Part shown: positions 1 to 64,000 of the stretch, piece by piece | Position numbering within the stretch: position 1 is the first letter of the stretch | Layout: every line of letters starts with the position of its first letter | Origin: Gammaproteobacteria bacterium | GTDB lineage: Bacteria > Pseudomonadota > Gammaproteobacteria > Burkholderiales > Gallionellaceae | Assembly: GCA_018819205.1 (NCBI GenBank) | Contig: JAHJQE010000036.1 | Location: 1,587-65,586 of the forward strand | DNA length: 64,000 nt | Direction of reading: 5' to 3' | Position numbers and translations under genes: made by a program | The notes under the pieces: model-generated | What the model saw: only the letters and a program-made list of their open reading frames with translations | What the model was told of the DNA's origin: nothing | Databases searched by the model: none

Positions 1-536
1 TTTTCTGCCGCAGCAAACTCCAGTAATGGCTTGACTGGATAGGCGAACATATTGGCGATCAACACCGCCGGGAACTGTTCGATGCCGACATTGTAGATGT
101 TAACCGATTCGTTATACAGCTCGCGACGGTCGGCGATGGTGTTCTCCAGTCCGCTGATGCGCTTTTGCAGCTGCATGAAATGTTCGTTGCTCTTCAGCTC
201 CGGGTAGGCCTCAGCCACGGCGAAGATGTTGCCCAAGCCCATGCGCAGCATGCCTTCGGCCTTGCCCAGCGCGGCGATGTCCTGCCCCTCGCGTGCGCTT
301 TGCACCATGGAACGCGCTTCGATCACGCGTTGCAATGTCGTTTGCTCGAACTGTTTGTATTGTTTGCACACCTCGACCAGCTTGGGTAATTCATCGTGGC
401 GCTGCTTGAGCGCGACGTCGATGTTGGCCCAGGCTTTGCTGACCGCATGCTTGAGATTGACCAAGTGGTTGTACAGACTGATGCCGTAGATCAGTGCGAC
501 AAGGGTGATGCCGAGCAAGAGCAGGGTAGAGGTCAT
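1..536 (-). CDS. lemA: LemA family protein (3' end runs off window)
   Basis: Hand translation from ATG 536: MTSTLLLLGITLVALIYGISLYNHLVNLKHAVSKAWANIDVALKQRHDELPKLV...AVAEAYPELKSNEHFMQLQKRISGLENTIADRRELYN; LemA motifs; SD GGAG upstream. Confidence 0.9.
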   Translation of the reverse strand, partial: MTSTLLLLGITLVALIYGISLYNHLVNLKHAVSKAWANIDVALKQRHDELPKLVEVCKQYKQFEQTTLQRVIEARSMVQSAREGQDIAALGKAEGMLRMGLGNIFAVAEAYPELKSNEHFMQLQKRISGLENTIADRRELYNESVNIYNVGIEQFPAVLIANMFAYPVKPLLEFAAAE

Positions 537-601
537 GTGCGACTCCTGAGTCTGAAAGTTTCGCGGCGCATCATAAAACAATCTGCCACGGGATGGGTAC
601 T

Positions 602-1042
602 TTAGAGCTTCAGGCGTCTGGTGGTCAGCACTGCACCGGGATCGTCGCGCCAGAGCGCGGGATCGGCATCCACATACAGTTCGATCTCGATGCCGTCCGG
701 GTCCTGCAGGTACAGCGACTGGCTGACACCGTGGTCGCTCATGCCGAAGATGCTGACATTGTGTGCTTCAAGGTGTGCCTTGCACGCGCGCAACTCTTCC
801 AGGCTATCCCCCACCTTGAATGCCACGTGATACAGACCGACACTGCCTGGGTCGGCTTCGGGTGCATGCGCGCCGATCTGCATCAGAGCCAGGTCGTGAT
901 GGTTGTCTCCCAGAGTGAAGAACGCCATCACTCCTTGGTAGCGTGCGACCTCTTTCATCCCCAGTACATCGCGGTAGAAGGCGATGGAGTGCTCAAGGTC
1001 GCGGACCTTGAGCACGACATGTCCGAGCGATCTGACTCGCAT
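602..1042 (-). CDS. VOC/glyoxalase family protein (catechol 2,3-dioxygenase-like)
   Basis: LGHVVLKVRDLE, GLYHVAF, SLYLQDPDGIEIELY motifs. Confidence 0.85.
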   Translation of the reverse strand: MRVRSLGHVVLKVRDLEHSIAFYRDVLGMKEVARYQGVMAFFTLGDNHHDLALMQIGAHAPEADPGSVGLYHVAFKVGDSLEELRACKAHLEAHNVSIFGMSDHGVSQSLYLQDPDGIEIELYVDADPALWRDDPGAVLTTRRLKL

Positions 1043-1076
1043 GTGTTACTCCTTTACCGACTGGCGGCGATGGTCA

Positions 1077-2204
1077 TTATTGACCGAAGAAGTCTTTCAC
1101 CTTGCCCATCCATGATTTTGCACGCGGGTTATGGCGCGCGGAATCGGACTGGCTGATCTCTTCGAACTCGCGCAGCAGTTCCTTCTGACGATCGGTCAGG
1201 TTGGACGGAGTCTCCACGATCACGTGGCAGTGCAGGTCGCCATGCTGATGAGTGCGCATGCCCTTGATGCCCTTGCCGCGCAGACGGAACTGCTTGCCGC
1301 TCTGAGTCTCGGCCGGGATCTTGATGCGCGCAGCGCCGTCCAGTGTGGGTATCTCGATCTCGCCGCCCAGTGCCGCCGTGGCGAAGCTGATCGGCATCTC
1401 GCAATGCAGGTCGTCGCCGTTGCGCTCGAACACGCTGTGCGGCTTGATGTGGATCTCCACATACAGATCGCCGTGCGGCGCGCCGTGCGAGCCGGCTTCG
1501 CCGTGGCCGCTGTGGCGCAGACGCATGCCGGTGTCGATGCCGGCAGGGATCTTGATCTCCAGCGTTTTCTGTTTCTTCACGCGGCCGCTGCCGTGGCAGT
1601 CCTTGCACGGTGAGCTGATCTGTTTGCCGCTGCCGTGGCAGCGCGGGCAGGTCTGCTGCACCGAGAAGAAGCCCTGTTGCATGCGTACCTGGCCGTGGCC
1701 GGCGCAGGTCTGGCAGGTTGTGGCTGAAGTGCCCGGTTTGGCACCGGAGCCTTCACAGGTCTCGCATTCTTCCATGACAGGGATGCGGATCTGTTTCTCC
1801 GCTCCACGCGCGGCTTCTTCCAGCGTGATCTCCAGGTTGTAGCGCAGGTCGGCACCGCGATGTGCCTGCGTACGTCCACCGCGGCCGCCGCCGAAAATGT
1901 CACCGAAGATGTCGCCGAAATCGAAACCGCCCGCACCAGCTCCCCCTCCGAACGGGTTGCCGCTACCCATGCCACCCGCTTCGAATGCGGCGTGACCGTA
2001 TTGGTCATAGGCTGCACGTTTTTGCCCGTCTGACAGTGTCTCGTAGGCTTCCTTGGCTTCCTTGAAGTGTTCCTCCGCCTTCGGGTTGTCCGGATTGCGG
2101 TCGGGGTGATGCTTCATCGCCAACTTGCGATAAGCCTTCTTGATCTCTTCCTCTGACGCGTCGCGGTTGACGCCGAGGACTTCGTAATAGTCGCGCTTGC
2201 TCAT
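1077..2204 (-). CDS. dnaJ: Chaperone DnaJ
   Basis: J domain with HPD, G/F-rich region, four CxxCxGxG repeats. Confidence 0.99.
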
Positions 2205-2221
2205 GTTTTTTCCATGTGACA

Positions 2222-2241
2222 GTGGGGCGCATGCGCCCCAC
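2222..2241. repeat. Perfect 20-bp palindrome GTGGGGCGCATGCGCCCCAC, REP-like, between dnaK and dnaJ
   Basis: Self-complementary in sequence; stem extendable by flanking ACA/CTGT. Confidence 0.6.
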
Positions 2242-2268
2242 CTGTTCCAGCATCAAGAATGGTGAGAC

Positions 2269-4191
<1,923 letters not shown>

Positions 4192-4250
4192 GATGCTTTC
4201 CTTTCAGTTGAATGCTTGAATTGGTTGGATTCTGTTGCCTCGCAGCCTGA

Positions 4251-4277
4251 TATCAGGGCGGCGGCGGATATTTCAAG
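4251..4277 (-). promoter_or_regulatory. Putative sigma32 promoter of dnaK
   Basis: CTTGAA-N13-CCCTGATA on minus strand; -10 imperfect. Confidence 0.6.
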
Positions 4278-4281
4278 AGTC

Positions 4282-4830
4282 TTATGCTTTTCCTTTGGAT
4301 ACCATCACCAGCGCCGGACGCAGCACGCGCTCGTTCAGGGTGTAGCCCTTTTGCATCACGCTGATCACGGTGTTGGCTTCCTGGTCGCTGTCGATCATGC
4401 CGATGGCCTGGTGCTTGTTCGGGTCCATTTTCTCGCCGACCGGATTGATCTCGACGATGTTGAATTTCTCAAACACGCTGGAAAGTTGCTTCAGGGTCAG
4501 CTCCATGCCGCTCTTGAAGCTCTCCACGTTTTCGGTCTCGACGGCCAGTCCGGCCTGCAGGCTGTCCATCACGGCCAGCATCTCGTTGGAGAAGCGCTCC
4601 ACGGCGAATTTCTGTGCCTTGCTCACATCCTCGGCAGCGCGGCGACGGATGTTCTCCCCTTCGGCCTTGGCATACATCCAGGCGTCATAGTGTTCCTGCG
4701 CCTTGCGTTCTGCTGTCTGCAGCATCTCTTCCATGCTGGGCGTGGTTTCAGCGGTCTGTTCGGTTGTGGTCTCGTTCGATGTCTCGATTTCGTTCTGTTC
4801 GAGCTGAGGCTTGTTCTGGTTCTGTTCCAT
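4282..4830 (-). CDS. grpE: Nucleotide exchange factor GrpE
   Basis: [33 protein letters not shown]; start re-set to MEQNQ at 4830. Confidence 0.97.
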
Positions 4831-4859
4831 GTGCTTCTCCTGGTTGCGACTTCCGCTTG

Positions 4860-4885
4860 ATGGGGGCGTGATTTTCGATTTCAAG
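4860..4885 (-). promoter_or_regulatory. Sigma32 (RpoH) promoter of grpE
   Basis: CTTGAA-N14-CCCCAT, consensus match. Confidence 0.85.
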
Positions 4886-4942
4886 GGGCGATCAGAAATA
4901 TTTTTCGGTGCGATAATGCGCGCCGTTCAGCAAAGTCCAGAC

Positions 4943-6109
4943 ATGACCACCCGCAATTACCACTGGCGTATCGCCGGTTTTTACTTCTTCTATTTCGCTT
5001 TCGTGGGGATGTTCTCCCCCTACTGGAGCCTGTACCTGCAATCCCTGCATTTCGATGCCATCGATATCGCCATCCTGATGTCGTTGCAGCCTGTGATGCG
5101 TATGGTCGCTCCCGGTCTGTGGGGTTGGCTGGCCGACCATACCGGCAAACGCCGGGAAGTGGTGGTGGCAGCAGCCAGCCTGAGTGCGCTGTTCTATCTG
5201 GGGGTGTTCTTCACCGAGAGTTTCTGGGGGTTGTTCGTCGTGCTGCTGATGATGAGCTTCTTCTGGAGTGCCTCGATGCCGCTGGTGGAGGCGACCACCA
5301 TGAGTTGGCTGGGCAAAAACAGTGCGCATTACGGGCGTTTGCGCTCCTGGGGGTCTATCGGTTTCATCGTTGCCGTGGTCGGATTGGGCTATGCCTTCGA
5401 CTACATTGCCATCTATTGGCTGTTATGGGCAGGGCTAGTGTGCGAGGTCGGCATCCTGATCTTTGCGCGCGAGATCCCCCGAACCGAGGTGCTGGCGCAC
5501 CATACCGACTACCAGCCCATTCGCCAGATCGTGATGCAGCCAAAAGTGCTGGCGCTGTTCGGGGCCTGCTTCCTGATGGCGGTGGCGCACGGGCCTTATT
5601 ACACCTTCTTCTCTATCTATCTGGTCGAGCACGGTTATGCCAAGAGCGCGGTCGGCGGATTGTGGGCGTTGGGCGTGATCTGCGAGATCGGGGTGTTTTT
5701 CCTGATGCCGTCGCTGGTGCGGCGTTTCGGCTTCGTGCGTATCCTGCTCATTAGCTTTGGTGCTGCGGTGCTCCGTTTCCTGCTCATCGGCTGGATGGTG
5801 GACGAGGTTGTCCTGCTGCTGTGCGCGCAAGTGCTGCACGCATTCTCCTTCGGCTCGTTCCATGCGGCTTCGGTGGGGCTGGTGCATGAATACTTCCAGG
5901 GGCGTCACCAATCCAGAGGGCAGGCCTTGTTCGGCAGTGTGACCTATGGTGCCGGAGGCGTGCTGGGCGGATTGGCGAGCGGGCCGATCTGGCAGCATTG
6001 GGGGGCGTCGCTGCTATATACAGGTAGCGCCCTGATGGCGTTCGCTGGATTGATCCTGCTGCTGTGGAAGGCGCGTCGCATGGCGGAAAAGTCTGACGCT
6101 GTGGCATAA
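4943..6109 (+). CDS. MFS transporter (HcaT/LacY-like)
   Basis: About 12 hydrophobic segments, [12 protein letters not shown] motif; start MTTRNY chosen. Confidence 0.85.
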
Positions 6110-6129
6110 TCCGGCGCTCTTATGGAAGC

Positions 6130-7539
6130 ATGCAAATGAGCGCAAAGACCTTATACGACAAACTCTGGGATTCTCACGTGGTGCGGCAGGATGCCGACGG
6201 CACCGCGTTGATCTATATCGACCGTCAGTTGGTGCACGAAGTCACCAGCCCGCAGGCATTCGAAGGCCTGAAACTGGCACATCGCAAGCCGTGGCGCACC
6301 GCCTCCATGCTGGCGGTGCCGGACCACAACGTGCCGACTACCAATCGTGCGGCCGGTATCGCCGATCCAATCTCGCGCTTGCAAGTGGAGACTCTGGATG
6401 CCAACTGTGCTGAATTTGGCATCGTTGAATTCAAGATGGGTGACATCCGCCAGGGTGTGGTGCACGTGATGGGCCCCGAGCAGGGTGCGACCTTGCCCGG
6501 CATGACCGTGGTGTGCGGTGATTCGCATACCAGTACCCATGGCGCGTTCGCCGCTTTGGCACACGGTATCGGCACTTCCGAGGTCGAGCATGTGATGGCC
6601 ACGCAGTGTCTGGTAGCGAAGAAATCCAAAGCCATGCTGGTCAAAGTGGAAGGCAAACTGGGCCGTGGTGTGACAGCCAAGGACATCGCGCTGGCTGTGA
6701 TCGGCAAGATCGGTACGGCAGGCGGAACGGGCTATGCCATCGAATTTGCGGGATCGGCCATTCGCGGCCTGAGCATGGAAGGTCGCATGACCCTGTGCAA
6801 TATGGCGATCGAGGCGGGTGCGCGCGCAGGCATGGTGGCGGCTGACGATACGACTATCTCCTATGTGAAGGGCCGTCCGTTCGCGCCGCAAGGCGAGAAT
6901 TGGGACAAGGCTGTCGCGTACTGGAAGACATTGCACTCGGACGAAGGTGCGAAGTTCGATGCCACAGTGGAGCTGGATGCAGCGCAGATCAGGCCGCAAG
7001 TGACCTGGGGCACTTCGCCGGAGATGGTGACAGACATCAACGGACGTGTGCCGGATCCTGCTTCAGCGCCGGATGCGGTCAAGCGTGCGGACTGGGAACG
7101 TGCCTTGCAGTACATGGGCTTGCAGGCGAATACACCGATCACTGAGATTAAGGTGGACAAGGTGTTTATCGGCTCCTGTACCAATGCCCGTATCGAAGAT
7201 ATGCGCGAAGCGGCCGCTGTGGCCAAAGGCAAACAGGTCGCGGCCAATGTGAAGCTGGCGATGGTGGTGCCGGGTTCCGGGCTGGTGAAGGCGCAGGCCG
7301 AAAAAGAAGGTCTGGACAAAGTGTTCATCGAGGCGGGCTTCGAATGGCGCGATCCTGGTTGTTCGATGTGTCTGGCCATGAACGATGACCGTTTGGAGCC
7401 GGGCGAGCGCTGTGCTTCGACTTCGAACCGTAACTTCGAAGGGCGCCAGGGGCAGGGCAGCCGTACGCATCTGGTGAGTCCCGCCATGGCTGCAGCGGCT
7501 GCTATCGCAGGACACTTTGTCGATATCAGCAAGGAATGA
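6130..7539 (+). CDS. leuC: 3-isopropylmalate dehydratase large subunit
   Basis: [33 protein letters not shown]. Confidence 0.99.
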
Positions 7540-7542
7540 GCG

Positions 7543-7776
7543 ATGAATAGGATCGGGATGTTGCTTGCGATGTTGCTGTTTGCACTGTCAGTTCAGGCGA
7601 ACGAGAAATCAACGACAGAGAAGGTCGGCGAGGACGTTAAGCACGGTGCCAAAAAACTTGGCGAAGGCATCAAAGAAGGCGGCGACGCAGCAGTCAATGG
7701 TTTGAAGGAAGGTGGCAGCTGGCTGGGCGAAAAGCTCAAGGCTGGCGGTGAGTATTTGAAGAAAGCGAGCAAGTGA
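7543..7776 (+). CDS. Small secreted hypothetical protein, amphipathic G/K/E-rich
   Basis: Signal-peptide-like N-terminus; SD before ATG; stop overlaps leuD start (TGATG). Confidence 0.7.
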
Positions 7777-8414
7777 TGCGCAAGTTTGAGACCCTGAATG
7801 GCTTGGTAGTACCGTTGGATCGTGCCAATGTGGATACGGATGCCATTATTCCCAAGCAGTTCTTGAAGTCGATTAAACGCTCTGGATTCGGCCCCAATGC
7901 GTTCGACGAATGGCGCTATCTGGATCACGGTGAGCCAGGGATGGATAACAGCAAGCGTCCGCTCAATCCGGATTTCGTGCTTAACCAGTCGCGCTATAAA
8001 GGTGCGCAAGTGTTGTTGGCGCGCGAGAACTTCGGGTGTGGTTCATCGCGCGAACACGCGCCTTGGGCATTGGAAGACTACGGTTTCCACGTCATCATCG
8101 CGCCCAGTTTCGCCGACATCTTCTTCAACAACTGTTTCAAGAACGGCCTGCTGCCGATCAAGCTGGATGCCTCCATCGTGGACGATCTGTTTAAGGCGGT
8201 TGCAAGCAGCGAAGGCTATAAATTGAAGGTCGATCTGGAACATCAGCTCATCGTTACGCCTGATGGCAAAGAGATCGCTTTTGAGGTGGATGCCTTCCGC
8301 AAACATTGTCTGTTGAACGGGCTGGATGACATCGGGCTGACCTTGCAGCACGTTGAGGAAATCAAGACGTTCGAAGCCAAGCATCGTGCGGCGCAACCCT
8401 GGTTGTACGCCTGA
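7776..8414 (+). CDS. leuD: 3-isopropylmalate dehydratase small subunit
   Basis: [24 protein letters not shown]. Confidence 0.99.
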
Positions 8415-8444
8415 AAAATTATAAATTCTGATTGGATAGAGAGC

Positions 8445-9500
8445 ATGAAGATCGCAGTATTGCCGGGTGACGGTATCGGTCCCGAGATCGTGGCGCAAGC
8501 CGTGAAGGTTTTGAAAGCGCTGAATATCGGCCTGGGAATGGAAGAGGCGCCTATCGGCGGAGCCGGATATGAGGCAGCGGGTGATCCTCTGCCAGACGCG
8601 ACACTGGCGCTGGCTAAAGCTGCCGACGCTGTGTTGCTGGGTGCTGTAGGTGACTGGAAGTATGACAAGCTGGAGCGTCATCTGCGTCCGGAACGTGGAT
8701 TGCTGCGTATCCGCAAGGAGCTGAACCTGTTCGCCAATCTGCGTCCGGCTGTTCTGTACCCGGAACTGGCTTCTGCATCGACATTGAAGCCGGAAGTGGT
8801 GTCCGGTCTGGATATCATGATCGTGCGTGAACTGACCGGTGACATCTATTTCGGGCAGCCGCGCGGTATCTCTACACTGGAGAACGGCGAGCGCGAAGGC
8901 ATCAACACCATGCGCTACAACGAATCCGAGATCAAGCGCATCGGCCGTGTGGCATTCGAAATCGCCATGAAGCGCAACCGGAAAGTGTGCTCCGTGGATA
9001 AAGCCAACGTGCTGGAAACGACTGAGCTATGGCGTCAGGTGATGATCGAGCTGTCCAAGGAATACCCGCAAGTCGAGTTGAGCCATATGTATGTGGACAA
9101 TGCAGCGATGCAGCTCATACGCGCGCCGAAACAATTCGATGTGATGGTCACCGGCAACATCTTTGGCGACATCCTGTCTGACGAAGCGTCGATGCTGACC
9201 GGTTCCATCGGTATGCTACCGTCCGCTTCACTGGATGCGAACAACAAGGGTATGTATGAGCCCAGCCATGGTTCCGCACCGGACATCGCGGGCAAGGACG
9301 TCGCCAATCCGCTGGCGACCATCCTGTCCGCCGCAATGATGCTGCGCTACACCTTCAATGATGAGGCTAATGCGGTACGTATCGAAGATGCTGTGAAGAA
9401 GGCCCTGGCTCAGGGGTATCGCACGGCGGACATCTGGACCGAAGGAACGAACAAGGTAGGTTGTGCGGCCATGGGCGACGCAGTGGTTGCGGCGCTTTAA
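8445..9500 (+). CDS. leuB: 3-isopropylmalate dehydrogenase
   Basis: [33 protein letters not shown]. Confidence 0.99.
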
Positions 9501-9520
9501 TTCTGAATTAAGGAATAATC

Positions 9521-10621
9521 ATGAAAGTCGGTTTGATCGGTTGGCGCGGGATGGTGGGTTCGGTACTCATGCAGCGCATGCGTGAGGAGAAGGACTTCGA
9601 TCTGGTCGATGCGGTGTTCTTCACGACCTCAAACGTGGGTGGGGAGGCGCCGGCGGAAGGCAAGGGCGTGCCACTTAAAGATGCGATGGACATCGCTGAA
9701 CTGAAGGCGATGGATACCATCATCTCTTGCCAGGGGGGGGATTACACCACCGAGATCTTCCCAAAATTGCGCGCTGCCGGATGGCAGGGTTACTGGATCG
9801 ATGCGGCTTCTACCCTACGCATGGAAGAGGATGCAGTGATCATCCTTGATCCGGTCAATCGCAACGTTATTGATGCGGCGCTGGAAAAGGGCGTCAAGAA
9901 TTTCATCGGTGGTAACTGTACCAACAGCATCCTGCTGATGGGCTTGGGCGGACTGTTCCATGCGGGCTTGGTGGAATGGGTATCATCAATGACCTACCAG
10001 GCCGCATCCGGTGCGGGCGCGCAGAACATGCGCGAATTGCTGAGTCAGATGGGCGTGGCGCACGCTTCGGTCGCCAACATGTTGGCCGATCCCAAGTCTC
10101 CCATTCTGGAGATTGATCGTGTGCTGACCGAAACCATGCGTTCCGGCGCCATGCCAGTCGAGCATTTCGGGGTGCCTCTGGCTGGCAGCCTGATTCCATG
10201 GATCGACAAGCAGCTCGACAATGGCCAATCCAAAGAGGAGTGGAAGGGCTGTGCCGAAGTGAACAAGATCCTAGGGACGACACTGCGCATCCCGGTGGAT
10301 GGACTTTGTGTGCGCATCGGTGCGATGCGCTGCCATAGTCTGGCGTTGACGTTCAAGCTGAAGAAGGATGTGCCTTTGGGCGAGATCGAGGCATTGATCA
10401 AGGATGGCAATCCCTGGGTCAAGTTCGTCCCCAACCAGCGCGAGATCTCGACGCACGAACTGACGCCTACGGCTGTTACGGGTAAGCTGGATATCGCAGT
10501 GGGCCGCGTGCGCAAGATGGAACTGGGCCCCGAGTATGTGAGTGCATTTGTTTGCGGCGATCAGTTGCTTTGGGGAGCCGCCGAGCCGCTGCGTCGCATG
10601 CTGCGGATCCTGTTGGGCTAG
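9521..10621 (+). CDS. asd: Aspartate-semialdehyde dehydrogenase
   Basis: [24 protein letters not shown]. Confidence 0.99.
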
Positions 10622-10741
10622 GGTCAAAAATCCGGTTGATTACCGCCGGTTAGTGGCTGAATCTAGAGGGCGGGTGAGCTTGCATCACTAACCCTCTGAT
10701 GTTAGTCTGAATATCGTCAGGGAAAGAATGAGGGTGGCAGT

Positions 10742-13678
10742 GTGCTGAAAAAGATTCTAAAAACGACGGGTTATATTGCCTGCTTACTGGCATCCAGTAT
10801 CGCGAGTGCGACTGGGCTGGGAGGTATGGCAGTCAGTTCCAATCTTGGCCAACCGCTAAAAGCAGAGATTGAACTGGTCGCCGTCGACAAGGCAGACAGA
10901 AACAGTATCGTCGCCAGGCTTGCCTCAGTTGAAGCATTCAAGGCCGCCGGCATCGACTATCCCTACGCACTGCCCAAACTAAAGTTCGAAATCACCAATC
11001 GTGATAGTGGGCAACCACGCGTGTATATCACATCCATCCAGCCTATAAATGAGCCTTTCGTCACGCTGCTGGTCGAAGTTGCCTGGCCTTCCGGCAGGCT
11101 CATGCGTGAATATACATTCCTGCTTGATCCCGTCGGCTTCAATATCGAACCGCAAGCTGAAACGGTTAGACCGGTTGCGCCAGTCGTTTCCACACCTCCA
11201 GCCCTGAGCGAGCCGCTGCCGATGCCCCAGCCGACAGCTGCAGCTGCGCTTGCTGAGACTTCACCAATCGAGACAGCGCCCGAGAAAACGAATGAAATGG
11301 ATGCAGCCGAAGCCGCTGCAGCTGAAGCTGCTGCTTATGCAGCAGTTGAGACGGAAGCAAAGCCTGCAGCTGAGCCGACCAATGAGGTAGTACCTGAATC
11401 ATTGCCTGAAGCAGTTGCATCAGTACCTTCGGCGCCGGTAAAGGAAGCGCCTCCCGTACTCGTGGAAGATGCTTTGAGCAAGGAAGAAGCTATTCCCGAG
11501 GCTGAAACAACCGAAATCAAAGTGGTGCGCGGTGATTCACTGAGCAAGATCGCGCTAAAAATCAAGCCGGCTGATGTCAGCCTGGAGCGCATGCTGCTAG
11601 CCATGTATCGCGCCAATAGCGATGCCTTCATGGGTAAGAACATGAACCGTCTGCAAGCTGGCAAGATCATTCGCGTGCCAGATGCCACCGAGATCGAGGC
11701 AGTGCAGCAAACAGAGGCAGTGAAGGTCTACCGTGCTCAAGTAGAGGATTGGAACGCATATCGTCAGCAGTTGGCAGCAGTCCGTGCTGAGGCACGTGAA
11801 AAAACAGCTCAACAGGCTGCCTCCGGCAAAGTGACTGCAGCTGTGACCGAGAAGACTGCAGGCAAGGAAGCACCGACTGAAGTGCTGAAACTTTCCAAGG
11901 GTGAATCACCTGGAGATAGCGTGGCAGGTGGCTCGGCCAGCAGCAAGGAAGAAGAGTCGGTCGCTAAATCCAAAGCTTTGAAGGAGGCTCAAAGCCGCAC
12001 AGCGATGCTGGAGAAGAACGTCAAGGATCTGCAGCGCTTGGCCGAGCTTAAGAAAGAGCAGACCGAGGCGGCTCAAAAGGCCACACCTGCCCCCGCCAAG
12101 AAGGTGCCGACTGCTTCGATGGGAGCCAGTGCGCCTGTCGCTGCCCAGCCAGTTGCCAAGCCAGCTGTACCTGCACCGGTTGAAGTGCCGGCACAAGCTG
12201 AAGTTTCCTTTATCGATTCGCTGCTGGAAGATCCAGTATTGCTGGGTGGTGGAGCAGCAGGATTGCTCGCCCTGTTGGGGGCTGCCCTCTGGTTCTCGCG
12301 TCGTGGCGGCAAGGCGGTACCACAGAACGCTGTAACGGCTTCTTCTGGTCTCGAAGACATCGGCAGCTCAACTGGTCGTATTGCAGAGCCTGTGATGTCG
12401 TCGCCGGATACAGGTGACTTTACCAAGCAAGCTAAAGAAGCACCCGCTGAGCAACCTTCCGACGAAGTCGATCCGATTGCAGAGGCTGACCTGTTCCTTA
12501 CTTTTGGGCGCGATGTACAAGCCGAAGAAGTTTTGAAAGAAGCACTGAATTCCAAGCCCGGTGATGTGCCGATCATCCTCAAGCTGCTGTCGATCTATTC
12601 GACACGCAAGGATACGAACGCATTCATGAACTATGCGCGCCAGATCAAGGACAGCGGCGATGATTCTGCCTGGCAGCAAGTGGCTGCGATGGGTCACGAG
12701 CTTGAGCCGAGCAATCCCTTCTATGGTGGTGAAGGCGAGGCAAGTGAAGCTGCAGCGCTTCAAGCCGAAGAAACAGCAGAACCTGCGGTCGACTTCGATC
12801 TTGGTTTCGGCAGCTCAGCACCTGAGAGTGCAGAACCGAACGCATTTGAAACTTTGATGACGAGCACCTTCGCGACTGAGAAGAGCGAGGAAGCTGCCCC
12901 AGCTGAAGATTTCCTGGGTACTGTGTTGATGCAACCGCGGGCCTCATCCAGCGAGAGTACGACCATACTGACAGCTGAAGAGATGCAGGCAGCAAGCGAA
13001 GCTCCGATGGATTTCGATATCACGGGTACCCATCCGGGCAGCTTGTCCGCAGGTGAGACCGCGACAGAAGGAAGAAAAGCTGAAACAGCCAGTTCTGATG
13101 ACCTGATATTCGATGTCACCTCCACTCATCCCGGTATTCCCAGCCTAATGGCCGCTCCAGCAGGATCGGCTGTGCAAACAGAAGCGTCAGACGACCTTAT
13201 GTTCGACGTTACAGCCACTCATCCCGGCCTTGCTGCAGCGGTTGAATCTGCACCCGCCGCACAACCAGCGGTAGCGGAGGGGCTGGATGATCTGATGTTC
13301 GATATTTCTTCTGCGTTGCCCGAACAGTCCGCAGCTATGTCCGCTGCTGAAGCGCCTGTTGCCGATGAAGGGTTATCATTTGCATTGGACATCCCAGAAG
13401 TCAGCAAGTCAGATGACGAGAAGCCTTCGAAGCCTATGGATATCGGCTTGGGAGACATCAGCCTGAATCTGGATACAATGGGTAGCAACGCAGGTTCCGG
13501 TTCGGCGAGTGAGTTGAAGGACGAGCGCTGGCAGGAAGTCGCTACCAAACTCGATCTTGCTAAGGCATACCAAGAGATGGGCGATGGTGCGGGTGCCAAA
13601 GAAATACTTGAGGAAGTGATGCGTGACGGCGATGATCAGCAACGTGCCAGTGCGCAAGTCATTCTCGATCAACTCTAA
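10742..13678 (+). CDS. fimV: FimV/HubP polar landmark protein
   Basis: N-terminal LGQPLKAEI, LysM-like VVRGDSLSKIA, TM helix, acidic region, C-terminal ATKLDLAKAYQEMGD; conserved asd-fimV-truA context. Confidence 0.93.
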   Translation: MLKKILKTTGYIACLLASSIASATGLGGMAVSSNLGQPLKAEIELVAVDKADRNSIVARLASVEAFKAAGIDYPYALPKLKFEITNRDSGQPRVYITSIQPINEPFVTLLVEVAWPSGRLMREYTFLLDPVGFNIEPQAETVRPVAPVVSTPPALSEPLPMPQPTAAAALAETSPIETAPEKTNEMDAAEAAAAEAAAYAAVETEAKPAAEPTNEVVPESLPEAVASVPSAPVKEAPPVLVEDALSKEEAIPEAETTEIKVVRGDSLSKIALKIKPADVSLERMLLAMYRANSDAFMGKNMNRLQAGKIIRVPDATEIEAVQQTEAVKVYRAQVEDWNAYRQQLAAVRAEAREKTAQQAASGKVTAAVTEKTAGKEAPTEVLKLSKGESPGDSVAGGSASSKEEESVAKSKALKEAQSRTAMLEKNVKDLQRLAELKKEQTEAAQKATPAPAKKVPTASMGASAPVAAQPVAKPAVPAPVEVPAQAEVSFIDSLLEDPVLLGGGAAGLLALLGAALWFSRRGGKAVPQNAVTASSGLEDIGSSTGRIAEPVMSSPDTGDFTKQAKEAPAEQPSDEVDPIAEADLFLTFGRDVQAEEVLKEALNSKPGDVPIILKLLSIYSTRKDTNAFMNYARQIKDSGDDSAWQQVAAMGHELEPSNPFYGGEGEASEAAALQAEETAEPAVDFDLGFGSSAPESAEPNAFETLMTSTFATEKSEEAAPAEDFLGTVLMQPRASSSESTTILTAEEMQAASEAPMDFDITGTHPGSLSAGETATEGRKAETASSDDLIFDVTSTHPGIPSLMAAPAGSAVQTEASDDLMFDVTATHPGLAAAVESAPAAQPAVAEGLDDLMFDISSALPEQSAAMSAAEAPVADEGLSFALDIPEVSKSDDEKPSKPMDIGLGDISLNLDTMGSNAGSGSASELKDERWQEVATKLDLAKAYQEMGDGAGAKEILEEVMRDGDDQQRASAQVILDQL

Positions 13679-13696
13679 GCATTTTGCATGAATACG

Positions 13697-13722
13697 ACGG
13701 CAGCCGTATGGCTGCCGTTTTT
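13697..13722 (+). terminator. Intrinsic terminator after fimV
   Basis: ACGGCAGCC-GTAT-GGCTGCCGT followed by T run. Confidence 0.75.
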
Positions 13723-13744
13723 ATTTGAAGGAATGGATAGGTTG

Positions 13745-14356
13745 ATGCCCCATCCTGCTATACAGATACTGATCTGGATGACTCTGGCTGTCTCGGCGCA
13801 GGCCTTGTCCGCATCGGGCTTGCTGCTGCTGACGGTAGTGTTGTTCGCTGCTGCGGCGAAGCTCGATTCGCGCCAACTTTTCAGTTTGATCCGACGAACA
13901 CGCTGGATATTGTTATCACTGCTGGTGGTCTATGCGTACTCGACGCCAGGCATCGCTCTGGTGACCGATCTGGGACGATATTCTCCGACGCTGGAAGGGC
14001 TGTATGACGGATTAATGCAACTGGGGCGATTGCTATCCATGTTGTGCGGGTTGGCAATCCTGTTGTCGCTGTTGACTCAGTCGCAATTCATCAGCGGTAT
14101 CCATGCACTGGCATATCCGCTGAACTGGTTCGGTGGGTCGCGCGAACGCGTTGCCGTGCGGCTGGCATTGACTCTGCAATATGCCGAACCGACCATGCGG
14201 GATACGGCAGCAGACTGGAGGGGAGCCATTACCGCCGCTTTGCAGCCGCCCTTGGAAGCCGAGCGGCATGTGATACTCGATAGCGATACTCTTAAGGCAG
14301 TAGATGGTGTTTGTGTGCTGTTGTGTGCGGCGCTACTTTATGGGGTCTGGAGATGA
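13745..14356 (+). CDS. ECF transporter T-component-like (CbiQ family) membrane protein
   Basis: Hydrophobic N-half, ERVAVRLALTLQYAE resembling EcfT coupling helix; no ATPase partner adjacent. Confidence 0.6.
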   Translation: MPHPAIQILIWMTLAVSAQALSASGLLLLTVVLFAAAAKLDSRQLFSLIRRTRWILLSLLVVYAYSTPGIALVTDLGRYSPTLEGLYDGLMQLGRLLSMLCGLAILLSLLTQSQFISGIHALAYPLNWFGGSRERVAVRLALTLQYAEPTMRDTAADWRGAITAALQPPLEAERHVILDSDTLKAVDGVCVLLCAALLYGVWR

Positions 14357-15135
14357 GGATCGCCCTCGGTGTGGAATATGACGGCAGTCGCTATCACGGC
14401 TGGCAGAGCCAGCCGGATATGGCGAACGTGCAAGATGCATTACAGGACGCGCTGTCGGCCATTGCCTGCGAACGGATAAGCATCATTGCGGCGGGACGTA
14501 CCGATACCGGCGTGCACGCACTGGAGCAGGTGGTGCATTTCGATACTTCCACGGTTCGCCAGCTCATGGCCTGGGTGCGCGGCTGCAATGCGCTGCTGCC
14601 TGCTGGTATCGCGGTGCTATGGGCGCATGAGGTGAGCGATGAGTTCCACGCGCGCTTCTCTGCGTACTCGCGCAGTTATCAGTACGTATTGATCAATCGT
14701 CCCACGCGGCTGGCCGTGCATGCGGGCAAAGCAGGCTGGTTCCATGTGCCGCTGGATGTGGTGGCGATGCAGGAAGCGGCGGATCATCTGTTGGGCGAGC
14801 ATGATTTCAGCGCATTCCGCGCGTCGCAGTGCCAGGCCAAATCGCCGATCAAGACGCTGGCAAAGCTGGAGATCCGGCAACAGGGCGAAACGATCATCTT
14901 CAACCTGACCGCGAACGCTTTCCTGCATCACATGGTGCGCAACATCGTCGGCTGTCTGGTGTATGTCGGCAAAGGCAAATATCCGCCCGAGTGGATGAAG
15001 CAGATCCTTGCATCCCGTGAGCGCAAGCTGGCTGCGCCGACATTCATGCCGGACGGCCTCTATCTGCGTCACATCGGTTACGACGCTAAGTGGGGGCTGC
15101 CGCAAGGTACAATGCCGCCCTCGGAAAACGACTGA
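14353..15135 (+). CDS. truA: tRNA pseudouridine(38-40) synthase
   Basis: [32 protein letters not shown]. Confidence 0.98.
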
Positions 15136-15142
15136 ATCCCCG

Positions 15143-15772
15143 ATGACCCGGATCAAGATATGCGGTATCACCCGTGAACAAGACCTGCTGGCTGCGGTGG
15201 CGGCAGGGGCGGATGCGCTCGGTTTCGTGTTCTATGCCAAAAGTCCGCGCAATATCGATACACGGCAGGCTGCTGAGCTGCTTGCAGTATTGCCCCCTTT
15301 CGTGACCAGTGTCGGTCTGTTCGTCGATCCTTCGGCCGATATGGTGCGTGAGGTACTGGCGCAAGCGCCGCTGGATGTGTTGCAGTTCCATGGCGATGAA
15401 ACGCCGGAATTCTGCCGTCAGTTCGGGCGCCCTTATTTGAAGGCGATACGCGTCAGGGCGGGGGTGGATTTGGTAGAATGCGCGGCCCGTTACGCGGATG
15501 CTCAGGGGCTGTTGCTGGATGCCTATGTGCAAGGCGTGCAGGGTGGCACCGGTGAGTCGTTCGACTGGGGGTTGATCCCGCAAGACTTGTCTTTGCCGGT
15601 GATCCTTTCCGGCGGGCTGCATCCCGGCAATGTGGCCGCAGCGGTGCAACAGGTACGGCCTTATGCGGTGGACGTGTCCAGCGGTGTCGAGGCAGGCAAA
15701 GGTATAAAGGATGCGGCGAAGGTCGCCGCATTCATCAAAGAGGTTAAGAACGTTGACATACAGTTATCCTGA
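15143..15772 (+). CDS. trpF: Phosphoribosylanthranilate isomerase
   Basis: [31 protein letters not shown]. Confidence 0.98.
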
Positions 15773-16952
15773 CCAGCAAGGTCACTTCGGCCAGTTCGGC
15801 GGCATCTACATGGCCGAAACGCTGATTCCGGCTGTCGAGGAATTACGCCAGCAGTATCTGCGCTTTCGCGACGATCCGGCGTTCAAGGCCGAGTTCGCCT
15901 ATGAACTCAAGCACTACGTCGGTCGTCCCAGCCCCATCTATCACGCCAAGCGTCTTTCCGACGACTTGGGGGGCGCACAGATCTATCTGAAGCGCGAAGA
16001 CCTGAACCACACCGGCGCGCACAAGATCAACAACGCCATCGGGCAGGCCCTGCTGGCCAAGCGCATGGGCAAGAAACGCGTCATCGCCGAGACCGGTGCG
16101 GGCATGCACGGCGTGGCGACCGCCACCGTGGCGGCGCGCTTTGGCATGGAATGCATCGTCTATATGGGCGCGGAAGACATCCAGCGTCAGGCACCGAACG
16201 TGTTCCGCATGAAGTTGCTGGGCGCGACCGTGGTGCCGGTGGAGAGCGGCTCGCGCACGCTGAAAGATGCGTGCAATGAGGCGATCCGCGACTGGGTCAC
16301 CAACGTTGAATCCACTTTCTATATCTTCGGCACGGCTGCGGGCCCGCACCCGTATCCCATGATGGTGCGCGATTTCCAGTGCGTGATCGGCAACGAGGCC
16401 AAAGTGCAGATGCCGGAGATGATCGGTCGTCAGCCGGATGCGGTGATCGCCTGCGTCGGCGGCGGTTCCAATGCGATCGGTTTGTTCCATCCTTATATCG
16501 AAGTGCCCGATGTGCAAATCATCGGCGTGGAAGCGGGCGGTCACGGCATCGCCAGCGGTCATCATGCCGCGCCGCTCACTGCCAACAGCAAGGTTGGCGT
16601 GTTGCACGGCAACAAGGTTTATCTGATCCAGGACGAGAACGGCCAGATCATCGAGACGCATTCCATCTCGGCCGGACTGGATTATCCCGGCGTCGGTCCC
16701 GAGCATTGTCTGCTGAAAGACATCGGTCGTGCGCAGTATGTCGCGATCAATGACGACGAAGCGCTGGCAGCCTTCGATGCTTTGTGCCGTTTTGAGGGCA
16801 TCATCCCCGCGCTGGAATCCAGCCATGCCTTGGCACACGCGATGAAGATCGCACCGATCATGGGCAAGGACAAAGTCCTGCTGGTGAACCTTTCGGGCCG
16901 CGGCGATAAGGACATGAACACCGTGGCGAAATTGAAAGGCATCACGCTATGA
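15753..16952 (+). CDS. trpB: Tryptophan synthase beta chain (probable TTG start)
   Basis: [32 protein letters not shown]; AAGAGG SD before TTG 15753. Confidence 0.98.
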
Positions 16953-17755
16953 GTCGTATCGATAAAACTTTCGACAAGCTCAAGCAGCAACAACGCAAAG
17001 CGCTCATTCCCTTCATCACCGCCGGTGATCCTTCGCGGCAACTCACCGTGCCGCTGATGCACGGGCTGGTGGCGGCAGGGGCGGATGTGCTCGAACTGGG
17101 CGTGCCGTTCTCCGATCCGATGGCCGATGGCCCGACCATCCAGCGCGCTTCCGAGCGTGCGCTCAAGAACGGTACGACACTGCGCGGCGTACTGGACATG
17201 GTGGCCGAATTCCGCAAGCAGGACACGACCACGCCGGTGGTGCTGATGGGTTACGGCAATCCCATCGAGGCCATGGGTTGGGAAGCGTTCGCCCAGCGTT
17301 GTGCCGAGGTCGGTGTGGACGGGGCGTTGACCGTGGACTTCCCGCCAGAAGAGAGCCACGAGGCCTTCGAGCATCTGCAAGCGCATGGCATAGCACCTAT
17401 CTTCCTGCTCGCGCCGACCACCAATGAGGCGCGTATCGAACAGGTCGCCAAACTGGCGCGCGGTTATGTGTACTACGTCTCGCTCAAGGGCGTGACCGGT
17501 GCGGGCAATCTGGACTTGACAGCCATCGCTGAAAAGCTGCCGCAACTGCGCAAGCACATCAAACTGCCCATCGGTGTCGGTTTCGGCATCCGTGATGCGG
17601 CAACTGCCCGCGCGGTAGCGAAGCTGTGCGACGGTGTGGTGGTGGGCAGCCGCATTGTGCAGGAAGTTGAAGATTCGAATGAACAGAATGTGGTCGCCAA
17701 CGTCGGACGTTTGGTGCAAGAATTGCGCGTAGCGATAGATAACGAGAAGGAGTAA
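16949..17755 (+). CDS. trpA: Tryptophan synthase alpha chain
   Basis: [29 protein letters not shown]. Confidence 0.99.
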
Positions 17756-17758
17756 ATC

Positions 17759-18643
17759 ATGGGATGGTTCCAAAAGCTGTTGCCGCCGAAGATCAAGCGC
17801 CGTGAAGGCGAGGATGCCAAGAAGAACGTGCCGGAAGGCTTGTGGTTCAAGTGTCCTGAATGCCAGGCCGTGCTGTATCACGCAGATCTGGAAAAGAACC
17901 ATAGTGTCTGCCCGAAATGTAACCACCATCACCGCATCACCGCGCGCACGCGTCTGAACTGGCTGCTGGATAGCGAAGGCCGCTTCGAGATCGGTTCCGA
18001 GGTGTTGTCGGTCGATACCCTGAAATTCAAGGACCAGAAGAAATACAGCGACCGCTTGGTCGAGGCCAAGAAGAAGACCGACGAGGACGATGCGCTGATC
18101 GTGCTGCAAGGCAGCATCCATGCCTTGCCCGTGGTGGCAGCTTCGTTCGAGTTCAATTTCATGGGCGGCTCGATGGGCTCCGTCGTCGGCGAGCGTTTCG
18201 TGCGCGGCGTGCAAGTCGCGCTGGAGCAGCAATGCCCCTTCATCTGTTTCTCCGCCAGCGGCGGCGCGCGTATGCAGGAAGGTCTGTTGTCGCTGATGCA
18301 GATGGCCAAGACCAGCGCCGCGCTCACACAATTGAGCGAAGCAAAACTGCCGTTCATCTCCGTGCTGACCGACCCGACCATGGGCGGCGTGTCGGCCAGT
18401 TTTGCTTTCCTGGGTGACGTGGTCATCGCCGAACCAGGCGCACTGATCGGCTTCGCCGGAGCGCGCGTGATCCAGCAGACCGTGCGCGAGACCCTGCCTG
18501 AAGGTTTCCAGCGTGCCGAGTTCCTGCTCGAGCACGGTGCCATTGACATGATCGTCGACCGCCGCCAGATGCGTGACCAACTGGCGACCCTGATCACCCT
18601 GCTGACCAAGCAGGATGCCGTGGCCAAGCTGGAGGCGGCGTAA
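17759..18643 (+). CDS. accD: Acetyl-CoA carboxylase carboxyltransferase beta
   Basis: C4 zinc finger, [24 protein letters not shown]. Confidence 0.99.
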
Positions 18644-18654
18644 TCTTCAGTATC

Positions 18655-18685
18655 AACGGCCGACATTCCCGTCGGCCGTTCTTTT
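18655..18685 (+). terminator. Terminator-like hairpin between accD and folC
   Basis: AACGGCCGAC-ATTCCC-GTCGGCCGTT then CTTTT. Confidence 0.55.
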
Positions 18686-18697
18686 GCCAGTAATGAA

Positions 18698-20041
18698 ATG
18701 CCCAAATCCCTAGCCGACTGGCTGACCCATCTCGAATCCCTGCATCCAAAAACCATCGCGCTCGGACTGGAGCGTGTAGCGCAAGTCAAACAACGTCTCG
18801 ATCTGGAGCCTGACTTTCCCGTCATCGTCGTCGGCGGTACCAACGGCAAAGGCTCTGTGTGTGCGATGCTCGAATCTATCCTGCATGCGGCGGGCTACAA
18901 AGTCGGCTGCTATACCTCGCCGCATCTGTTGCGTTACAACGAGCGGGTACGCATCGCCAAGCAACAGGCGAGCGATGCGGAGCTGTGCGCTTCGTTCGAG
19001 GCGATTGAGTTGGCTCGCAAAGGGCGGCAGGATTCTGGCGATTCATCCCACACCCCAACCCTCTCCCAGAGGGAGAGGGGGCAATCGCAAGAAGCACTCG
19101 ATATTCCCTTGACCTATTTCGAATTCGGCACGCTGGCCGCGATGCAGTGTTTCATGGCGCACAAGGTGGATGTTGCCATCCTCGAGGTCGGCTTGGGCGG
19201 CAGGCTGGATGCGGTGAACGTGTTCGATGCAGATTGCGCGCTGGTGACCAGCGTGGATATCGACCACGTCGATTATCTGGGCGATACACGCGAGCAGATC
19301 GCCTTCGAGAAAGCGGGCATCTTCCGTGCTGGCAAGGTGGCGATCTGTGCCGACAGTGACGTGCCGCCTGCCTTGCGTGCGCATGCGCAGCAGATCGGGG
19401 CGGAACTATGGTGTATCGGCAGTGAGTTCGGGCTGCGTGCGCATCAGGGGCAATGGGACTATTTCGGCAAGTCAGGCAAACGCAGTGCCTTGCCTTATCC
19501 GGCATTGCGCGGTGCTTTCCAGTTACAGAACGCCAGCGCAGTATTGGCTGCGCTGGATGTGCTGAAATCTGAATTGCCTGTCGGCATGGAGGCGGTGCGC
19601 CGAGGTCTGGTCGAAGTTGAATTGGCGGGGCGTTTCCAGTTCGTGCCCGGCAAGCCGCAATGGATACTGGACGTGGCACACAACCCCCAGGCGGCCCGTT
19701 CGCTGGCGCAGAATCTGGAAAATCTTCCTCCCGCAAAGACGTTCGCCTTATTCGCCATGCTCAAGGACAAGGATATGGCTGGTGTGGTGCAGGCACTGGA
19801 TGCTCAGATCGATGTGTGGCTGGTTGCGACTATTGATGCGCCACGCGGCGCGCAGGCGCAGGAATTGGCCCAAGTGTTGAGGGAATTTCCTGTCAGGGGT
19901 GAGGTCATCGTTTGCGGTTGCATTGAAAATGCGCTGAATGAGGCCAGCAAACGGGCGGGTGAAAATGATAGAATCGCGGCCCTCGGTTCCTTCTATACAG
20001 TGGCGGAAGTGATGCACCTGCGCAAAGTGCGCGTTATCTGA
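18698..20041 (+). CDS. folC: Dihydrofolate/folylpolyglutamate synthase with ~27-aa insertion
   Basis: GTNGKGS, YTSPHL, TYFEFGT, EVGLGGRLDA, DVAHNP. Confidence 0.97.
   Translation: MPKSLADWLTHLESLHPKTIALGLERVAQVKQRLDLEPDFPVIVVGGTNGKGSVCAMLESILHAAGYKVGCYTSPHLLRYNERVRIAKQQASDAELCASFEAIELARKGRQDSGDSSHTPTLSQRERGQSQEALDIPLTYFEFGTLAAMQCFMAHKVDVAILEVGLGGRLDAVNVFDADCALVTSVDIDHVDYLGDTREQIAFEKAGIFRAGKVAICADSDVPPALRAHAQQIGAELWCIGSEFGLRAHQGQWDYFGKSGKRSALPYPALRGAFQLQNASAVLAALDVLKSELPVGMEAVRRGLVEVELAGRFQFVPGKPQWILDVAHNPQAARSLAQNLENLPPAKTFALFAMLKDKDMAGVVQALDAQIDVWLVATIDAPRGAQAQELAQVLREFPVRGEVIVCGCIENALNEASKRAGENDRIAALGSFYTVAEVMHLRKVRVI
19046..19080. repeat. BoxC/REP-like palindrome inside folC
   Basis: CCCACACCCCAA followed by CCCTCTCCC-AGA-GGGAGAGGG, perfect 9-bp stem (19059-19079). 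Confidence 0.8.
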
Positions 20042-20058
20042 GTTTTCCGGTATTCACC

Positions 20059-20673
20059 ATGGCCAAACAGATCAATACGGACGAAGAATTCAAGTTGAAG
20101 AGGCAGGCACGTCATCGTCTGATAGGTGCCGTGGCGCTGATGTTGGCCATCGTCATCTTCCTGCCCATGGTGTTTGACAGTGAGCCTGGCGTGAACGTAG
20201 GCAACATCGAGTTGCGTATTCCGGACAAAACCGAGGTGGATGCATTCCGCCCAGAGGTGACAGTCGATCAGACAGCGGTGCAGGCAGCCAGCGCCGTCAT
20301 AAATCCCGCCCCGGCAAAGGCCGAAGCGCCTGTTGCCGCTGACAAGGCGAACCCTGCCGAGCAAAAGGTCGTAGTGGCGCCAGTCGCACCCAAAGTAGTG
20401 AAACCGACCCAATCCGCTCCCAAGACTGCGTCACCCAAGAAGATCGCGCCGCCATCAGGCTGGGTGTTGCAGGTCGGCGCCTATTCTCGCGAAGAGGCCG
20501 GGCGACAGATGCTGGATAATCTTAAAAAACGCGGCTTCCCAGCATATACCGAGAAGGTCTCCGGCATGCTGCGCGTGCGTGTGGGCGGCTATCCTTCCCG
20601 TGATGCGGCAGAAAAAGTGAAGCAAAAACTGGAGGCTATCGGCCTGCAACCTAACATGATCAATCCGGAATAG
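20059..20673 (+). CDS. dedD: SPOR-domain cell division protein DedD
   Basis: RHRLIGAVAL N-terminal TM, Pro/Ala linker, WVLQVGAY SPOR domain; folC-dedD-cvpA-purF synteny. Confidence 0.88.
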   Translation: MAKQINTDEEFKLKRQARHRLIGAVALMLAIVIFLPMVFDSEPGVNVGNIELRIPDKTEVDAFRPEVTVDQTAVQAASAVINPAPAKAEAPVAADKANPAEQKVVVAPVAPKVVKPTQSAPKTASPKKIAPPSGWVLQVGAYSREEAGRQMLDNLKKRGFPAYTEKVSGMLRVRVGGYPSRDAAEKVKQKLEAIGLQPNMINPE

Positions 20674-20678
20674 GGTGC

Positions 20679-21158
20679 ATGTCGTTCTTTGATATTGCCG
20701 TACTGGTGGTCATTGCGTTGTCTGCGTTGCTCGGTTGGTGGCGTGGCTTCATGTACGAACTGTTCTCGCTGTTAGGCTGGATAGCTGCCTATATCGCGGC
20801 GACCACCATGTCGGATCAGGTACTGCCTTACATACCTGAGGCCATCAAGGTGGAGGCGATACGCTCTGCGGCGGCCTTTGCACTGGTATTTGTGGTGACG
20901 CTGATCGTGGCAGCTGTGTTTGCATGGCTCCTGTCCAAGCTGACCAAATTCGCCGGACTCGGGGGGCTGGACGGGAAGTTCGGCGTCATGTTCGGTGTGT
21001 TGCGAGGACTGCTGGTGGTACTTGCATTGGTATGGATAGGCGGCTTGACAAGTCTGCCTGAGAAACGCTGGTGGAAGGAAGCATTGACCAGTAAGCCTCT
21101 GCATCAGGTCGCTATGTACGCACGTGACTATCTGCCGACGCAGACGGCGCGACGCTAA
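20679..21158 (+). CDS. cvpA: CvpA family membrane protein
   Basis: [27 protein letters not shown]; position before purF. Confidence 0.93.
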
Positions 21159-21189
21159 ACGATTAAATTCACAGGAAACGGGAAACGAT

Positions 21190-22716
<1,527 letters not shown>

Positions 22717-22717
22717 G

Positions 22718-22747
22718 TTGACGAAGCAAGGCGGGGAGTGCTACTTT
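22718..22747 (+). promoter_or_regulatory. Putative sigma70 promoter of the metZ leader
   Basis: TTGACG-N18-TACTTT with extended -10 TG, just upstream of the aptamer. Confidence 0.55.
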
Positions 22748-22751
22748 CCGA

Positions 22752-22806
22752 TTGCGCCGATTTGAGGAACAGCTTGCGGGCGCTATATAAATCCAGCTAA
22801 AGCGGG
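22752..22806 (+). ncRNA. SAM-II riboswitch aptamer
   Basis: TTGCGCCGATTT...CTTGCGGGCGC...ATAAATCCAGCTAAAGCGGG follows the SAM-II pattern GCGC-GAUUU...UUGC--GCGC...AAAU---GCUAAA; lies upstream of a Met biosynthesis gene. Confidence 0.85.
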
Positions 22807-22808
22807 CG

Positions 22809-22842
22809 AACCCGGTTTAGCGTCAAGCTTTCCGGGTTTTTT
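22809..22842 (+). terminator. Intrinsic terminator forming the riboswitch expression platform
   Basis: AACCCGG...CCGGGTT stem followed by T run, upstream of metZ SD. Confidence 0.65.
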
Positions 22843-22876
22843 GTTGCGCGAGCGGTGGGCCGCGCGGGAGGTGATG

Positions 22877-24046
22877 ATGTCTGACAATGAATACCAGCTT
22901 GAGACCTTGGCCGTCAGGGCAGGGCGTGTGCAAACCCCTTTCATGGAACATGGCGAGGCGATGTTCCTGACCTCGAGTTTCACTTTCGATAACGCTGCAC
23001 AGGCCGCCCGGCGCTTCATCGGCGAAGAGCCGGGCAACATCTATGCGCGCTTCACCAATCCCACGACCAGCATGTTCGAGGAAAGACTGGCTGCGCTGGA
23101 AGGGGCGGAGCAGTGCGTGGCGACATCCAGCGGCATGGCCGCCATCCTGTCGTGTGGCATGGGTTTGCTGAAAGCGGGGGACCACATCGTCGCCTCGCGC
23201 AGCCTGTTCGGTTCGACAATCAACCTGTTCAACAACTACTTCAAGAAGTTCGGCGTGGAGACGACTTACGTCTCGGCTACCGATGTGGCGGAATGGCAGG
23301 CAGCGGTGCGTCCGAACACCAAGCTGTTCTTCCTCGAGACGCCATCCAACCCGCTGACCGAAATCTCAGATATCGCAGCCATCGCGGCCATCGCCAAAGG
23401 CTGCGGTGCCTTGCTGGCGGTGGATAACTGTTTCTGCACGCCCATCCTGCAGCGCCCGCTGGAACTGGGTGCGGACATCGTCATCCATTCCGCCACAAAG
23501 TACATCGACGGACAGGGACGCGTGCTGGGCGGCGCGGTGCTGGGCAGCAAGAAACTGATGGAGCCGGTGTACGGTTTCCTGCGTACCGCAGGACCGACCA
23601 TGAGCGCGTTCAACGCCTGGGTGTTCCTCAAGGGTCTGGAGACGCTCAAGCTGCGCATGGAGGCGCACAGCACCAATGCCTTGCAGCTGGCGCAATGGCT
23701 GGAGCAGCAGCCCAACGTGGCACGGGTGCTTTATCCCGGCCTGCCGTCGCATCCGCAACATGCGCTGGCGATGAAGCAGCAGAAGACCGGCGGCGGCATC
23801 GTGGCGTTCGAAGTGAAGGGCGGCAAGGAAGCGGCATGGCGCGTGATCGACAACACCAAGCTGTTGTCGATTACTGCCAATCTGGGTGATACCAAGACCA
23901 CCATCACTCATCCGGCCACCACCACTCACGCGCGCATCACACCGGAAGCCAGAGCGGCGGCAGGCATCACAGATGGCCTGATCCGCATTGCGGTCGGCCT
24001 GGAGGCGGTGGTCGACATCCAGAACGATCTCGCAAGAGGATTGTGA
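22877..24046 (+). CDS. metZ: O-succinylhomoserine sulfhydrylase
   Basis: YARFTNPT, HSATKYIDGQGR PLP lysine, ANLGDTKT; GGAGG SD; start could be 22874. Confidence 0.95.
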   Translation: MSDNEYQLETLAVRAGRVQTPFMEHGEAMFLTSSFTFDNAAQAARRFIGEEPGNIYARFTNPTTSMFEERLAALEGAEQCVATSSGMAAILSCGMGLLKAGDHIVASRSLFGSTINLFNNYFKKFGVETTYVSATDVAEWQAAVRPNTKLFFLETPSNPLTEISDIAAIAAIAKGCGALLAVDNCFCTPILQRPLELGADIVIHSATKYIDGQGRVLGGAVLGSKKLMEPVYGFLRTAGPTMSAFNAWVFLKGLETLKLRMEAHSTNALQLAQWLEQQPNVARVLYPGLPSHPQHALAMKQQKTGGGIVAFEVKGGKEAAWRVIDNTKLLSITANLGDTKTTITHPATTTHARITPEARAAAGITDGLIRIAVGLEAVVDIQNDLARGL

Positions 24047-24537
24047 TGGACGCGTTGGCGGCACAGGTCGGCGGGGCACTCAAGGCGCACGGCATGATGC
24101 TGGCAACGGCAGAATCATGCACCGGTGGTGGAATCGCGCAGGCAGTCACCAGTATCGCCGGCAGTTCTGCCTGGTTCGACCGCGGTTTTGTCACTTATAC
24201 CAACCTGTCCAAGCAGCAGATGCTGGGCGTGCTGGAGTCCACACTGATCACCTATGGCGCAGTGTCGGAGGCGGTCGTGCGCGAGATGGCAGAGGGCGTG
24301 CTGCGCAACAGTACGGCGCAGGTGTCGCTGGCGGTGAGCGGCATCGCAGGTCCTGACGGCGGTACACCGGACAAGCCGGTCGGTACGGTCTGGTTCGCCT
24401 GGGCGTTTGCCGACGGCGTCATCACGACAGCGCATCACCAGTTTTCTGGCGATCGGAACGAGGTGAGAGCGCAGGCGGTGCGAGTGGCGTTGCAGGGTGT
24501 ACTTGAGCGGCTGTCACAAAATACCCTCTCCGCATAA
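24046..24537 (+). CDS. pncC: CinA C-terminal domain / NMN amidohydrolase
   Basis: [29 protein letters not shown]. Confidence 0.9.
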
Positions 24538-24541
24538 AAAA

Positions 24542-24553
24542 GAACGAACGTTC
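24542..24553. promoter_or_regulatory. Non-canonical LexA box GAACGAACGTTC
   Basis: GAAC-N4-GTTC palindrome 60 bp upstream of recA; same as the motif I recall reported for Sideroxydans LexA. Confidence 0.8.
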
Positions 24554-24613
24554 TGTACAACGCGAAAACGTTGTGCAACAATCCGCTCCGAAATTTTCCC
24601 AAGGAGATCGAAC

Positions 24614-25633
24614 ATGGATGACAACAAAAGCAAGGCTCTCGCGGCGGCACTGAGCCAGATCGAAAAACAATTCGGCAAGGGTTCCATCATGCGCCTCGGC
24701 GAGAGTGATGTAGCCAAGGACATCGAGGTCGTCTCCACCGGCTCGCTCGGTCTGGACATCGCGCTGGGTGTGGGCGGTCTGCCGCGCGGCCGTGTGGTCG
24801 AGATCTACGGCCCGGAATCGTCCGGCAAGACTACACTGACCTTGCAGGTTATCGCCGAGATGCAAAAGCTGGGCGGCACTGCGGCTTTCATCGATGCAGA
24901 GCATGCTCTCGATCCTCAATATGCACAGAAGCTGGGAGTGAAGGTGGAAGATCTGCTGATCTCGCAACCTGACAACGGTGAACAGGCGCTGGAGATCGCC
25001 GACATGCTGGTGCGCTCCAGTTCGGTAGATGTGGTGGTGATCGACTCTGTCGCTGCATTGACGCCGCGCGCCGAGATCGAGGGCGAGATGGGTGATTCGC
25101 AGATGGGGCTGCATGCCCGCCTGATGTCACAAGCCCTGCGCAAACTCACCGCCAACATCAAGCGCTCCAACACGCTGGTCATCTTCATCAACCAGATTCG
25201 CATGAAGATCGGTGTGATGTTCGGCAATCCCGAAACCACCACCGGTGGCAATGCACTCAAGTTCTACGCCTCGGTGCGACTGGACATCCGACGCACCGGT
25301 TCGATCAAGAAGGGTGACGAGGTGATCGGCAACGAGACCCGCGTCAAGGTGGTGAAGAACAAGGTCGCGCCGCCGTTCAAGGAAGCGCATTTCGACATCC
25401 TGTACGGGGAAGGCATCTCGCGCGAGGGCGAGATCGTCGAGCTGGGTGTTCAGAACAAGATCGTTGAGAAGTCCGGCGCTTGGTATGCCTACAACGGCGA
25501 GAAGATCGGGCAGGGCAAGGACAATGCGCGCGAGTTCCTGCGTAACAATCCAGAGATCGCCATCGAGATTGAGAATCGCGTCCGCGAATCTCTGGGAGTC
25601 AATGCCTTATCAACGGCTGCGAGCGAAGATTGA
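24614..25633 (+). CDS. recA: Recombinase RecA
   Basis: [22 protein letters not shown]; AAGGAG SD. Confidence 0.99.
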
Positions 25634-25727
25634 TGACCGGTTCGGATGCGATTTCGGCGGAGGCTCATATGCGCGAAGCGCATGTGAAAGCCGCGCATGC
25701 GGCTGGCCGGAACCAAAATCGCGTCCG
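25574..25727. mobile_element. 143-bp structured insertion or element scar at 11-bp direct repeat AATCGCGTCCG in recA 3' end
   Basis: Repeat at 25574-25584 and 25717-25727; internal hairpins at 25665-25687 and 25689-25704. Confidence 0.6.
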
Positions 25728-25779
25728 TGAGTCGCTCGGCGTGACTGCGCTGAACGCAGGTGCAGAAGCCGAAGCCTGA
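25717..25779 (+). pseudogene. Displaced second copy of recA C-terminal tail ([20 protein letters not shown])
   Basis: Peptide matches current RecA end [12 protein letters not shown]; out of frame with recA; overlaps recX GTG. Confidence 0.8.
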
Positions 25780-26317
25780 GCACCTCGTTACACTTTCCGT
25801 TCGTCCTGAGTGCCGCGCAGAGCGCGGTGTATCGAAGGAGAACGGAAACCACTCGGCACACCCGGAAAAAAGTCTAAGGGAACGCGCCATGCGCTATCTG
25901 GCGCGGCGCGAGCATAGCCGTGGCGAACTGCGGCAAAAGCTGCAGCCGTATGTGCAGGAAGGCGAAGACCTGGATGCAGTGCTGGACGACATGGAAAGAC
26001 GCAACTGGCTTTCCGATGCGCGCGCAGCCACGCAACTGGTGGATGCCAAACGCGGCCGATTCGGTAGCCAGCGTATCGCCCACGAGCTGCGCCAGCGCGG
26101 TATCGGCGAAGATCTGATCGCCGGGGCGCTGCCCGAGCTGAAAGCCTCCGAGCTGGAAACCGCGCGCGATGTGTGGCAACGCAAGTTCGGCCAACCTCCG
26201 CAGGAAGCCAAGGAAAAGGCGCGACAGATGCGTTTTTTGCAGTCGCGTGGATTCTCCACTGATGTGATCCTCAAAGTCCTGAAATCAGCCGCCGGTAGTC
26301 TGGCCGACGAGAGCTGA
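25760..26317 (+). CDS. recX: Regulatory protein RecX (start uncertain)
   Basis: SLRERAMRYLARREHSR, WLSDAR, RFLQSRGFS. Confidence 0.93.
   Translation: MQKPKPEHLVTLSVRPECRAERGVSKENGNHSAHPEKSLRERAMRYLARREHSRGELRQKLQPYVQEGEDLDAVLDDMERRNWLSDARAATQLVDAKRGRFGSQRIAHELRQRGIGEDLIAGALPELKASELETARDVWQRKFGQPPQEAKEKARQMRFLQSRGFSTDVILKVLKSAAGSLADES
25794..25848. repeat. 55-nt palindromic element in recX 5' region
   Basis: TTTCCGTTC/GAACGGAAA outer stem, TCCT/AGGA, GCCGCGC-AGA-GCGCGGT inner stem. Confidence 0.75.
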
Positions 26318-26415
26318 AGCCATGCCCTAACTGTCTGTCAAATGGTATGATTCGTGCCGTGATGCCGCCTGTTGGGCGGCGTGTTTATTGAACGATTGCG
26401 GCCAGCGGTGACCAG

Positions 26416-29037
<2,622 letters not shown>

Positions 29038-29104
29038 TTTCACTACCCGAAGTTTGGGCGGTCATTGCTGCAACACTGGGCATCATTTGAGACGGGGAAG
29101 GCTG

Positions 29105-29563
29105 ATGTTGAAGCAGTCTGGCGACACGATCCTGCTGGTCGAGAACGAGGAAGAGGCGATCCTGCTGGTGCAGCAGGCGGTAGCCAGTTGCCCCGGCGAA
29201 CTGTATCTGGCCGTGGTGCAAGATAGTGTCGCCGCGCTGGACTGGTTGTCTGCCGAAACTGCTCACGGCCATCCCGTGCCGCGCCTGATCCTGATCGATC
29301 TCAAGTTACCCAAGCTGCTCGGACTCGCCGTGCTGCGTACGCTGCGTATGGATAGTCGTCTGACACATGTACCTATCGTGGTCTTTTCAGAAAGCCACGA
29401 ACCTTCAGACGTGGTGCTTTCCTATCAGATCGGTGCCAACAGTTTTGTGCGCAAGCCGGAGAATCTGGCGGAGTTCAGTCAGCTGATGCGCGATCTGATC
29501 GAGTTGGGTTGGCTGGACGAGCACGGCATGGGCAAGACGCTGCAGCAGACCATCCATTCCTGA
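29105..29563 (+). CDS. Single-domain response regulator (Rcp1-like)
   Basis: ILLVEN, LILIDLKLP, GANSFVRKP. Confidence 0.85.
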   Translation: MLKQSGDTILLVENEEEAILLVQQAVASCPGELYLAVVQDSVAALDWLSAETAHGHPVPRLILIDLKLPKLLGLAVLRTLRMDSRLTHVPIVVFSESHEPSDVVLSYQIGANSFVRKPENLAEFSQLMRDLIELGWLDEHGMGKTLQQTIHS

Positions 29564-29575
29564 ATCGCGTGCGCT

Positions 29576-30952
29576 TCAGAACGGTAGCATCAGATCCGGT
29601 GCCGCATCCCGTAACACTTTCCTGAAATCTTCCTGTATGCGCTTGAGAGCAGCTTCGTTGTCTGCCTCGAATCGCAGTACGATGGCGGGCGTTGTATTGG
29701 AAGGGCGCATCAGGCCGAAGCCGTCGGCGTATTCCACGCGCAATCCGTCGATAGTGATGATGTCCTTTGCATCCGCGAATCGGGCTTCGCTCTGCAGCCG
29801 GGCGATCAGGGCATGGTTCTCACCCTCCGCGGTGCGGATGTGCAACTCGGGCGTGTTCACCGAGTCGGGCAGGGCATGCAACACCTCACTCGCATCATCG
29901 AACTTGCTCAATATCTCCAACAATCTTGCGCCGGCATACAGGCCGTCGTCGAAACCGTACCAGTGTTCCTTGAAAAACACATGGCCGGTCATTTCGCCCG
30001 CGAGCATCGCGCCGGTCTCTTTCATTCTGGCTTTGATCAGCGAATGGCCGGTCTTCCACATCGAAGGTGTGCCGCCATGCTCGCGTATCCAGGGGAACAA
30101 TCTTCCCGAGCACTTGACGTCGAAGATCACCTCCGCGCCGGGATGGCGCGCGAGCAGATCGGCAGCGAACAGCATCAACTGACGGTCCGGGAAGATGACG
30201 CGGCCGTCTTTGGTGACGACACCCAGCCGGTCGGCATCGCCGTCGAAGGCCAGTCCCAACTCGCTGTCGCTAGCACGCAAACTGGCGATCAGGTCGGCAA
30301 GATTGCCCGGATCGGACGGATCGGGATGGTGGTTGGGGAAGTTGCCGTCCACTTCGCAGAACAACTCGCTCACCTCGCAACCCAGACCGCGATAGAGTTC
30401 TGCGGCAAAATCGCCAGCCACCCCATTGCCGCAATCCACCGTGAGCTTCATCGGTCGGGCCAGACGGATGTCGCCGATGATGCGTGTCATGTATTCCGGC
30501 GCGATGTCATATCTGGAATAATCGCCGTCGCCGTGGGTCAGCTCGCCGCTATCAATACGTACGCGCAAACCTTGGATCGCAGCACCCGACAGCGCCTCTC
30601 CGTCCAGCACGATCTTCAGGCCGTTGTACTCGGGCGGATTGTGACTGCCGGTGATTATCACCGCGCAGCCGGTCTTGAGCTGGAACGCGGCGAAGTAGGC
30701 CATGGGGGTGGTGATGCGGCCAAGGTCGATCACGTCGACCCCGCTTTGCCGGATGCCGTGAGCCAGTGCATGAGCGAAGGCCGGGCCGGACAAACGGCCG
30801 TCAAAGCCGATCGCGATGCTTTGCTGCTGGCGCGATTTGGCCTCCGAGCCGATGGCGTGGCCGATGAGGGTGACGATGCCGTCGGTCAGTGACTTGCCGA
30901 CGATGCCGCGTATGTCGTAAGCCTTGAATATCTCGGCGGGTACGGCGGACAT
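29576..30952 (-). CDS. Phosphomannomutase/phosphoglucomutase (AlgC-like)
   Basis: FKAYDIRG, TGSHNP, FDGDADR, AGEMTGH. Confidence 0.96.
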   Translation of the reverse strand: MSAVPAEIFKAYDIRGIVGKSLTDGIVTLIGHAIGSEAKSRQQQSIAIGFDGRLSGPAFAHALAHGIRQSGVDVIDLGRITTPMAYFAAFQLKTGCAVIITGSHNPPEYNGLKIVLDGEALSGAAIQGLRVRIDSGELTHGDGDYSRYDIAPEYMTRIIGDIRLARPMKLTVDCGNGVAGDFAAELYRGLGCEVSELFCEVDGNFPNHHPDPSDPGNLADLIASLRASDSELGLAFDGDADRLGVVTKDGRVIFPDRQLMLFAADLLARHPGAEVIFDVKCSGRLFPWIREHGGTPSMWKTGHSLIKARMKETGAMLAGEMTGHVFFKEHWYGFDDGLYAGARLLEILSKFDDASEVLHALPDSVNTPELHIRTAEGENHALIARLQSEARFADAKDIITIDGLRVEYADGFGLMRPSNTTPAIVLRFEADNEAALKRIQEDFRKVLRDAAPDLMLPF

Positions 30953-30955
30953 GCC

Positions 30956-31960
30956 CTATCGGTCGGGAAGGTGTCTTGCCACTTCCTGCGGCGTCAGTTG
31001 CAGCATGCAGTTGAAATGCCCCAGCGGACATTCACGTTTGAAGCAGGGGCTGCACGGCAGGTCGAGCTTGAGCACCCTTGCCTGATCGGACAGCGGTGGA
31101 GTGAATTGCGGGCTGCTGGAACCGAAGATCGCCAGCATCGGTCTGTCCAGTGCGGCGGCGATATGCATCAGGCCGGAATCGTTGCTCACCACCAGCTTGG
31201 CGCATGAGAGCAGGGCGATGGCGTCCGTGAGGTCGGTCGAGCCACACAGATTGCGACAGGGTTCATTGCCGAGCGCAACGATCTTGTCGGCCACTTCCTT
31301 GTCCTTGGGAGAACCGATCAGCCATACCGCATAACCTTTATTGCGCAATCGCTGAGCGAGTTCGGCGTAGTAGTGCGCAGGCCAGCGTTTGGCAGGCCCG
31401 TATTCTGCGCCGGGGCAGAACACGGCGACCGGTTTGTCCAGCGTCAGCCCCAACTTTTCCAGCGCGGCCTGACGCTGTGCATCGCTGGCCTGCAGCTTGG
31501 GGGCGGGGATGGGACGAACGATGTCCGTGTCGCGTTCTTCGGCCAGTGCGGCGAAGCGTTCGACCATCAGTGGCAGTTTGCGTTTATCCAGCTTGCGTGC
31601 GTCGTTGAGCAGTCCGTAGCGCATCTCGCCGGTGAATCCGGTGCGCAGGGGAATCTCTGCGAACCAGGGCACCAGCGCGGATTTGAGCGAGTTGGGCAGC
31701 ACGATCGCCTGATCATAACTTTGGGCACGCAGTTGCTTGCCCAAAGCGCGCCGTGCGCCGAGTTGCAGTGCGCCATGCGGGAATGGATTGAGGATGACCT
31801 CACCGACTTCAGGTATCTGGCGCAGCAGTTTTTCTGTCCACGGCGGAGCCAGCACGTCTATCTGCACGCCGGGGTGACGCTGCGCCAGTCTTTGCAGCAT
31901 GGGCTGCATCAGGACACAGTCGCCTACCCAACTGGGTGCGACGACGAGGATTTTTTTCAT
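30956..31960 (-). CDS. waaF: LPS heptosyltransferase II
   Basis: APSWVGD, PNSLKSAL, PGAEYGPAKRW, NDSGLMH. Confidence 0.96.
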   Translation of the reverse strand: MKKILVVAPSWVGDCVLMQPMLQRLAQRHPGVQIDVLAPPWTEKLLRQIPEVGEVILNPFPHGALQLGARRALGKQLRAQSYDQAIVLPNSLKSALVPWFAEIPLRTGFTGEMRYGLLNDARKLDKRKLPLMVERFAALAEERDTDIVRPIPAPKLQASDAQRQAALEKLGLTLDKPVAVFCPGAEYGPAKRWPAHYYAELAQRLRNKGYAVWLIGSPKDKEVADKIVALGNEPCRNLCGSTDLTDAIALLSCAKLVVSNDSGLMHIAAALDRPMLAIFGSSSPQFTPPLSDQARVLKLDLPCSPCFKRECPLGHFNCMLQLTPQEVARHLPDR

Positions 31961-31970
31961 CTTGCCGTTC

Positions 31971-32171
31971 TCAGTGAGCGCTGTGGGGCAACTCGCCCTT
32001 GAATTTGTAGCGTGTACCGCAGTATGGGCAGACTGCCTCACCCAGCTTTTCAACCGGGATGGCGACGCGCGGGTGGGCGCTCCACAAGCTCACCGAAGGT
32101 GTCGGGCAGAACAGCGGCAATGCTTCCGCCGTGACTTCTACATAGCGTTGCGTAATTTGATCGTTGGACAT
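31971..32171 (-). CDS. Zinc-finger (zf-CHCC) small protein
   Basis: LFCP...HPRV...CPYCG pattern. Confidence 0.85.
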   Translation of the reverse strand: MSNDQITQRYVEVTAEALPLFCPTPSVSLWSAHPRVAIPVEKLGEAVCPYCGTRYKFKGELPHSAH

Positions 32172-32193
32172 GCTTCCCCCTTGAGACTATTTG

Positions 32194-33114
32194 TTATACG
32201 TGAGCCAGCCAAGCCGCGTATTTATCGTTCTTGCCAGCGACGATATCGAAGAACGCTGCCTGCAACTTGGTGGTCACCGGGCCGCGGCTACCGCTACCGA
32301 TGGTGCGAGTATCCAGTTCTCGGATGGGTGTCACTTCTGCGGCGGTGCCAGTGAAGAAGGCCTCCTCGGCGCAATACACCTCGTCGCGCGTGATGCGCTT
32401 CTCGATCAGTTCCAGCCCCATATCCTTGGCCAGCGTGATGATGGAATCGCGGGTGATGCCTTCCAGGCACGAGGTCAGGTCAGGCGTGTACAACTTGCCC
32501 TTCTTAACGATGAAGATATTCTCGCCCGCACCTTCGGCCACGTAACCGTCCACGTCAAGCAACAAAGCCTCGTCATAACCGTCATTGGCAACTTCCTGAT
32601 GCGCCAGGATGGAATTGGTATACGTGCCGACGGACTTGGAGCGGCACATGTTCACGTTCACATGGTGGCGGGTGAAGCTGGAAGTCTTGACGCGAATGCC
32701 CTTGGACATGCCTTCTTCGCCCAGATAGGCGCCCCACGGCCATGCGGCGATGGCGACATGCACGCTGACATTGTTGGCCGCGATACCCATGGCTTCGGAG
32801 CCGTAGAACACGATAGGGCGGATGTAGCACGACTCGAGCTTGTTGGCGCGCACCACTTCCTTCTGTGCTTCGATCAGGGTTTTCTTGTCATATGGCATCT
32901 TCATTTTGAAGATGTAGGCAGAGTTGAACAGGCGGTCGGTATGTTCTTGCAGACGGAAGATCGCCGTGCCCTGAGTCGTCTTGTAAGCGCGCACGCCCTC
33001 GAACACGCCCATGCCGTAATGCAGTGTATGGGTCAGAACATGGGTGGTGGCATCGCGCCAGGGGACGAGCTTGCCGTCGTGCCAGATGAAGCCGTCGCGG
33101 TCGGACATGGACAT
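32194..33114 (-). CDS. ilvE: Branched-chain amino acid aminotransferase
   Basis: [31 protein letters not shown]. Confidence 0.98.
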
Positions 33115-33280
33115 GGTGATTTCCTTGAAAGCGTTGGGTTTGAATTCGGGGTGGGGATTCTAGCTGTTTCCAGTCTGATTATGAAGGTGCACGAACGCCA
33201 TAACACGCAATTGAGGCATATCGCTTTGTCGGGCCTTAAGGTAATATCGGGCCCATTGTGTCGCAGGGCCAAGGGGCGGT

Positions 33281-34597
33281 ATGGTGCATCACATCAGTAC
33301 TAAGCAAATAATTCCAGAGATTCTTGATACGCAGGAAGACAAGCTGCGCAAGAGCCTGCTCATCTTTGCAGCCGCTTTTATGACCTTCGCCGTGATGTTC
33401 TGGCTGGCTATCTACTGGATGATGGGATTGAACTTCTCCAGCAACGTCCCGTTGGCATATCAGATTATTTCTGTAGGTTCTCTGGCCCACTATATGAAGA
33501 AGCGCAACTTCGAAGTGTTGCGTTTCGTTCAGCTGAATCTGTTCCTGTTTGCACCTTTCATCATGCAGTGGAGCATAGGCAGCTCCATTACTTCCAGTGG
33601 TGTAGCGCTGTGGGCCTTGCTGGCACCGATCGGCGCGTTGGTGGTGTCTGGTTGGAAGGAATCCATACCCTGGTTCGTGGCCTATATGGTGCTGACGGGT
33701 GTGTCTGGCTTCTTCGATTTCTATCTGGGTTCAGGCTATACAAGCGGCATTCCGCTGAACACCATCGGTTTCTTCTTTGCGCTCAACTTCGCCGCGATGT
33801 CTGCCATCCTGTATTTCCTGGTGCGCTACTTCGTGATCGAGACGGAAAAGATCAAGCACCAGCTGGATGATCAGCATGCCTTGCTGGCAGAGGAACAGAA
33901 GAAATCCGAGCGCGTGCTGTTCAACGTGCTGCCTTCGAACATCGCCGAGCGCCTGAAGAGTAACGAGGGCCTGATCGCGGATGGCTATGCAGACGTGACA
34001 GTGATGTTTGCCGATCTGGTCAACTTCACCCAGCTCACCGAGCAGATGTCGCCGGAGCAGATGGTCGGCCTGCTCAATACAGTGTTCTCCGGTTTTGACG
34101 AACTGTCCGAGAAATACGGATTGGAGAAGATCAAGACGATCGGTGATGCCTATATGGTGGTGGGGGGGCTGACGCGCGAGCGTCCTGACTATGCGGCAGA
34201 TGTGGTGAACATGGGGCTGGAAATGATCGAATTCGTCAACAAGCATCCCTTGTCAGCCAAGCGTAATCTGGGTGTGCACATCGGTATCGCGACCGGCCCG
34301 GTCGTGGCGGGTGTGATCGGTACCAAGCGTTTCATCTACGACCTGTGGGGCGATACCGTGAATATCGCCAGCCGTCTGACTGACGATGCCAAGGCTGGCT
34401 ATATTCTGACCGACCGCCTGACCTTCAACCGTCTGCGTCACGAATACCTGTTCGAGCCGCCTAACGTGTTGAACATCAAAGGCAAGGGCGAATTGACATC
34501 CTATCGACTGACCGGCCGGGCAGAGGTCAAGATTGACGCTGGCAAGAACAACGTCTACCAATTACCACCACAGGGTGATGCACCGGCCGTCGCCTGA
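33281..34597 (+). CDS. Membrane-bound class III adenylate cyclase
   Basis: Multi-TM N-terminus; FADLVNFT, KIKTIGDAYM, YDLWGDTVNIASR with ATP-specifying K and D. Confidence 0.92.
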   Translation: MVHHISTKQIIPEILDTQEDKLRKSLLIFAAAFMTFAVMFWLAIYWMMGLNFSSNVPLAYQIISVGSLAHYMKKRNFEVLRFVQLNLFLFAPFIMQWSIGSSITSSGVALWALLAPIGALVVSGWKESIPWFVAYMVLTGVSGFFDFYLGSGYTSGIPLNTIGFFFALNFAAMSAILYFLVRYFVIETEKIKHQLDDQHALLAEEQKKSERVLFNVLPSNIAERLKSNEGLIADGYADVTVMFADLVNFTQLTEQMSPEQMVGLLNTVFSGFDELSEKYGLEKIKTIGDAYMVVGGLTRERPDYAADVVNMGLEMIEFVNKHPLSAKRNLGVHIGIATGPVVAGVIGTKRFIYDLWGDTVNIASRLTDDAKAGYILTDRLTFNRLRHEYLFEPPNVLNIKGKGELTSYRLTGRAEVKIDAGKNNVYQLPPQGDAPAVA

Positions 34598-37291
34598 TCA
34601 CTGCCCGAACAGCATATTCCACAAGGTTGTCACAGCAGAGGTATCTAGTCTGCCTTGCGCTATGCGTGAGGTAGTCTGGTTGTTCAAGCGCATCTGATGC
34701 TGCAATCTGCGTAATTCACGGTAGTGTGCCTGCAAGGCGGTGCTGACGTCCCGATCGATCAGTTGCAGTTCAGCCGCCGTGTGCAGCAATGCCAGGTTGC
34801 CACTGTTCGCCGCCAATTGCGGATAGCGGGAGGCATACGCCAGCACGATGAACTGCACCATGAATTCGATATCCACCATGCCGCCACTGTCGTGCTTGAT
34901 ATCGAACAACTCTGTCGGATTCGGATGTCCGTCATGCATCTTCTGGCGCATCTCCTTCACATCCACTTTCAGTTTTTCGAAATCGCGCGGCATGCACAAT
35001 ATCGCTTTACGTATCTGTTCGAACTTCTCGCCCACAGCCGGATCGCCGGCACAGAAACGCGCCCGCGTCAGTGCTTGATGCTCCCATACCCAGGCATGTT
35101 CGCGCTGGTAGGATTCGAATGCCTCGGTCGAGCTGACCAGCAGGCCACTGTCACCGTTCGGACGCAGTCGCAGATCGACCTCGTACAGCCGCCCGGCGGC
35201 GGTGTAGCTGGAGATCAGCGTGTTGATGCGCTGTCCCAGTCGTGCATAGATCTGCCCGGCCTCCGGATCGGCATCCTCATAGAGAAACACCAGATCAAGG
35301 TCTGAGGCATAACCCAGCTCCTTGCCTCCCAACTTGCCATAGGCGATCACCGCGAACTTGGGCTGTTCGATGTGTTTCTTGCGCGCATCACGCCAGCACA
35401 GGCGCAACACATGTCGCAGGATCAGATCTGCCAGATCGCTCAGGTGGTCACTCAGCTTTTCCAGTGGCAACACTCCCTGTAGATCCATCGCCAGCAAGTG
35501 GAAGGTCTGCACCTGCCGGAACTGTCGCAATACGTCCATTTCGCGCTCGGTGTCGCCATGGTGGGAATCGAGCTGCGCTAACAACTGTTCGTCCAGTACT
35601 TTCCAGTCCGGAGCCTCATACAGTTCGCGCGCGTCAAGCAATTCATCCAGCAGGATGGGGTGCTGTGCCAGATAGTCCCCTGCCCAGGCGCTGGCGCCGA
35701 GGATGCGCATCAACCTCGGCAGCGCCTGAGGATATTCAGCGAGAAACGCCAGATAGGCCGCGCGGCGGGCGATGGCTTCCAGCAGATTGAGCGCGCGCCG
35801 CAGTGCGGCATCGGCATTCGGTTCGGCCGCGCACAGTTTGATAAAGCGCGGTACCAGACTGTCCATGCGTTGTCTGCTGATCTCGGGCAATTGTCGATAA
35901 CGGCCGCTGGCACGCATCTGCAACAGTATGTCGGCGATTTCGGTCGCCTCGGCATAACCCGCGGCAGTGAGCTGCTTCGCCAAGGCATCATGGTCGCCAT
36001 TCGCATGCCAGAGACTGTCGTCGCTCCCTCCCTGCTTGCTGCCGAAGACGGCTTCAAACTGTGTGCTGACGAATTCCCGCAGCGGGTCCAGATCCGCCAA
36101 CAGGGCGGCATAGTCGGCATAACCCATGGCGCGAGCAATGATGGAGCGTTGTTCATCGCCCTCCGGCAGCATCTGCGTCTGCTGGTCGTCCAGATATTGC
36201 AGGCGGTGTTCCAGATTGCGCAGGAACACATAACTTTCATCCAGCCGTTGCACCACATCGGCTTGCAGTTCGCCTTCCTGTGCGAGCAGTTGCAAGACCT
36301 TGCGGGTGGGCTTGATGCGCAGGCGGGCGTCACGTCCGCCACGAATCAGCTGGAATACCTGGGCGATGAACTCTATCTCGCGGATGCCGCCGGCACCGAG
36401 CTTGATATTGTCCTGACGGTCGCGGCGCACGACTTCGGCACGTATCTGCACATGCAGTTTGCGCATGGAGTCGAAGGCACCGAAATCCAGATATTTGCGG
36501 AACACGAAGGGCTGCGCCAGTTTCTCCAGTTCGGCGATGCGTGAGTCGCCAAATGGCGAGATGACGCGCGCCTTGATCCAGGCATAGCGTTCCCATTCAC
36601 GACCCTGTGCCACCAGATATTCCTCCAGCGCGGCGAAGCTCATCGCCAGCGGGCCGCTGTCACCATAGGGCCGCAGACGCATGTCTACACGGAACACATA
36701 GCCGTCAGCGGTGAGGTCGTTCACCAGCGCGATCACTTTACGTCCCAGCCGGCTGAAGAACTCATGGTTGGAGAGGGTGCGTGCGCCGTTCGTTTCGCCT
36801 TCTTCCGGGTAGACGAAGATGAGGTCGATGTCGGATGAGACGTTCAGTTCGCCGCCCCCCAGCTTGCCCATGCCGATCACCAGCATCTGCTGCGGTTCGC
36901 CACTTTCAACGCCGACAGGTTGGCCGAACTGGGCGGTCAAGGTTTCCATCATCAGCGCCTGAGCGCGTTGCACGGCCAGTTCGGCCAGCATGGTCATGGC
37001 GCTCATTACTTCTTCCAGTCCGCACAGGCCGCCCAGATCGCGCAGTATCAGATGCAACATCACGCGTTTGCGCAGCAAGCGCAGGGCACGCGAAAGTTGC
37101 GTCTCGTCGCCTGCGGGATGCGCGTCCAGCCAGCGCCGGATCAAAGTCTCGTCGGCAGGTGAGCGGTGGTCGGCGCGCAAGGTTTCCAGCCAAGCGGGTT
37201 CCGCATCCAGCAATCTGGAAAAGTAGCGGCTGCACTGGGTGGCATGCAGGACGAGTTGCTCGAAATCGTTGCTAGGTTCGGGGTTTTTCAT
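34598..37291 (-). CDS. glnE: Glutamine synthetase adenylyltransferase
   Basis: Two NT domains: GMGKLGGGELNVSSDIDL and YGKLGGKELGYASDLDL. Confidence 0.98.
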   Translation of the reverse strand: MKNPEPSNDFEQLVLHATQCSRYFSRLLDAEPAWLETLRADHRSPADETLIRRWLDAHPAGDETQLSRALRLLRKRVMLHLILRDLGGLCGLEEVMSAMTMLAELAVQRAQALMMETLTAQFGQPVGVESGEPQQMLVIGMGKLGGGELNVSSDIDLIFVYPEEGETNGARTLSNHEFFSRLGRKVIALVNDLTADGYVFRVDMRLRPYGDSGPLAMSFAALEEYLVAQGREWERYAWIKARVISPFGDSRIAELEKLAQPFVFRKYLDFGAFDSMRKLHVQIRAEVVRRDRQDNIKLGAGGIREIEFIAQVFQLIRGGRDARLRIKPTRKVLQLLAQEGELQADVVQRLDESYVFLRNLEHRLQYLDDQQTQMLPEGDEQRSIIARAMGYADYAALLADLDPLREFVSTQFEAVFGSKQGGSDDSLWHANGDHDALAKQLTAAGYAEATEIADILLQMRASGRYRQLPEISRQRMDSLVPRFIKLCAAEPNADAALRRALNLLEAIARRAAYLAFLAEYPQALPRLMRILGASAWAGDYLAQHPILLDELLDARELYEAPDWKVLDEQLLAQLDSHHGDTEREMDVLRQFRQVQTFHLLAMDLQGVLPLEKLSDHLSDLADLILRHVLRLCWRDARKKHIEQPKFAVIAYGKLGGKELGYASDLDLVFLYEDADPEAGQIYARLGQRINTLISSYTAAGRLYEVDLRLRPNGDSGLLVSSTEAFESYQREHAWVWEHQALTRARFCAGDPAVGEKFEQIRKAILCMPRDFEKLKVDVKEMRQKMHDGHPNPTELFDIKHDSGGMVDIEFMVQFIVLAYASRYPQLAANSGNLALLHTAAELQLIDRDVSTALQAHYRELRRLQHQMRLNNQTTSRIAQGRLDTSAVTTLWNMLFGQ

Positions 37292-37393
37292 GGCTGGTTT
37301 CGGTTAAAATATGGGCCGTACATCCTGCATCGCATTATAGTCTTCCATGTTCCACTGCTTCTCATATCGTCGCGAAATCTGGCGCGCCGCCGC

Positions 37394-40300
37394 ATGATGC
37401 TTAAACTCGCGCTCCGTTCTACTGCGATCGGCACCTGGAGAGTTTCCCGTCTGCTATTTCTGCTATTCGTTCTGCTCGGCGCGGGTGGCTTGCTTGCCTT
37501 GCGCTACTGGGTATTGCCTGGCGTCGAACGCTACCATTCCTTCATCGAGCTCGCTGCCAGCTCTGCAGTGGGGAGAAAGGTCTCCATCGGCCATATCGAA
37601 GCTGATTGGTACGGATTCCGTCCGCGCCTGTTGATGTCCGATGTGCGCATTCTGGACGAGCAGGGCAATGCCGCACTGCAGTTTCCGCTGTTGAGGAACG
37701 CGGTGGCATGGAGCACCTTCTTCTCGGGTGAGCTTCGTTTCAACAGTCTCGAACTTGAAAATCCGCAACTGCTGGTGCGACGAGATGCGCTGGGCAATCG
37801 TTTCATTGCCGGCCTCTCCTCCAACAGGCAGGGTGAACTGAGTTCGGATGCAAAAAGCCTGGATTGGCTGTTGCATCAATCGCTCATCGTGATACGCAAC
37901 GGCCGCATCATCTGGCAGGACGAGATGCGCAACGCTCCGCCCATCTCTTTCGAACATGTCGATCTCATCATCCAGAATATACGGGGGCGGCATCGTCTCG
38001 CCTTGAATGCCACCCCGCCGTCTGCATTGGCTACCCCCATCGATCTGCGCGCCAATCTTCGCGGTGACAGTTTCGCCGATGCGACAAGCTGGGAGGGCGA
38101 GGTCTACACCAGGATGGATCACACTGAGGTCGGTGCCTGGCGCACCTGGTTCGATTTGCCCGCGGCCATAAAGCAAGGTAGCGGCGGCGTGCGACTCTGG
38201 TTGGGCATATCAAGGGGTTTGCCGGCGAAGCTGGATGTCGATGTGGATCTGCACGCCGTCAACGCACAGCTGGCGCAGGATCTGCCCGAACTGTTGCTGC
38301 AGCGCATGCAGGGGCGTCTGGGTTGGCAGCAATCGGATACCGGATTCTCAGTGTCGAGCGAGAAACTCTCGTTGCGCACGCATGATGGCTTTACCTTGCA
38401 ACCGACCGACTTCCTGTTCAGCCTGTCTGCCAAGAGCGGTTACCGTTCCGCTTCGGGCGAGATCAAGGTGAATGCACTGAAGCTGTCTGACATCAATCGC
38501 TTGCTGGTCTACTTGCCGGTAACAGAAGACATCAAGAGCAAGCTCACTGAGTTAGCACCGCAGGGCAAGATACGAAACTTGCATCTGGGTTGGCAGGGTG
38601 ATTTCGAAAAGTTGCAGCGTTATCAGGTGCGCGCCGAGTTCGAACAGGTCGGCCTGAAGCAAGTCGGTGATTGGCCGGCTTTCTCGGGTTTGAGCGGCAC
38701 GGTGGATGGCAACGACAGTGACGGGATACTGAACATCGACAGCCGGAAGCTGCGTATGCAGGCACCCGGTTTCCTATCCGAACCTCTCACATTCGACCGC
38801 ATGTACGGCCAGCTCGACTGGCAACGCAACAGTCAGTATGGCTGGGACCTCAAACTGAACAAGGTGCTGGTCTCCAATGCCGATGCAGAAGGTACCGTTT
38901 ACGGCAGTTACCAGATCAACGACGGCCCCGGCATCGCCGACCTGACGGTCAGTCTGTCTCGCGTCGAGGTGAAGAACGCAGCGCGTTACATCCCGATGCA
39001 TGCCTTCAACGACAAGACCTATCGCTGGCTGCAGACGGGCTTGCAGGGCGGTATCGCTGACTCGTTCCAGATGCACGTGCGCGGAGACTTGAGTGATTTT
39101 CCGTTCCCGGACAGTAAACAGGGTTTGTTCCGTCTGACCGCCAAGGCTAGGGATGTCGTCATCGAATTCGACCCCGGTTGGCCACGCATAGAAAAAGCCA
39201 GGACGGATCTGCTGATACAAGGGCGTTTGCTGCAGGTGAAGGCATCCAGGGCCGAAACGGTGGGGGCCGCCTTGCAGAACGTGCGAGTCGCCTTGCCCGA
39301 CACCTTGTCGAAATCCCTGGTGATGGAAGTCGATGGTGAAGCCGCCGACCAAACCGAACATTCGCTGGATTACATCCGTAACAGTCCGGTGCGCGGCTAC
39401 CTGAACGGATACACCGACGATTTCCACGCCACAGGTCGCGGTCTGCTGAAGCTGCGTCTGGATATCCCGCTCAACGGTGATGGCCATACGCAGGTAAAGG
39501 GCAGTTACCGCGTCGATGGCAACGAGATCGACCTGGGCGGAAGCGTCCCGCTGCTACGCAAGACGAACGGCAGTCTGACTTTCACCGAACAAAGCATCAA
39601 AGCAGAAGGCGTGACTGCACAGATCCTCGGAGGGCCGGCACGTGTCTCATTGCGCAACGATGGCAGCGTGCTGCATGTGCATGCGGACGGGACGCTGGAT
39701 GCCGACAGTCTTCACGAAACCTACAGTTATCCCTTGCTGCGGCGTCTGCACGGCAAGACCGGCTGGCAGGCCGAGATCAGTGTCAAAGACAAGCGTGCAG
39801 ATGTAAGTGTCAGTTCAGACCTGCAGGGATTGGGTTCTACGCTGCCGCGACCGTTCGACAAGGTGGCGGCACAGCATCAGCCACTGAAGTTCGAGTTGAA
39901 AGACGTAGACGCGCGCAACGATCAACTGAAATTCCATTACGGCGAGATATTCAAGATCGAGTTGGACAGAATCGAGAACGAGGCGGGGCAGTGGGCCATC
40001 AAGCGCGGCAACATTGCGCTGGGAAAGGTGGCGGATGCACCGGCCAAGGATGGAATCTGGATCACCGGGCAGTTGCCGTACTTCGTAATGCAAGGGTGGA
40101 GCGGCTGGACATCCCTGCCGGATAGTGAAGGGGTGCTGCCCAACATCGCCGGTATAGATGTGAAGATCGATGAGGTGCAGGGGTACGGCAGCGCGCTGCA
40201 TGAGCTGCGCGTCATCGGTAGCGGACGCAACGGACTGGTCAGTACCCGACTGAATGCGCGCGAAATGAGCGGTGACCTGATCTGGCAACCGCAGGGTGAG

Positions 40301-41233
40301 GGCAAACTGTATGTGCGATTGAAGCGCCTCATGTTGGGCGAAGCTGCCAATGATTCGGAATCCAGCCTGCCGCAGCAAGAGCCGCCTGCAGTGGCGGAAG
40401 ATATCTCCATGCCGGAGATAGACCTGGTTGTAGATCAACTGACATGGAAGCGCAGGCAGCTGGGCAAGCTGGAGATGTTGCTGGATGACGATGCCGGCGA
40501 TGCCGTCCTGAAAAGGATGCGCCTGACCAACCCCGACGGCGTGGTGAACGTAGGTGGGCGCTGGAGTCCAAAACAGGGTGAGACGGAGCTCAGTGCGCGT
40601 ATCGAGATCGCTGATGCCGGTCGCATCCTGGCGCGTTCCGGCTACCCGGAGAGTCTGACCGGCGGTGGAGGCTTGCTGGTGAGTGAACTGCGCTGGCGTG
40701 GTTCACCTGATGCATTCGATTTCCCTAGTCTGAACGGAAGCCTGCAATTGACAACAGGTAAGGGGCGATTCCTGCAGGTCGATCCCGGGGCAGCCAAATT
40801 GCTGGGCGTACTCAGCCTGCAATCGATACCCAAGCGCATCTCACTCGACTTCACCGACGTGTTCACACCCGGTTTCGAGTTCAGCAGCATCAAGGGTGCA
40901 GCGGTCATCCAGAACGGCCTGCTCAAGACCGACGACTTCGTGATGACCGGTTCGGCAGCCAAGGTCACCCTGCAGGGCGAGGTCGATCTGGCGCGTGAGA
41001 CGCAGGAACTCAAGGTGCGTGTCCTGCCGGCCATCGGCGACAACGTTTCGCTGCTGTCTTTCGCCGCCGGGCCGGCAATCGGTGTCGGTGTGTTGCTTAC
41101 AAACAAACTACTGAGCGATCCGCTCGATAAGCTGGTGTCGTTTGACTACAATGTCAGCGGCAGTTGGGCCGATCCTAAGGTAGAGCGGATCGGCGAGCCC
41201 GGTTCGCAAGCTGCGACTGAAATAAAAAAATAG
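37394..41233 (+). CDS. yhdP: YhdP / AsmA-like intermembrane phospholipid transport protein (start approximate)
   Basis: N-terminal TM, long beta-rich body, C-terminal GRFLQVDPGAAKLLGVLSLQSIPKRISLDF; precedes nitrilase-tldD. Confidence 0.9.
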   Translation: MMLKLALRSTAIGTWRVSRLLFLLFVLLGAGGLLALRYWVLPGVERYHSFIELAASSAVGRKVSIGHIEADWYGFRPRLLMSDVRILDEQGNAALQFPLLRNAVAWSTFFSGELRFNSLELENPQLLVRRDALGNRFIAGLSSNRQGELSSDAKSLDWLLHQSLIVIRNGRIIWQDEMRNAPPISFEHVDLIIQNIRGRHRLALNATPPSALATPIDLRANLRGDSFADATSWEGEVYTRMDHTEVGAWRTWFDLPAAIKQGSGGVRLWLGISRGLPAKLDVDVDLHAVNAQLAQDLPELLLQRMQGRLGWQQSDTGFSVSSEKLSLRTHDGFTLQPTDFLFSLSAKSGYRSASGEIKVNALKLSDINRLLVYLPVTEDIKSKLTELAPQGKIRNLHLGWQGDFEKLQRYQVRAEFEQVGLKQVGDWPAFSGLSGTVDGNDSDGILNIDSRKLRMQAPGFLSEPLTFDRMYGQLDWQRNSQYGWDLKLNKVLVSNADAEGTVYGSYQINDGPGIADLTVSLSRVEVKNAARYIPMHAFNDKTYRWLQTGLQGGIADSFQMHVRGDLSDFPFPDSKQGLFRLTAKARDVVIEFDPGWPRIEKARTDLLIQGRLLQVKASRAETVGAALQNVRVALPDTLSKSLVMEVDGEAADQTEHSLDYIRNSPVRGYLNGYTDDFHATGRGLLKLRLDIPLNGDGHTQVKGSYRVDGNEIDLGGSVPLLRKTNGSLTFTEQSIKAEGVTAQILGGPARVSLRNDGSVLHVHADGTLDADSLHETYSYPLLRRLHGKTGWQAEISVKDKRADVSVSSDLQGLGSTLPRPFDKVAAQHQPLKFELKDVDARNDQLKFHYGEIFKIELDRIENEAGQWAIKRGNIALGKVADAPAKDGIWITGQLPYFVMQGWSGWTSLPDSEGVLPNIAGIDVKIDEVQGYGSALHELRVIGSGRNGLVSTRLNAREMSGDLIWQPQGEGKLYVRLKRLMLGEAANDSESSLPQQEPPAVAEDISMPEIDLVVDQLTWKRRQLGKLEMLLDDDAGDAVLKRMRLTNPDGVVNVGGRWSPKQGETELSARIEIADAGRILARSGYPESLTGGGGLLVSELRWRGSPDAFDFPSLNGSLQLTTGKGRFLQVDPGAAKLLGVLSLQSIPKRISLDFTDVFTPGFEFSSIKGAAVIQNGLLKTDDFVMTGSAAKVTLQGEVDLARETQELKVRVLPAIGDNVSLLSFAAGPAIGVGVLLTNKLLSDPLDKLVSFDYNVSGSWADPKVERIGEPGSQAATEIKK

Positions 41234-41264
41234 ACTCTCAACGTATACAGAAAGCACTGACAAC

Positions 41265-42131
41265 ATGAGCGCTCTTGATTCCACACAAGCCCGTATCGCC
41301 GCGCAACAAAGCGCATTCAAGGTCGCAGCCATCCAGATGGCGTCCGGCCCCAATGTCGAAGGCAACCTGAGCGAGGCGCGGCGTCTGGTGGCCGATGCGG
41401 CCGGTCAGGGAGCGAAGCTGGTCGTCCTGCCTGAGTTCTTCGCCATCATGGGCATGAACGAACAGGACAAGGTCAAAGTATGCGAACAACCGGGTGAAGG
41501 CCCGATCCAGCAATTCCTCAGTGAGACCGCGCGCAAGCACAAGATATGGCTGATGGGTTCCCTGCCGCTGGTGTCGAACACGCCGAACAAGGTGCGCAAC
41601 AGCCTGCTGGTGTTCGACGAGACCGGTGCCCAGGTCGCACGCTACGACAAGATCCACCTGTTCAACCTGACGCTGGGCAACGAAAGTTACAACGAAGCGC
41701 AGACCATCGAGGCAGGTGACAAGGTCGTTGTGATCGACAGCCCGTTCGGGCGTATCGGCCTGGCAATATGCTACGACCTGCGCTTCCCCGAGCTCTTCCG
41801 CGCCATGAAGGATGTCGACATCATCGTGCTGCCCTCAGCCTTCACCGCCACCACAGGCAAGGTGCACTGGGAGCCGCTGATCCGCGCACGCGCCATCGAG
41901 AATCTGTCCTACGTCATCGCCGCAGCACAAGGCGGCTACCACGTGAGCGGACGCGAGACGCACGGCCACAGCATGATCGTCGATCCCTGGGGCCGCATCA
42001 TGGATGAATTGCAGCGCGGCTCCGGCGTGGTCTTCGCCGATGTCAACGCCTCCTACCAGAAGAGTTTGCGCAGCAGCCTGCCGGCTTTGTCCCATCGCAC
42101 CATCAGCTGCACATGTTGCGATAAGACATGA
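41265..42131 (+). CDS. Carbon-nitrogen hydrolase (Nit1-like)
   Basis: [21 protein letters not shown] catalytic triad. Confidence 0.95.
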
Positions 42132-43567
42132 GTGCAAGCCCCCTCAAGATCGCCGAGCACACCCTGCTTGATGCCCATGGTTTGAAAGCAGGGCAGTTGC
42201 AGCACGTGTTCGGCAGCATGCTGACGCACAAGGTCGACTATGCCGACCTGTATTTCCAGTACAGCCGTGCCGAGAGCTGGTCGCTGGAAGAGGGCATCGT
42301 CAAATCCGGAAGCTTCAATATCGACCAGGGCGTGGGCGTGCGCGCCGTCAGCGGCGACAAGACCGCCTTTGCCTATTCCGACGACATCACGCTCGACGCG
42401 CTACAACAGGCCGCCATCGCAACACGCGCCATCGCCCGCCAGGGCGGCAACCAGACCGCACCCATGTTGCGCCGCAGCAAGGCGCATGAACTCTATCTGC
42501 CGCAGGACCCCATCGCCTCGCTGCGTGCCGACGACAAGGTGGCATTGCTGGAAAGACTGGAGCGCATCGCACGCGCGCTCGACCCGCGCGTGACGCAGGT
42601 GATGGCCAATCTGGCCGGTGAATATGAAGTTGTGCTGGTCGCGCGCAACGACGGTTTGATGAGTGCCGACATCCGTCCGTTGGTGCGTCTCTCGCTGCAA
42701 GTCATCGTCGAAGGCAATGGCAAGCGCGAACAGGGTTCGGCGGGCGGCGGCGGTCGCTTCGGTTACGACTACTTCACAGAAGAGGTCCTGCAACGCTACG
42801 CGAAGGAAGCAGTGCATCAGGCCGTGATCAATCTCGATGCGCGTCCCGCGCCGGCAGGCAACATGACCGTGGTGCTGGGTAATGGCTGGCCCGGCATCCT
42901 GCTGCATGAAGCGGTGGGGCACGGACTGGAAGGCGACTTCAACCGCAAGGGCAGCTCGGCCTTCTCCGGTCGCGTCGGCAAACGCGTGGCCGCCAAAGGC
43001 GTCACCGTGGTGGACGACGGCACCATCAAGGACAGACGTGGTTCGCTCAACATCGACGACGAAGGCAACCTCACGCAGCGCACCGTTCTGATCGAGGACG
43101 GCATCCTGCGTGGTTACCTGCAGGACAGTATGAACGCGCGCCTGATGAAGGTGCCGGTCACCGGTAACGCGCGCCGTGAATCGTTCGCGCACCTGCCCAT
43201 CCCGCGCATGACCAACACCATGATGATGAACGGCGACAAGTCGCCGGAGGAGATCATCGCCTCGGTCAAGCACGGACTGTATGCCGCCAACTTCGGCGGT
43301 GGTCAGGTCGACATCACCAGCGGCAAGTTCGTGTTCTCCACCACCGAGGCCTACATGATCGAGAACGGCAAAGTCACTTATCCGGTGAAGGGCGCCACCT
43401 TGATCGGCAACGGCCCCGATGCGCTGACCCGCATCAGCATGATCGGCAACGACATGGCACTCGATAGCGGCGTCGGCACTTGCGGCAAGGAAGGGCAGAG
43501 CGTACCGGTCGGTGTTGGTCAACCGACCGTGCGCATCGACGGACTGACCGTAGGCGGAACGGCCTGA
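42128..43567 (+). CDS. tldD: Metalloprotease TldD
   Basis: [33 protein letters not shown]. Confidence 0.98.
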
Positions 43568-43584
43568 GGCAGGGCAGGACGGCG

Positions 43585-43974
43585 ATGACGATCTATGCAT
43601 TCCTCGCCGTCGGATGTGGTGCCGCATGCGGGGCGTGGTTACGCTGGATCCTCGGCGCATGGCTGAACCCGACCATGGCTGAGTTGCCGCCCGGAACCCT
43701 GGCAGCCAATCTGGTCGGCGGTTACCTCATCGGCGTCGCCGTCGCCTTCTTCATGCAGCATCCGGGCCTGTCGCCCGAATGGCGATTGTTCATCATCACC
43801 GGCTTCCTCGGCGGCCTCACCACCTTCTCGACATTCTCGGCGGAGACGGTCACGCTGTTGATGCGCGGGCAGTACGCCTGGGCATCCGGCATCGTCGCGG
43901 CGCACCTTGGCGGTTCGCTGCTGATGACGGTACTGGGGATACAGACTTTCAAATGGTTCAACGCGGGAGCGTGA
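43585..43974 (+). CDS. crcB: Fluoride channel Fluc/CrcB
   Basis: [26 protein letters not shown]. Confidence 0.95.
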
Positions 43975-43975
43975 T

Positions 43976-44302
43976 ATGCAAAGCAATGTCTATCTCAAGT
44001 TCTACCTGACCGAGAAACAGCTGCATCAAAGCAAGACTATGTCCGAGTGGCTGCTGGAGACGGCACGCGCGCTGGGGGCGCCGGGAGGTTCGGTGTTCCG
44101 CGCAGTCGCGGGGTACGGACGTCACGGTCGCCTGCACGAAGAGACCTTCTTCGAATTGGGCGCAGATCTGCCGGTACAGGTGGAGTTCGTGCTCGAACCC
44201 ACGCGTGCCAACCAGTTGCTGGGTGTCATCGCGGCAGAGAACATCTCTCTGCCGTATGTGCGCTACGTCGTCGAATGCGGCAACACGCTGCCGCAAGACT
44301 GA
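43976..44302 (+). CDS. DUF190 family (PII-like) protein
   Basis: VFRAVAGYGRHG, DLPVQVEFV; usual crcB neighbour. Confidence 0.88.
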   Translation: MQSNVYLKFYLTEKQLHQSKTMSEWLLETARALGAPGGSVFRAVAGYGRHGRLHEETFFELGADLPVQVEFVLEPTRANQLLGVIAAENISLPYVRYVVECGNTLPQD

Positions 44303-44306
44303 AGAA

Positions 44307-44693
44307 TTACTTTCCGGACAGCATCGACTCTATCTGGATCTCGGCAGCGATCCAGTAATCCATCGAGCCGCCGGAAAATCCGTTCTTCTCGGCCAGGAAA
44401 TAGGCGGCATCCTGCACCATGCGATAACGCTGTTCTGGTGATGGAACATACTTGGCTGCGGCCTTCTTGGCAGGCGCTTTCTTCGGTGCGGCAGGTTTGG
44501 CAGCCGGCTTCGCTACTGCTTTGGCAGCGGGCTTGGCAGCAGTTGTCGTCGTCTTCGCTGCAGCCTTGGGGGCTGCGACTTTCTTGGCAGCCGGTTTCGC
44601 AGCAGCCTTGGCAGCGGGCTTGCTGGCCGTCGTCGTTTTCTTGGTTGCCGTCGTGGTCTTCTTGGTCGTGCTGGCAGATTTTGCAGTAGCCAT
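44307..44693 (-). CDS. Histone H1-like K/A/P-rich protein with C-terminal DUF2934 domain
   Basis: KPAAK repeats; RYRMVQDAAYFLAEKNGF...DYWIAAE. Confidence 0.8.
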   Translation of the reverse strand: MATAKSASTTKKTTTATKKTTTASKPAAKAAAKPAAKKVAAPKAAAKTTTTAAKPAAKAVAKPAAKPAAPKKAPAKKAAAKYVPSPEQRYRMVQDAAYFLAEKNGFSGGSMDYWIAAEIQIESMLSGK

Positions 44694-44785
44694 GATGTTC
44701 CCCTTTTAAGTGGTCTTCGGTACGTCGGACTAAGGCTGAAAGCCTGTCCCTGTGGCGATTCTACACATTTCCTGTGACGCGGAGA

Positions 44786-45541
44786 TTAAATCGTGAACAT
44801 GCCGCCTTTGCAGGTATGGGCCTGTTCGATGCGCGTGATCGTCGGCAGCAGATTCAGTCCTGTCTTGTTTTTTAATTTCTCCGCATCATCCTTCAGATCA
44901 TCCAGCGAGACCTTGATCGGTTTGCCTCGTGCCGCGATGGCGATCACATTGCCGCTGTCGCATGAAGGGAAAGCCAGCGCACGACCGTCGAAGGTTTCGG
45001 AGATGCGTTCGAAACTGGCCTTGTAGCCGCGTGTGCGACCGAGCAGATTCACTGCCATGATGCCGTTCTCGTTCAGGCGTGCGTAGCAACTCTCATAGAA
45101 CGGTGAAGTGTCGAGTTCACCGGCGCGTGCATTCTCGTCGAAGCCGTCCACCAGTATCAGGTCGAACTGTTTCTCATACTCTTCCACGAATCGGGCTCCA
45201 TCGCCGATTACGATGTTCAAGCGCAGCGGGTCTTCTGGAAGCTTGAAGAACTGCTTCGCCGCAGCTACCACGCCCGGTTCGATCTCCACCACCGTCAGAT
45301 TCGACAGCGGATAGTTGCGATACAGGAACTTGGTGATGGAGGCGGCGCCGAGTCCGATCAGCAGCACGCGGCGCGGAAAGCGCGTACCTTCGCGCAACAG
45401 CAGACTGGCCATCATCTCCTTGGTGTATTCCAGCTCCAGATTCCACGGGCGTGCGATGCGCATCGCGCCCTGTATCCAGAGTGAACCGAAATGAAGATAG
45501 CGGACACCCGCCTCTTCGCTGATGTCTATGGGGAAACTCAT
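44786..45541 (-). CDS. Spermidine synthase-like SAM-dependent transferase
   Basis: IQGAMR, LELEYTKEMM, LIGLGAAS, LILVDGFD. Confidence 0.85.
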   Translation of the reverse strand: MSFPIDISEEAGVRYLHFGSLWIQGAMRIARPWNLELEYTKEMMASLLLREGTRFPRRVLLIGLGAASITKFLYRNYPLSNLTVVEIEPGVVAAAKQFFKLPEDPLRLNIVIGDGARFVEEYEKQFDLILVDGFDENARAGELDTSPFYESCYARLNENGIMAVNLLGRTRGYKASFERISETFDGRALAFPSCDSGNVIAIAARGKPIKVSLDDLKDDAEKLKNKTGLNLLPTITRIEQAHTCKGGMFTI

Positions 45542-45577
45542 GTTAATTAAGTGAGGTTGGTGGGTGTAAAGTCGTCG

Positions 45578-45946
45578 TCATTGCGGTGTGCGGTCGGGGC
45601 CGCGCCGTTCCAGCATCGCTTCGATATGCTGGCATAGCAGATCGTCAGGTTTGCCATAGATCTCATCATGGGCCAATTGAAAGACCGCCTCTTCCAGTGC
45701 GCCCTCTTCGCCGAACTCGAAACCGATGTCGTGGCGCTCGAGCATGCGTGTCGCCCAGGCTTTCAGATCGGTGGCGCACAATTCACGTTGTTTGAATTGA
45801 TGCAGGATACTGATGAAACTCGCTCTCGAAACGTAAGCCAGATAACCGTCCGCGTTCGTACCATAATTGTTCAGTGCTTCTAGTACCTGTGCTTCAGGGC
45901 GGGGGTTGAGGATGATTTCCATCAGCAGTTCGATGTGATTGTTCAT
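45578..45946 (-). CDS. Hypothetical protein
   Basis: 122-aa ORF with GGAGG SD, co-oriented with neighbours; no motif recognised. Confidence 0.65.
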   Translation of the reverse strand: MNNHIELLMEIILNPRPEAQVLEALNNYGTNADGYLAYVSRASFISILHQFKQRELCATDLKAWATRMLERHDIGFEFGEEGALEEAVFQLAHDEIYGKPDDLLCQHIEAMLERRGPDRTPQ

Positions 45947-45991
45947 GTGTGCCTCCTGACTCTGAAGAGATCGTTACACGTGGATGATGGA

Positions 45992-46534
45992 TCAACTCGC
46001 TTTTCCGTTATTTCCGACATTATCGTTACGAATTGCCAATCGGCGCAGTGCGAGCTTTATCAGAGCCCGTAGTGATTCAACCAGCAACAGAATGGCCAGC
46101 ACAAATCCTGCGGCGAAGGTCAACACATCCTGACCCAGTGGTGCAGCATAGGAATACTGCGCGAGCGTCTCATCGAAAATCTCTTGGTCGGCCTGCATCA
46201 GCACATGCCACACTCTGAGTGCAAGATTCACATTCAAAGCTGTGATCTCGGCCTCGAAACGCAGCTTGCGTTGCACCATTTTCTCGATGGCAGAACCTTC
46301 CTCCTGGAACGCTCTCTCGCCGCTGCTGCGATGCAGCGCGATCAGCTTGTCCATGTCGCCCGCGAAATATTTGTCGGCGATGGCCTGGAACGGTTGCAGG
46401 TTGACGGTGACCTCGCGCAGATGCGCATCCACCCGCTTCTGATACTGATCGACGAAGTTCGGTAGCTGCAAGCCGAGCAACAGCGCGGCGCAGGCGACGA
46501 AGATCATCAGGTAGCGGTAGAGCGGGTCACTCAT
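45992..46534 (-). CDS. DUF2937 family membrane protein
   Basis: LQLPNFVDQYQKRVDAHL pattern, N- and C-terminal TM. Confidence 0.7.
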   Translation of the reverse strand: MSDPLYRYLMIFVACAALLLGLQLPNFVDQYQKRVDAHLREVTVNLQPFQAIADKYFAGDMDKLIALHRSSGERAFQEEGSAIEKMVQRKLRFEAEITALNVNLALRVWHVLMQADQEIFDETLAQYSYAAPLGQDVLTFAAGFVLAILLLVESLRALIKLALRRLAIRNDNVGNNGKAS

Positions 46535-46536
46535 GG

Positions 46537-47397
46537 TTATCTCAGTGGGGGCGCCATCTGGTTCAACAACCAGCGTGCCCATTCGGTCACTTCGGTCGCA
46601 CTCATGCCGATGGTGGCGACCTGTTCGGCTAGCGCATCACCCGCCGCGCCGTGCAGATGCACCGCCAGCAGCAATGCCTCGTCGGCAGCCAGCCCTTGTG
46701 CGACAAAGGCGGCGATCATGCCGCTCAGCACATCGCCCATGCCGGCCGAGCTCATGCCGGGGTTGCCTGTCTTGTTTACGAATACCTTGCCGTCGGCGCT
46801 GGCGATCAGGCTGTCTGCGCCTTTCAACACCACACTGCCGTGATAGCGCTTGGCGATGTCCAGTACCGACACGACACGTGCGTCCTGTACTTCCTCTGTC
46901 TTGAGATGCAGCAAGCGCGCCGCTTCGCCCGGATGCGGGGTGAGCAGGGTGGGGCGCTTGCGCTCGAACAGCATGCCGCGCAGGTCGGGGCGCTCGGCCA
47001 GGATGTTCAGCGCATCCGCATCCAGCACCAGCGTCACATCCAGTTTGATCGCATCGAACAGCAATTTCTGCGCGGGCAGGCTGCGGCCCAGCCCGTTGCC
47101 GATGGCCACCACGTCCAGCCCAGGCAGCTTGAGTGCGTCCTGCGCGCGGTGCACCATCAGCTCCGGCATGCGCATGTCCACGGCAGGCATCTTGTCCGCC
47201 AGCAGACCGACATGCACCACGCCCGCCCCCAGCTTCAGCGCGGCACGCCCCGCCAGAAAGGCCGCACCGATCATGCCCTCGCCGCCGCCGATGATGGCGA
47301 CAGTACCGAAATTGCCTTTATGGCTGTCTTTTTGGCGCGGTTTCAGGAAGGCAGAAACCTGTTTTTGGGTGATAGTGGTGGGGCGGGGGAGCTTCAT
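46537..47397 (-). CDS. nnrD: NAD(P)H-hydrate dehydratase (YjeF C-terminal domain only)
   Basis: [32 protein letters not shown]. Confidence 0.92.
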
Positions 47398-47471
47398 GCG
47401 GTTTTCCTCGGGTCGTAGAGAGTCGGCTGCATTATAATCGCTGCCTGTTTTCAACGCCGTTTATCCAAGCC

Positions 47472-50400
47472 ATGTTCCTTACTTCGACAGGTAAAGCCGC
47501 TCTCTCCTCCTTCCGTCTCGACAAACTGCGCGCAGCACTGGCTGCCACCGGCAGCGGCATCACTCTCGAAGACACCCGACATTGCTACTTCACTGAACTG
47601 TCAGCTGCGCTCGGCGCAGAAGAACACGCCCTGCTGCAACGCTTGCTGAATCTGGATGAACATGCTGGCGCACCCAAGGTCGCAGCGGGCACACAGTCCG
47701 TGCTGATCGTGCCGCGCCTCGGCACCATCTCCCCTTGGTCGTCCAAAGCCACCGACATCGCGCGTCATTGCGCGTTGCCGCAGGTGATGCGCATCGAGCG
47801 CGGCGTCACCTATTACCTGAAGAGCAAGAGCGGCAAGGCGCTGACCGCGGCCGAACAACAAGCCGTGCTGCCCTTGCTGCATGACCGCATGACCGAGTCC
47901 GTGGTGTTCGACACCGACGGTATCGAAGAGAAGATCTTCCAGCACGGCACCCCGCAGCCACTGTCCAGCGTGGACATCCTCGGCGGTGGCAAGGCAGCGC
48001 TGGAGACAGCCAACAAATCCATGGGTCTGGCGCTGTCGCCGGACGAGATCGACTATCTGGTGGAGAACTTCGGCAAGCTGGGGCGCAACCCCACCGACGT
48101 CGAACTGATGATGTTCGCGCAGGCCAACTCCGAGCACTGCCGCCACAAGATCTTCAACGCCGACTGGATCATCGACGACGAAGCGCAGGCCATCTCGCTG
48201 TTCGGCATGATCCGCAATACGCACAAGCTGCACCCGCAAGGCACGGTGATCGCCTATTCGGACAACTGTTCCGTCATCGAAGGCGGCGACTTCGAGCGCT
48301 TCTATCCGCGCGTCGACGGCAGCTACGCATTCAGCAATGAACGCACCCACATCCTGATGAAGGTGGAGACGCACAACCATCCGACCGCCATCGCCCCGTT
48401 CGCGGGTGCGGCCACCGGCAGCGGCGGGGAGATCCGCGACGAAGGTGCGACCGGTATCGGTTCCAAGCCCAAGGCGGGCCTCACCGGTTTCACCGTGTCA
48501 AACCTCAACATCCCCGGTTTCGCACAGCCTTGGGAAGCGGATGCCATCGGCAAGCCGGGCCGCATCGCCTCACCCCTGCAGATCATGATCGACGGCCCGC
48601 TGGGCGGCGCAGCGTTCAACAACGAATTCGGTCGCCCCAACCTCACCGGCTACTTCCGCACCTTCGAAGAGAAGGTGAACGGCGAAGTGCGCGGCTATCA
48701 CAAGCCGATCATGCTGGCCGGCGGCGTGGGCAACATCAGCGACAAGCACACCAAGAAATCCGATCTACCCAAGGGCGCGCTGCTCATCCAACTGGGCGGC
48801 CCCGGCATGCTCATCGGTCTGGGCGGCGGCGCGGCCTCTTCCATGGATACCGGTTCAAACGCCGAGAATCTGGACTTCGATTCCGTGCAGCGCGGCAATC
48901 CAGAGATGGAGCGTCGCGCGCAGGAAGTCATCGACCGCTGCTGGCAGATGGGCGAGAACAATCCCATTCTCTCCATCCACGACGTGGGCGCGGGCGGTAT
49001 CTCCAACGCCTTGCCCGAGCTGGTGCATGGCGGCGGCATGGGGGCGCGTTTCGAACTGCGCGAAGTGCCGAGCGAAGAACACGGCATGTCGCCGATGCAG
49101 ATCTGGAGCAACGAAGCGCAGGAGCGTTACGTGCTCGCCATCCCGGTCGAGCGTCTGGAAGAGTTCCAGGCCATGTGCGAACGCGAGCGTTGCCCGTTCG
49201 CCGTGCTCGGCACGGCGGTGGACGAAGATCGTCTGGTGGTGCACGACAACGAATTCGACAACAACGCCGTCGATATGCCGCTCTCCGTGTTGCTGGGCAA
49301 GCCGCCCAAGATGACGCGCGACGTGAAGCGCGAGCAAGTCGCGCTGAGCAAGTTCGACACCCGCAACATTGCCATCAAGGATGCTGCCGAGCGGGTGCTG
49401 CGTCTGCCATCCGTGGCCGACAAGACCTTCCTCATCTCCATCGGCGACCGCACCGTGGGCGGCTTCACCGCACGCGACCAGATGGTCGGCCCGTGGCAAG
49501 TGCCGGTGGCCGACGTGGCCGTCACCACCTTCGGCTACAACACTTATGCGGGTGAGACCTTCGCCATGGGCGAACGCACGCCCATCGCCGTTATCGACGC
49601 ACCGGCCTCCGGTCGCATGGCCATCGGCGAAGCCATCACCAACATCGCCGCCGCGCAGATCGCCAAGATCGGAGACATCAAGCTCTCCGCCAACTGGATG
49701 GCCCCCGCCGGTCACCACGGCGAAGACGCCGCGCTGTACGACACCGTGAAGGCCGTCGGCATGGAGTTGTGCCCGCAACTCGGCATCAGTATCCCGGTCG
49801 GCAAGGATTCGATGTCGATGAAGACTGCGTGGGAAGAGGGCGGCGAGAAGAAGACCGTCACCGCGCCGCTGTCGCTCATCATCTCCGCCTTCGCCCCCAC
49901 ACCGGACGTGCGCAAGACACTCACCCCGCAACTGGTGGCCGACACCGACACCGTGGTGCTGCTGTTCGACCTGGGTTGTGGCCAGAACCGCCTCGGCGGT
50001 TCCGCACTGGCGCAGGTGTACAAACAAGTGGGCGACATCGCGCCGGACGTGGACGATGCCAACACCCTCAAAGCATTCTTCAACCTGATCCAGCGCTTCA
50101 ACCGCGAAGGCAAACTGCTCGCCTATCACGACCGTTCCGACGGCGGCATGTTCGCCGCGCTGGCAGAGATGAGCTTCGCCTCGCACGTCGGCCTGGATGT
50201 GATGCTCGACGAACTGAAGGACGACGATCTCGCCGTGCTGTTCAACGAAGAACTGGGCGCGCTGGTGCAAGTGCGCCGCGCCGATCTGGCAGACATCTTC
50301 GTGCTGTGCGAAGAAGCCGGGCTGGCCAACGTGCACGAAGTGGCACGCCTCAACACCAGCGGCACGCTCAACGTCATGCGCAACAAGCAGACGATCTACG

Positions 50401-51371
50401 AAGAGAACGCCATCGCGCTGCGTCGCATGTGGTCTGAGACCACCTACCAGATGCAGAAACTGCGCGACAACCCGACCTGCGCGCAACAGGAATACGACCG
50501 CATCCTCGACGCCAAAGACCCCGGCCTGCATGTGAAGCTGAGCTACGACGTGAACGAGAACATCCTCAGCACTCAGCACTCAACGCTCAGCACTGGCCTC
50601 ACCCGTCCCAAGATGGCCGTCCTGCGCGAGCAGGGTGTGAACGGCCATGTTGAGATGGCGGCTGCGTTCGACCGTGCCGGCTTCCAGTCTGTGGACGTAC
50701 ACATGAGTGACATCATCAGCGGCCGTGTGAAGCTGGAAGACTTCAAGGGTGTGGTCGCCTGTGGCGGCTTCTCCTACGGAGACGTGCTGGGTGCGGGAGA
50801 GGGCTGGGCCAAGTCCATCCTGTTCAACCCGCGTGCACGCGATGAGTTCGAAGCCTTTTTCAACCGCAACGACACCTTCGCATTGGGCGTGTGCAACGGC
50901 TGCCAGATGATGAGCAACCTGCACGAGATCATCCCCGGCGCGGACAACTGGGCGCACTTCGGCCGCAACCAGTCCGAGCAATTCGAAGCGCGCTTCGTGA
51001 TGGTGGAAGTGCAGCAGTCGCCTTCCATCCTGTTCGACGGCATGGCCGGTAGCCGCATGCCCATCGTCGTCGCGCACGGCGAAGGCTATGCCGACTTCGG
51101 CAACACCAAGCGTCTGCATGCCGCACAGGAAGTGGTCACCCTGCGTTACATCGACCACTACGGCAAACCGACCACGACTTACCCGCTCAACCCCAATGGC
51201 TCACCGCAAGGCATCACCGGTCTTACCACCGCAGACGGTCGCTTCAGCATCATGATGCCGCACCCCGAGCGCGTGTTCCGTGCCGTGCAGAACTCCTGGT
51301 ATCCGAAGGTGTGGCAAGAGAACGGCGCTTGGTTGCGTATGTTCCAGAATGCCAGGAAGTGGGTGGGATAA
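47472..51371 (+). CDS. purL: Phosphoribosylformylglycinamidine synthase (large type)
   Basis: [35 protein letters not shown]. Confidence 0.99.
50566..50593 (+). repeat. 4x heptamer tandem repeat TCAGCAC within purL
   Basis: TCAGCAC TCAGCAC TCAACGC TCAGCAC, read as STQHSTLST. Confidence 0.75.
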
Positions 51372-51393
51372 GTTAGGAGTTGTAGAGGGAATT

Positions 51394-51421
51394 AAAAAGG
51401 CGACCGGTAGGTCGCCTTTTT
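51394..51421. terminator. Bidirectional intrinsic terminator between purL and convergent gene
   Basis: AAAAAGGCGACC-GGTA-GGTCGCCTTTTT. Confidence 0.9.
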
Positions 51422-51438
51422 ATTGGAGCTAACAAAAT

Positions 51439-52221
51439 TTACAAACTCTCTACATTTGAACCGTTCTTTGTAGCTGTGGTACGCAAGGATTTTGATGCGG
51501 CTTTCGCAATTTTCTTTCGTGCTTCATCTGCTTTTTCGCCTTCAATTACTTCACGTTTTATGACTTCATTCAGGAGTACATCTTTTATTTGCTCAATATC
51601 GATGCGTACATCCGGAGAAATACGGTGCAATTCCCGGCGAATGATTTTTAGAACATCGTCTGTTTGAAGCATGGCTCCGACAAAAAATCGGGAGAGAGCT
51701 TGTTGCTGATTGTGATATTCGCCAAGAACAGAATGTTGCCAGCCTTCTTTACACCATAGGTAAAGCATTTCAAGATCGTGCTGGCTGCGAATATTCAAGG
51801 TGGTAAAGTCAATATTGACTACTAATTCACTAGAAATGGGTTTTGAAAAAGTCAGGTGATAAACGCGCCAGCAGATACCGTTTGTGAGCAATACCCAATC
51901 CACCCCTTGATTGGCTGCGTAATCGACCGCTTGTTTAACATGCTGGTCCTTTAAGTCCAATCCAATGGCTTTTACTTCAATAAGGGTTTGCAGACGACCA
52001 TTTACTTTGGTGGCTAAATCACAATAAGTACCCCTGATAGCATATTCGGAAGTTAGCTCAGAGTATTTGTCGTATCCAAAGATATCTTGGAACATATCCT
52101 TGATGATCGTGACAGTATCCGCTTCACCTACATCACGTGATTTCGCGGCTTCAAGAATTGGTTGGTATTTTTTGATGCCACTTACCAGTCGCTCAGCAAC
52201 TTTCTTTGGAATAGAAGCCAT
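51439..52221 (-). CDS. Stand-alone HsdR N-terminal-like PD-(D/E)xK nuclease
   Basis: EADT...CDL...LIEVK...QAVDY...LLTNG; visibly AT-richer than core genes. Confidence 0.8.
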   Translation of the reverse strand: MASIPKKVAERLVSGIKKYQPILEAAKSRDVGEADTVTIIKDMFQDIFGYDKYSELTSEYAIRGTYCDLATKVNGRLQTLIEVKAIGLDLKDQHVKQAVDYAANQGVDWVLLTNGICWRVYHLTFSKPISSELVVNIDFTTLNIRSQHDLEMLYLWCKEGWQHSVLGEYHNQQQALSRFFVGAMLQTDDVLKIIRRELHRISPDVRIDIEQIKDVLLNEVIKREVIEGEKADEARKKIAKAASKSLRTTATKNGSNVESL

Positions 52222-52284
52222 CGTTTTCCCCTTTTGCGAACAAGTTATGTGCTAACACTGTTCCCGTCAGTGCGGGAATCACGT

Positions 52285-52406
52285 CTTGCGCCAGCCTCCT
52301 GTTCCGGGGATTTCGCTGCGTGCCTCGCGCCGTTCGTGCGGGGCGATGTGCGTTGAGCGAATCTGCAAGTGCTCGAACTCTAGGACAGCGGTGCGGGCGG
52401 TGTCAA
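52285..52406 (-). ncRNA. Repeated promoter-leader module, copy 1
   Basis: TTGACA-N18-TAGAGT then structured core 52285-52369. Confidence 0.75.
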
Positions 52407-52445
52407 TCGATGTTTGCACCGCTAGGTTTCCTGTCCCGCTAACTG

Positions 52446-53054
52446 TCAGAAATTGTAGATGCCTATGTAGTGCGTGGTTTTCTGCTGTTCGTCCTTGATG
52501 GCGGTGATGGTGAGCCAGAAGGGGTGGAGGATGCGACCGTCCTTGTTCTTGATGCGTATCTCGCCGCACCATGAACCTCTTTCATGCAGTCGCTTCCACA
52601 TCTGTTCATAGAAGGGTTTGTCATGCATGCCGGATTTGAAGATACGCGGATTCTTTCCTACGATCTCGTCCATGGTGTAGCCTGATTTGGTCAGGAACTT
52701 CTCGTTGGCCCGGATGATGTTGGCATCGGCATCGGTGATGATGGTGGGGTCCTTGATCTCGAAAGCGACAGCGGCGATGCGCAGATCATCCTCTATCAGT
52801 CTGGATTCGGCGATGCGTCTGATCAAAGGCCTGAAGATCAGATAGTAGAAGAAGGGGAAGAGCAGCAGAGACAGCAAAGCGGAATCCAGCAAGGTGCTGT
52901 TCATTCTGCTCATGGGTGGGAGCAGACGCACCACTTCCATCACGAACGCTTCGCTGAAAAACACTGCCGCGATCAGGATGATCAGCAGTCTCTTTACCGA
53001 CTGATGGGTTTCTTTTTTTTGATGCTCTTGCGGAGCTGATAGATGATTGGACAT
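52446..53054 (-). CDS. 2-TM plus PAS sensor protein with no output domain
   Basis: IITDADANIIRAN, GKNPRIFKSG, WCGEIRIKNKDG; ends right at PAS C-terminus. Confidence 0.8.
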   Translation of the reverse strand: MSNHLSAPQEHQKKETHQSVKRLLIILIAAVFFSEAFVMEVVRLLPPMSRMNSTLLDSALLSLLLFPFFYYLIFRPLIRRIAESRLIEDDLRIAAVAFEIKDPTIITDADANIIRANEKFLTKSGYTMDEIVGKNPRIFKSGMHDKPFYEQMWKRLHERGSWCGEIRIKNKDGRILHPFWLTITAIKDEQQKTTHYIGIYNF

Positions 53055-53219
53055 GGTGGCCTCGCTGTTATTTGATCGTCATGCAGACAAACCGGCGACA
53101 TTCATGATTCTTCCGGGTGCGATGTGAGGCCGGTGTGTTTGCGTTCGGGTGTTTTCACATTGCTTAACAGTCCGTGCGTGCGCTGCGAAGTAAGTAGAGC
53201 GCATCAGCGACCTGATTGA

Positions 53220-53248
53220 ACTGTAGGCCTGGTGGTCACGACTGTCAA
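53220..53248 (-). promoter_or_regulatory. Putative sigma70 promoter of the PAS gene
   Basis: TTGACA-N17-TACAGT. Confidence 0.55.
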
Positions 53249-53332
53249 CGCTGCAAACAGGGTTGTGTGATCTGGGTTGATTGATACACTTCGCGCATGG
53301 CCCTGTGGGCATCCATACGAAGAGGCGTGCAC

Positions 53333-53989
53333 ATGAAAAAGGAATTCTGGCTGGAGCGGTGGGAGCGCGCGGAGATCGGCTTCCATCAGGAGGAAGTGAA
53401 TCCGTATTTGCTGAAGTATTGGGGCGAGTTACATGAGGCAAAGGGCGGCGAAGTGTTCGTTCCTTTGTGCGGCAAGAGCCTGGATATGCTGTGGCTGCGC
53501 CAGCAGGGGCATGATGTGCTGGGTGTGGAACTGAGTCCGATCGCGGTGCGCGATTTCTTTGCCGAGAGCAATCTGACGTTGACGCATACAAGCGAAGGCC
53601 ACTTCGATCGTTGTGAGGCGGATGGTATCCGTATCCTGTGCGGTGATTTCTTCGAACTGTCACGCGATCATCTGTCGCGGGTGAGTGCGGTGTTCGACCG
53701 TGCCTCGCTGGTGGCGCTGCCGCCGGAGATGCGCGAACGCTATGCGCGCCACCTGGCGGAGATATTGCCTTCCGGTACGCAGACCCTGCTGGTGACGTTC
53801 GATTATCCGCAGCAGGAGATGCCGGGGCCGCCATTCGCGGTGTCGGTGGAGGAGGTGCGGGCGCTCTACAGCGCGTATGCCGATATCCGTTTGCTGGCGC
53901 AGGAGGATATCCTGGATCGTGAACCGCGCTTCAAGGTGCGCGGTGTGACGAGGATGCAGGAGAACATCTTCTTGCTGACGATCAACTAG
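53333..53989 (+). CDS. tpm: Thiopurine S-methyltransferase
   Basis: FWLERW, VPLCGKSLDM, FDRASLVALP, GPPFAV. Confidence 0.93.
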   Translation: MKKEFWLERWERAEIGFHQEEVNPYLLKYWGELHEAKGGEVFVPLCGKSLDMLWLRQQGHDVLGVELSPIAVRDFFAESNLTLTHTSEGHFDRCEADGIRILCGDFFELSRDHLSRVSAVFDRASLVALPPEMRERYARHLAEILPSGTQTLLVTFDYPQQEMPGPPFAVSVEEVRALYSAYADIRLLAQEDILDREPRFKVRGVTRMQENIFLLTIN

Positions 53990-54072
53990 TTCCCATGTTG
54001 AGGTTGGCGTATCGACAGGTGATGGTTTACATGCCTTGCCCGTGGTCGATCAGCCTGATTTGGTGAGTGCGC

Positions 54073-55092
54073 TTAACGATAAGCCCCGCATCGGCTGTAT
54101 GCGGCATGAGTGGTCACGTTAGGTATGGTCAGTTGTTGATTGACGCAGCTCCAGTATCTTTTTTCTTTCTGGAGGCTCATCTCTTCTGCTCGCTTTTCCT
54201 GTTGCAATCTGCGTTCTTCAGCTTGTTCGCGTTGCAGTCTTAACCTTTCTTGCTCGGTCTCATAGCGCCTTTCCTGTTCATATCTTTGCTGATCAAGTGT
54301 GCGTGTTCGCAATTCGTATTCCTGCCGTTGGCGCTCCATTGCTATTTCAGCTGCTGATTGCTTAATGTCGATATCTGCATAGGTTTCAACTCTATCTGTT
54401 TCGGTGGTGGCGTTGGCAAAATCGCGCTGGATATCTACGACTTCCTTCTGAATCGAATGTGAGTTCTTTGCCTTGAAAAAGTCGAGACCGAGGTATCCCA
54501 GCAGGACGAGAGAAAGTACTCCTATGACCACTGAACCTTTATGACCGGACAACCAAGTGGTGGCTTTTGGCAGGTCTTCATAATCGACCAGGTTATTCCT
54601 TCGCGTCATTTCATTGTTGACGCTTTCGAGGAGCTTGCGGTCATACTGTTCGCGCAAGCTCGGATCGCCCAATACCCTTTTTGCATAATTGAATTCCGAG
54701 ATGGAAGTTGCGGAAGCGATCTGATTATCCACTTCACGTTCAGCGATGGTTGAGGCGACCGTGGCATCCGATGCATCTGCGCCCAGTCCCAGCGTGATAT
54801 AGAGACTGGATTTCTTGGTTATGGCCAATTTCCGTTTGAGCTCGGCGCGCAATCTGTCTAATTCTGTGTTGCCTTGTGTGAAACTTGGCTGAATTGGATT
54901 GGAGTTGGTTGCCGGGACCGTATTCAGTGAGGGGGTTCGAAGCAGATCACGGTATCTGAGGCGGATATAGGCAGCTTTGGTTTTATCGATATCAGCGTCT
55001 GAAATTGCCAATGCTTGAGTCCAGATAGCCGGGTCGGTTTTATTCGACGCAAGTTCATCTGAAATGATTTGGTAATAGACCTTGTCTGACAT
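54073..55092 (-). CDS. Hypothetical membrane protein with degenerate J-like segment and coiled coil
   Basis: LYITLGLGADAS...VLGDPSLREQYD, one TM, E/R/Q-rich tail; AT-richer; start could be 55161. Confidence 0.7.
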   Translation of the reverse strand: MSDKVYYQIISDELASNKTDPAIWTQALAISDADIDKTKAAYIRLRYRDLLRTPSLNTVPATNSNPIQPSFTQGNTELDRLRAELKRKLAITKKSSLYITLGLGADASDATVASTIAEREVDNQIASATSISEFNYAKRVLGDPSLREQYDRKLLESVNNEMTRRNNLVDYEDLPKATTWLSGHKGSVVIGVLSLVLLGYLGLDFFKAKNSHSIQKEVVDIQRDFANATTETDRVETYADIDIKQSAAEIAMERQRQEYELRTRTLDQQRYEQERRYETEQERLRLQREQAEERRLQQEKRAEEMSLQKEKRYWSCVNQQLTIPNVTTHAAYSRCGAYR

Positions 55093-55367
55093 TTGTAATG
55101 TTCCAGGTTGGTAGCTGTCTGTCTTTCTTGGATGCAATTGTTTTTTTAGCTTGCATTCCAATGAATCCGAACTGTCAGGAAAATTAACATAAATCTCCGC
55201 AGTAAGTTTGTGGAAATATATCTATATATAGGGGCCTGCAGATATAGATATTGCATGGCAGAAAAAGAGTGCGGGATGGGCGTGAGACTGCATCTGGCAA
55301 GTCGCCGATGCAGATGCTCAGCACAATTTCATGGATGAATAGGCTGGATGCGATTCAAAATACATGG

Positions 55368-55943
55368 CTAAACGACAGTGAGCCCGAGCGAGCACCAGTC
55401 CTGCATGCCGCCGCGGTACCACTTCAATTTCACGGCGGGGTAGCCGAGTGCGAGCAGGGTGCGGATGTAGTTGGGCGTCTGGCCGCACCATGGGCCGTTG
55501 CAGAAGATGGCGAGGTTGCGGGCGTGGCTGAAGTCGAAACCTGCATTGATTTCTTCCACACCGAACAGCTCCAGCAATGTCTTTTTCACACCTGGCAGGT
55601 CGGTCGGTTGTCCGGCCATGTTCTGTACAAAGGGCACGTTCATCGAGCCGGGGATGGTGACTTTCTCATACCAGTCCGCTGTGCGTGAATCGATCACCAT
55701 GCATTGCGTGTCGCCCGCGTGGATGCGCTGCAGATAGTCCAGCATTTCCAGTTCGCCGAATGTCTCGACGCCCTCAGCCAGTCGCATCGGCTGGATGCAG
55801 TAGGGCGGGCAGGCGCGCGCGGTGGGCGCATACTCGGCACGGATGGTGGCGGAAGGGTCTTGTTCGCGCTGGATGGCGACGGGCTGGCCGTGGTGCAGCA
55901 CCGTAACCGTGGGCAGGCCCACGGTGATTTGGTATTCGGTCAT
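55368..55943 (-). CDS. Rhodanese-like sulfurtransferase (SoxL-like)
   Basis: CPPYCIQP, IDSRT, TIPGS, FCNGPWCGQT, WYRGGMQDW. Confidence 0.85.
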   Translation of the reverse strand: MTEYQITVGLPTVTVLHHGQPVAIQREQDPSATIRAEYAPTARACPPYCIQPMRLAEGVETFGELEMLDYLQRIHAGDTQCMVIDSRTADWYEKVTIPGSMNVPFVQNMAGQPTDLPGVKKTLLELFGVEEINAGFDFSHARNLAIFCNGPWCGQTPNYIRTLLALGYPAVKLKWYRGGMQDWCSLGLTVV

Positions 55944-56007
55944 GCATTGTTTCCGATGATGGTGTTAAACGGGATTGAGGGCCGTCAGGCCCGGCCTTCA
56001 TTGTTGG

Positions 56008-56166
56008 CTACCCACCGGCAGCTGCCTTTTCCTTGGCACATTCCGGGCAGCCTTCACTCGGCAGGAAGACCAGACCGTGCTTGGGGCAGCGTTGCAGGAT
56101 GACGGTCTTGCCGTCGTGCTCGCCTTCTTCGTTGATGATGATGGAGTCGTCGTCGGGGTGGGTCAT
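56008..56166 (-). CDS. 52-aa putative zinc-binding microprotein (below ORF-track cutoff)
   Basis: Hand translation MTHPDDDSIIINEEGEHDGKTVILQRCPKHGLVFLPSEGCPECAKEKAAAGG; GAGGAGG SD. Confidence 0.7.
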   Translation of the reverse strand: MTHPDDDSIIINEEGEHDGKTVILQRCPKHGLVFLPSEGCPECAKEKAAAGG

Positions 56167-56220
56167 GGTTTCCTCCTCTTTTAATGGAATGCGCCGTAAC
56201 GATCGCTACTTGGCTTTCAT

Positions 56221-56484
56221 TTAATCAGGGCCAAACAGTTCATCCAGCGGGTTCTTGCCAGTGGGTGCATAGGCAGATACTTTTTTCACTGTGAACTCTT
56301 CTTCGATGTTGTCGCGGAAGAAACTCCATGCCGCACCCGAACTGCTGAGCCTGCGCCAGAGGTCTTCTCCGACACCAAGATATTGCAATGTGTCGCCATT
56401 GTCGAGTTGAACTTGCAGCGTGCGCGCCCGTGCATCGTAGCCGATGGCGCGCAACTTGCCGGAGTTGATCTTCTTCATTTCCAT
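56221..56484 (-). CDS. KTSC domain protein
   Basis: SGKLRAIGYD...LQVQL...QY...WSFFRDNI. Confidence 0.85.
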   Translation of the reverse strand: MEMKKINSGKLRAIGYDARARTLQVQLDNGDTLQYLGVGEDLWRRLSSSGAAWSFFRDNIEEEFTVKKVSAYAPTGKNPLDELFGPD

Positions 56485-56504
56485 GCGCCTGCTCCTTCAG
56501 TGGT

Positions 56505-57398
56505 TCACTGCAGGATAAACGAAGTCTTCAACGGCAGGTTGATGTGTCCGACGTTGTCCTTGAGGGTGATGCTGACTTGCCACACACCGTACGGATCGTT
56601 CTGTTCACCGATGAATTTGATGATCGGCGCTGAGAGGTAGAGATAGTTCGGCTGGCCTTTGAGTGTACCTTTGAAACAAGTGGCATCAGTCTGCTGGAAT
56701 GAGGCAATACCGTCCGGTTTGCGCAGGTCGATATCGCATGTGATATCGGCAACCCCACGATCGTCGAGTTTGGGGTTGCTGAAGAAGGTGAGGGCGTAGA
56801 CGGGCTTACCTTTTGAGATGGTTTCGGCCATGCTGAAGTGCGGGATGGAGGCAGGCTCTGTTTTCCATTTCCTTTCCCAGTCGGTATCAGCGGTGACGAG
56901 CAGCCAACCGCCAAATCCATTCTGAACTTTTCTGGAATCGGAATCTGGTTCTAAGCGTCCCTGAGCGTCTTTCCACCCTGAGTCGAGTCTTTTGAGCTGG
57001 ATCTGGACGGGTTGCGACATCATCATCAGCGCGACCAGGGTGTATTCCTTTTCGCCGGGACGGAAGATGGAATCTTGCCGACAGAACGCGAACGCGTGGT
57101 TATGGACGCAGGAAGGATGGGTATCGTTCAGTTCGTTCTCGCTAAAGAAGCGTGCCAAGTCGTGCGCTTTGGACTCTTTCAGCAGGCAGTTGCGCGCACA
57201 GGTGGCGCTGGCCCAAGTGCCGTCCGGTTGGCGTTGCTCGACATTCCACTGGCCCTCGTTATGCGAGACGAAGAAGGTGAAGTCGGTGATGTGTCCGTCA
57301 CGATGCATTACGGCGTAGTTGCCGCTGTCTGTTTGATCGAGCGCGGATGCGTTAAGCATGAAGCTGAAGAGCGCGAAAAATGCTATGCGGTGAATCAT
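56505..57398 (-). CDS. Secreted hypothetical protein (start re-set to MIHRIAFF)
   Basis: AAAGGGG SD, signal-peptide-like N-terminus; the ORF-track upstream extension crosses the leader module. Confidence 0.7.
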   Translation of the reverse strand: MIHRIAFFALFSFMLNASALDQTDSGNYAVMHRDGHITDFTFFVSHNEGQWNVEQRQPDGTWASATCARNCLLKESKAHDLARFFSENELNDTHPSCVHNHAFAFCRQDSIFRPGEKEYTLVALMMMSQPVQIQLKRLDSGWKDAQGRLEPDSDSRKVQNGFGGWLLVTADTDWERKWKTEPASIPHFSMAETISKGKPVYALTFFSNPKLDDRGVADITCDIDLRKPDGIASFQQTDATCFKGTLKGQPNYLYLSAPIIKFIGEQNDPYGVWQVSITLKDNVGHINLPLKTSFILQ

Positions 57399-57459
57399 GA
57401 AGTCCCCTTTATTGCGAACTGGATCAATCTGGCTGCTCCCGTCATGGCGGGAATCATGT

Positions 57460-57580
57460 CTTGCGCCAGCCTCCTGTTCCGGGGATCTCGTCTTTGGCCC
57501 CACACCGTGCATGCGGTGCGATGTGCCTTGTACGAACTGCAAGTTGTGTATGAATGTAGGGGGAAGTAGGGGAGCTGTCA
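57460..57580 (-). ncRNA. Repeated promoter-leader module, copy 2
   Basis: TTGACA-N16-TACATT then structured core 57460-57543. Confidence 0.75.
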
Positions 57581-57606
57581 ATGGATGAGGAAGTACCATT
57601 TCCGTG

Positions 57607-59973
57607 CTAGGTGGGGGCGTATACGAATATCCGGTCACGCCCGGCCTCTTTCGCCCGGTACATGGCGCTATCGCCCCGGCTGAGGATGTCGTACTGATTG
57701 TCTGACTTGCCATCGAATAGCGTGACACCGATGCTGCTGGTGCATTCGTGGGTGACGGCGATCTTCTCGTCTCCCTTGACACGGGTCAGGTTATAGGGCT
57801 CAGCCAAGGCTGCGGCGATCTTCTCTGCGACGACGTAAGCCTGTTGCCGCATCTCTTCCTTGCTGCTGGATAGATCACCCAGTACGACTACGAATTCGTC
57901 ACCACCATAGCGGGCGACCGTGTCGATCTCACGCACGGTAGAGGTGAGGCGCTGGGAGACTTCAATAAGCAACTGGTCGCCGACTTCGTGCCCGCATTGG
58001 TCATTGATGGGTTTGAAGTTATCCAGATCGAGGAACAGCAAGGCGCCGTAGGCATCGTTGCGTTTGCTGTTGGCGAGTGACTTCGAGAGTCTGTCGCTCA
58101 GCATGCGCCGGTTGGGAAGGTGGGTGAGCGGATCGAAGAATGCCAGGGAATAGATCTCCTGCTCGGTCTCCTTGCGTTTGCTGATGTCGCGGCAGAAGGC
58201 GATGTTGTATTCGAGTTCGCCGAACTGCACATGGTTGGCGGAGACTTCGACCGGGATGATGCTGCCATCCTTGCGCCTGTGCCGGGTCTCGAACAGCTGC
58301 GTCTTGTCTTGTTTGAGTTCTTCCCAGTGGGCCTTCCAATGATCGACCGGGAAGTCCGGATCCAGATCCGGGATGGAGAGTTTCATCAATTCTTCCCGGT
58401 TGTAGCCCAGTGTCGAGCAACCCTGGTTGTTGACGTAGCGGATGTTGCCATCCTTATCCAGCCAGTAGATGGCATCGAACGCCTTGTCCATGGCGAACTT
58501 GGAGAGTTGGAGTTGAACTTCCGACTCTTTTTGGTCGTTGATGTCGACACAGCTGCCGATGTAGCCGAGGAACAGGCCTTTGCTATCGTAACGAGGAACG
58601 CCGTGGTCGACGATCCAGCGGTATTCACCTGTGTGATGACGCAGGCGATATTCCAGTGTGAATGGCCGTCGCGCATCGAAGGCCAGGATATATGCGTGCA
58701 GACAATCTTCCCGGTCATCCTGATGAATGCCTTGAGTCCATCCATCTCCCAACTCCTGCTCCATCTTGCGACCTGTGAAGTCCAGCCAGACCTGATTGAA
58801 ATAGATGGATTTCTTGTCGGTCCCGGCGATCCAGATCATCACGGATTCGTTCTTGGCCAGTACACGCAGGTTCTCTTCGCTCTTGCGTAATTCTGAAACG
58901 GCAGTTTCGGCTTTGTTCAGAGCTGCGCGCGACTGCGTAAGTGCTGTGATCAGGAAATAAAGCAGGATGCTGGTAATAGTGCCACCGAAGAAGATCATCC
59001 GGGCCTTGCTGTAGTCCAGTCCTTCTTTGTGGGGGGCAAGATGTTCCGATACCAGCGTCCATTCGTGTCCGCCGAATTCGAGCCGTTGCTGGATGATGAA
59101 AGGCTTGGCCGTCTGGTCTTTCTTTTTGAGGTTGGAGTAGAGCAGTGCATCCCGGCCGAGATGTGTTCCATCATAGATGCTGATCTGAAGAGGCGTGATT
59201 TTGCCTTCCGGTTTAGCTGCGCTAAGGGCATTCTCGACCATGTCTTTCATGCGGAAGGGGCTGTATACCCAGCCTTCCAGTGCGGCACGACGCTGTGCTA
59301 CGGTTTCGTGCGGCATACCTTTTCGATAATGCGGGAGATACATCAGAGTGCCTGCCTGCACATCCTCCGTGGTCTCTTGTACCAGCTTAACTTTTCCGGA
59401 AAGCGCTATGGCGTTCGTGTCGCGCGCGCGCTCCATTGCAGTGCGACGGGTGGGTTCGGAGTACATGTTGTAGCCGAATGCGCGCAAATTGCGTCCGCTG
59501 AACGGCTCCAGGTAGAGGATGGAGGTATAAGCGTCCAGATCCTGTTTCGGCCACACTTCGTATTCGGGGAATCCTTCGCGGCGTACCGATGCGATGTGGG
59601 AAGCGAGCTGATCGCGATGTATCCACTGGGCGTAGCCCAAGCCCTGCACACTCTTGAAATGATCGTTCAACTCTATGCGACTGGCGTAGCGTTGCCATTC
59701 ATCGCGCGTCACTTTGGATGAGGAATCGAGGAAGGCGGCGGCACCGATCAGTACTTGTTCATGCGAGCTCAGGGTGGCCAACAGATGCATGCGCACCTCA
59801 TCGGCATCTGCGGCAAAGTGTTCGATCGCGATCTTGTCCGCATCGACCTTGGCTTCGTAGCTTAAATACAAGGTGATAGCCAAGCCTGCAAGCATGGCTA
59901 CAAAGGCATACTTGCAGAATTGGCTCACATCTGCCAAGTGCATGGCGGATTTATCAAGCTGCTTTGCAAGCAC
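57607..59973 (-). CDS. CHASE-PAS-PAS-GGDEF diguanylate cyclase (probable GTG start)
   Basis: CHASE GLGYAQW/YLEPFSGRNLRAFGY, two PAS, intact GGDEF with RxxD I-site (REID). Confidence 0.93.
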   Translation of the reverse strand: MLAKQLDKSAMHLADVSQFCKYAFVAMLAGLAITLYLSYEAKVDADKIAIEHFAADADEVRMHLLATLSSHEQVLIGAAAFLDSSSKVTRDEWQRYASRIELNDHFKSVQGLGYAQWIHRDQLASHIASVRREGFPEYEVWPKQDLDAYTSILYLEPFSGRNLRAFGYNMYSEPTRRTAMERARDTNAIALSGKVKLVQETTEDVQAGTLMYLPHYRKGMPHETVAQRRAALEGWVYSPFRMKDMVENALSAAKPEGKITPLQISIYDGTHLGRDALLYSNLKKKDQTAKPFIIQQRLEFGGHEWTLVSEHLAPHKEGLDYSKARMIFFGGTITSILLYFLITALTQSRAALNKAETAVSELRKSEENLRVLAKNESVMIWIAGTDKKSIYFNQVWLDFTGRKMEQELGDGWTQGIHQDDREDCLHAYILAFDARRPFTLEYRLRHHTGEYRWIVDHGVPRYDSKGLFLGYIGSCVDINDQKESEVQLQLSKFAMDKAFDAIYWLDKDGNIRYVNNQGCSTLGYNREELMKLSIPDLDPDFPVDHWKAHWEELKQDKTQLFETRHRRKDGSIIPVEVSANHVQFGELEYNIAFCRDISKRKETEQEIYSLAFFDPLTHLPNRRMLSDRLSKSLANSKRNDAYGALLFLDLDNFKPINDQCGHEVGDQLLIEVSQRLTSTVREIDTVARYGGDEFVVVLGDLSSSKEEMRQQAYVVAEKIAAALAEPYNLTRVKGDEKIAVTHECTSSIGVTLFDGKSDNQYDILSRGDSAMYRAKEAGRDRIFVYAPT

Positions 59974-60028
59974 TCGTTTCCCCCTGGTGTGGACAAGTAA
60001 CGGCTGCAACCCTATTCAGGAATACTTC

Positions 60029-60150
60029 CTTGCGCCAGCCTCCTGTCCGGGAATCTCGTTGTCCTTACTGCACCGTACTTGCGGTGGAGTTTGAGGGCCT
60101 CGAATCTGCAAGTCGTACTAAACTCTATGGGGTGTATGAAGATGTGTCAA
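60029..60150 (-). ncRNA. Repeated promoter-leader module, copy 3
   Basis: TTGACA-N17-TAGAGT then structured core 60029-60112. Confidence 0.75.
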
Positions 60151-60193
60151 TGATACGACTGCATTTATAAACCATTCAGTAAAAGAGGTTTGC

Positions 60194-60727
60194 ATGAAGC
60201 TGATATTGGTCCGTCACGGCGAGAGCGAAGGTAATGTGAAGCATGTGATCAATGACGATCCCATGCGTGCCGTCGCGCTGACGGAGAGAGGCAGGGCTCA
60301 AGCTGTGGCCGCTGCAGAACGATTGCAGGGAATACGGTTCACTCATGCCTATGTTTCCGAGTTCACGCGTGCCCGGCAGACGGCAGCCATCCTGTTGCGG
60401 CAACATGGGCTCGTACCTGTGGTCGATGCACGATTGAACGAGCGGATATCAGGCATGGATGGTCTGCATGTCGATGTGTTCAACGACCTCGTGCGAGAAG
60501 ACTATCTGCATACCAAGCCACCCGGAGGCGAGTCCTTTCTGGAGCAGATGGCACGGATACGCAGTTTCCTTGATGAGATATCGCATCGCCATCCTGATGG
60601 CATCGTGCTGGTGGTCTCGCACGAGAATCCCATCGTTGCCGCGCTGACGCTGAAGAGTACAACACCGGAATCAGCGTGCCTGCAAAAGCTGGATAACTGC
60701 GAATCGGTGGTGCTGGACTGGCCTTAG
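60194..60727 (+). CDS. Histidine phosphatase superfamily protein
   Basis: VRHGES, RARQTA, GGESF, LVVSH. Confidence 0.92.
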   Translation: MKLILVRHGESEGNVKHVINDDPMRAVALTERGRAQAVAAAERLQGIRFTHAYVSEFTRARQTAAILLRQHGLVPVVDARLNERISGMDGLHVDVFNDLVREDYLHTKPPGGESFLEQMARIRSFLDEISHRHPDGIVLVVSHENPIVAALTLKSTTPESACLQKLDNCESVVLDWP

Positions 60728-61023
60728 GTCGGCGGTTCGATCTTGCGCAGCAGGGCGATACGGCGTGTTTCGGCGATCTTTAGCCAGAGCACGACTGATG
60801 CCAGCAGCAGTGTGATGCTGTTCGCCGCGATCACCGGCAGGCTGCCGATGGCGATTCCGTAGCCCAGCCAGAGGGCAACTCCCAATGTGAATAGGGTATA
60901 CATCGGCAGTGAGATGCCGGCGAGGTTGCGGGTGCGCCAGGATTGCCAAGCCTGCGGCACGAAAGCGATAGTGGTGAGGAAGGCGGCGGGGTAGCCAAAC
61001 AGGTTGCTGAGTTCGGTCGTCAT
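60724..61023 (-). CDS. SemiSWEET / PQ-loop transporter
   Basis: LTTIAFVPQAW, GISLPMY, LWLGYG, VIAAN. Confidence 0.9.
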   Translation of the reverse strand: MTTELSNLFGYPAAFLTTIAFVPQAWQSWRTRNLAGISLPMYTLFTLGVALWLGYGIAIGSLPVIAANSITLLLASVVLWLKIAETRRIALLRKIEPPT

Positions 61024-61103
61024 GGCGGGCTGCTTCGTATTCCTTTCCGCCGGCAGGCGGGTGGGCGCATTCTACCCAACACCATACTCTTGCGCAGCAT
61101 GCT

Positions 61104-61232
61104 TCAATGCCCGTCGTAGAGACTCTCGAAATCGCGGAAGAAGTGTTCCAGAACTTTGGCGCGCTTGACCTTCAGCGTCGGGGTGAGCAGGCCGTTGTCC
61201 ATGCTCTAGGCTTCGCCCAGCAGTGCCAAGCG
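61104..61232 (-). pseudogene. C-terminal remnant of a long-chain acyl-CoA synthetase with in-frame TAG
   Basis: RLALLGEA*SMDNGLLTPTLKVKRAKVLEHFFRDFESLYDGH*; TAG at the usual Trp position. Confidence 0.75.
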
Positions 61233-61292
61233 GCAGGCAGGGCGCGTTCCTGAAAGGTGGCGGTTCAGTGTTGGCCGTACTTGGCAAAACTA

Positions 61293-62099
61293 TCAGGTCT
61301 TGTCTACGTAATTGACGGGCGCGTGGTCGCCAAACGGCTTGGGGGGGCGCATCCATCCTAACAGCCAGTCCATCCAGCCGCGCGAAGCGGGCGCTTCAAG
61401 TGTCTGCAACTTTCCGATATGTCGGAAGCCAAGTGCCTCGGGGGGTACAGTCGCGACGATGTCCTCACCGTACACGACGCGGTGGATGCTTTCGGCCATG
61501 CCATCGAGTGACGCGACGAATTCTTCATCGCCCACACGCGGGGAGCCGAAGGTGTAGAGCGCGGTCGGTGCGATGCGTGCGGCGGCCAGCGTAGCCAATG
61601 CAGCGCCCAAACTGTGGCCGGTGAAGAATAACGGACATTGCAGCCGCTTTAGTGCGCGTTCGATGTCAACCCACACGCTGTCGAGTGCCTGGGTGAACCC
61701 GGTATGGGTATCAATCTTGCCGTCGTTGTTGCGCAGGTATCCTACTGTGAGATCGGTGACGAGATCCTTGATGTGCAGTTCGGTGCCGCGAAAGACGAGC
61801 ACGGCGAATGGCGCAACAGTCCCGAATTCCAGCAACATGGCCTGCGTATCAGTCTTGCGCGAGAAGAAGAACTGTCTGCGGGTACAGCCGGCCTTTTTCA
61901 GAAACAGGGTCTGGGTAGGTTGTGTTGGTGAGTCAGTCTCCTCCGCGTCGTGGCGATAGATCAGACGGCTGAGTTCGGCAAGCCAGTGGGCGTTGCCGCT
62001 TTTGTAGCTGCGTGTGCTGGGATCGAACGGAGGTAGAGGCCGACGCGAGAAGAAATCCCTGGCGTCGCCGGGATGTAACAGTTCGTTCCAGGTTGCCAT
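61293..62099 (-). CDS. Lipase class 3 family protein
   Basis: VLVFRGT, HTGF, GHSLG, YTFGSPRVG, DIVATVP, DH. Confidence 0.92.
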   Translation of the reverse strand: MATWNELLHPGDARDFFSRRPLPPFDPSTRSYKSGNAHWLAELSRLIYRHDAEETDSPTQPTQTLFLKKAGCTRRQFFFSRKTDTQAMLLEFGTVAPFAVLVFRGTELHIKDLVTDLTVGYLRNNDGKIDTHTGFTQALDSVWVDIERALKRLQCPLFFTGHSLGAALATLAAARIAPTALYTFGSPRVGDEEFVASLDGMAESIHRVVYGEDIVATVPPEALGFRHIGKLQTLEAPASRGWMDWLLGWMRPPKPFGDHAPVNYVDKT

Positions 62100-62120
62100 A
62101 TCTTCCTTTCAATATGTGTA

Positions 62121-63143
62121 TCAGACGACCGCCAGATCGTAGCCCATGTTCTTGAATATGCTCGAGAGCTGTTTGATGCCGAAGCGTTCCTGTTCTTTCA
62201 CCGCCTGTTGGAAGCGGTACCAGTGGGTGCTTTCGCGTGTGCTGCTGTCACGCCAGTGATATCGATCCTTGAACAGGGTGAAGCCGTGCAGCAATCCGTC
62301 CGGGTTGTCTTTCATGCCGCGCACTTCTGTTTCGATGGCTGCGTCGAACCACACTGTCTCGTCGAACTCCGGGAACCAGTCCAGACGTTTCCTGTAGCTG
62401 CTGAGGCGCGCATCCTGATAACGCAGTTCGTCGCCGGTATAGGTCTGCCCACCGATGGTGATGAGATCGCTTTCCAGCAACGGCCACTGAGCGGAATGAT
62501 CCGGATTCCCCTCGCTGACTTGGTAACTGCAGTAGCGTTTGAACAAGGCCTCGGCGGCATCGATGAAACGGTTGCGGTTGCTGATCTCGTCATCGACCAG
62601 ACGGTTGTCTATCCATTCATGGCAGACCCAGTCGGGATGGTGGCCGCCGGGCGCGTGGCCGATGGCGGGGACGGGTTTGAGCTCGATCTGGTTGTAGTGG
62701 TCGTACCAGCCGACGAAGTTCTGGTGCGCCCAGGTATCCACGAAGCTGTGGGAGGCGATGCCGATGCGATACAGGCGGGTATCGGTATGCGCCTTTAACG
62801 CATCGTCCAGCATGGCGTTCGCATGTTCGTTGTTCGGCGTGGTGTTGAGCAGATGCATTTTGCCGTCGCGTCGGCGGGCGGTATAGGCCATCGGGTCGCC
62901 AGGGATGAAGTGGAAGATGGGATAGATGCGCATCAGGCTGTCCTTGGGCTTGAGGATGTTCATCGTTTGGCTCATGAAATTGATGTAGGGCCGCAATTTT
63001 CCGGAGCGATCCAGAATCTCGTGGCTGATGTCGTTCTCGTCGACGTATTCGGACGCGTAGGCGATGGTGAGTGAATCTTCCTTGCTGAAGCCGGCACGAT
63101 GTGCGACCAGCCCGGTGAGCCAATAGTGGAATTCGATGTCCAT
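62121..63143 (-). CDS. DUF6765-like protein, possible Zn-dependent phospholipase C/P1 nuclease fold
   Basis: MDIEFHYW...ASEYVD...FHFIPG...GIASHSFVDTWAHQNF...IGHA; family name from memory. Confidence 0.65.
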   Translation of the reverse strand: MDIEFHYWLTGLVAHRAGFSKEDSLTIAYASEYVDENDISHEILDRSGKLRPYINFMSQTMNILKPKDSLMRIYPIFHFIPGDPMAYTARRRDGKMHLLNTTPNNEHANAMLDDALKAHTDTRLYRIGIASHSFVDTWAHQNFVGWYDHYNQIELKPVPAIGHAPGGHHPDWVCHEWIDNRLVDDEISNRNRFIDAAEALFKRYCSYQVSEGNPDHSAQWPLLESDLITIGGQTYTGDELRYQDARLSSYRKRLDWFPEFDETVWFDAAIETEVRGMKDNPDGLLHGFTLFKDRYHWRDSSTRESTHWYRFQQAVKEQERFGIKQLSSIFKNMGYDLAVV

Positions 63144-63203
63144 GCGTTTCCCCTTTTGTGACAGTTCGGTCTGACGGAATCTCCTCTGATTCGGAAATGT
63201 CGT

Positions 63204-63323
63204 CTTGCGCCAGCCTCCTGTCCGGGGATCCCGTTGCCAGTCTTGCACCGTACCTGCGGTGCAATGTTCTTGGGCGGGATTGCAAGCTGTGCTGAATGTA
63301 GGGGAGGTGGTCTTCGAAGTCAA
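63204..63323 (-). ncRNA. Repeated promoter-leader module, copy 4
   Basis: TTGACT-N17-TACATT then structured core 63204-63286. Confidence 0.75.
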
Positions 63324-63413
63324 TCAGGAGCGATGCGTATCGGCATAAATGTCGATCTTGGCATCGGTATAATGTGTCGCTGTTTCCTGGTTCAACTCTT
63401 ATCTGGAGTCATC

Positions 63414-64000
63414 GTGTTCAAGCTTATCGCTATCGTAGTCGGCTATATATTTTTCGGATGGATGGGGGCTTTCTTCGGCCTGATCCTGGGCGCGGTCATC
63501 GATCGTATCCGCGCATTCGGCCAGGGAGCGCTGAATCCCCTGCATGCCGCATTACGGCAGACGGTGTTTCTGGAGACGGTGTTCATTGCCATGGGCAGGT
63601 TGGCCAAGGCAGACGGGCGCGTGTCGGAAGCGGAGATCGCGCATACCGAGGCGTTGATGCAGAAACTGGGCATGACGCCTGAGCATCGCCAGCAGGCCAT
63701 CGCGCTTTTCAAGAAGGGCGCTGCGGGTGATGGTGACATGTATGCGGCGTGCAAGAAGTTCATGTCGGTATGCGGCCATACCCATCACTTGAAAGAGATG
63801 CTGCTGGTCTATCTGATTGTGATGGCGATGGCGGACGGGGAATACCATCCGGAAGAAGAGAAGCTGCTGATGGAGATCGCCGGGCATCTTGGCTATGGGC
63901 CGGAAGCTTTCAGGCGACTGCTGGATATGGTGGTGAACCAGACGCATTTCGCAGGCGGTCAGGCGAACAGTGAGACTGCGCTGGAGGATGCCTACAAGGC
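63414..64000 (+). CDS. djlA: Co-chaperone DjlA (partial, GTG start)
   Basis: Hand translation VFKLIAIVVGYIFFGWMGAFFG...AMGRLAKADGRVSEAEI...AMADGEYHPEE...ALEDAYK; TerB-like domain leading into J domain. Confidence 0.88.
   Translation, partial: MFKLIAIVVGYIFFGWMGAFFGLILGAVIDRIRAFGQGALNPLHAALRQTVFLETVFIAMGRLAKADGRVSEAEIAHTEALMQKLGMTPEHRQQAIALFKKGAAGDGDMYAACKKFMSVCGHTHHLKEMLLVYLIVMAMADGEYHPEEEKLLMEIAGHLGYGPEAFRRLLDMVVNQTHFAGGQANSETALEDAYK

Follow-up and report, generated by a model that had tools for sequence, protein, structure and literature searches.

A 143-bp insert with a replacement RecA tail at the 3' end of recA in an iron-oxidising bacterium: a candidate site-specific cassette

The end of the DNA-repair gene recA in an iron-oxidising bacterium holds a 143-bp insert (25585-25727, with boundaries that are ambiguous inside a repeated core; coordinates are those of the window, the whole 64-kb stretch of DNA that was analysed). 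The insert supplies a replacement C-terminal tail for RecA and displaces the native tail downstream, and related units occupy the same codons in other Gallionellaceae. We lean towards reading the 143 bp as one non-autonomous, site-specific "RecA-tail cassette" of a 140-146-bp family, which keeps both recA and the coupling of recA to recX. It appears to be a very small element, not described before, that is devoted to a single essential gene. In every locus recA is accompanied by cinA, recX and alaS, and the features at the locus in the window are as follows.

24614..25633, forward strand: recA coding sequence as now read, 339 aa, from the ORF list and Pfam/PDB matches
25574..25584, forward strand: core copy 1, AATCGCGTCCG, codons N321-R322-V323-R324 of recA
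25585..25633, forward strand: replacement C-terminal tail (tail A), 15 residues and TGA, with rare codons
25633..25779, forward strand: bridge ORF, 48 aa, whose ATG overlaps the recA stop (TGATGA)
25644..25654, forward strand: module 5' arm, GGATGCGATTT, an inverted copy of the recA core
25665..25687, forward strand: hairpin 1, a 10-bp stem with a GAA loop inside the GCGAAGC mini-hairpin motif (25673-25679)
25689..25704, forward strand: hairpin 2, a 6-bp stem, (A/G)GCCGC...GCGGC(T/C), with a variable 4-nt loop
25717..25727, forward strand: core copy 2, AATCGCGTCCG, both the module 3' arm and the start of the displaced native recA end
25717..25779, forward strand: displaced native recA 3' end, out of the recA frame, orthologous to the in-frame tail of locus L083
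25760..26317, forward strand: recX, with its ancestral GTG start (25760) overlapping the stop of native recA
25781..25882, forward strand: second small insertion, unrelated, net +87 nt, boundaries approximate
26362..26382, forward strand: terminator-like hairpin and T-run 3' of recX, at the end of the recA-recX operon

The sequence-only reading had proposed an 11-nt core at two sites, and AATCGCGTCCG indeed occurs in the 64-kb window solely at 25574 and 25717, with a chance expectation of 0.08 and two occurrences in 0/100 shuffles. Together with the start of the tail, the core forms a direct repeat of 32 nt with 78% identity and a spacing of 143 nt (3x47+2). The core identical at both junctions measures 11 nt in the window, 15-20 nt in L084 and L089, and 28 nt in L098, and the ancestral extent of the repeat is about 17-20 nt (A[A/G]AATCGCGTCCGCGAATC). 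As had been claimed, both cores lead into RESLGV(N/T)AL, with codon differences that are synonymous. The rare codons noted in the in-frame tail are rare by count (TCT 7%, GGA 8%, TTA 1%, TCA 6% and GCT 10% of their synonymous families), and its codon score falls in the lowest 0.6% of 16-codon windows from 23 genes of the window. The displaced tail has the ordinary, host-like usage ascribed to it, at the 18th percentile of 16-codon windows, and also overlaps recX as described, with its TGA at 25777-25779 and the ancestral recX GTG within it at 25760.

The replacement tail aligns with the C-terminal tail of E. coli RecA, downstream of ...EIEKKVR, and is followed by a second in-frame TGA (25634-25636). 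Replacement and native tails are alike in length and charge, both being short and acidic. The first 6-9 residues of the replacement tails resemble the host's own native tail, a resemblance that could reflect local origin or gene conversion instead of import. No donor recA, ending natively in ...STAASED and continuing into the 83 nt that lie between the two tails, was found among 86 recA loci or in L092/L095. A diversity-generating retroelement was rejected, since the repeat differences involve all bases, not template adenines, and a reverse transcriptase is absent from the window.

Comparison with related loci revealed both filled and empty sites. The predicted empty site ending in ...NAGAEAEA is present in L083, the sister of a filled lineage, where exactly the 143 bp are missing and the native tail is read in frame; the proposal of a discrete insertion at the recA 3' end, bringing in one tail and displacing the other, is thereby borne out. 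The displaced tail of L089 differs from the in-frame tail of L083 by four synonymous and no non-synonymous changes, so that displaced tails keep the look of recently coding sequence. The identical position is filled in three Sideroxyarcus-like species (the window with L001 and L002; L084-88; L089-91). L099, nested in another filled clade as the sister of the filled L100, is a second empty site, and in the recA tree the ENKVR-type empty lineages L095 and L092 fall between the two filled groups. No variation in presence or absence was found within species (window/L001/L002; five TK5-type sources), and the RecA protein of the window is identical in two other assemblies.

More distant Gallionellaceae carry related 140-146-bp units at the same N-R/K-V-R codons. 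The same module is found in L096, L098, L100 and L101 with a mean column identity of 87%; the replacement tails of these loci are unrelated (REAIGIAALTELSEA, RDAVGIVALNAPREE, REAVGIVALGVAETEEE and RDAVGVTALAEPVEA), and each locus holds its own displaced native tail. Five cassette types share the unit size of 140-146 bp, each composed of a different replacement tail and the conserved module. The unit lengths (143, 143, 143, 143, 140, 146 and 140) are every one 2 mod 3, giving a +2 frame shift. On the 12.8-kb contig of L100 two units are stacked, with identical tail copies, an internally deleted older module and a frameshifted native tail. The 65-kb contig of L101 carries a second, decayed unit in the stack, and the native tail is decayed in both loci. 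A tandem array in L097, whose contig ends inside a perfect repeat, may be an assembly loop.

The conserved module spans about 85 nt and consists of two hairpins flanked by the inverted core as 5' arm and by a direct core copy at the 3' end. Across the seven distinct module sequences on which the comparison rests, 95% of cells are paired and two pairs are compensatory, with none in slid controls. Both hairpins described in the sequence-only reading are backed by such changes: C-G to U-A for hairpin 1 in L100, and A-U to G-C for hairpin 2 (3 versus 4 sequences). In the mini-hairpin GCGNAGC, the loop N is A, G, T or C across lineages; the GCGAAGC motif itself has been described previously (PMC13037366). 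The outer pairing, originally given as GGTTCGG/CCGGAACC, is better described as 25644-25654 (GGATGCGATTT) pairing with 25717-25727, which encloses both hairpins. The arm is complementary to the core AATCGCGTCCG at 10/11 bases in the window and at 13/13 in L100. In L100 and L101 this outer stem is disrupted, and the arm there matches core 1 instead. Searches across 24000-27000 gave no Rfam match at E<=1, and no terminator-like site (G+C hairpin and T-run) lies inside the insert. A metatranscriptome contig covers 25336-25990. No second copy of the insert or module was found in the window by BLAST or a covariance model, and the module is absent from about 85 other recA loci.

The bridge ORF crosses the module, enters the displaced native tail and terminates at the native stop; it contains in its frame a GGAGG (25659-25663) and an ATG (25669-25671). 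All five cassette types have an equivalent ORF that starts at or near the new recA stop, and gene callers predict it in L089, L090, L100 and L101. An ATG lies -4 to +8 nt from the new recA stop in 5/5 types, with dissimilar junctions; a TAATG relay is present in L100. In L101 the frame stays open to the native stop and recX GTG even through the decayed array. In all empty-site relatives the recX GTG overlaps the native recA stop, and the conserved RecX body begins at ATG 25889. Since the bridge ORF ends at the native stop and recX start, ribosomes would be handed on and the translational coupling of recA to recX kept, and we infer that this ORF acts as a translational relay to recX. A programmed frameshift joining both tails was excluded, as a slippery site at the stop is absent in all cassette types.

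The bridge ORF makes a weak candidate for a conserved protein-coding gene, with a synonymous to non-synonymous ratio of about 1:1 in a hand count over the seven aligned modules. The loops of the hairpins are precisely where the radical changes fall, so structure at the nucleotide level accounts for the pattern equally well. A profile search with the bridge ORF returned 19 clusters, at least 11 of which end in recA-type tails typical of other Betaproteobacteria. There are also small ORFs with the same module peptide and different C-terminal ends (...NRRLLRGFTV*), a hint of other targets with matching arms. Further into recX, the second insertion (25781..25882) is in frame with the ancestral recX start and contains a 43-nt core (25797-25839) that is multi-copy elsewhere, a true REP/MITE-like repeat 60 nt farther along. 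The sequence-only reading mentioned neither this second insertion nor the inverted core copy in the insert, the bridge ORF leading to recX and the stacked units of relatives.

Divergence was then compared between the insert and its flanks. Among three species, 8/132 sites of the insert vary (6%), as against 15.5% of recA sites, 41% of recA third-position sites, 19% of those in the displaced tail and 25% of those in recX. The insert diverges by 2-5% between species of the Sideroxyarcus group and the module by about 10% between groups; conservation of the module over such deep lineages indicates that constraint, not recent transfer, explains part of the low divergence. Replacement tails differ between species by 0-1 synonymous changes, against about 5 expected. 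The conservation of the insert equals that of the recA promoter region, and several 66-nt stretches of recA coding sequence are conserved as strongly. Flank differences reach 1 nt before core 1 and resume at the very nucleotide that follows core 2. Because species-specific differences run up to both cores, spread through ordinary homologous recombination with crossovers in the flanks is ruled out.

These observations are consistent with the following pathway for a RecA-tail cassette. A cassette, made of a replacement tail of 15-18 codons with its stop and then the conserved module of about 85 nt, would enter recA by recombination at the core that encodes N-R/K-V-R. Translation of recA would then run into the cassette tail and stop there, the native tail being shifted 140-146 nt downstream into the +2 frame. 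The ATG at the new stop would open the bridge ORF, which crosses the module and the displaced tail and closes at the native stop that overlaps the recX start. With repeated entry, the newest cassette would lie next to recA and older ones would decay downstream. Loss would occur by deletion across the repeat, with the native tail regained.

Such cassettes would move between lineages via site-specific recombination, probably by a recombinase supplied in trans, and the swap of tails would be roughly neutral for RecA. Among the 54 ORFs of the 64-kb window no Pfam match to an integrase, transposase or other recombinase was found, and none of these genes adjoins recA in any related locus. Blastn searches of phages and plasmids were negative; scanning IMG/VR for exact patterns produced 0 matches, or only chance ones that the covariance model rejected; and tblastn of the non-recA module-like ORFs against plasmids returned nothing useful. 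The one metagenome scan re-found the L089 contig and nothing else. The inverted repeat of arm and core, together with the very stable mini-hairpin, suggests that the recombinase acts on a folded single strand. A more far-reaching version, which we consider rather unlikely, takes the module as the recombination site of a single-strand hairpin system with the 5' arm as a "guide" to the target core, giving programmable, integron-like tail-swapping of essential genes with a translation relay and with recA as the main client.

Several alternatives to the cassette were weighed. The window derives from metagenome-assembled genomes and the related L097 contig ends in a perfect repeat, as might be expected if two strain alleles of the recA 3' end had been fused in one contig. 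We give this practically no credence: the same arrangement occurs in two other MAGs (L001 with 28 SNPs in 5.6 kb), in the isolate-labelled Sideroxyarcus sp. TK5 and four other sources, and in at least nine independent assemblies; Logan contigs of several independent runs cross 25396-26046 unbroken; and the 83 nt separating the tails are part of neither allele. That the insert is the inert scar of a larger integrase-bearing island, with attL and attR fused by internal deletion, is very improbable. The succession of core, replacement tail and displaced tail is the layout of elements that restore a target 3' end, and islands are known to target recA in Vibrio (PMC4405046), but no larger occupant of the site was found in roughly 100 loci, phage, plasmid and viral collections gave no match, and the units are stacked. 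Independent deletions would not give five types that share size, frame offset, structured module and a start at the stop, and the island origin raised by the sequence-only reading loses ground accordingly. The same reading had also raised a switch, in which frequent excision and re-integration within a population would toggle RecA between two regulatory tails, for example in the SOS response. The geometry does permit deletion across the direct repeats to restore the native tail, and in the window, L084 and L089 this tail is still intact in a frame that can be regained; sister species have empty sites, and selection in the excised state could keep displaced tails intact. Against this, contigs of 10 runs contained no 143-bp excision junction or circle, though contigs drop rare variants and the raw-read runs X23 and X24 yielded no reads of the organism; presence/absence variation is lacking in every species sampled; in length and charge the tails resemble each other; and no recombinase gene lies nearby. 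In L100 and L101 the decay of the native tail makes restoration impossible. With no excision junctions seen in these contigs, the switch is unsupported and we judge it decidedly unlikely.

A possible but doubtful alternative is that the insertion is ancient, having happened once in an ancestor of this Gallionellaceae clade, vertically inherited and immobile, serving now as a host regulator of the recA/recX ratio through structure-gated re-initiation or mRNA stability, its patchiness reflecting repeated precise deletions. Module divergence roughly tracks host divergence (2-5% within the Sideroxyarcus group, about 10% between groups), the compensatory hairpin changes mark long-term constraint, conservation of the insert matches that of the recA promoter region, and the insert is fixed within species with no recombinase nearby. 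A single gain followed by loss in L083 also takes fewer events than three gains, and the direct repeat of 11-28 nt eases deletion. However, under vertical descent the insert would have to be lost precisely and independently at least four times (in L083, L099, L095, L092 and many other ENKVR lineages), each time with an intact tail restored after long displacement, whereas old displaced tails decay, as in L100 and L101. It also leaves unexplained the synonymous near-identity of replacement tails between species, the synonymous-only difference between the displaced tail of L089 and the functional tail of L083, the unrelated tails that are joined to one module, and the foreign codon usage.

If the RecA-tail cassette is what we take it to be, it would be the smallest known case of an element that repairs the essential gene it enters; it has no gene of its own, yet apparently preserves both the target protein and downstream translation. 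The C-terminal tail of E. coli RecA sets the readiness of the protein to load on DNA and its response to RecX and DinI. A natural exchange of exactly this tail, just before the coupled recX, would be a new route by which RecA regulation is reshuffled between species. Should the cassette be mobile, some recombinase recognises a structured 85-nt site. recA is a common phylogenetic marker, and in these bacteria its differences of tail and length mirror the cassettes present rather than point evolution.

Among integrative elements, e14 and phage 21 in icd and the islands that target tRNA and tmRNA genes restore the 3' end of the gene they enter. Like e14 and phage 21, the cassette has a core at both junctions, a diverged element-borne 3' end, a displaced native end and empty sites in relatives. 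In contrast to e14-type elements, it measures 140-146 bp, encodes no integrase or other protein, and has a conserved hairpin module, stacked arrays and a start codon relaying to the next gene. It shares with integron cassettes the form of a small promoterless unit that ends in an imperfect inverted repeat folding as a hairpin, one fixed site by an expressed frame, the newest unit proximal in arrays, and sites conserved in structure and variable in sequence. It differs from them in that intI and attI are absent from the window, the payload is a tail of 15-18 codons rather than an ORF, and the target lies inside an essential gene. The attC consensus RYYYAAC/GTTRRRY is absent in the module alignment, where the ends read GGATGCGATTT... 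and ...CCAAAATCGCGTCCG.

In CTX-phi-type integration (folded single-stranded attP; IMEX), as in the cassette, an inverted repeat of the element can fold as a duplex resembling the target core, insertion leaves both arms at one end of the element, and tandem copies occur. The cassette differs in its target, which is not dif and has no recognised similarity to Xer sites, and in the absence of a phage genome; its single-strand step is inferred. REP/BIME and MITE-like elements and CIMEs are, like the cassette, small, non-coding, hairpin-rich and non-autonomous, lie within operons and can affect downstream expression. The insert has the inverted repeat of a MITE and lacks a target-site duplication (TSD), and its module has one copy in the 64-kb window and none in the other recA loci; unlike REP/BIME and MITE-like elements, it is invariably found at one particular codon of a single gene, together with a gene tail. 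It has hairpins, as do the IS200/IS605-derived PATE, while the repeated core argues against the duplication-free insertion of the latter. The mobile element RME of Vibrio cholerae recA is a 32.8-kb element inserted 494 bp into recA, with an integrase, a complete divergent recA and 9-bp inverted repeats (PMC4405046). Both RME and the cassette are site-specific insertions in recA that compensate their own damage to the gene; RME brings a complete recA, whereas the 143-bp cassette replaces the recA tail alone.

The window's recA ends in a replacement tail and is followed by a second, displaced tail.
24614-25633, plus strand: recA, ending in the replacement tail

The 11-mer AATCGCGTCCG, spanning codons N321-R324, occurs at exactly two sites in the window, 25574 (core 1) and 25717 (core 2), against an expected count of 0.08, and two copies were obtained in 0 of 100 shuffles. 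Core 2 begins an out-of-frame coding stretch, the displaced tail, with its stop at 25777-25779; the core-to-core spacing is 143 nt (3 × 47 + 2). The tail copies form a direct repeat with 78% identity across 32 nt and nearly all codons recoded. The in-frame tail draws on codons that the window seldom uses (TTA 1%, TCA 6%, TCT 7%, GGA 8%), and its codon score falls in the bottom 0.6% of 16-codon windows from the 23 window genes; the displaced tail is ordinary in the same comparison. The stretch between the tails has a predicted folding energy of -44.3 kcal/mol (z = -2.6) and contains an inverted core copy, GGATGCGATTT at 25644-25654 (the 5' arm), absent from the sequence-only reading. The same RecA protein and DNA arrangement were found in two further assemblies, one differing by 28 SNPs across 5.6 kb, and unbroken Logan contigs cross 25396-26046 in landfill, groundwater, biofilm and other runs, which rules out an assembly artefact. 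One spanning contig (25336-25990) comes from a library labelled metatranscriptomic. The observation of two recA tails, the second displaced by 143 bp, is confirmed.

RecA homologues place the window in Gallionellaceae, near Sideroxyarcus sp. TK5 (97% identity). Among the closest, the RecA protein P0004 (96%) has as its C-terminus the window's displaced tail, read in frame, and its contig, L083, is missing precisely these 143 bp, which is the empty site that had been predicted for sister genomes. The insert is present at the identical position in the TK5-type contigs L084-88, which come from five sources, and in a third species (L089-91). The three filled species differ by 10-12% in recA nucleotides (pS 0.38-0.44), and the empty L083 is the sister of the filled L089, 7.4% apart in recA. 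A second empty site, L099, is the sister of the filled L100 on the recA tree, and insert-free lineages of ENKVR type (L095, L092) are placed between two filled groups.

A search with the 48-aa product of the bridge ORF (ATG at 25633, TGATGA at the recA stop) returned three further small ORFs; their contigs and three more look-ups yielded four more lineages, which have a common ~85-nt module at identical recA codons. The replacement tails, each closed by a stop, differ by lineage: REAIGIAALTELSEA in L096, RDAVGIVALNAPREE in L097 and L098, REAVGIVALGVAETEEE in L100 and RDAVGVTALAEPVEA in L101. Own displaced native tails are intact in L096 (RDAIGVAALGVGEAED) and L098 (RDAVGMAALGGGEAED), and reduced to decayed remnants in L100 and L101. 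L100 carries two units with identical tail copies, an internally deleted older module and a frameshifted native tail; L101 has a decayed second unit. L097 has perfect 140-nt tandem units (635-969, 2.4 copies or more), its contig breaks off inside the repeat, and 1 SNP separates it from the single-unit L098; this array may be true copy-number variation or an assembly loop via the 28-nt identity between two tails. A further 86 recA loci, taken from diverse Proteobacteria, included none with a second tail or module. These results support the proposed element that targets recA and extend it from a single insert to a family with the same module and codons and different tails.

Among 1.84 billion representatives, a bridge-ORF profile matched 19, at least 11 with recA-type tails (e.g. 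...NRIREQLGIALLPPTVES, ...NKIREKLGVAARGAAPAE) resembling RecA tails from other Betaproteobacteria. The other eight end otherwise, e.g. in ...NRRLLRGFTV and a stop, some with two modules. Small ORFs P0161, P0162, P0172 and P0174-P0178 carry the module-like peptide ..ISxxA....VKAA.AAGR[NS]QN and end in R(R/P)LLRGF(T/A/N)(V/E) and a stop or in other sequences, with no recA tail; several contain a pair of modules separated by 38-57 aa. As a lead, these could point to other targets of the module family. Separately, the RecA-like protein P0001 (459 aa) scored 835 bits, above full-length 339-aa RecAs, at 85% query coverage, and may carry a partial internal duplication or a fusion.

Module structure was assessed from an alignment of seven module sequences and pair counts, with slid controls. 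Pairing holds in 95% of the cells of the proposed structure. One compensatory change (C-G to U-A) falls in hairpin 1 (25665-25687) and another (A-U to G-C, splitting the sequences 3 versus 4) in hairpin 2 (25689-25704); the slid controls had zero. Hairpin 1 has the loop GCGNAGC, N being A, G, T or C depending on lineage, a motif described as a DNA mini-hairpin of extraordinary stability (PMC13037366); hairpin 2 has a freely variable loop. Pairing of the 5' arm with core 2, the outer stem, is intact in five lineages and broken in L100 and L101; their core 2 is AACAAAG, and it is core 1 that the arm matches there (13/13 in L100). What stays constant is thus that the arm copies the recA core in inverted orientation. 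No terminator-like site lies within the insert, the operon terminator being at 26362-26382, 3' of recX, and the insert matches no Rfam family.

At all empty sites the recX frame opens at a GTG ~20 nt upstream of the recA stop (...GTGCAGAAGCCGAAGCCTGA), an arrangement for translational coupling. All filled sites have an ATG at -4 to +8 nt from the new recA stop, within junctions unrelated in sequence (TGATGA, TAACGAGGATG, TGAGGATG, TAATG, ATGA). Every unit length is 2 mod 3, and the ORF from this ATG stays open through module and displaced tail to the native stop and recX start, in L101 (60 aa) even across the decayed second unit; L100 has two such ORFs chained through TAATG. The module also contains GGAGG (25659-25663) and, inside hairpin 1, an in-frame ATG (25669-25671). 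From this conservation, we infer that the bridge ORF may act as a relay keeping recX translation coupled to recA. As a protein it is unconvincing: a hand count on the alignment gave synonymous and non-synonymous changes at ~1:1, with radical ones in the hairpin loops.

Among the three Sideroxyarcus-like species, the insert has 8 variable sites in 132 (6%); the corresponding values are 15.5% for recA (41% at its third codon positions), 19% for the displaced tail, 25% for recX and 27% for cinA, and the recA promoter region (5.5%) was the sole compared region as conserved. Replacement tails show 0-1 synonymous differences, with ~5 expected at pS ~0.4. Overall, we estimate that the insert has diverged about one-tenth as much as neutral sites, a scale that the few non-synonymous substitutions in displaced tails also fit. 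The displaced tail of L089 and its functional counterpart in L083 are separated by 4 synonymous and 0 non-synonymous changes, and the former looks as if it was coding until recently. Species-specific differences reach 1 nt before core 1 (25570, 25573) and restart at the first nucleotide past core 2 (25728, 25731), so no flanking sequence moved with the insert, which disfavours ordinary homologous replacement. These data fit a cassette that entered species already separated; it would have arrived with exact boundaries, by site-specific insertion. A fixed regulatory element would entail one old insertion, constraint at almost all insert positions and the displaced tail, and several precise losses; in its favour, some 66-nt recA windows equal the insert in conservation, and over longer timescales the module has clearly been under constraint. 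Given these two points, we lean only slightly towards a mobile cassette and consider the fixed element rather unlikely.

If the cassette is mobile, its substrate may be a folded single strand, a reading we favour purely by analogy with attC or CTX-phi attP, given the inverted arm/core pair and the very stable DNA mini-hairpin. No recombinase domain was detected in the 54 ORFs of the window, the surrounding genes belong to the core genome (dnaK/J, leuCDB, asd, purF, cinA, recA, recX, alaS, purL), and the insert had no match in phage, plasmid and viral collections. The suggestion of an island scar is unlikely, as one ~85-nt module recurs with different tails at identical recA codons, and that of a switch between tails is unsupported, with no 143-bp skip junction in contigs of 10 runs, though contigs would hide rare forms; the raw-read runs covered contained no reads from this organism. 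One 187-nt contig (run X8, depth 11) joins 25575 directly to 25883, skipping 307 nt with both tails, the module and a second insert; its 6 mismatches in 63 nt assign it to another lineage. This junction differs from the 143-bp one and may be a chimeric unitig.

The second insertion (25781-25882), a net gain of 87 nt relative to L083, L084 and L089, follows the native recA stop and precedes the conserved ATG of recX. It preserves the reading frame from the ancestral GTG start of recX, giving a 185-aa ORF, and contains a CCGCGC-AGA-GCGCGG hairpin flanked by 9-bp inverted repeats (TTTCCGTTC/GAACGGAAA). In contigs from several runs, its 43-nt core (25797-25839) has other flanking sequences and a depth raised 3-6x, indicating a multi-copy REP/MITE-like element; neither a further copy in the window nor an Rfam match was found. 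In the L089, L101 and L092 genomes, a second spot of variation is the spacer between recX and alaS, holding a C5 DNA methylase and HNH nuclease pair in L089 (4654-6219), two unknown minus-strand ORFs in L101 (5648-6474) and a VanY gene in L092 (3487-4008) and L093; in the window it has no inserted genes. An ORF run at 51439-57569, with GC3 of 0.38-0.57 versus ~0.7 elsewhere, is a possible foreign patch, in which no recombinase was seen. Its low-GC3 ORFs had no Pfam match:
51439-52221: low-GC3 ORF
53079-53834: low-GC3 ORF
54073-55161: low-GC3 ORF
56528-56920: low-GC3 ORF
57012-57569: low-GC3 ORF

A limited literature search found no description of recA tail cassettes. In Vibrio, islands are known to target recA: the 32.8-kb RME lies mid-gene with its own complete recA and integrase (PMC4405046), an element of a different kind from the recA-tail unit. 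Gene-rebuilding integrative elements share the layout of core, replacement 3' end, displaced native end and empty sites; unlike them, the recA unit is 140-146 bp long and integrase-free, has a conserved structured site, stacks, and would relay translation. Although the defining sequence and gene features of integron cassettes and folded-attP elements are lacking (attC consensus boxes are absent from the insert, and intI is absent), it is these that the recA unit would most resemble in the way it works.

What the first reader, a model, noticed from the sequence alone, without database searches (positions are those of the whole stretch)
52285..63323. Four-copy promoter plus structured leader RNA: candidate new cis-regulatory RNA class
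Seen on the minus strand, 5'-3'. Copy 1: CTTGCAGATTCG ctcaacgcacat CGCCCCG CACGAA CGGCGCG aggcacgcag CGAAAT CCCCGGAACAGGAGGCTGGCGCAAG. Copy 2: CTTGCAGTTCG tacaaggcacat CGCACCG CATGCA CGGTGTG gggccaaaga CGAGAT CCCCGGAACAGGAGGCTGGCGCAAG. Copy 3: CTTGCAGATTCG aggccctcaaac TCCACCG CAAGTA CGGTGCA gtaaggacaa CGAGAT TCCCGGACAGGAGGCTGGCGCAAG. Copy 4: CTTGCAATCCCG cccaagaacat TGCACCG CAGGTA CGGTGCA agactggcaa CGGGAT CCCCGGACAGGAGGCTGGCGCAAG. Each starts 7-9 nt after a TTGAC(A/T)-N16-18-TA(G/C)A(G/T)T promoter. CTTGC/GCAAG closes the fold; the second stem covaries (TTCG/CGAA, TTCG/CGAG, CCCG/CGGG); the apical loop is always CANGNA. Conservation begins at the predicted start site and the spacers of the promoters are unrelated, which points to RNA-level selection rather than recent duplication. 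I cannot match it to any riboswitch, ribozyme or sRNA I recall. Inference: an orphan riboswitch, protein-binding leader or antitermination element.
Basis: partly seen in the sequence, partly recalled or inferred. Interest (0 to 1): 0.92.

Follow-up and report, generated by a model that had tools for sequence, protein, structure and literature searches.

The report
Four-copy switchable mRNA leader RNA
Four unrelated operons in this Gallionellaceae-type genome each start with the same ~85-nt structured RNA leader, which can fold in two mutually exclusive ways, one of which buries the ribosome-binding site. It matches no catalogued RNA family and is best read as a new riboswitch-type translational control element whose signal is unknown.

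Summary
There are four copies on the minus strand, each 7-9 nt downstream of a near-consensus sigma-70 promoter, and chance expectation is zero. Rfam 15 gives no match even at E<=10.

I collected about 40 further copies. All come from Sideroxydans, Gallionella and related betaproteobacterial MAGs, at 3-5 or more per genome and at syntenic loci. On 35 distinct sequences, helices P2 and P3 covary strongly. P1 and P4 are almost invariant and show only wobble-compatible changes.

The invariant 3' block (AUCCCC-GGA(A)CAGG-AGGCUGGCG) is complementary to downstream sequence that ends in the Shine-Dalgarno GGGGA. This gives a long alternative helix that excludes P1/P4 and has its own compensatory changes. 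No terminator is present, so control is translational, not antitermination. Enforcing P1+P4 lowers the modelled cost of opening the ribosome footprint in 34 of 34 leaders.

The core is conserved while the platforms differ between lineages, as in riboswitches.

Regulated genes:
- a CHASE-PAS-GGDEF cyclase
- a sensor kinase
- DUF6765 plus a lipase
- a secreted beta-sandwich protein
- an HsdR_N-like protein

The effector (small molecule or protein) is unknown, and no transcript data exist.

Verdict: a genuine new cis-regulatory RNA family and a riboswitch candidate.

The parts
52377..52406 (-). Copy 1 promoter: TTGACA, 18-nt spacer, TAGAGT. The -10 hexamer ends 7 nt before the element.
   Evidence: 10 of 12 positions; the -35 ATTGACA and the A at -1 are conserved across 35 copies
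52285..52369 (-). Copy 1 conserved core (85 nt): P1 52365-52369/52285-52289; P2-P3 arm with apex CCGCACGAACGG at 52330-52341; anti-SD AUCCCC at 52306-52311; P4 plus loop CCGGAACAGGAGGCUGG at 52291-52307.
   Evidence: (101.9 bits)
52219..52284 (-). Copy 1 expression platform: P5 hairpin (52255-52284), partner tract UAGCACAUAACUUGUUCGCAAAA (52232-52254), SD AGGGGA (52227-52232), ATG (52219-52221).
   Evidence: (duplex z = -4.6)
51439..52221 (-). Gene regulated by copy 1: 260-aa protein with an HSDR_N_2 (restriction-endonuclease-like) domain.
   Evidence: the ortholog behind the same leader type is at L091:5162 and L143:5801
57553..57581 (-). Copy 2 promoter: TTGACA, 17-nt spacer, TACATT.
57460..57543 (-). 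Copy 2 conserved core (84 nt): apex CCGCAUGCACGG at 57505-57516; AUCCCC at 57481-57486; P4 plus loop at 57466-57482.
   Evidence: (96.7 bits)
57396..57459 (-). Copy 2 expression platform: P5 (57434-57456), partner tract GCCAGAUUGAUCCAGUUCGCAAUAAA (57408-57433), SD (57403-57408), ATG (57396-57398).
56505..57398 (-). Gene regulated by copy 2: 297-aa secreted protein with no Pfam family, predicted as tandem beta-sandwiches. It is followed by a KTSC gene (56221-56484) and a rhodanese gene (55368-55943).
60122..60150 (-). Copy 3 promoter: TTGACA, 17-nt spacer, TAGAGT.
60029..60112 (-). Copy 3 conserved core (84 nt): apex CCGCAAGUACGG at 60073-60084; AUUCCC at 60049-60054; P4 plus loop CCGGACAGGAGGCUGG at 60035-60050.
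   Evidence: (82.2 bits)
59971..60028 (-). Copy 3 expression platform: P5 (60006-60025), partner tract AGCCGUUACUUGUCCACACCA (59985-60005), SD AGGGGG (59980-59985), GTG (59971-59973).
57607..59973 (-). Gene regulated by copy 3: 788-aa CHASE-PAS-PAS-GGDEF diguanylate cyclase.
63295..63323 (-). Copy 4 promoter: TTGACT, 17-nt spacer, TACATT.
63204..63286 (-). Copy 4 conserved core (83 nt): apex CCGCAGGUACGG at 63248-63259; AUCCCC at 63224-63229; P4 plus loop at 63210-63225.
   Evidence: (84.5 bits)
63141..63203 (-). Copy 4 expression platform: P5 (63174-63203), partner tract CAGACCGAACUGUCACAAAA (63154-63173), SD (63149-63154), ATG (63141-63143).
   Evidence: (z = -4.2)
61293..63143 (-). Operon regulated by copy 4: DUF6765 protein (62121-63143, 340 aa) and a class-3 lipase (61293-62099).
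   Evidence: the same gene pair lies behind the leader in L152

Best explanation
Each copy is the 5' leader of an mRNA made from its own strong sigma-70 promoter, with transcription probably starting at the A just before CUUGCA. The first ~85 nt form a sensor domain. P1 (CUUGC/GCAAG) encloses two elements: a long P2-P3 arm with an almost invariant apex CCG-CANGNA-CGG, and a short P4 hairpin (CCGG/CUGG) that displays A(A)CAGGAGG.

The 3' half of this domain is also complementary to the downstream leader. AUCCCC pairs with the Shine-Dalgarno GGGGA. GGA(A)CAGG pairs with CUUGU(U)C. GGCUGGCG pairs with a CCAGC/CCGGC/UUAGC tract. The P5 hairpin sits at the apex. This long helix and P1/P4 cannot coexist.

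Proposed mechanism: an effector stabilises the P1/P4 fold, which is transcribed first. The effector is most likely a small molecule, which would make this a riboswitch. Stabilising P1/P4 keeps the anti-SD block engaged and leaves the ribosome-binding region open, so translation is ON. Without the effector the leader relaxes into the more stable long helix and translation is OFF.

Shown: the repeats, the promoter matches, P2/P3 covariation, complementarity and compensatory changes of the long helix, absence of terminators, and platform diversity around a constant core. Inferred: the transcription start site, that P1/P4 form, the ON direction, and the existence and nature of a ligand.
For: 1. 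The repeats are real and specific.
2. About 40 further copies were found, only in Sideroxydans, Gallionella and related MAGs. All have the same promoter, core and SD architecture.
3. On 35 distinct sequences, 92.1% of cells are paired and 14 pairs carry double changes. None of 500 shuffles reached the observed values, and sliding the partners gives only 35-41% pairing. Six of 6 P2 pairs and 6 of 8 P3 pairs covary.
4. G-U pairs outnumber A-C 76 to 28, which identifies the sense strand.
5. Unconstrained MFE folds of full leaders give the same nested long helix in about 30 of 34 cases.
6. The duplex between the 3' block and the post-P5 tract beats dinucleotide shuffles, with mean z = -2.3 and many values below -3.5.
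7. The long helix has compensatory changes. CUGG->CCGA in L091:5162 and L143:5801 is matched by UUAGC->UCGG downstream. GGACAGG leaders have a GUC partner in 10 of 10 cases, and G/AGAACAGG leaders have GUUC in 20 of 24.
8. Enforcing P1+P4 lowers the footprint-wide opening energy from 14.5 to 8.9 kcal/mol, in 34 of 34 leaders.
9. No terminator lies in the leaders.
10. The core is constant while platforms differ. In L152/L143 the P1 5' strand is itself the anti-SD/anti-start. In L149:9041 a ~100-nt insertion replaces P5.
11. The P3 apex and junction nucleotides are invariant although they take no part in either switch helix, which implies specific recognition.
12. Lengths of 83-86 nt with 1-nt indels exclude coding.
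Against: P1 and P4 show no double compensatory change. The only variation is wobble-compatible on one side: five U-G/G-U cells in P1, and in P4 seven G-U->A-U and two G-U->G-C, plus two C-A mismatches.

The family is phylogenetically narrow, so the invariance could partly reflect shared ancestry.

The long helix is about 9 kcal/mol more stable than the P1/P4 fold, so ON would require kinetic (co-transcriptional) control.

The opening energy of the SD hexamer alone hardly differs between the two ensembles, 4.8 versus 3.8 kcal/mol.

Four leaders lack the UCCCC anti-SD: L068:32, L104:5951, L143:284 and L143:2862.

The regulated genes do not point to any metabolite. No transcript data could be found. 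No ligand has been tested.
Confidence: 0.5

Rival explanations
1. Protein-binding leader. The same two-state leader is operated by an RNA-binding protein instead of a metabolite. One candidate is a CsrA/RsmA-type protein that recognises the invariant AGGA in the P4 loop and the GGA within the SD. Another is a regulon-encoded factor that binds the invariant P3 apex; the small KTSC-domain protein that always accompanies the 297-aa gene is a speculative candidate.
For: AGGA is retained in every P4-loop variant: AACAGGAGG, AUUAGGAG, GAUAGGAG and AACAGGAUGG. The SD GGGGA and the P5 3' arm also contain GGA. The regulated gene set resembles a lifestyle regulon more than a metabolic pathway. The P3 apex is invariant yet plays no role in either helix. 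A KTSC gene recurs in the regulon.
Against: CsrA targets do not normally share an 85-nt conserved multi-helix domain. The loop differs from the SELEX consensus RUACARGGAUGU (my own knowledge) by one nucleotide, and at 9-10 nt it is larger than usual. No csrA was found in the sequence held, but this is uninformative because whole genomes were not searched. RNA binding by KTSC is undocumented.
Confidence: 0.25
2. Effector-independent folding switch. The leader acts as a kinetic or thermal device. The nascent RNA adopts P1/P4 and is translated briefly, then refolds into the long helix. Alternatively, temperature or 5'-end processing shifts the equilibrium. No ligand or protein is needed.
For: The long helix is about 9 kcal/mol more stable than the P1/P4 fold, although the latter is transcribed first. 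Both folds are predictable from sequence alone.
Against: This does not explain the near-invariance of the P3 apex CCG-CANGNA-CGG, of the internal-loop A residues, or of the P4 loop across paralogs that diverged enough to covary elsewhere. The long interrupted helix of about 20 bp is much more stable than known thermometers. No Rfam thermometer family matches.
Confidence: 0.12
3. Shared target site for a trans-acting small RNA. The invariant 25-nt block or the 5' CUUGCAG strand would be bound by a conserved sRNA that opens or closes the long helix.
For: A perfectly conserved ~25-nt single-sequence block shared by unrelated mRNAs is what an sRNA regulon could look like.
Against: Both-strand scans of genome and metagenome collections with the block found only the leaders themselves and chance hits inside coding regions. 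No free-standing antisense copy appeared. The covarying P2-P3 arm is unnecessary in this model.
Confidence: 0.06
4. DNA-level feature. The element would be either a recently duplicated promoter cassette or mobile repeat, or an operator for a DNA-binding regulator downstream of the promoter.
For: The promoter and leader always travel together. Decayed or truncated copies exist at L013:2623, L127:8480, L121:1362 and L005:5573.
Against: The four loci are syntenic across genomes (window versus L152 and L143), so the duplications are old. Paralogs differ by compensatory and G-U-tolerant changes that make sense only in RNA of this strand. The block is not palindromic. Complementarity to the SD region is maintained with varying spacing.
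Confidence: 0.04

Closest known systems
Translational ON riboswitches with SD sequestration, e.g. the Vibrio vulnificus add adenine riboswitch (purine riboswitch, RF00167)
   Same: A P1-closed multi-helix sensor lies at the very 5' end of the mRNA. The 3' part of the sensor is also complementary to the ribosome-binding region. The two folds are mutually exclusive. There is no terminator. Closing P1 frees the SD in the model. The comparison with add rests on my own knowledge.
   Different: There is no sequence or structure match to RF00167 or to any Rfam family. The architecture differs: a long P2-P3 arm plus a 4-bp P4, not two kissing hairpins. The ligand is unknown. The competing helix is unusually long, about 20 bp, with an extra apex hairpin P5.
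c-di-GMP-I / GEMM riboswitch (RF01051) and its cGAMP-sensing variants
   Same: The regulon has a similar style: many copies per genome in front of signalling (GGDEF, sensor kinase) and secreted or envelope genes, not one biosynthetic pathway. What is said here about GEMM regulons is from my own knowledge.
   Different: cmscan gives no hit even at E<=10. There is no tetraloop-receptor architecture. Nothing links the element to a cyclic dinucleotide apart from the GGDEF gene.
CsrA/RsmA-bound mRNA leaders
   Same: A GGA motif is presented in a hairpin loop, and another GGA overlaps the SD. The genes controlled are heterogeneous lifestyle genes.
   Different: The conserved domain is 85 nt with covarying helices and an invariant second hairpin apex. 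Whether the host genomes carry csrA was not established.
Orphan riboswitch candidates from comparative genomics (Breaker/Weinberg-type motif catalogues, deposited in Rfam)
   Same: It is defined the same way: a recurring structured 5' leader with covariation, a conserved core, variable expression platforms and an unknown ligand.
   Different: It is not among the 4227 Rfam 15 families. Full-text searches for Sideroxydans, Gallionella or Gallionellaceae combined with riboswitch terms found no relevant paper. The distribution is very narrow.
RNA thermometers (ROSE, fourU)
   Same: The SD is paired with an upstream pyrimidine tract.
   Different: There is no Rfam match. The helix is far longer and more stable. 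An elaborate conserved domain exists that the thermometer mechanism does not need.

Membership tests
Any Rfam 15 family (4227 covariance models) | Score at or above the family's gathering threshold | tested here: not met
   no matches in the whole window at gathering thresholds.
Any Rfam 15 family (4227 covariance models) | Sub-threshold similarity (E<=10, permissive filters) at the four copies | tested here: not met
   only two chance snoRNA hits (E of 6-7), elsewhere in 52000-63500 and not at the copies.
Riboswitch (as a kind) | Conserved structured sensor domain supported by covariation | tested here: met
   P2 and P3 covary (14 pairs with double changes; none of 500 shuffles reached the observed values). 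P1 and P4 are only invariant or wobble-compatible, so the closing helices remain inconclusive.
Riboswitch (as a kind) | Expression platform whose structure is mutually exclusive with the sensor fold and covers the SD or a terminator | tested here: met
   a long helix between the 3' block and the tract ending in the SD, with compensatory changes. This evidence is computational only.
Riboswitch (as a kind) | Same sensor core joined to different expression platforms in different lineages or genes | tested here: met
   L152/L143 use the P1 5' strand against the SD and start codon, and L149:9041 has a ~100-nt apex insertion.
Riboswitch (as a kind) | Direct, protein-free binding of a small-molecule ligand | not testable with these tools
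   Needs in-line probing, ITC or similar experiments.
Riboswitch (as a kind) | The element is transcribed as part of the 5' UTR | tested here: inconclusive
   Promoter consensus lies 7-9 nt upstream. No RNA run holds the locus.
Transcription attenuator / antitermination leader | Intrinsic terminator (GC hairpin plus U-tract) between the element and the start codon | tested here: not met
   no minus-strand terminator-like site in 51400-63600. P5 is not followed by a U-run.
CsrA/RsmA target leader | GGA in a hairpin loop plus a GGA overlapping the SD | tested here: met
   AGGA is invariant in the P4 loop and GGGGA forms the SD. This is a resemblance only.
CsrA/RsmA target leader | A csrA-family gene in the host genome, and binding of the protein to the leader | not tested
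   tblastn of E. coli CsrA against the sequence held gave no hit, but whole genomes were not available.
Leader-peptide / uORF control | Conserved short ORF with a start codon in the leader | tested here: not met
   ATG or GTG after GCAAG is present in window copies 1 and 2 but absent in orthologs, for example L005 and L003.

The most novel reading that the evidence does not exclude
This is a previously undescribed riboswitch class, confined to Gallionellaceae-type iron oxidisers, that senses an as yet unidentified small molecule. Given the GGDEF cyclase and sensor-kinase targets, the molecule could be a nucleotide second messenger or a redox- or metal-related metabolite. The switch would turn on translation of a dedicated regulon comprising a diguanylate cyclase, a hybrid kinase, phospholipase- and lipase-like enzymes and a secreted beta-sandwich protein.
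Probability: 0.45. Interest if true: 0.8.

Novelty: new variant of a known kind. Interest (0 to 1): 0.72.

Why it matters
If confirmed, this adds a new structured regulatory RNA class with an unknown effector. It would be found in a group of environmentally important, poorly tractable iron-oxidising bacteria for which almost no post-transcriptional regulation is known. The element defines a small regulon that includes c-di-GMP synthesis, a sensor kinase, lipid-modifying enzymes and an uncharacterised secreted protein. Identifying the effector would show which signal these organisms use to coordinate those functions. The leader is compact, its two folds are clearly predicted, and natural compensatory variants exist, so reporter and probing experiments are straightforward. 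The narrow distribution and the large number of existing orphan riboswitch candidates limit how general the significance is.

Tried and rejected
- **Rfam.** Searches at gathering thresholds and at E<=10 found nothing.
- **Transcript evidence.** Run searches with window and L122 sequences returned only DNA or metagenome assemblies, unrelated poly-A runs attached by species label, and groundwater metatranscriptomes with no coverage. There is therefore no support for the TSS or for transcription, and none against.
- **uORF in the leader.** The idea came from ATG/GTG after GCAAG in copies 1 and 2. I rejected it because orthologs lack a start codon there.
- **Terminator/attenuator.** No terminator-like site is present.
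- **SD-hexamer opening energy as the ON/OFF criterion.** It did not discriminate, 4.8 versus 3.8 kcal/mol. Only a footprint-sized window did.
- **CsrA or Hfq genes in the held sequence.** None found, which is uninformative.
- **PADLOC and NCBIfam on the regulated proteins.** Nothing useful beyond the GGDEF assignment.
- **AlphaFold plus Foldseek of the 297-aa protein.** The model is confident, but PDB matches to beta-sandwich folds (RhoGDI, RbmA) are weak, with TM about 0.3. This gives no clue to a ligand.
- **Leader upstream of more distant DUF6765 homologs.** Absent in a Nitrosomonadales MAG, a JGI contig and a Zetaproteobacteria contig. Also absent upstream of a 48%-identical homolog of the 297-aa protein in a prophage-like context.
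- **Literature searches.** Nothing relevant.
- **Pattern for the genome-contig scan.** The 18-nt pattern was too permissive.

Full report
**Observation**

The 24-nt block CCCGGAACAGGAGGCTGGCGCAAG, allowing up to 3 mismatches, occurs exactly four times in the 64-kb window. All four are on the minus strand, at 52285, 57460, 60029 and 63204. None of 100 dinucleotide-preserving shuffles produced a match. The conserved cores are 52285-52369, 57460-57543, 60029-60112 and 63204-63286.

Each core is preceded by a near-consensus sigma-70-type promoter: TTGACA or TTGACT, a 17-18 nt spacer, then TAGAGT or TACATT. The -10 hexamer ends 7, 9, 9 and 8 nt before CTTGCA. These four are among the five best promoter-like sites in 51.4-63.6 kb. 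A covariance model built later and run over the whole window with filters off finds only these four copies, at 82-102 bits; the next hit scores 16 bits.

**Is it a known RNA?**

cmscan of the whole window against Rfam 15 at gathering thresholds returns nothing. At E<=10 with permissive filters over 52000-63500 it returns only two chance snoRNA hits elsewhere. Full-text searches that combined Sideroxydans, Gallionella or Gallionellaceae with riboswitch or structured-RNA terms, and a search for DUF6765, found nothing relevant.

**Relatives**

Most were chance hits inside coding regions. Sixteen carried the complete element, all from Sideroxydans spp., Gallionellales or unnamed beta/gammaproteobacterial MAGs.
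- A metagenome scan with a pattern that left P1 free added ten more.
- Model R1 then found further copies in the same loci, including decayed ones.
- It also found more divergent copies upstream of homologs of the regulated proteins. These are in a Gallionella sp. MAG (L139), in L141, L143, L147 and L152, and three more in the MAG that also holds L017 (L149).

Every full copy has the same layout: ATTGACA-N17-TAnAnT, an A at -1, the core, a short hairpin (P5), a spacer, AAGGGGA, and a start codon.

The element was absent upstream of more distant DUF6765 homologs in a Nitrosomonadales MAG, a JGI contig and a Zetaproteobacteria contig. It was also absent upstream of a 48%-identical homolog of the 297-aa protein. 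The family therefore appears confined to a sub-lineage of Gallionellaceae-like bacteria, with at least 3-5 copies per genome. The four-operon cluster of the window is syntenic in L152 and L143, so the duplications are old.

**Structure of the core**

On the model-based alignment of 35 distinct sequences (A5), the proposed structure has five helices: P1, P2, a 2-bp P2a, P3 and P4.
- 92.1% of cells are paired, against 84.3% in column shuffles and 35-41% when partners are slid by 1-3 columns.
- Fourteen pairs carry changes on both sides.
- None of 500 shuffles reaches the observed values.
- All six P2 pairs and six of eight P3 pairs covary.

P1 (CUUGC/GCAAG) and P4 (CCGG/CUGG) are nearly invariant. 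P1 shows five wobble-compatible one-sided changes. P4 shows G-U->A-U in seven sequences and G-U->G-C in two, and those two sequences also acquire a C-A mismatch. P1 and P4 are therefore plausible but not proven.

G-U pairs outnumber A-C 76 to 28, so the structure belongs to the sense strand of the downstream genes. Length differences of single nucleotides (83-86 nt) rule out a coding function.

The following are almost invariant: the apex CCG-CANGNA-CGG (a 7-nt loop in three sequences), two A residues in the internal loop, and the block CC(G/A)G-A(A)CAGGA-GGCUGGCGCAAG.

Unconstrained MFE folding of the complete leaders, from the predicted TSS to the start codon, does not give P1/P4. It gives a long nested helix:
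- AUCCCC pairs with the SD GGGGA.
- GGA(A)CAGG pairs with a downstream CUUGU(U)C.
- GGCUGGCG pairs with a downstream CGCCAGC, GCCGGC, GUUAGC or CGUCAG tract.
- P5 sits at the apex.
- The P2-P3 arm is unchanged, and the P1 5' strand is free.

This fold appears in about 30 of 34 leaders. Topologically it cannot coexist with P1, and it competes directly with P4.

The complementarity exceeds chance. The duplex between the 3' block and the post-P5 tract has mean z = -2.3 against dinucleotide shuffles, and many values lie between -3.5 and -5.6.

The long helix is maintained by compensation:
- The partner tract differs in sequence and spacing among paralogs but always pairs, using G-U where needed.
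- The two leaders in which the block changed from CUGG to CCGA (L091:5162, L143:5801) have UCGG instead of UUAGC downstream.
- All ten leaders with GGACAGG have a GUC partner, and 20 of 24 with G/AGAACAGG have GUUC. One apparent exception, L149:9041, has its GUUC partner further downstream.

No terminator-like hairpin with a U-tract lies on the minus strand in any leader. Control therefore acts on translation initiation, not on transcription termination.

**Direction of the switch**

The free ensemble is on average 9 kcal/mol more stable than the ensemble with P1+P4 enforced. The core alone folds into P1-P2-P3(-P4) in most cases. The opening energy of the SD hexamer alone is similar in the two ensembles, 4.8 versus 3.8 kcal/mol. 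The energy to open a ribosome-footprint-sized window falls from 14.5 to 8.9 kcal/mol when P1+P4 are enforced, and it falls in all 34 leaders (Wilcoxon p = 1e-10).

I infer that stabilising the P1/P4 fold turns translation ON, and that the long helix is the default OFF state. Because the OFF state is much more stable, the decision would have to be taken co-transcriptionally.

**Modularity**

In the L143/L152 lineage the AUCCCC tract is replaced by A(U/C)ACC. There the P1 5' strand plus the start of P2 (CUUGCAGUUCCC) is complementary to the SD and start region (GGGGACUGCAUG). In L149:9041 the same long helix is kept but a ~100-nt insertion replaces P5. A constant sensor core joined to different expression platforms is the pattern seen in riboswitches. 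It also argues that the core has a function of its own beyond carrying an anti-SD.

**Regulated genes**

In the window:
- a 260-aa HSDR_N_2-domain protein;
- a 297-aa secreted protein with no known family, followed by KTSC and rhodanese genes;
- a 788-aa CHASE-PAS-PAS-GGDEF diguanylate cyclase;
- a DUF6765 protein followed by a class-3 lipase.

In other genomes the leader also precedes:
- a MASE1-PAS-HisKA hybrid kinase;
- a DUF2167 protein;
- an operon with an acyltransferase, CDP-diglyceride synthase, a metallophosphoesterase and a CHAT protease;
- a 464-aa secreted protein.

PADLOC and NCBIfam add nothing. The 297-aa protein gives a confident AlphaFold model (pLDDT 84.8) of tandem beta-sandwiches, with only weak PDB similarity to RhoGDI and V. 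cholerae RbmA (TM about 0.3). This gene set points to signalling and envelope or lifestyle functions, not to a metabolic pathway. It gives no clear ligand hypothesis.

**What it most likely is**

I am confident (about 0.8) that this is a cis-acting, two-state 5' leader controlling translation initiation. The effector is open. A small-molecule riboswitch is the leading reading (0.45-0.5), for three reasons:
- the invariant junction and apex nucleotides are not used in either switch helix;
- the sensor core is modular with respect to its expression platform;
- the multi-copy regulon has the same style as second-messenger riboswitches.

A protein effector is a serious rival (0.25). The invariant AGGA in the P4 loop, together with a GGA in the SD, resembles CsrA/RsmA sites. 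The invariant P3 apex could be a protein recognition hairpin. Whether csrA is present could not be checked. An effector-free kinetic or thermal switch, an sRNA target site and a DNA-level explanation are each less likely, for the reasons given under the rivals.

**Limits**
- No transcript data could be found.
- P1 and P4 lack true compensatory covariation.
- The family is narrow and the sequences are related, so shuffle statistics overstate independence.
- All energy arguments are thermodynamic models.

**Comparison and novelty**

Mechanistically the closest known systems are translational ON riboswitches, such as the V. vulnificus add adenine riboswitch (my own knowledge). In regulon style the closest is the c-di-GMP-I/GEMM class. 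The element is not a member of either family, nor of any Rfam family. I classify it as a new variant of a known kind: a new RNA family that works by a familiar principle. I score interest at 0.72. It is a solid, experimentally tractable orphan riboswitch candidate in an understudied group. The score is held down by the narrow distribution, the unknown effector and the many orphan candidates that already exist.

Noticed in passing
L013:2623-2701, L127:8480-8559, L121:1362-1449, L005:5573-5644: These are decayed or truncated copies of the leader. Two keep the promoter and P1-P3 but have lost the 3' block. One has the P4 block deleted so that AUCCCC runs straight into P5. One keeps only the 3' half plus P5. 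This suggests ongoing birth and death of copies.
   Followed up: partly
window 56221-56484 (minus); L139, L141, L143, L147, L148, L149, L152: A small KTSC-domain gene always lies downstream of the 297-aa secreted-protein gene. Between or after the two, different genomes carry different cargo: SIR2_2 plus a HerA-like ATPase, PDDEXK_4, CHAT plus an AAA_15 ATPase, or a transglutaminase plus a PhoD-like protein. This looks like a variable, partly defence-like insertion hotspot.
   Followed up: partly
window 56505-57398 (minus): The 297-aa protein has no Pfam, NCBIfam or PADLOC family, and only 48 clusters are found in 5.8 billion proteins. It gives a confident AlphaFold model of tandem beta-sandwiches with weak similarity to RhoGDI and to the V. 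cholerae biofilm matrix protein RbmA.
   Followed up: partly
L152:9876-10010 and 15431-15580; L143:2862-3010: In this lineage the anti-SD AUCCCC is lost. Instead the P1 5' strand (CUUGCAGUUCCC or UGCAG) is complementary to the SD and start-codon region (GGGGACUGCAUG or GCUGCAUG). The same sensor core has an alternative expression platform here.
   Followed up: partly
window 53220-53248 (minus): A fifth promoter-like site matches as well as the others (TTGACA, 17 nt, TACAGT; 10 of 12 positions) but has no leader element. It lies inside or next to the 251-aa ORF at 53079-53834.
   Followed up: no
window 56505-57782, 57607-60009, 62121-63323 (minus): The mechanical ORF list extends three regulated genes upstream through the leaders, using GTG or TTG starts. 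The conserved SD, the start codons and the 1-nt indels in the leader show that the shorter starts at 57398, 59973 and 63143 are the real ones.
   Followed up: yes
window 59909-59972 (plus): This is a weak model hit (16 bits, E = 0.015) on the opposite strand inside the start of the CHASE-GGDEF gene. It is caused by a CTTGCA...TGCAAG palindrome and is probably chance.
   Followed up: partly
L122:1113-1242 in run X43: In a metagenome assembly, at least six contigs end or overlap inside the leader, and summed word depth there is about 4 times that of the flanks. This fits a multi-copy repeat that breaks assemblies, so the element may be under-represented or mis-joined in MAGs.
   Followed up: no
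window 47472-51371 (plus) and 60194-60727 (plus): The cluster is bounded by purL (FGAR amidotransferase, convergent with copy 1's gene). It also contains a divergently transcribed histidine-phosphatase-family gene that shares the intergenic region with copy 3's promoter. The same neighbours are found in L152 and L143.
   Followed up: partly

Follow-up and report, generated by a model that had tools for sequence, protein, structure and literature searches.

Our computational analysis shows that two short segments, left and right, which differ among four paralogous copies of a 5′-leader RNA, face each other as the two strands of the middle portion of helix P2 in a conserved structure of ~85 nt. 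Judging from the modelled folds, we consider it probable that the whole leader, with these segments as its mid-P2 strands, is a cis-acting translational switch with an aptamer-like junction. The four copies all lie on the minus strand of the 64,000-nt stretch of DNA analyzed here (the window). Each comprises, from 5′ to 3′, a sigma-70-type promoter, the ~85-nt RNA with its three helices (P1, a long P2, and P3), a small hairpin, a GGGGA SD sequence, and a start codon (Table 1). The outer ends of the four leader cores fall exactly at the limits, 52285 and 63286, given in a preliminary description of this locus.

Table 1 Features of the four leader copies, in window positions
Feature	Position	Strand	Evidence or detail
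Copy 1 promoter, TTGACA-18-TAGAGT	52377..52406	-	promoter scoring
Copy 1 aptamer-like core (P1 CUUGC/GCAAG, P2, P3)	52285..52369	-	alignment and covariation
Copy 1 left segment, CTCAACGCACAT	52346..52357	-	5′ strand of mid-P2 (columns 21-32)
Copy 1 right segment, AGGCACGCAG	52316..52325	-	3′ strand of mid-P2 (columns 53-62)
Copy 1 expression platform	52222..52284	-	P4 hairpin 52262-52277, SD 52228-52232
Copy 1 downstream gene, 260 aa, HSDR_N_2-like	51439..52221	-	
Copy 2 promoter, TTGACA-17-TACATT	57553..57581	-	promoter scoring
Copy 2 aptamer-like core	57460..57543	-	
Copy 2 left segment, TACAAGGCACAT	57521..57532	-	
Copy 2 right segment, GGGCCAAAGA	57491..57500	-	
Copy 2 expression platform	57399..57459	-	P4 57437-57452, SD 57404-57408
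Copy 2 downstream gene, 297 aa, no Pfam family, hydrophobic N-terminus	56505..57398	-	
Copy 3 promoter, TTGACA-17-TAGAGT	60122..60150	-	promoter scoring
Copy 3 aptamer-like core	60029..60112	-	
Copy 3 left segment, AGGCCCTCAAAC	60089..60100	-	
Copy 3 right segment, GTAAGGACAA	60059..60068	-	
Copy 3 expression platform	59974..60028	-	P4 60006-60021, SD 59981-59985
Copy 3 downstream gene, 788 aa, CHASE-PAS-PAS-GGDEF diguanylate cyclase	57607..59973	-	
Copy 4 promoter, TTGACT-17-TACATT	63295..63323	-	promoter scoring
Copy 4 aptamer-like core	63204..63286	-	
Copy 4 left segment, GCCCAAGAACAT	63264..63275	-	
Copy 4 right segment, AGACTGGCAA	63234..63243	-	
Copy 4 expression platform	63144..63203	-	P4 63181-63196, SD 63150-63154
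Copy 4 downstream genes, DUF6765 (340 aa) and class-3 lipase (268 aa)	61293..63143	-	

We aligned 169 copies of the leader from 12 genera, 132 from Sideroxydans and 37 from other genera, and defined the segments by model columns (left, 21-32; right, 53-62). With this definition, the fixed segment lengths reported earlier hold in all four window copies, at 12 nt on the left and 10 nt on the right; the 11-12 nt previously given for the left segment is a matter of boundary choice. Among Sideroxydans homologues, the left segment measures 12 nt in 111 of 122 and the right 10 nt in 121 of 122, as does the right segment in 36 of the 37 copies from other genera. The need to keep both strands of P2 in register explains the constant length. 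The term “variable” is apt for the four window paralogues, whose pairwise identity is 0.46 in the left segment and 0.37 in the right versus 0.98 in the 3′ domain, but not for the family, in which about half of the segment positions rank with the most conserved in the RNA. Specifically, G27, C28, A29, C30, A31, and U32, together with A53, G54, G55, and C56, are ~80-100% conserved across the 132 Sideroxydans copies and the 37 others. Counts among 122 homologues are 115, 109, 119, 112, 113, and 107 for columns 27 to 32, and 115, 111, and 114 for G54, G55, and C56. In the aligned rows, segment sequences are preserved between orthologous leaders of different genomes. The differences between paralogues, as the alignment shows, lie mostly at loop positions and arise through compensatory changes.

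The two segments pair with each other. Cross-pairing had been put at only 2-3 bp; the aligned rows instead contain five to six left-right pairs per window copy, in register with pairs that covary family-wide, with two single-A bulges and an internal loop lying between them. In RNAfold predictions the P2 pairings appear in copies 1 and 2, and in copy 4 when the full-length leader is folded. The segment pairs are 21-62, 22-61, 27-56, 28-55, 30-54, and 32-53, most of them with compensatory changes. Pair 27-56 is canonical in 121 of 122 homologues with six double changes, a count reached by none of 300 shuffles, and 22-61 likewise lies above all shuffles. Canonical pairing is similarly frequent at 30-54 (119/122, five double changes), 32-53 (116/122, ten), and 21-62 (113/121, eleven). 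Copy 3 itself carries U27-A56 and A30-U54, compensatory to the G-C and C-G of the family.

These pairs place the segments within an elaborate P2. Its base, P2a, joins columns 17-22 with 61-66 and covaries; above it lies a 4x4 internal loop (23-26/57-60) in which A25, C58, A59, and C60 are semi-conserved and the other positions free. There follows a nearly invariant irregular helix, formed by G27-C56, C28-G55, a bulged A29, C30-G54, a bulged A31, and U32-A53, and the helix ends in P2c with a CAYGYA loop. Base pairing inside the internal loop was also considered and performed no better than partner-shuffled controls. The earlier fallback suggestion of a length-conserved spacer thus comes close: the element is structural and of fixed length, but its two sides are helix strands, a bulged helix plus the 4x4 internal loop, and not a spacer.

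Over the whole structure, 90.5% of cells are paired, compared with 83.9% after shuffling, and 243 cells carry double changes, compared with 72.6; none of 500 shuffles reaches either value, although the leader copies are related by descent, so that the shuffle tests overstate significance. Slid controls reach at most 49% paired. Fitting the alignments to the structure model biases them towards that model's structure. Because P1 and most of P3 hardly vary, their pairing is supported by few changes: one compensatory and four wobble changes in P1, and variation among A-U, G-U, and G-C at position 73-85 of P3. An alternative P3 proposed by RNAalifold, CCCC/GG.GG, is equally complementary and offers no informative variation; we preferred CCAG/CUGG because 73-85 changes in this manner and the CCGU/GCGG variants fit. 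The stability of the aptamer alone is not unusual (z from -0.5 to -1.7). In the model, P1 (CUUGC/GCAAG), P2, and P3 (CCAG/CUGG, loop AACAGGAGG) would come together as a three-way junction of aptamer-like character, with which the transcript probably begins; the conserved bulged-A helix within the segments is a candidate part of a binding or tertiary core.

The segments had originally drawn attention as possible programmable guides, akin to the loops of IS110 bridge RNAs, that would together direct a protein encoded elsewhere to a DNA or RNA target. The bridge RNA lies in the non-coding end of an IS110 element, adjoining its DEDD recombinase, and its loop strands, unconstrained in sequence, match the target and donor DNA. 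The leader resembles it in having a constant folded scaffold with fixed-size internal loops, and fixed segment lengths combined with strong divergence among the window paralogues would suit guides. Its “loops”, however, are mostly conserved and paired together with compensatory changes; about half of their positions are ~80-100% conserved across 169 copies and 12 genera, G27, A29, G54, and C56 are identical in 37 of 37 copies from other genera, which is unfit for a programmable sequence, and orthologous leaders retain the segments. We searched the source genome (2.15 Mb) on both strands with the segments of its six leader copies, allowing at most one mismatch and requiring joint sites within 60 nt. 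The joint matches were the leaders themselves and did not exceed shuffled controls, and the counts for each segment taken singly fell inside the spread of 20 shuffles. Both observations named beforehand as speaking against guides, covariation of the segments as a stem and a lack of external matches above shuffled controls, were thus made. Furthermore, searches with the whole leader found neither an exact match to its core among viral contigs nor a blastn match among plasmids. As stated earlier for the window, no recombinase partner was found: a search for the IS110 DEDD transposase (PF01548) returned no match in the whole source genome, which is 100% complete, whereas control genomes did match. 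The neighbours of the leader are instead genes for an HSDR_N-like protein, a GGDEF cyclase, a DUF6765 protein, and a lipase. Unlike a stand-alone non-coding bridge RNA, the leader is, by its sequence context, an mRNA leader placed between a promoter and the SD and start codon of ordinary genes. A guide function is therefore extremely improbable, and the idea can be dropped at this locus.

The setting of the leader fits a cis-acting switch. The promoters of all four window copies score; TTGAC occurs 37-38 nt before P1 in 105 of 122 copies and somewhere upstream in 115 of 122. An SD and a start codon follow 45-70 nt downstream of the core. An upstream ORF (AGGAGG with ATG or GTG after P1; 20 codons in copy 2, ending on the main start codon) was also considered and rejected, since its start codon is missing in most homologues. 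Sequences in the 3′ half of the leader (UCCCC, GAACAGG, GCUGGCG) have their complements in the linker and SD that follow (GCCAGC, CUUGUUC, GGGGA), as seen in copy 1, whose platform linker complements the 3′ half of its own aptamer. In the minimum-energy folds of the full leaders of copies 1, 2, and 4, UCCCC pairs with the SD and GAACAGG with CUUGUUC. Across homologues, the SD is paired in the minimum-energy fold of 105 of 107 leaders, in 91 of these with aptamer columns 67-73, and forcing the aptamer state is predicted to cost +9.3 kcal/mol on average. Depending on the position, 67-99% of copies retain the complementarity (at least 73% at 16 of 19 positions), with compensatory changes at aptamer-linker positions 76-46, 87-31, 85-33, and 77-45. 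Examples are GCCGACG with CGUCGG, GGCGGCG with GCCGCC, and GGACAGG with CUUGUCC.

Two features looked for in a riboswitch are therefore present: a covarying structured 5′-UTR domain and, in silico, a mutually exclusive pairing that occludes the SD. From these folds, we infer a switch role for the leader, which looks like a candidate translational riboswitch. In the model, the 3′ half of the aptamer would alternatively pair with GCCAGC...CUUGUUC...GGGGA, the last being the SD, and bury the ribosome-binding site; most likely, some ligand would stabilize the aptamer fold, free the SD, and turn translation on. The ON/OFF direction is uncertain, since the SD is still at least three-quarters paired, probably with the 5′ arm of P4, in 65 of 107 predicted folds with the aptamer forced. 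A sequestering fold that is also the minimum-energy structure is what an RNA thermometer would show, and a constitutive structured 5′ UTR that sets the basal level of translation or the stability of the mRNA, propagated through duplication of a cassette of promoter and leader and responding to no specific signal, would account for copies that are often clustered and for the conservation of promoter, leader, and SD as one unit. We nevertheless consider such explanations quite improbable: a thermometer or stabilizer needs an anti-SD helix and not a separately covarying P2, invariant bulged adenines, and a conserved hexaloop, and two mutually exclusive conserved folds that both covary are a hallmark of switches.

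Examining the distribution of the motif, we detected it in 76 of 151 Gallionellaceae genomes and in none of 147 genomes from other families of the order. The sampled Gallionellaceae genomes hold at least 239 matches, with 1-11 copies per genome. The genes that follow are diverse and enriched for PAS sensors, which make up 19 of 114 downstream ORFs and, where the gene is full length, carry GGDEF or His-kinase outputs (for comparison, the source genome has 31 GGDEF matches). Other downstream ORFs encode methyltransferases, hydrolases, DUFs, and proteins without a family. Orthologues of the 297-aa gene behind copy 2 also follow this leader type in other genomes. So heterogeneous a regulon, across 114 ORFs, names no single ligand and would suit a global post-transcriptional regulator. 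The same two-state leader could be operated, with no small molecule involved, by an RNA-binding protein or a trans-acting small RNA acting at the P2 core or P3 loop. Restriction to one family would be expected with a lineage-specific protein partner, and the GGA-containing hairpin loop (ACAGGAGG) and GGGGA SD resemble targets of Csr-type proteins. Against this stand the lack of any CsrA (PF02599) match in the 100%-complete source genome, the lack of a conserved neighbouring gene among 64 clusters of downstream genes, and ~45 nearly invariant positions over junctions, bulges, and loops, which in our judgement are more typical of ligand pockets. We regard regulation by a protein or small RNA as unlikely, and favour the riboswitch.

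A parallel in genomic habit is the c-di-GMP-I riboswitch (GEMM-I, RF01051/RF03167), which also occurs in several copies per genome before heterogeneous genes, including those for GGDEF and sensor proteins. The architecture is unlike GEMM-I, with P1 enclosing a single long, bulged hairpin and a short P3, and GEMM-I covariance models gave no match to the leader at E<=10 in the window or E<=0.1 at 16 related loci. True GEMM-I copies are present elsewhere in 34 of 41 genomes of the genus, and in three related genomes GEMM-I and the leader share a locus. More broadly, no Rfam 15 family matched the leaders, whether the whole window was scanned at the gathering threshold, 51000-64000 at E<=10, or the 16 related loci at E<=0.1, and a full-text literature search combining Sideroxydans or Gallionella with riboswitch or motif found nothing relevant. 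This leader of iron-oxidizing Gallionellaceae is thus apparently undescribed so far. Orphan riboswitch candidates are known from comparative surveys (e.g. PMC8632094, PMC11109978, PMC7266159). The leader resembles them in its conserved covarying 5′-UTR domain and SD-occluding alternative fold, defined by comparative analysis only, and differs in being absent from Rfam 15 and ranging over one family, the Gallionellaceae.

Going beyond the switch itself, we tentatively suggest, with somewhat less than even confidence, a new riboswitch class confined to the Gallionellaceae, in which a three-way-junction pocket that includes the invariant bulged-A helix senses a global signal and activates, at the level of translation, dozens of genes for sensors, cyclases, and hydrolases. 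If so, a signalling nucleotide would be one example of such a signal and, in these microaerophilic iron oxidizers, a metabolite linked to redox or iron another. The four window copies offer compact constructs, ~160 nt from the predicted transcript start to the start codon. Iron-oxidizing Gallionellaceae are hard to grow, and almost none of their regulatory biology is known; here, a leader with a clear two-state SD-occluding design precedes a regulon rich in PAS-GGDEF and histidine-kinase sensors. Should ligand binding by the leader be real, it would identify a signal by which these bacteria coordinate sensing with envelope or hydrolase functions, and a new fold would join the known aptamers.

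The two segments of fixed length within the leader, which the preliminary description had tentatively read as guide slots of the kind found in IS110 bridge RNAs, are strands of a helix and its internal loop, and the leader itself is a candidate family-restricted, riboswitch-like translational leader. A direct-repeat search and alignment of the window showed that a single unit occurs four times on the minus strand, ordered as a sigma-70-type promoter (TTGACA or TTGACT, 17-18 nt, TAnAnT), a conserved core of ~85 nt, a short hairpin, a GGGGA ribosome-binding site (SD) and a start codon; the four precede mutually unrelated genes. The span previously assigned to them, 52285-63286, has the final base of copy 1 at one end and the opening base of copy 4 at the other. 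Within the 3' end of ORF 53079-53834, and upstream of the PAS ORF 52446-53054, the window contains a fifth family-type promoter (TTGACA-17-TACAGT) with a leader-like stretch (ACTTACTTCGCAGCGCACGCACGG) behind it; that stretch is decayed and goes undetected by the leader covariance models. In copy 2 alone, AGGAGG and an ATG after P1 open a 20-codon ORF that terminates in a TGA overlapping the main start codon (ATGA); this upstream ORF is not conserved among homologues and was discarded.

Trained on the four window copies, a covariance model detected two more in the same 2.15-Mb genome and one to nine per genome in 31 of 36 other Sideroxydans genomes. We aligned 132 fetched matches to the model (alignment A3) and built from them a second model for searches at the family and order levels. 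The motif was found in 76 of 151 Gallionellaceae genomes, covering 12 of 18 genera; all 147 genomes sampled from further families of the order gave no match. In addition, 37 copies from other Gallionellaceae genera were aligned. No Rfam 15 family matched the leader, even at permissive thresholds, a text search of the literature found no description of it, and it was not found in the viral contigs and plasmids searched. The promoter is conserved along with the rest of the unit, with TTGAC placed 37-38 nt upstream of P1 in 105 of 122 copies and present somewhere upstream in 115. Judging from the position of the -10 box, transcription should start 1-2 nt before P1.

The consensus pairs of the leader (P1 to P4), numbered over 117 well-occupied alignment columns, were recovered by mutual information and supported by pair counts against shuffles. 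Scoring against the structure stored with the model gave 90.5% paired cells, compared with 83.9% after shuffling, and 243 double-change cells, compared with 72.6, a value reached in 0 of 500 shuffles; slid controls gave at most 49% paired. P1 is near-invariant, showing a single compensatory change (CCUGC/GCAGG) plus four wobble changes, and variation in P3 is confined to pair 73-85. The stability of the isolated aptamer is not unusual, and the structure therefore rests on covariation rather than energy. Five copies share a GC-rich insertion of 50-60 nt within the P3 loop (...GGUGGCGGCAnAGCCGCC...GCGUACCCCUUGCGGGUG), which has the appearance of a REP- or MITE-like repeat; fragments of this element also turn up elsewhere near leaders.

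Features of the leader and related loci (window coordinates unless marked as columns of the leader alignment; L-numbers denote related loci, G- and C-numbers related genomes and their contigs)
Feature	Position	Strand	Details
Copy 1 core	52285-52369	-	start codon ATG 52221; HSDR_N_2-like protein, 260 aa
Copy 2 core	57460-57543	-	start codon ATG 57398; 297-aa protein without Pfam family
Copy 3 core	60029-60112	-	start codon GTG 59973; CHASE-PAS-PAS-GGDEF cyclase
Copy 4 core	63204-63286	-	start codon ATG 63143; DUF6765, then class-3 lipase
Fifth promoter and decayed stretch	53100-53248	-	
Upstream ORF of copy 2	57399-57459	-	
P1	columns 9-13 / 89-93		CUUGC/GCAAG
P2a	columns 17-22 / 61-66		covarying
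Internal loop	columns 23-26 / 57-60		4x4
P2b	G27-C56, C28-G55, C30-G54		A29 and A31 bulged
P2c	columns 32-39 / 46-53		loop CAYGYA
P3	columns 71-74 / 84-87		CCAG/CUGG, loop AACAGGAGG
P4	columns 101-105 / 112-116		hairpin 3' of P1
Aptamer GCUGGCG	columns 83-89		spans P3 3' and first base of P1 3'
Aptamer GAACAGG	columns 74-80		spans P3 loop
Aptamer UCCCC	columns 68-72		spans J2/3 and P3 5'
P3-loop insertion copies	L106:159-323, L122:1770-1944, L110:6077-6235, L079:1699-1876, L071:150-325		
Terminator-like platform	L125:158-330 (G033:C4 around 6487)		
Second conserved stretch, examples outside the window	L076:155-400, L105, L121, L066, L102, L126		
c-di-GMP-I / c-di-GMP-I-GGC riboswitches in leader clusters	L097:5278-5380, L111:7370-7472	-	
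c-di-GMP-I / c-di-GMP-I-GGC riboswitch near leader	G022:C22:39622-39724		divergent

Placed on this structure, the left segment corresponds to columns 21-32 and the right to columns 53-62. Their fixed length proved general (left 12 nt in 111 of 122 copies, right 10 nt in 121 of 122 and in 36 of 37 copies from other genera). The length is fixed because both strands have to remain in register with each other. Their divergence is real among the four window copies (identity 0.46 left, 0.37 right) but does not extend to the family, where mean pairwise identity (0.68 and 0.66) equals that of the covarying stem P2a. Indeed, G27, C28, A29, C30, A31, U32, G54, G55 and C56 are each conserved in 107-119 of 122 copies and A53 in 96, while G27, A29, G54 and C56 are conserved in all 37 copies from other genera; only columns 23, 24, 26 and 57 are essentially free. 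The preliminary description, accurate on copies, lengths and local divergence, had underestimated the cross-pairing: instead of 2-3 bp, each window copy has five to six left-right pairs (21-62, 22-61, 27-56, 28-55, 30-54 and 32-53). Four of the six show 5-11 double changes each, pair 22-61 alternates between C-G and U-A, several have canonical counts above every shuffle, and copy 3 carries compensatory U27-A56 and A30-U54.

Guide slots would be expected to match external DNA. With the segments of all six copies in the genome, joint left and right sites within 60 nt occurred nowhere in that genome except in the leaders themselves, individual match counts stayed within the range of shuffled controls, and the genome contains no IS110 recombinase. 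Since the segments pair with each other, with covariation, and lack external joint sites in this genome, a programmable guide is refuted; the fallback reading of a length-conserved structural element was essentially right, the segments being P2 strands plus internal loop.

Downstream of P4 lies a conserved linker, GCAUC-GCCAGC-AGCAC-A-CUUGUUC-AnCAAA-GGGGA, of which three pieces are complementary, in the correct order and polarity, to GCUGGCG, GAACAGG and UCCCC in the 3' half of the aptamer. For copies 1, 2 and 4, the minimum-energy structure predicted by RNAfold is an extended alternative hairpin that carries P4 at the tip and buries the SD. Of 107 leaders folded, 105 have a paired SD in the prediction, 91 of them with aptamer columns 67-73 as its partners, and forcing P1 and P3 has a predicted mean cost of 9.3 kcal/mol. 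This complementarity is retained in 67-99% of copies per position (at least 73% at 16 of 19 positions), with compensatory changes at apt76-link46, apt87-link31, apt85-link33 and apt77-link45 (aptamer and linker positions), for example GCCGACG with CGUCGG, GGCGGCG with GCCGCC, GGACAGG with CUUGUCC and UCAGG with CCUGA.

A pair of conserved folds that exclude each other, with the SD hidden in one of them, is the usual architecture of a translational riboswitch. On this basis we infer that the aptamer fold would be stabilised by a ligand or, with lower probability, by a protein, freeing the SD and switching translation on; the ON/OFF direction is uncertain because the SD also pairs with the 5' arm of P4 in many aptamer-forced predicted folds.

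At one related locus (L125), the SD platform is replaced by GCGACC-UUCC-GGUCGC and a U tract, overlapping the GCCAGC anti-aptamer strand; this terminator-like platform would make the switch act on transcription. In roughly half of the Sideroxydans copies, the SD and UUG are immediately followed by a second nucleotide-conserved stretch, CUCAC(C/A)GA(A/G)CAU(U/C)CUUC(A/G)CUCAGGCC, and then by a covarying hairpin and AUUAUUC. No conserved reading frame runs through this stretch, and the real gene begins 150-250 nt further on. The stretch matched no Rfam family and may act as an attenuator or as a second regulatory RNA domain.

Among 114 downstream ORFs, counts that are not independent because many regulon members are orthologues, 19 encode PAS domains, seven of these with CHASE and three with MASE1. 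The output domain of the full-length PAS genes is GGDEF or a histidine kinase (the whole genome containing the window has 31 GGDEF matches), and one gene without PAS encodes a chemoreceptor. The others include eight UbiE-like methyltransferases, five DUF6765 proteins, DUF2167, a DUF900 hydrolase, a papain-like protease, a GH108 lysozyme, ORF6N and many without a family. Classical c-di-GMP-I riboswitches occur separately in 34 of 41 Sideroxydans genomes and share leader loci in three: in two they lie inside syntenic leader clusters, and in the third 180 nt from a leader. No c-di-GMP-I riboswitch is present in the leader cluster of the window itself, and the genome containing the window lacks CsrA. 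The regulon pattern singles out no particular signal and is compatible with a global one, such as a signalling nucleotide.
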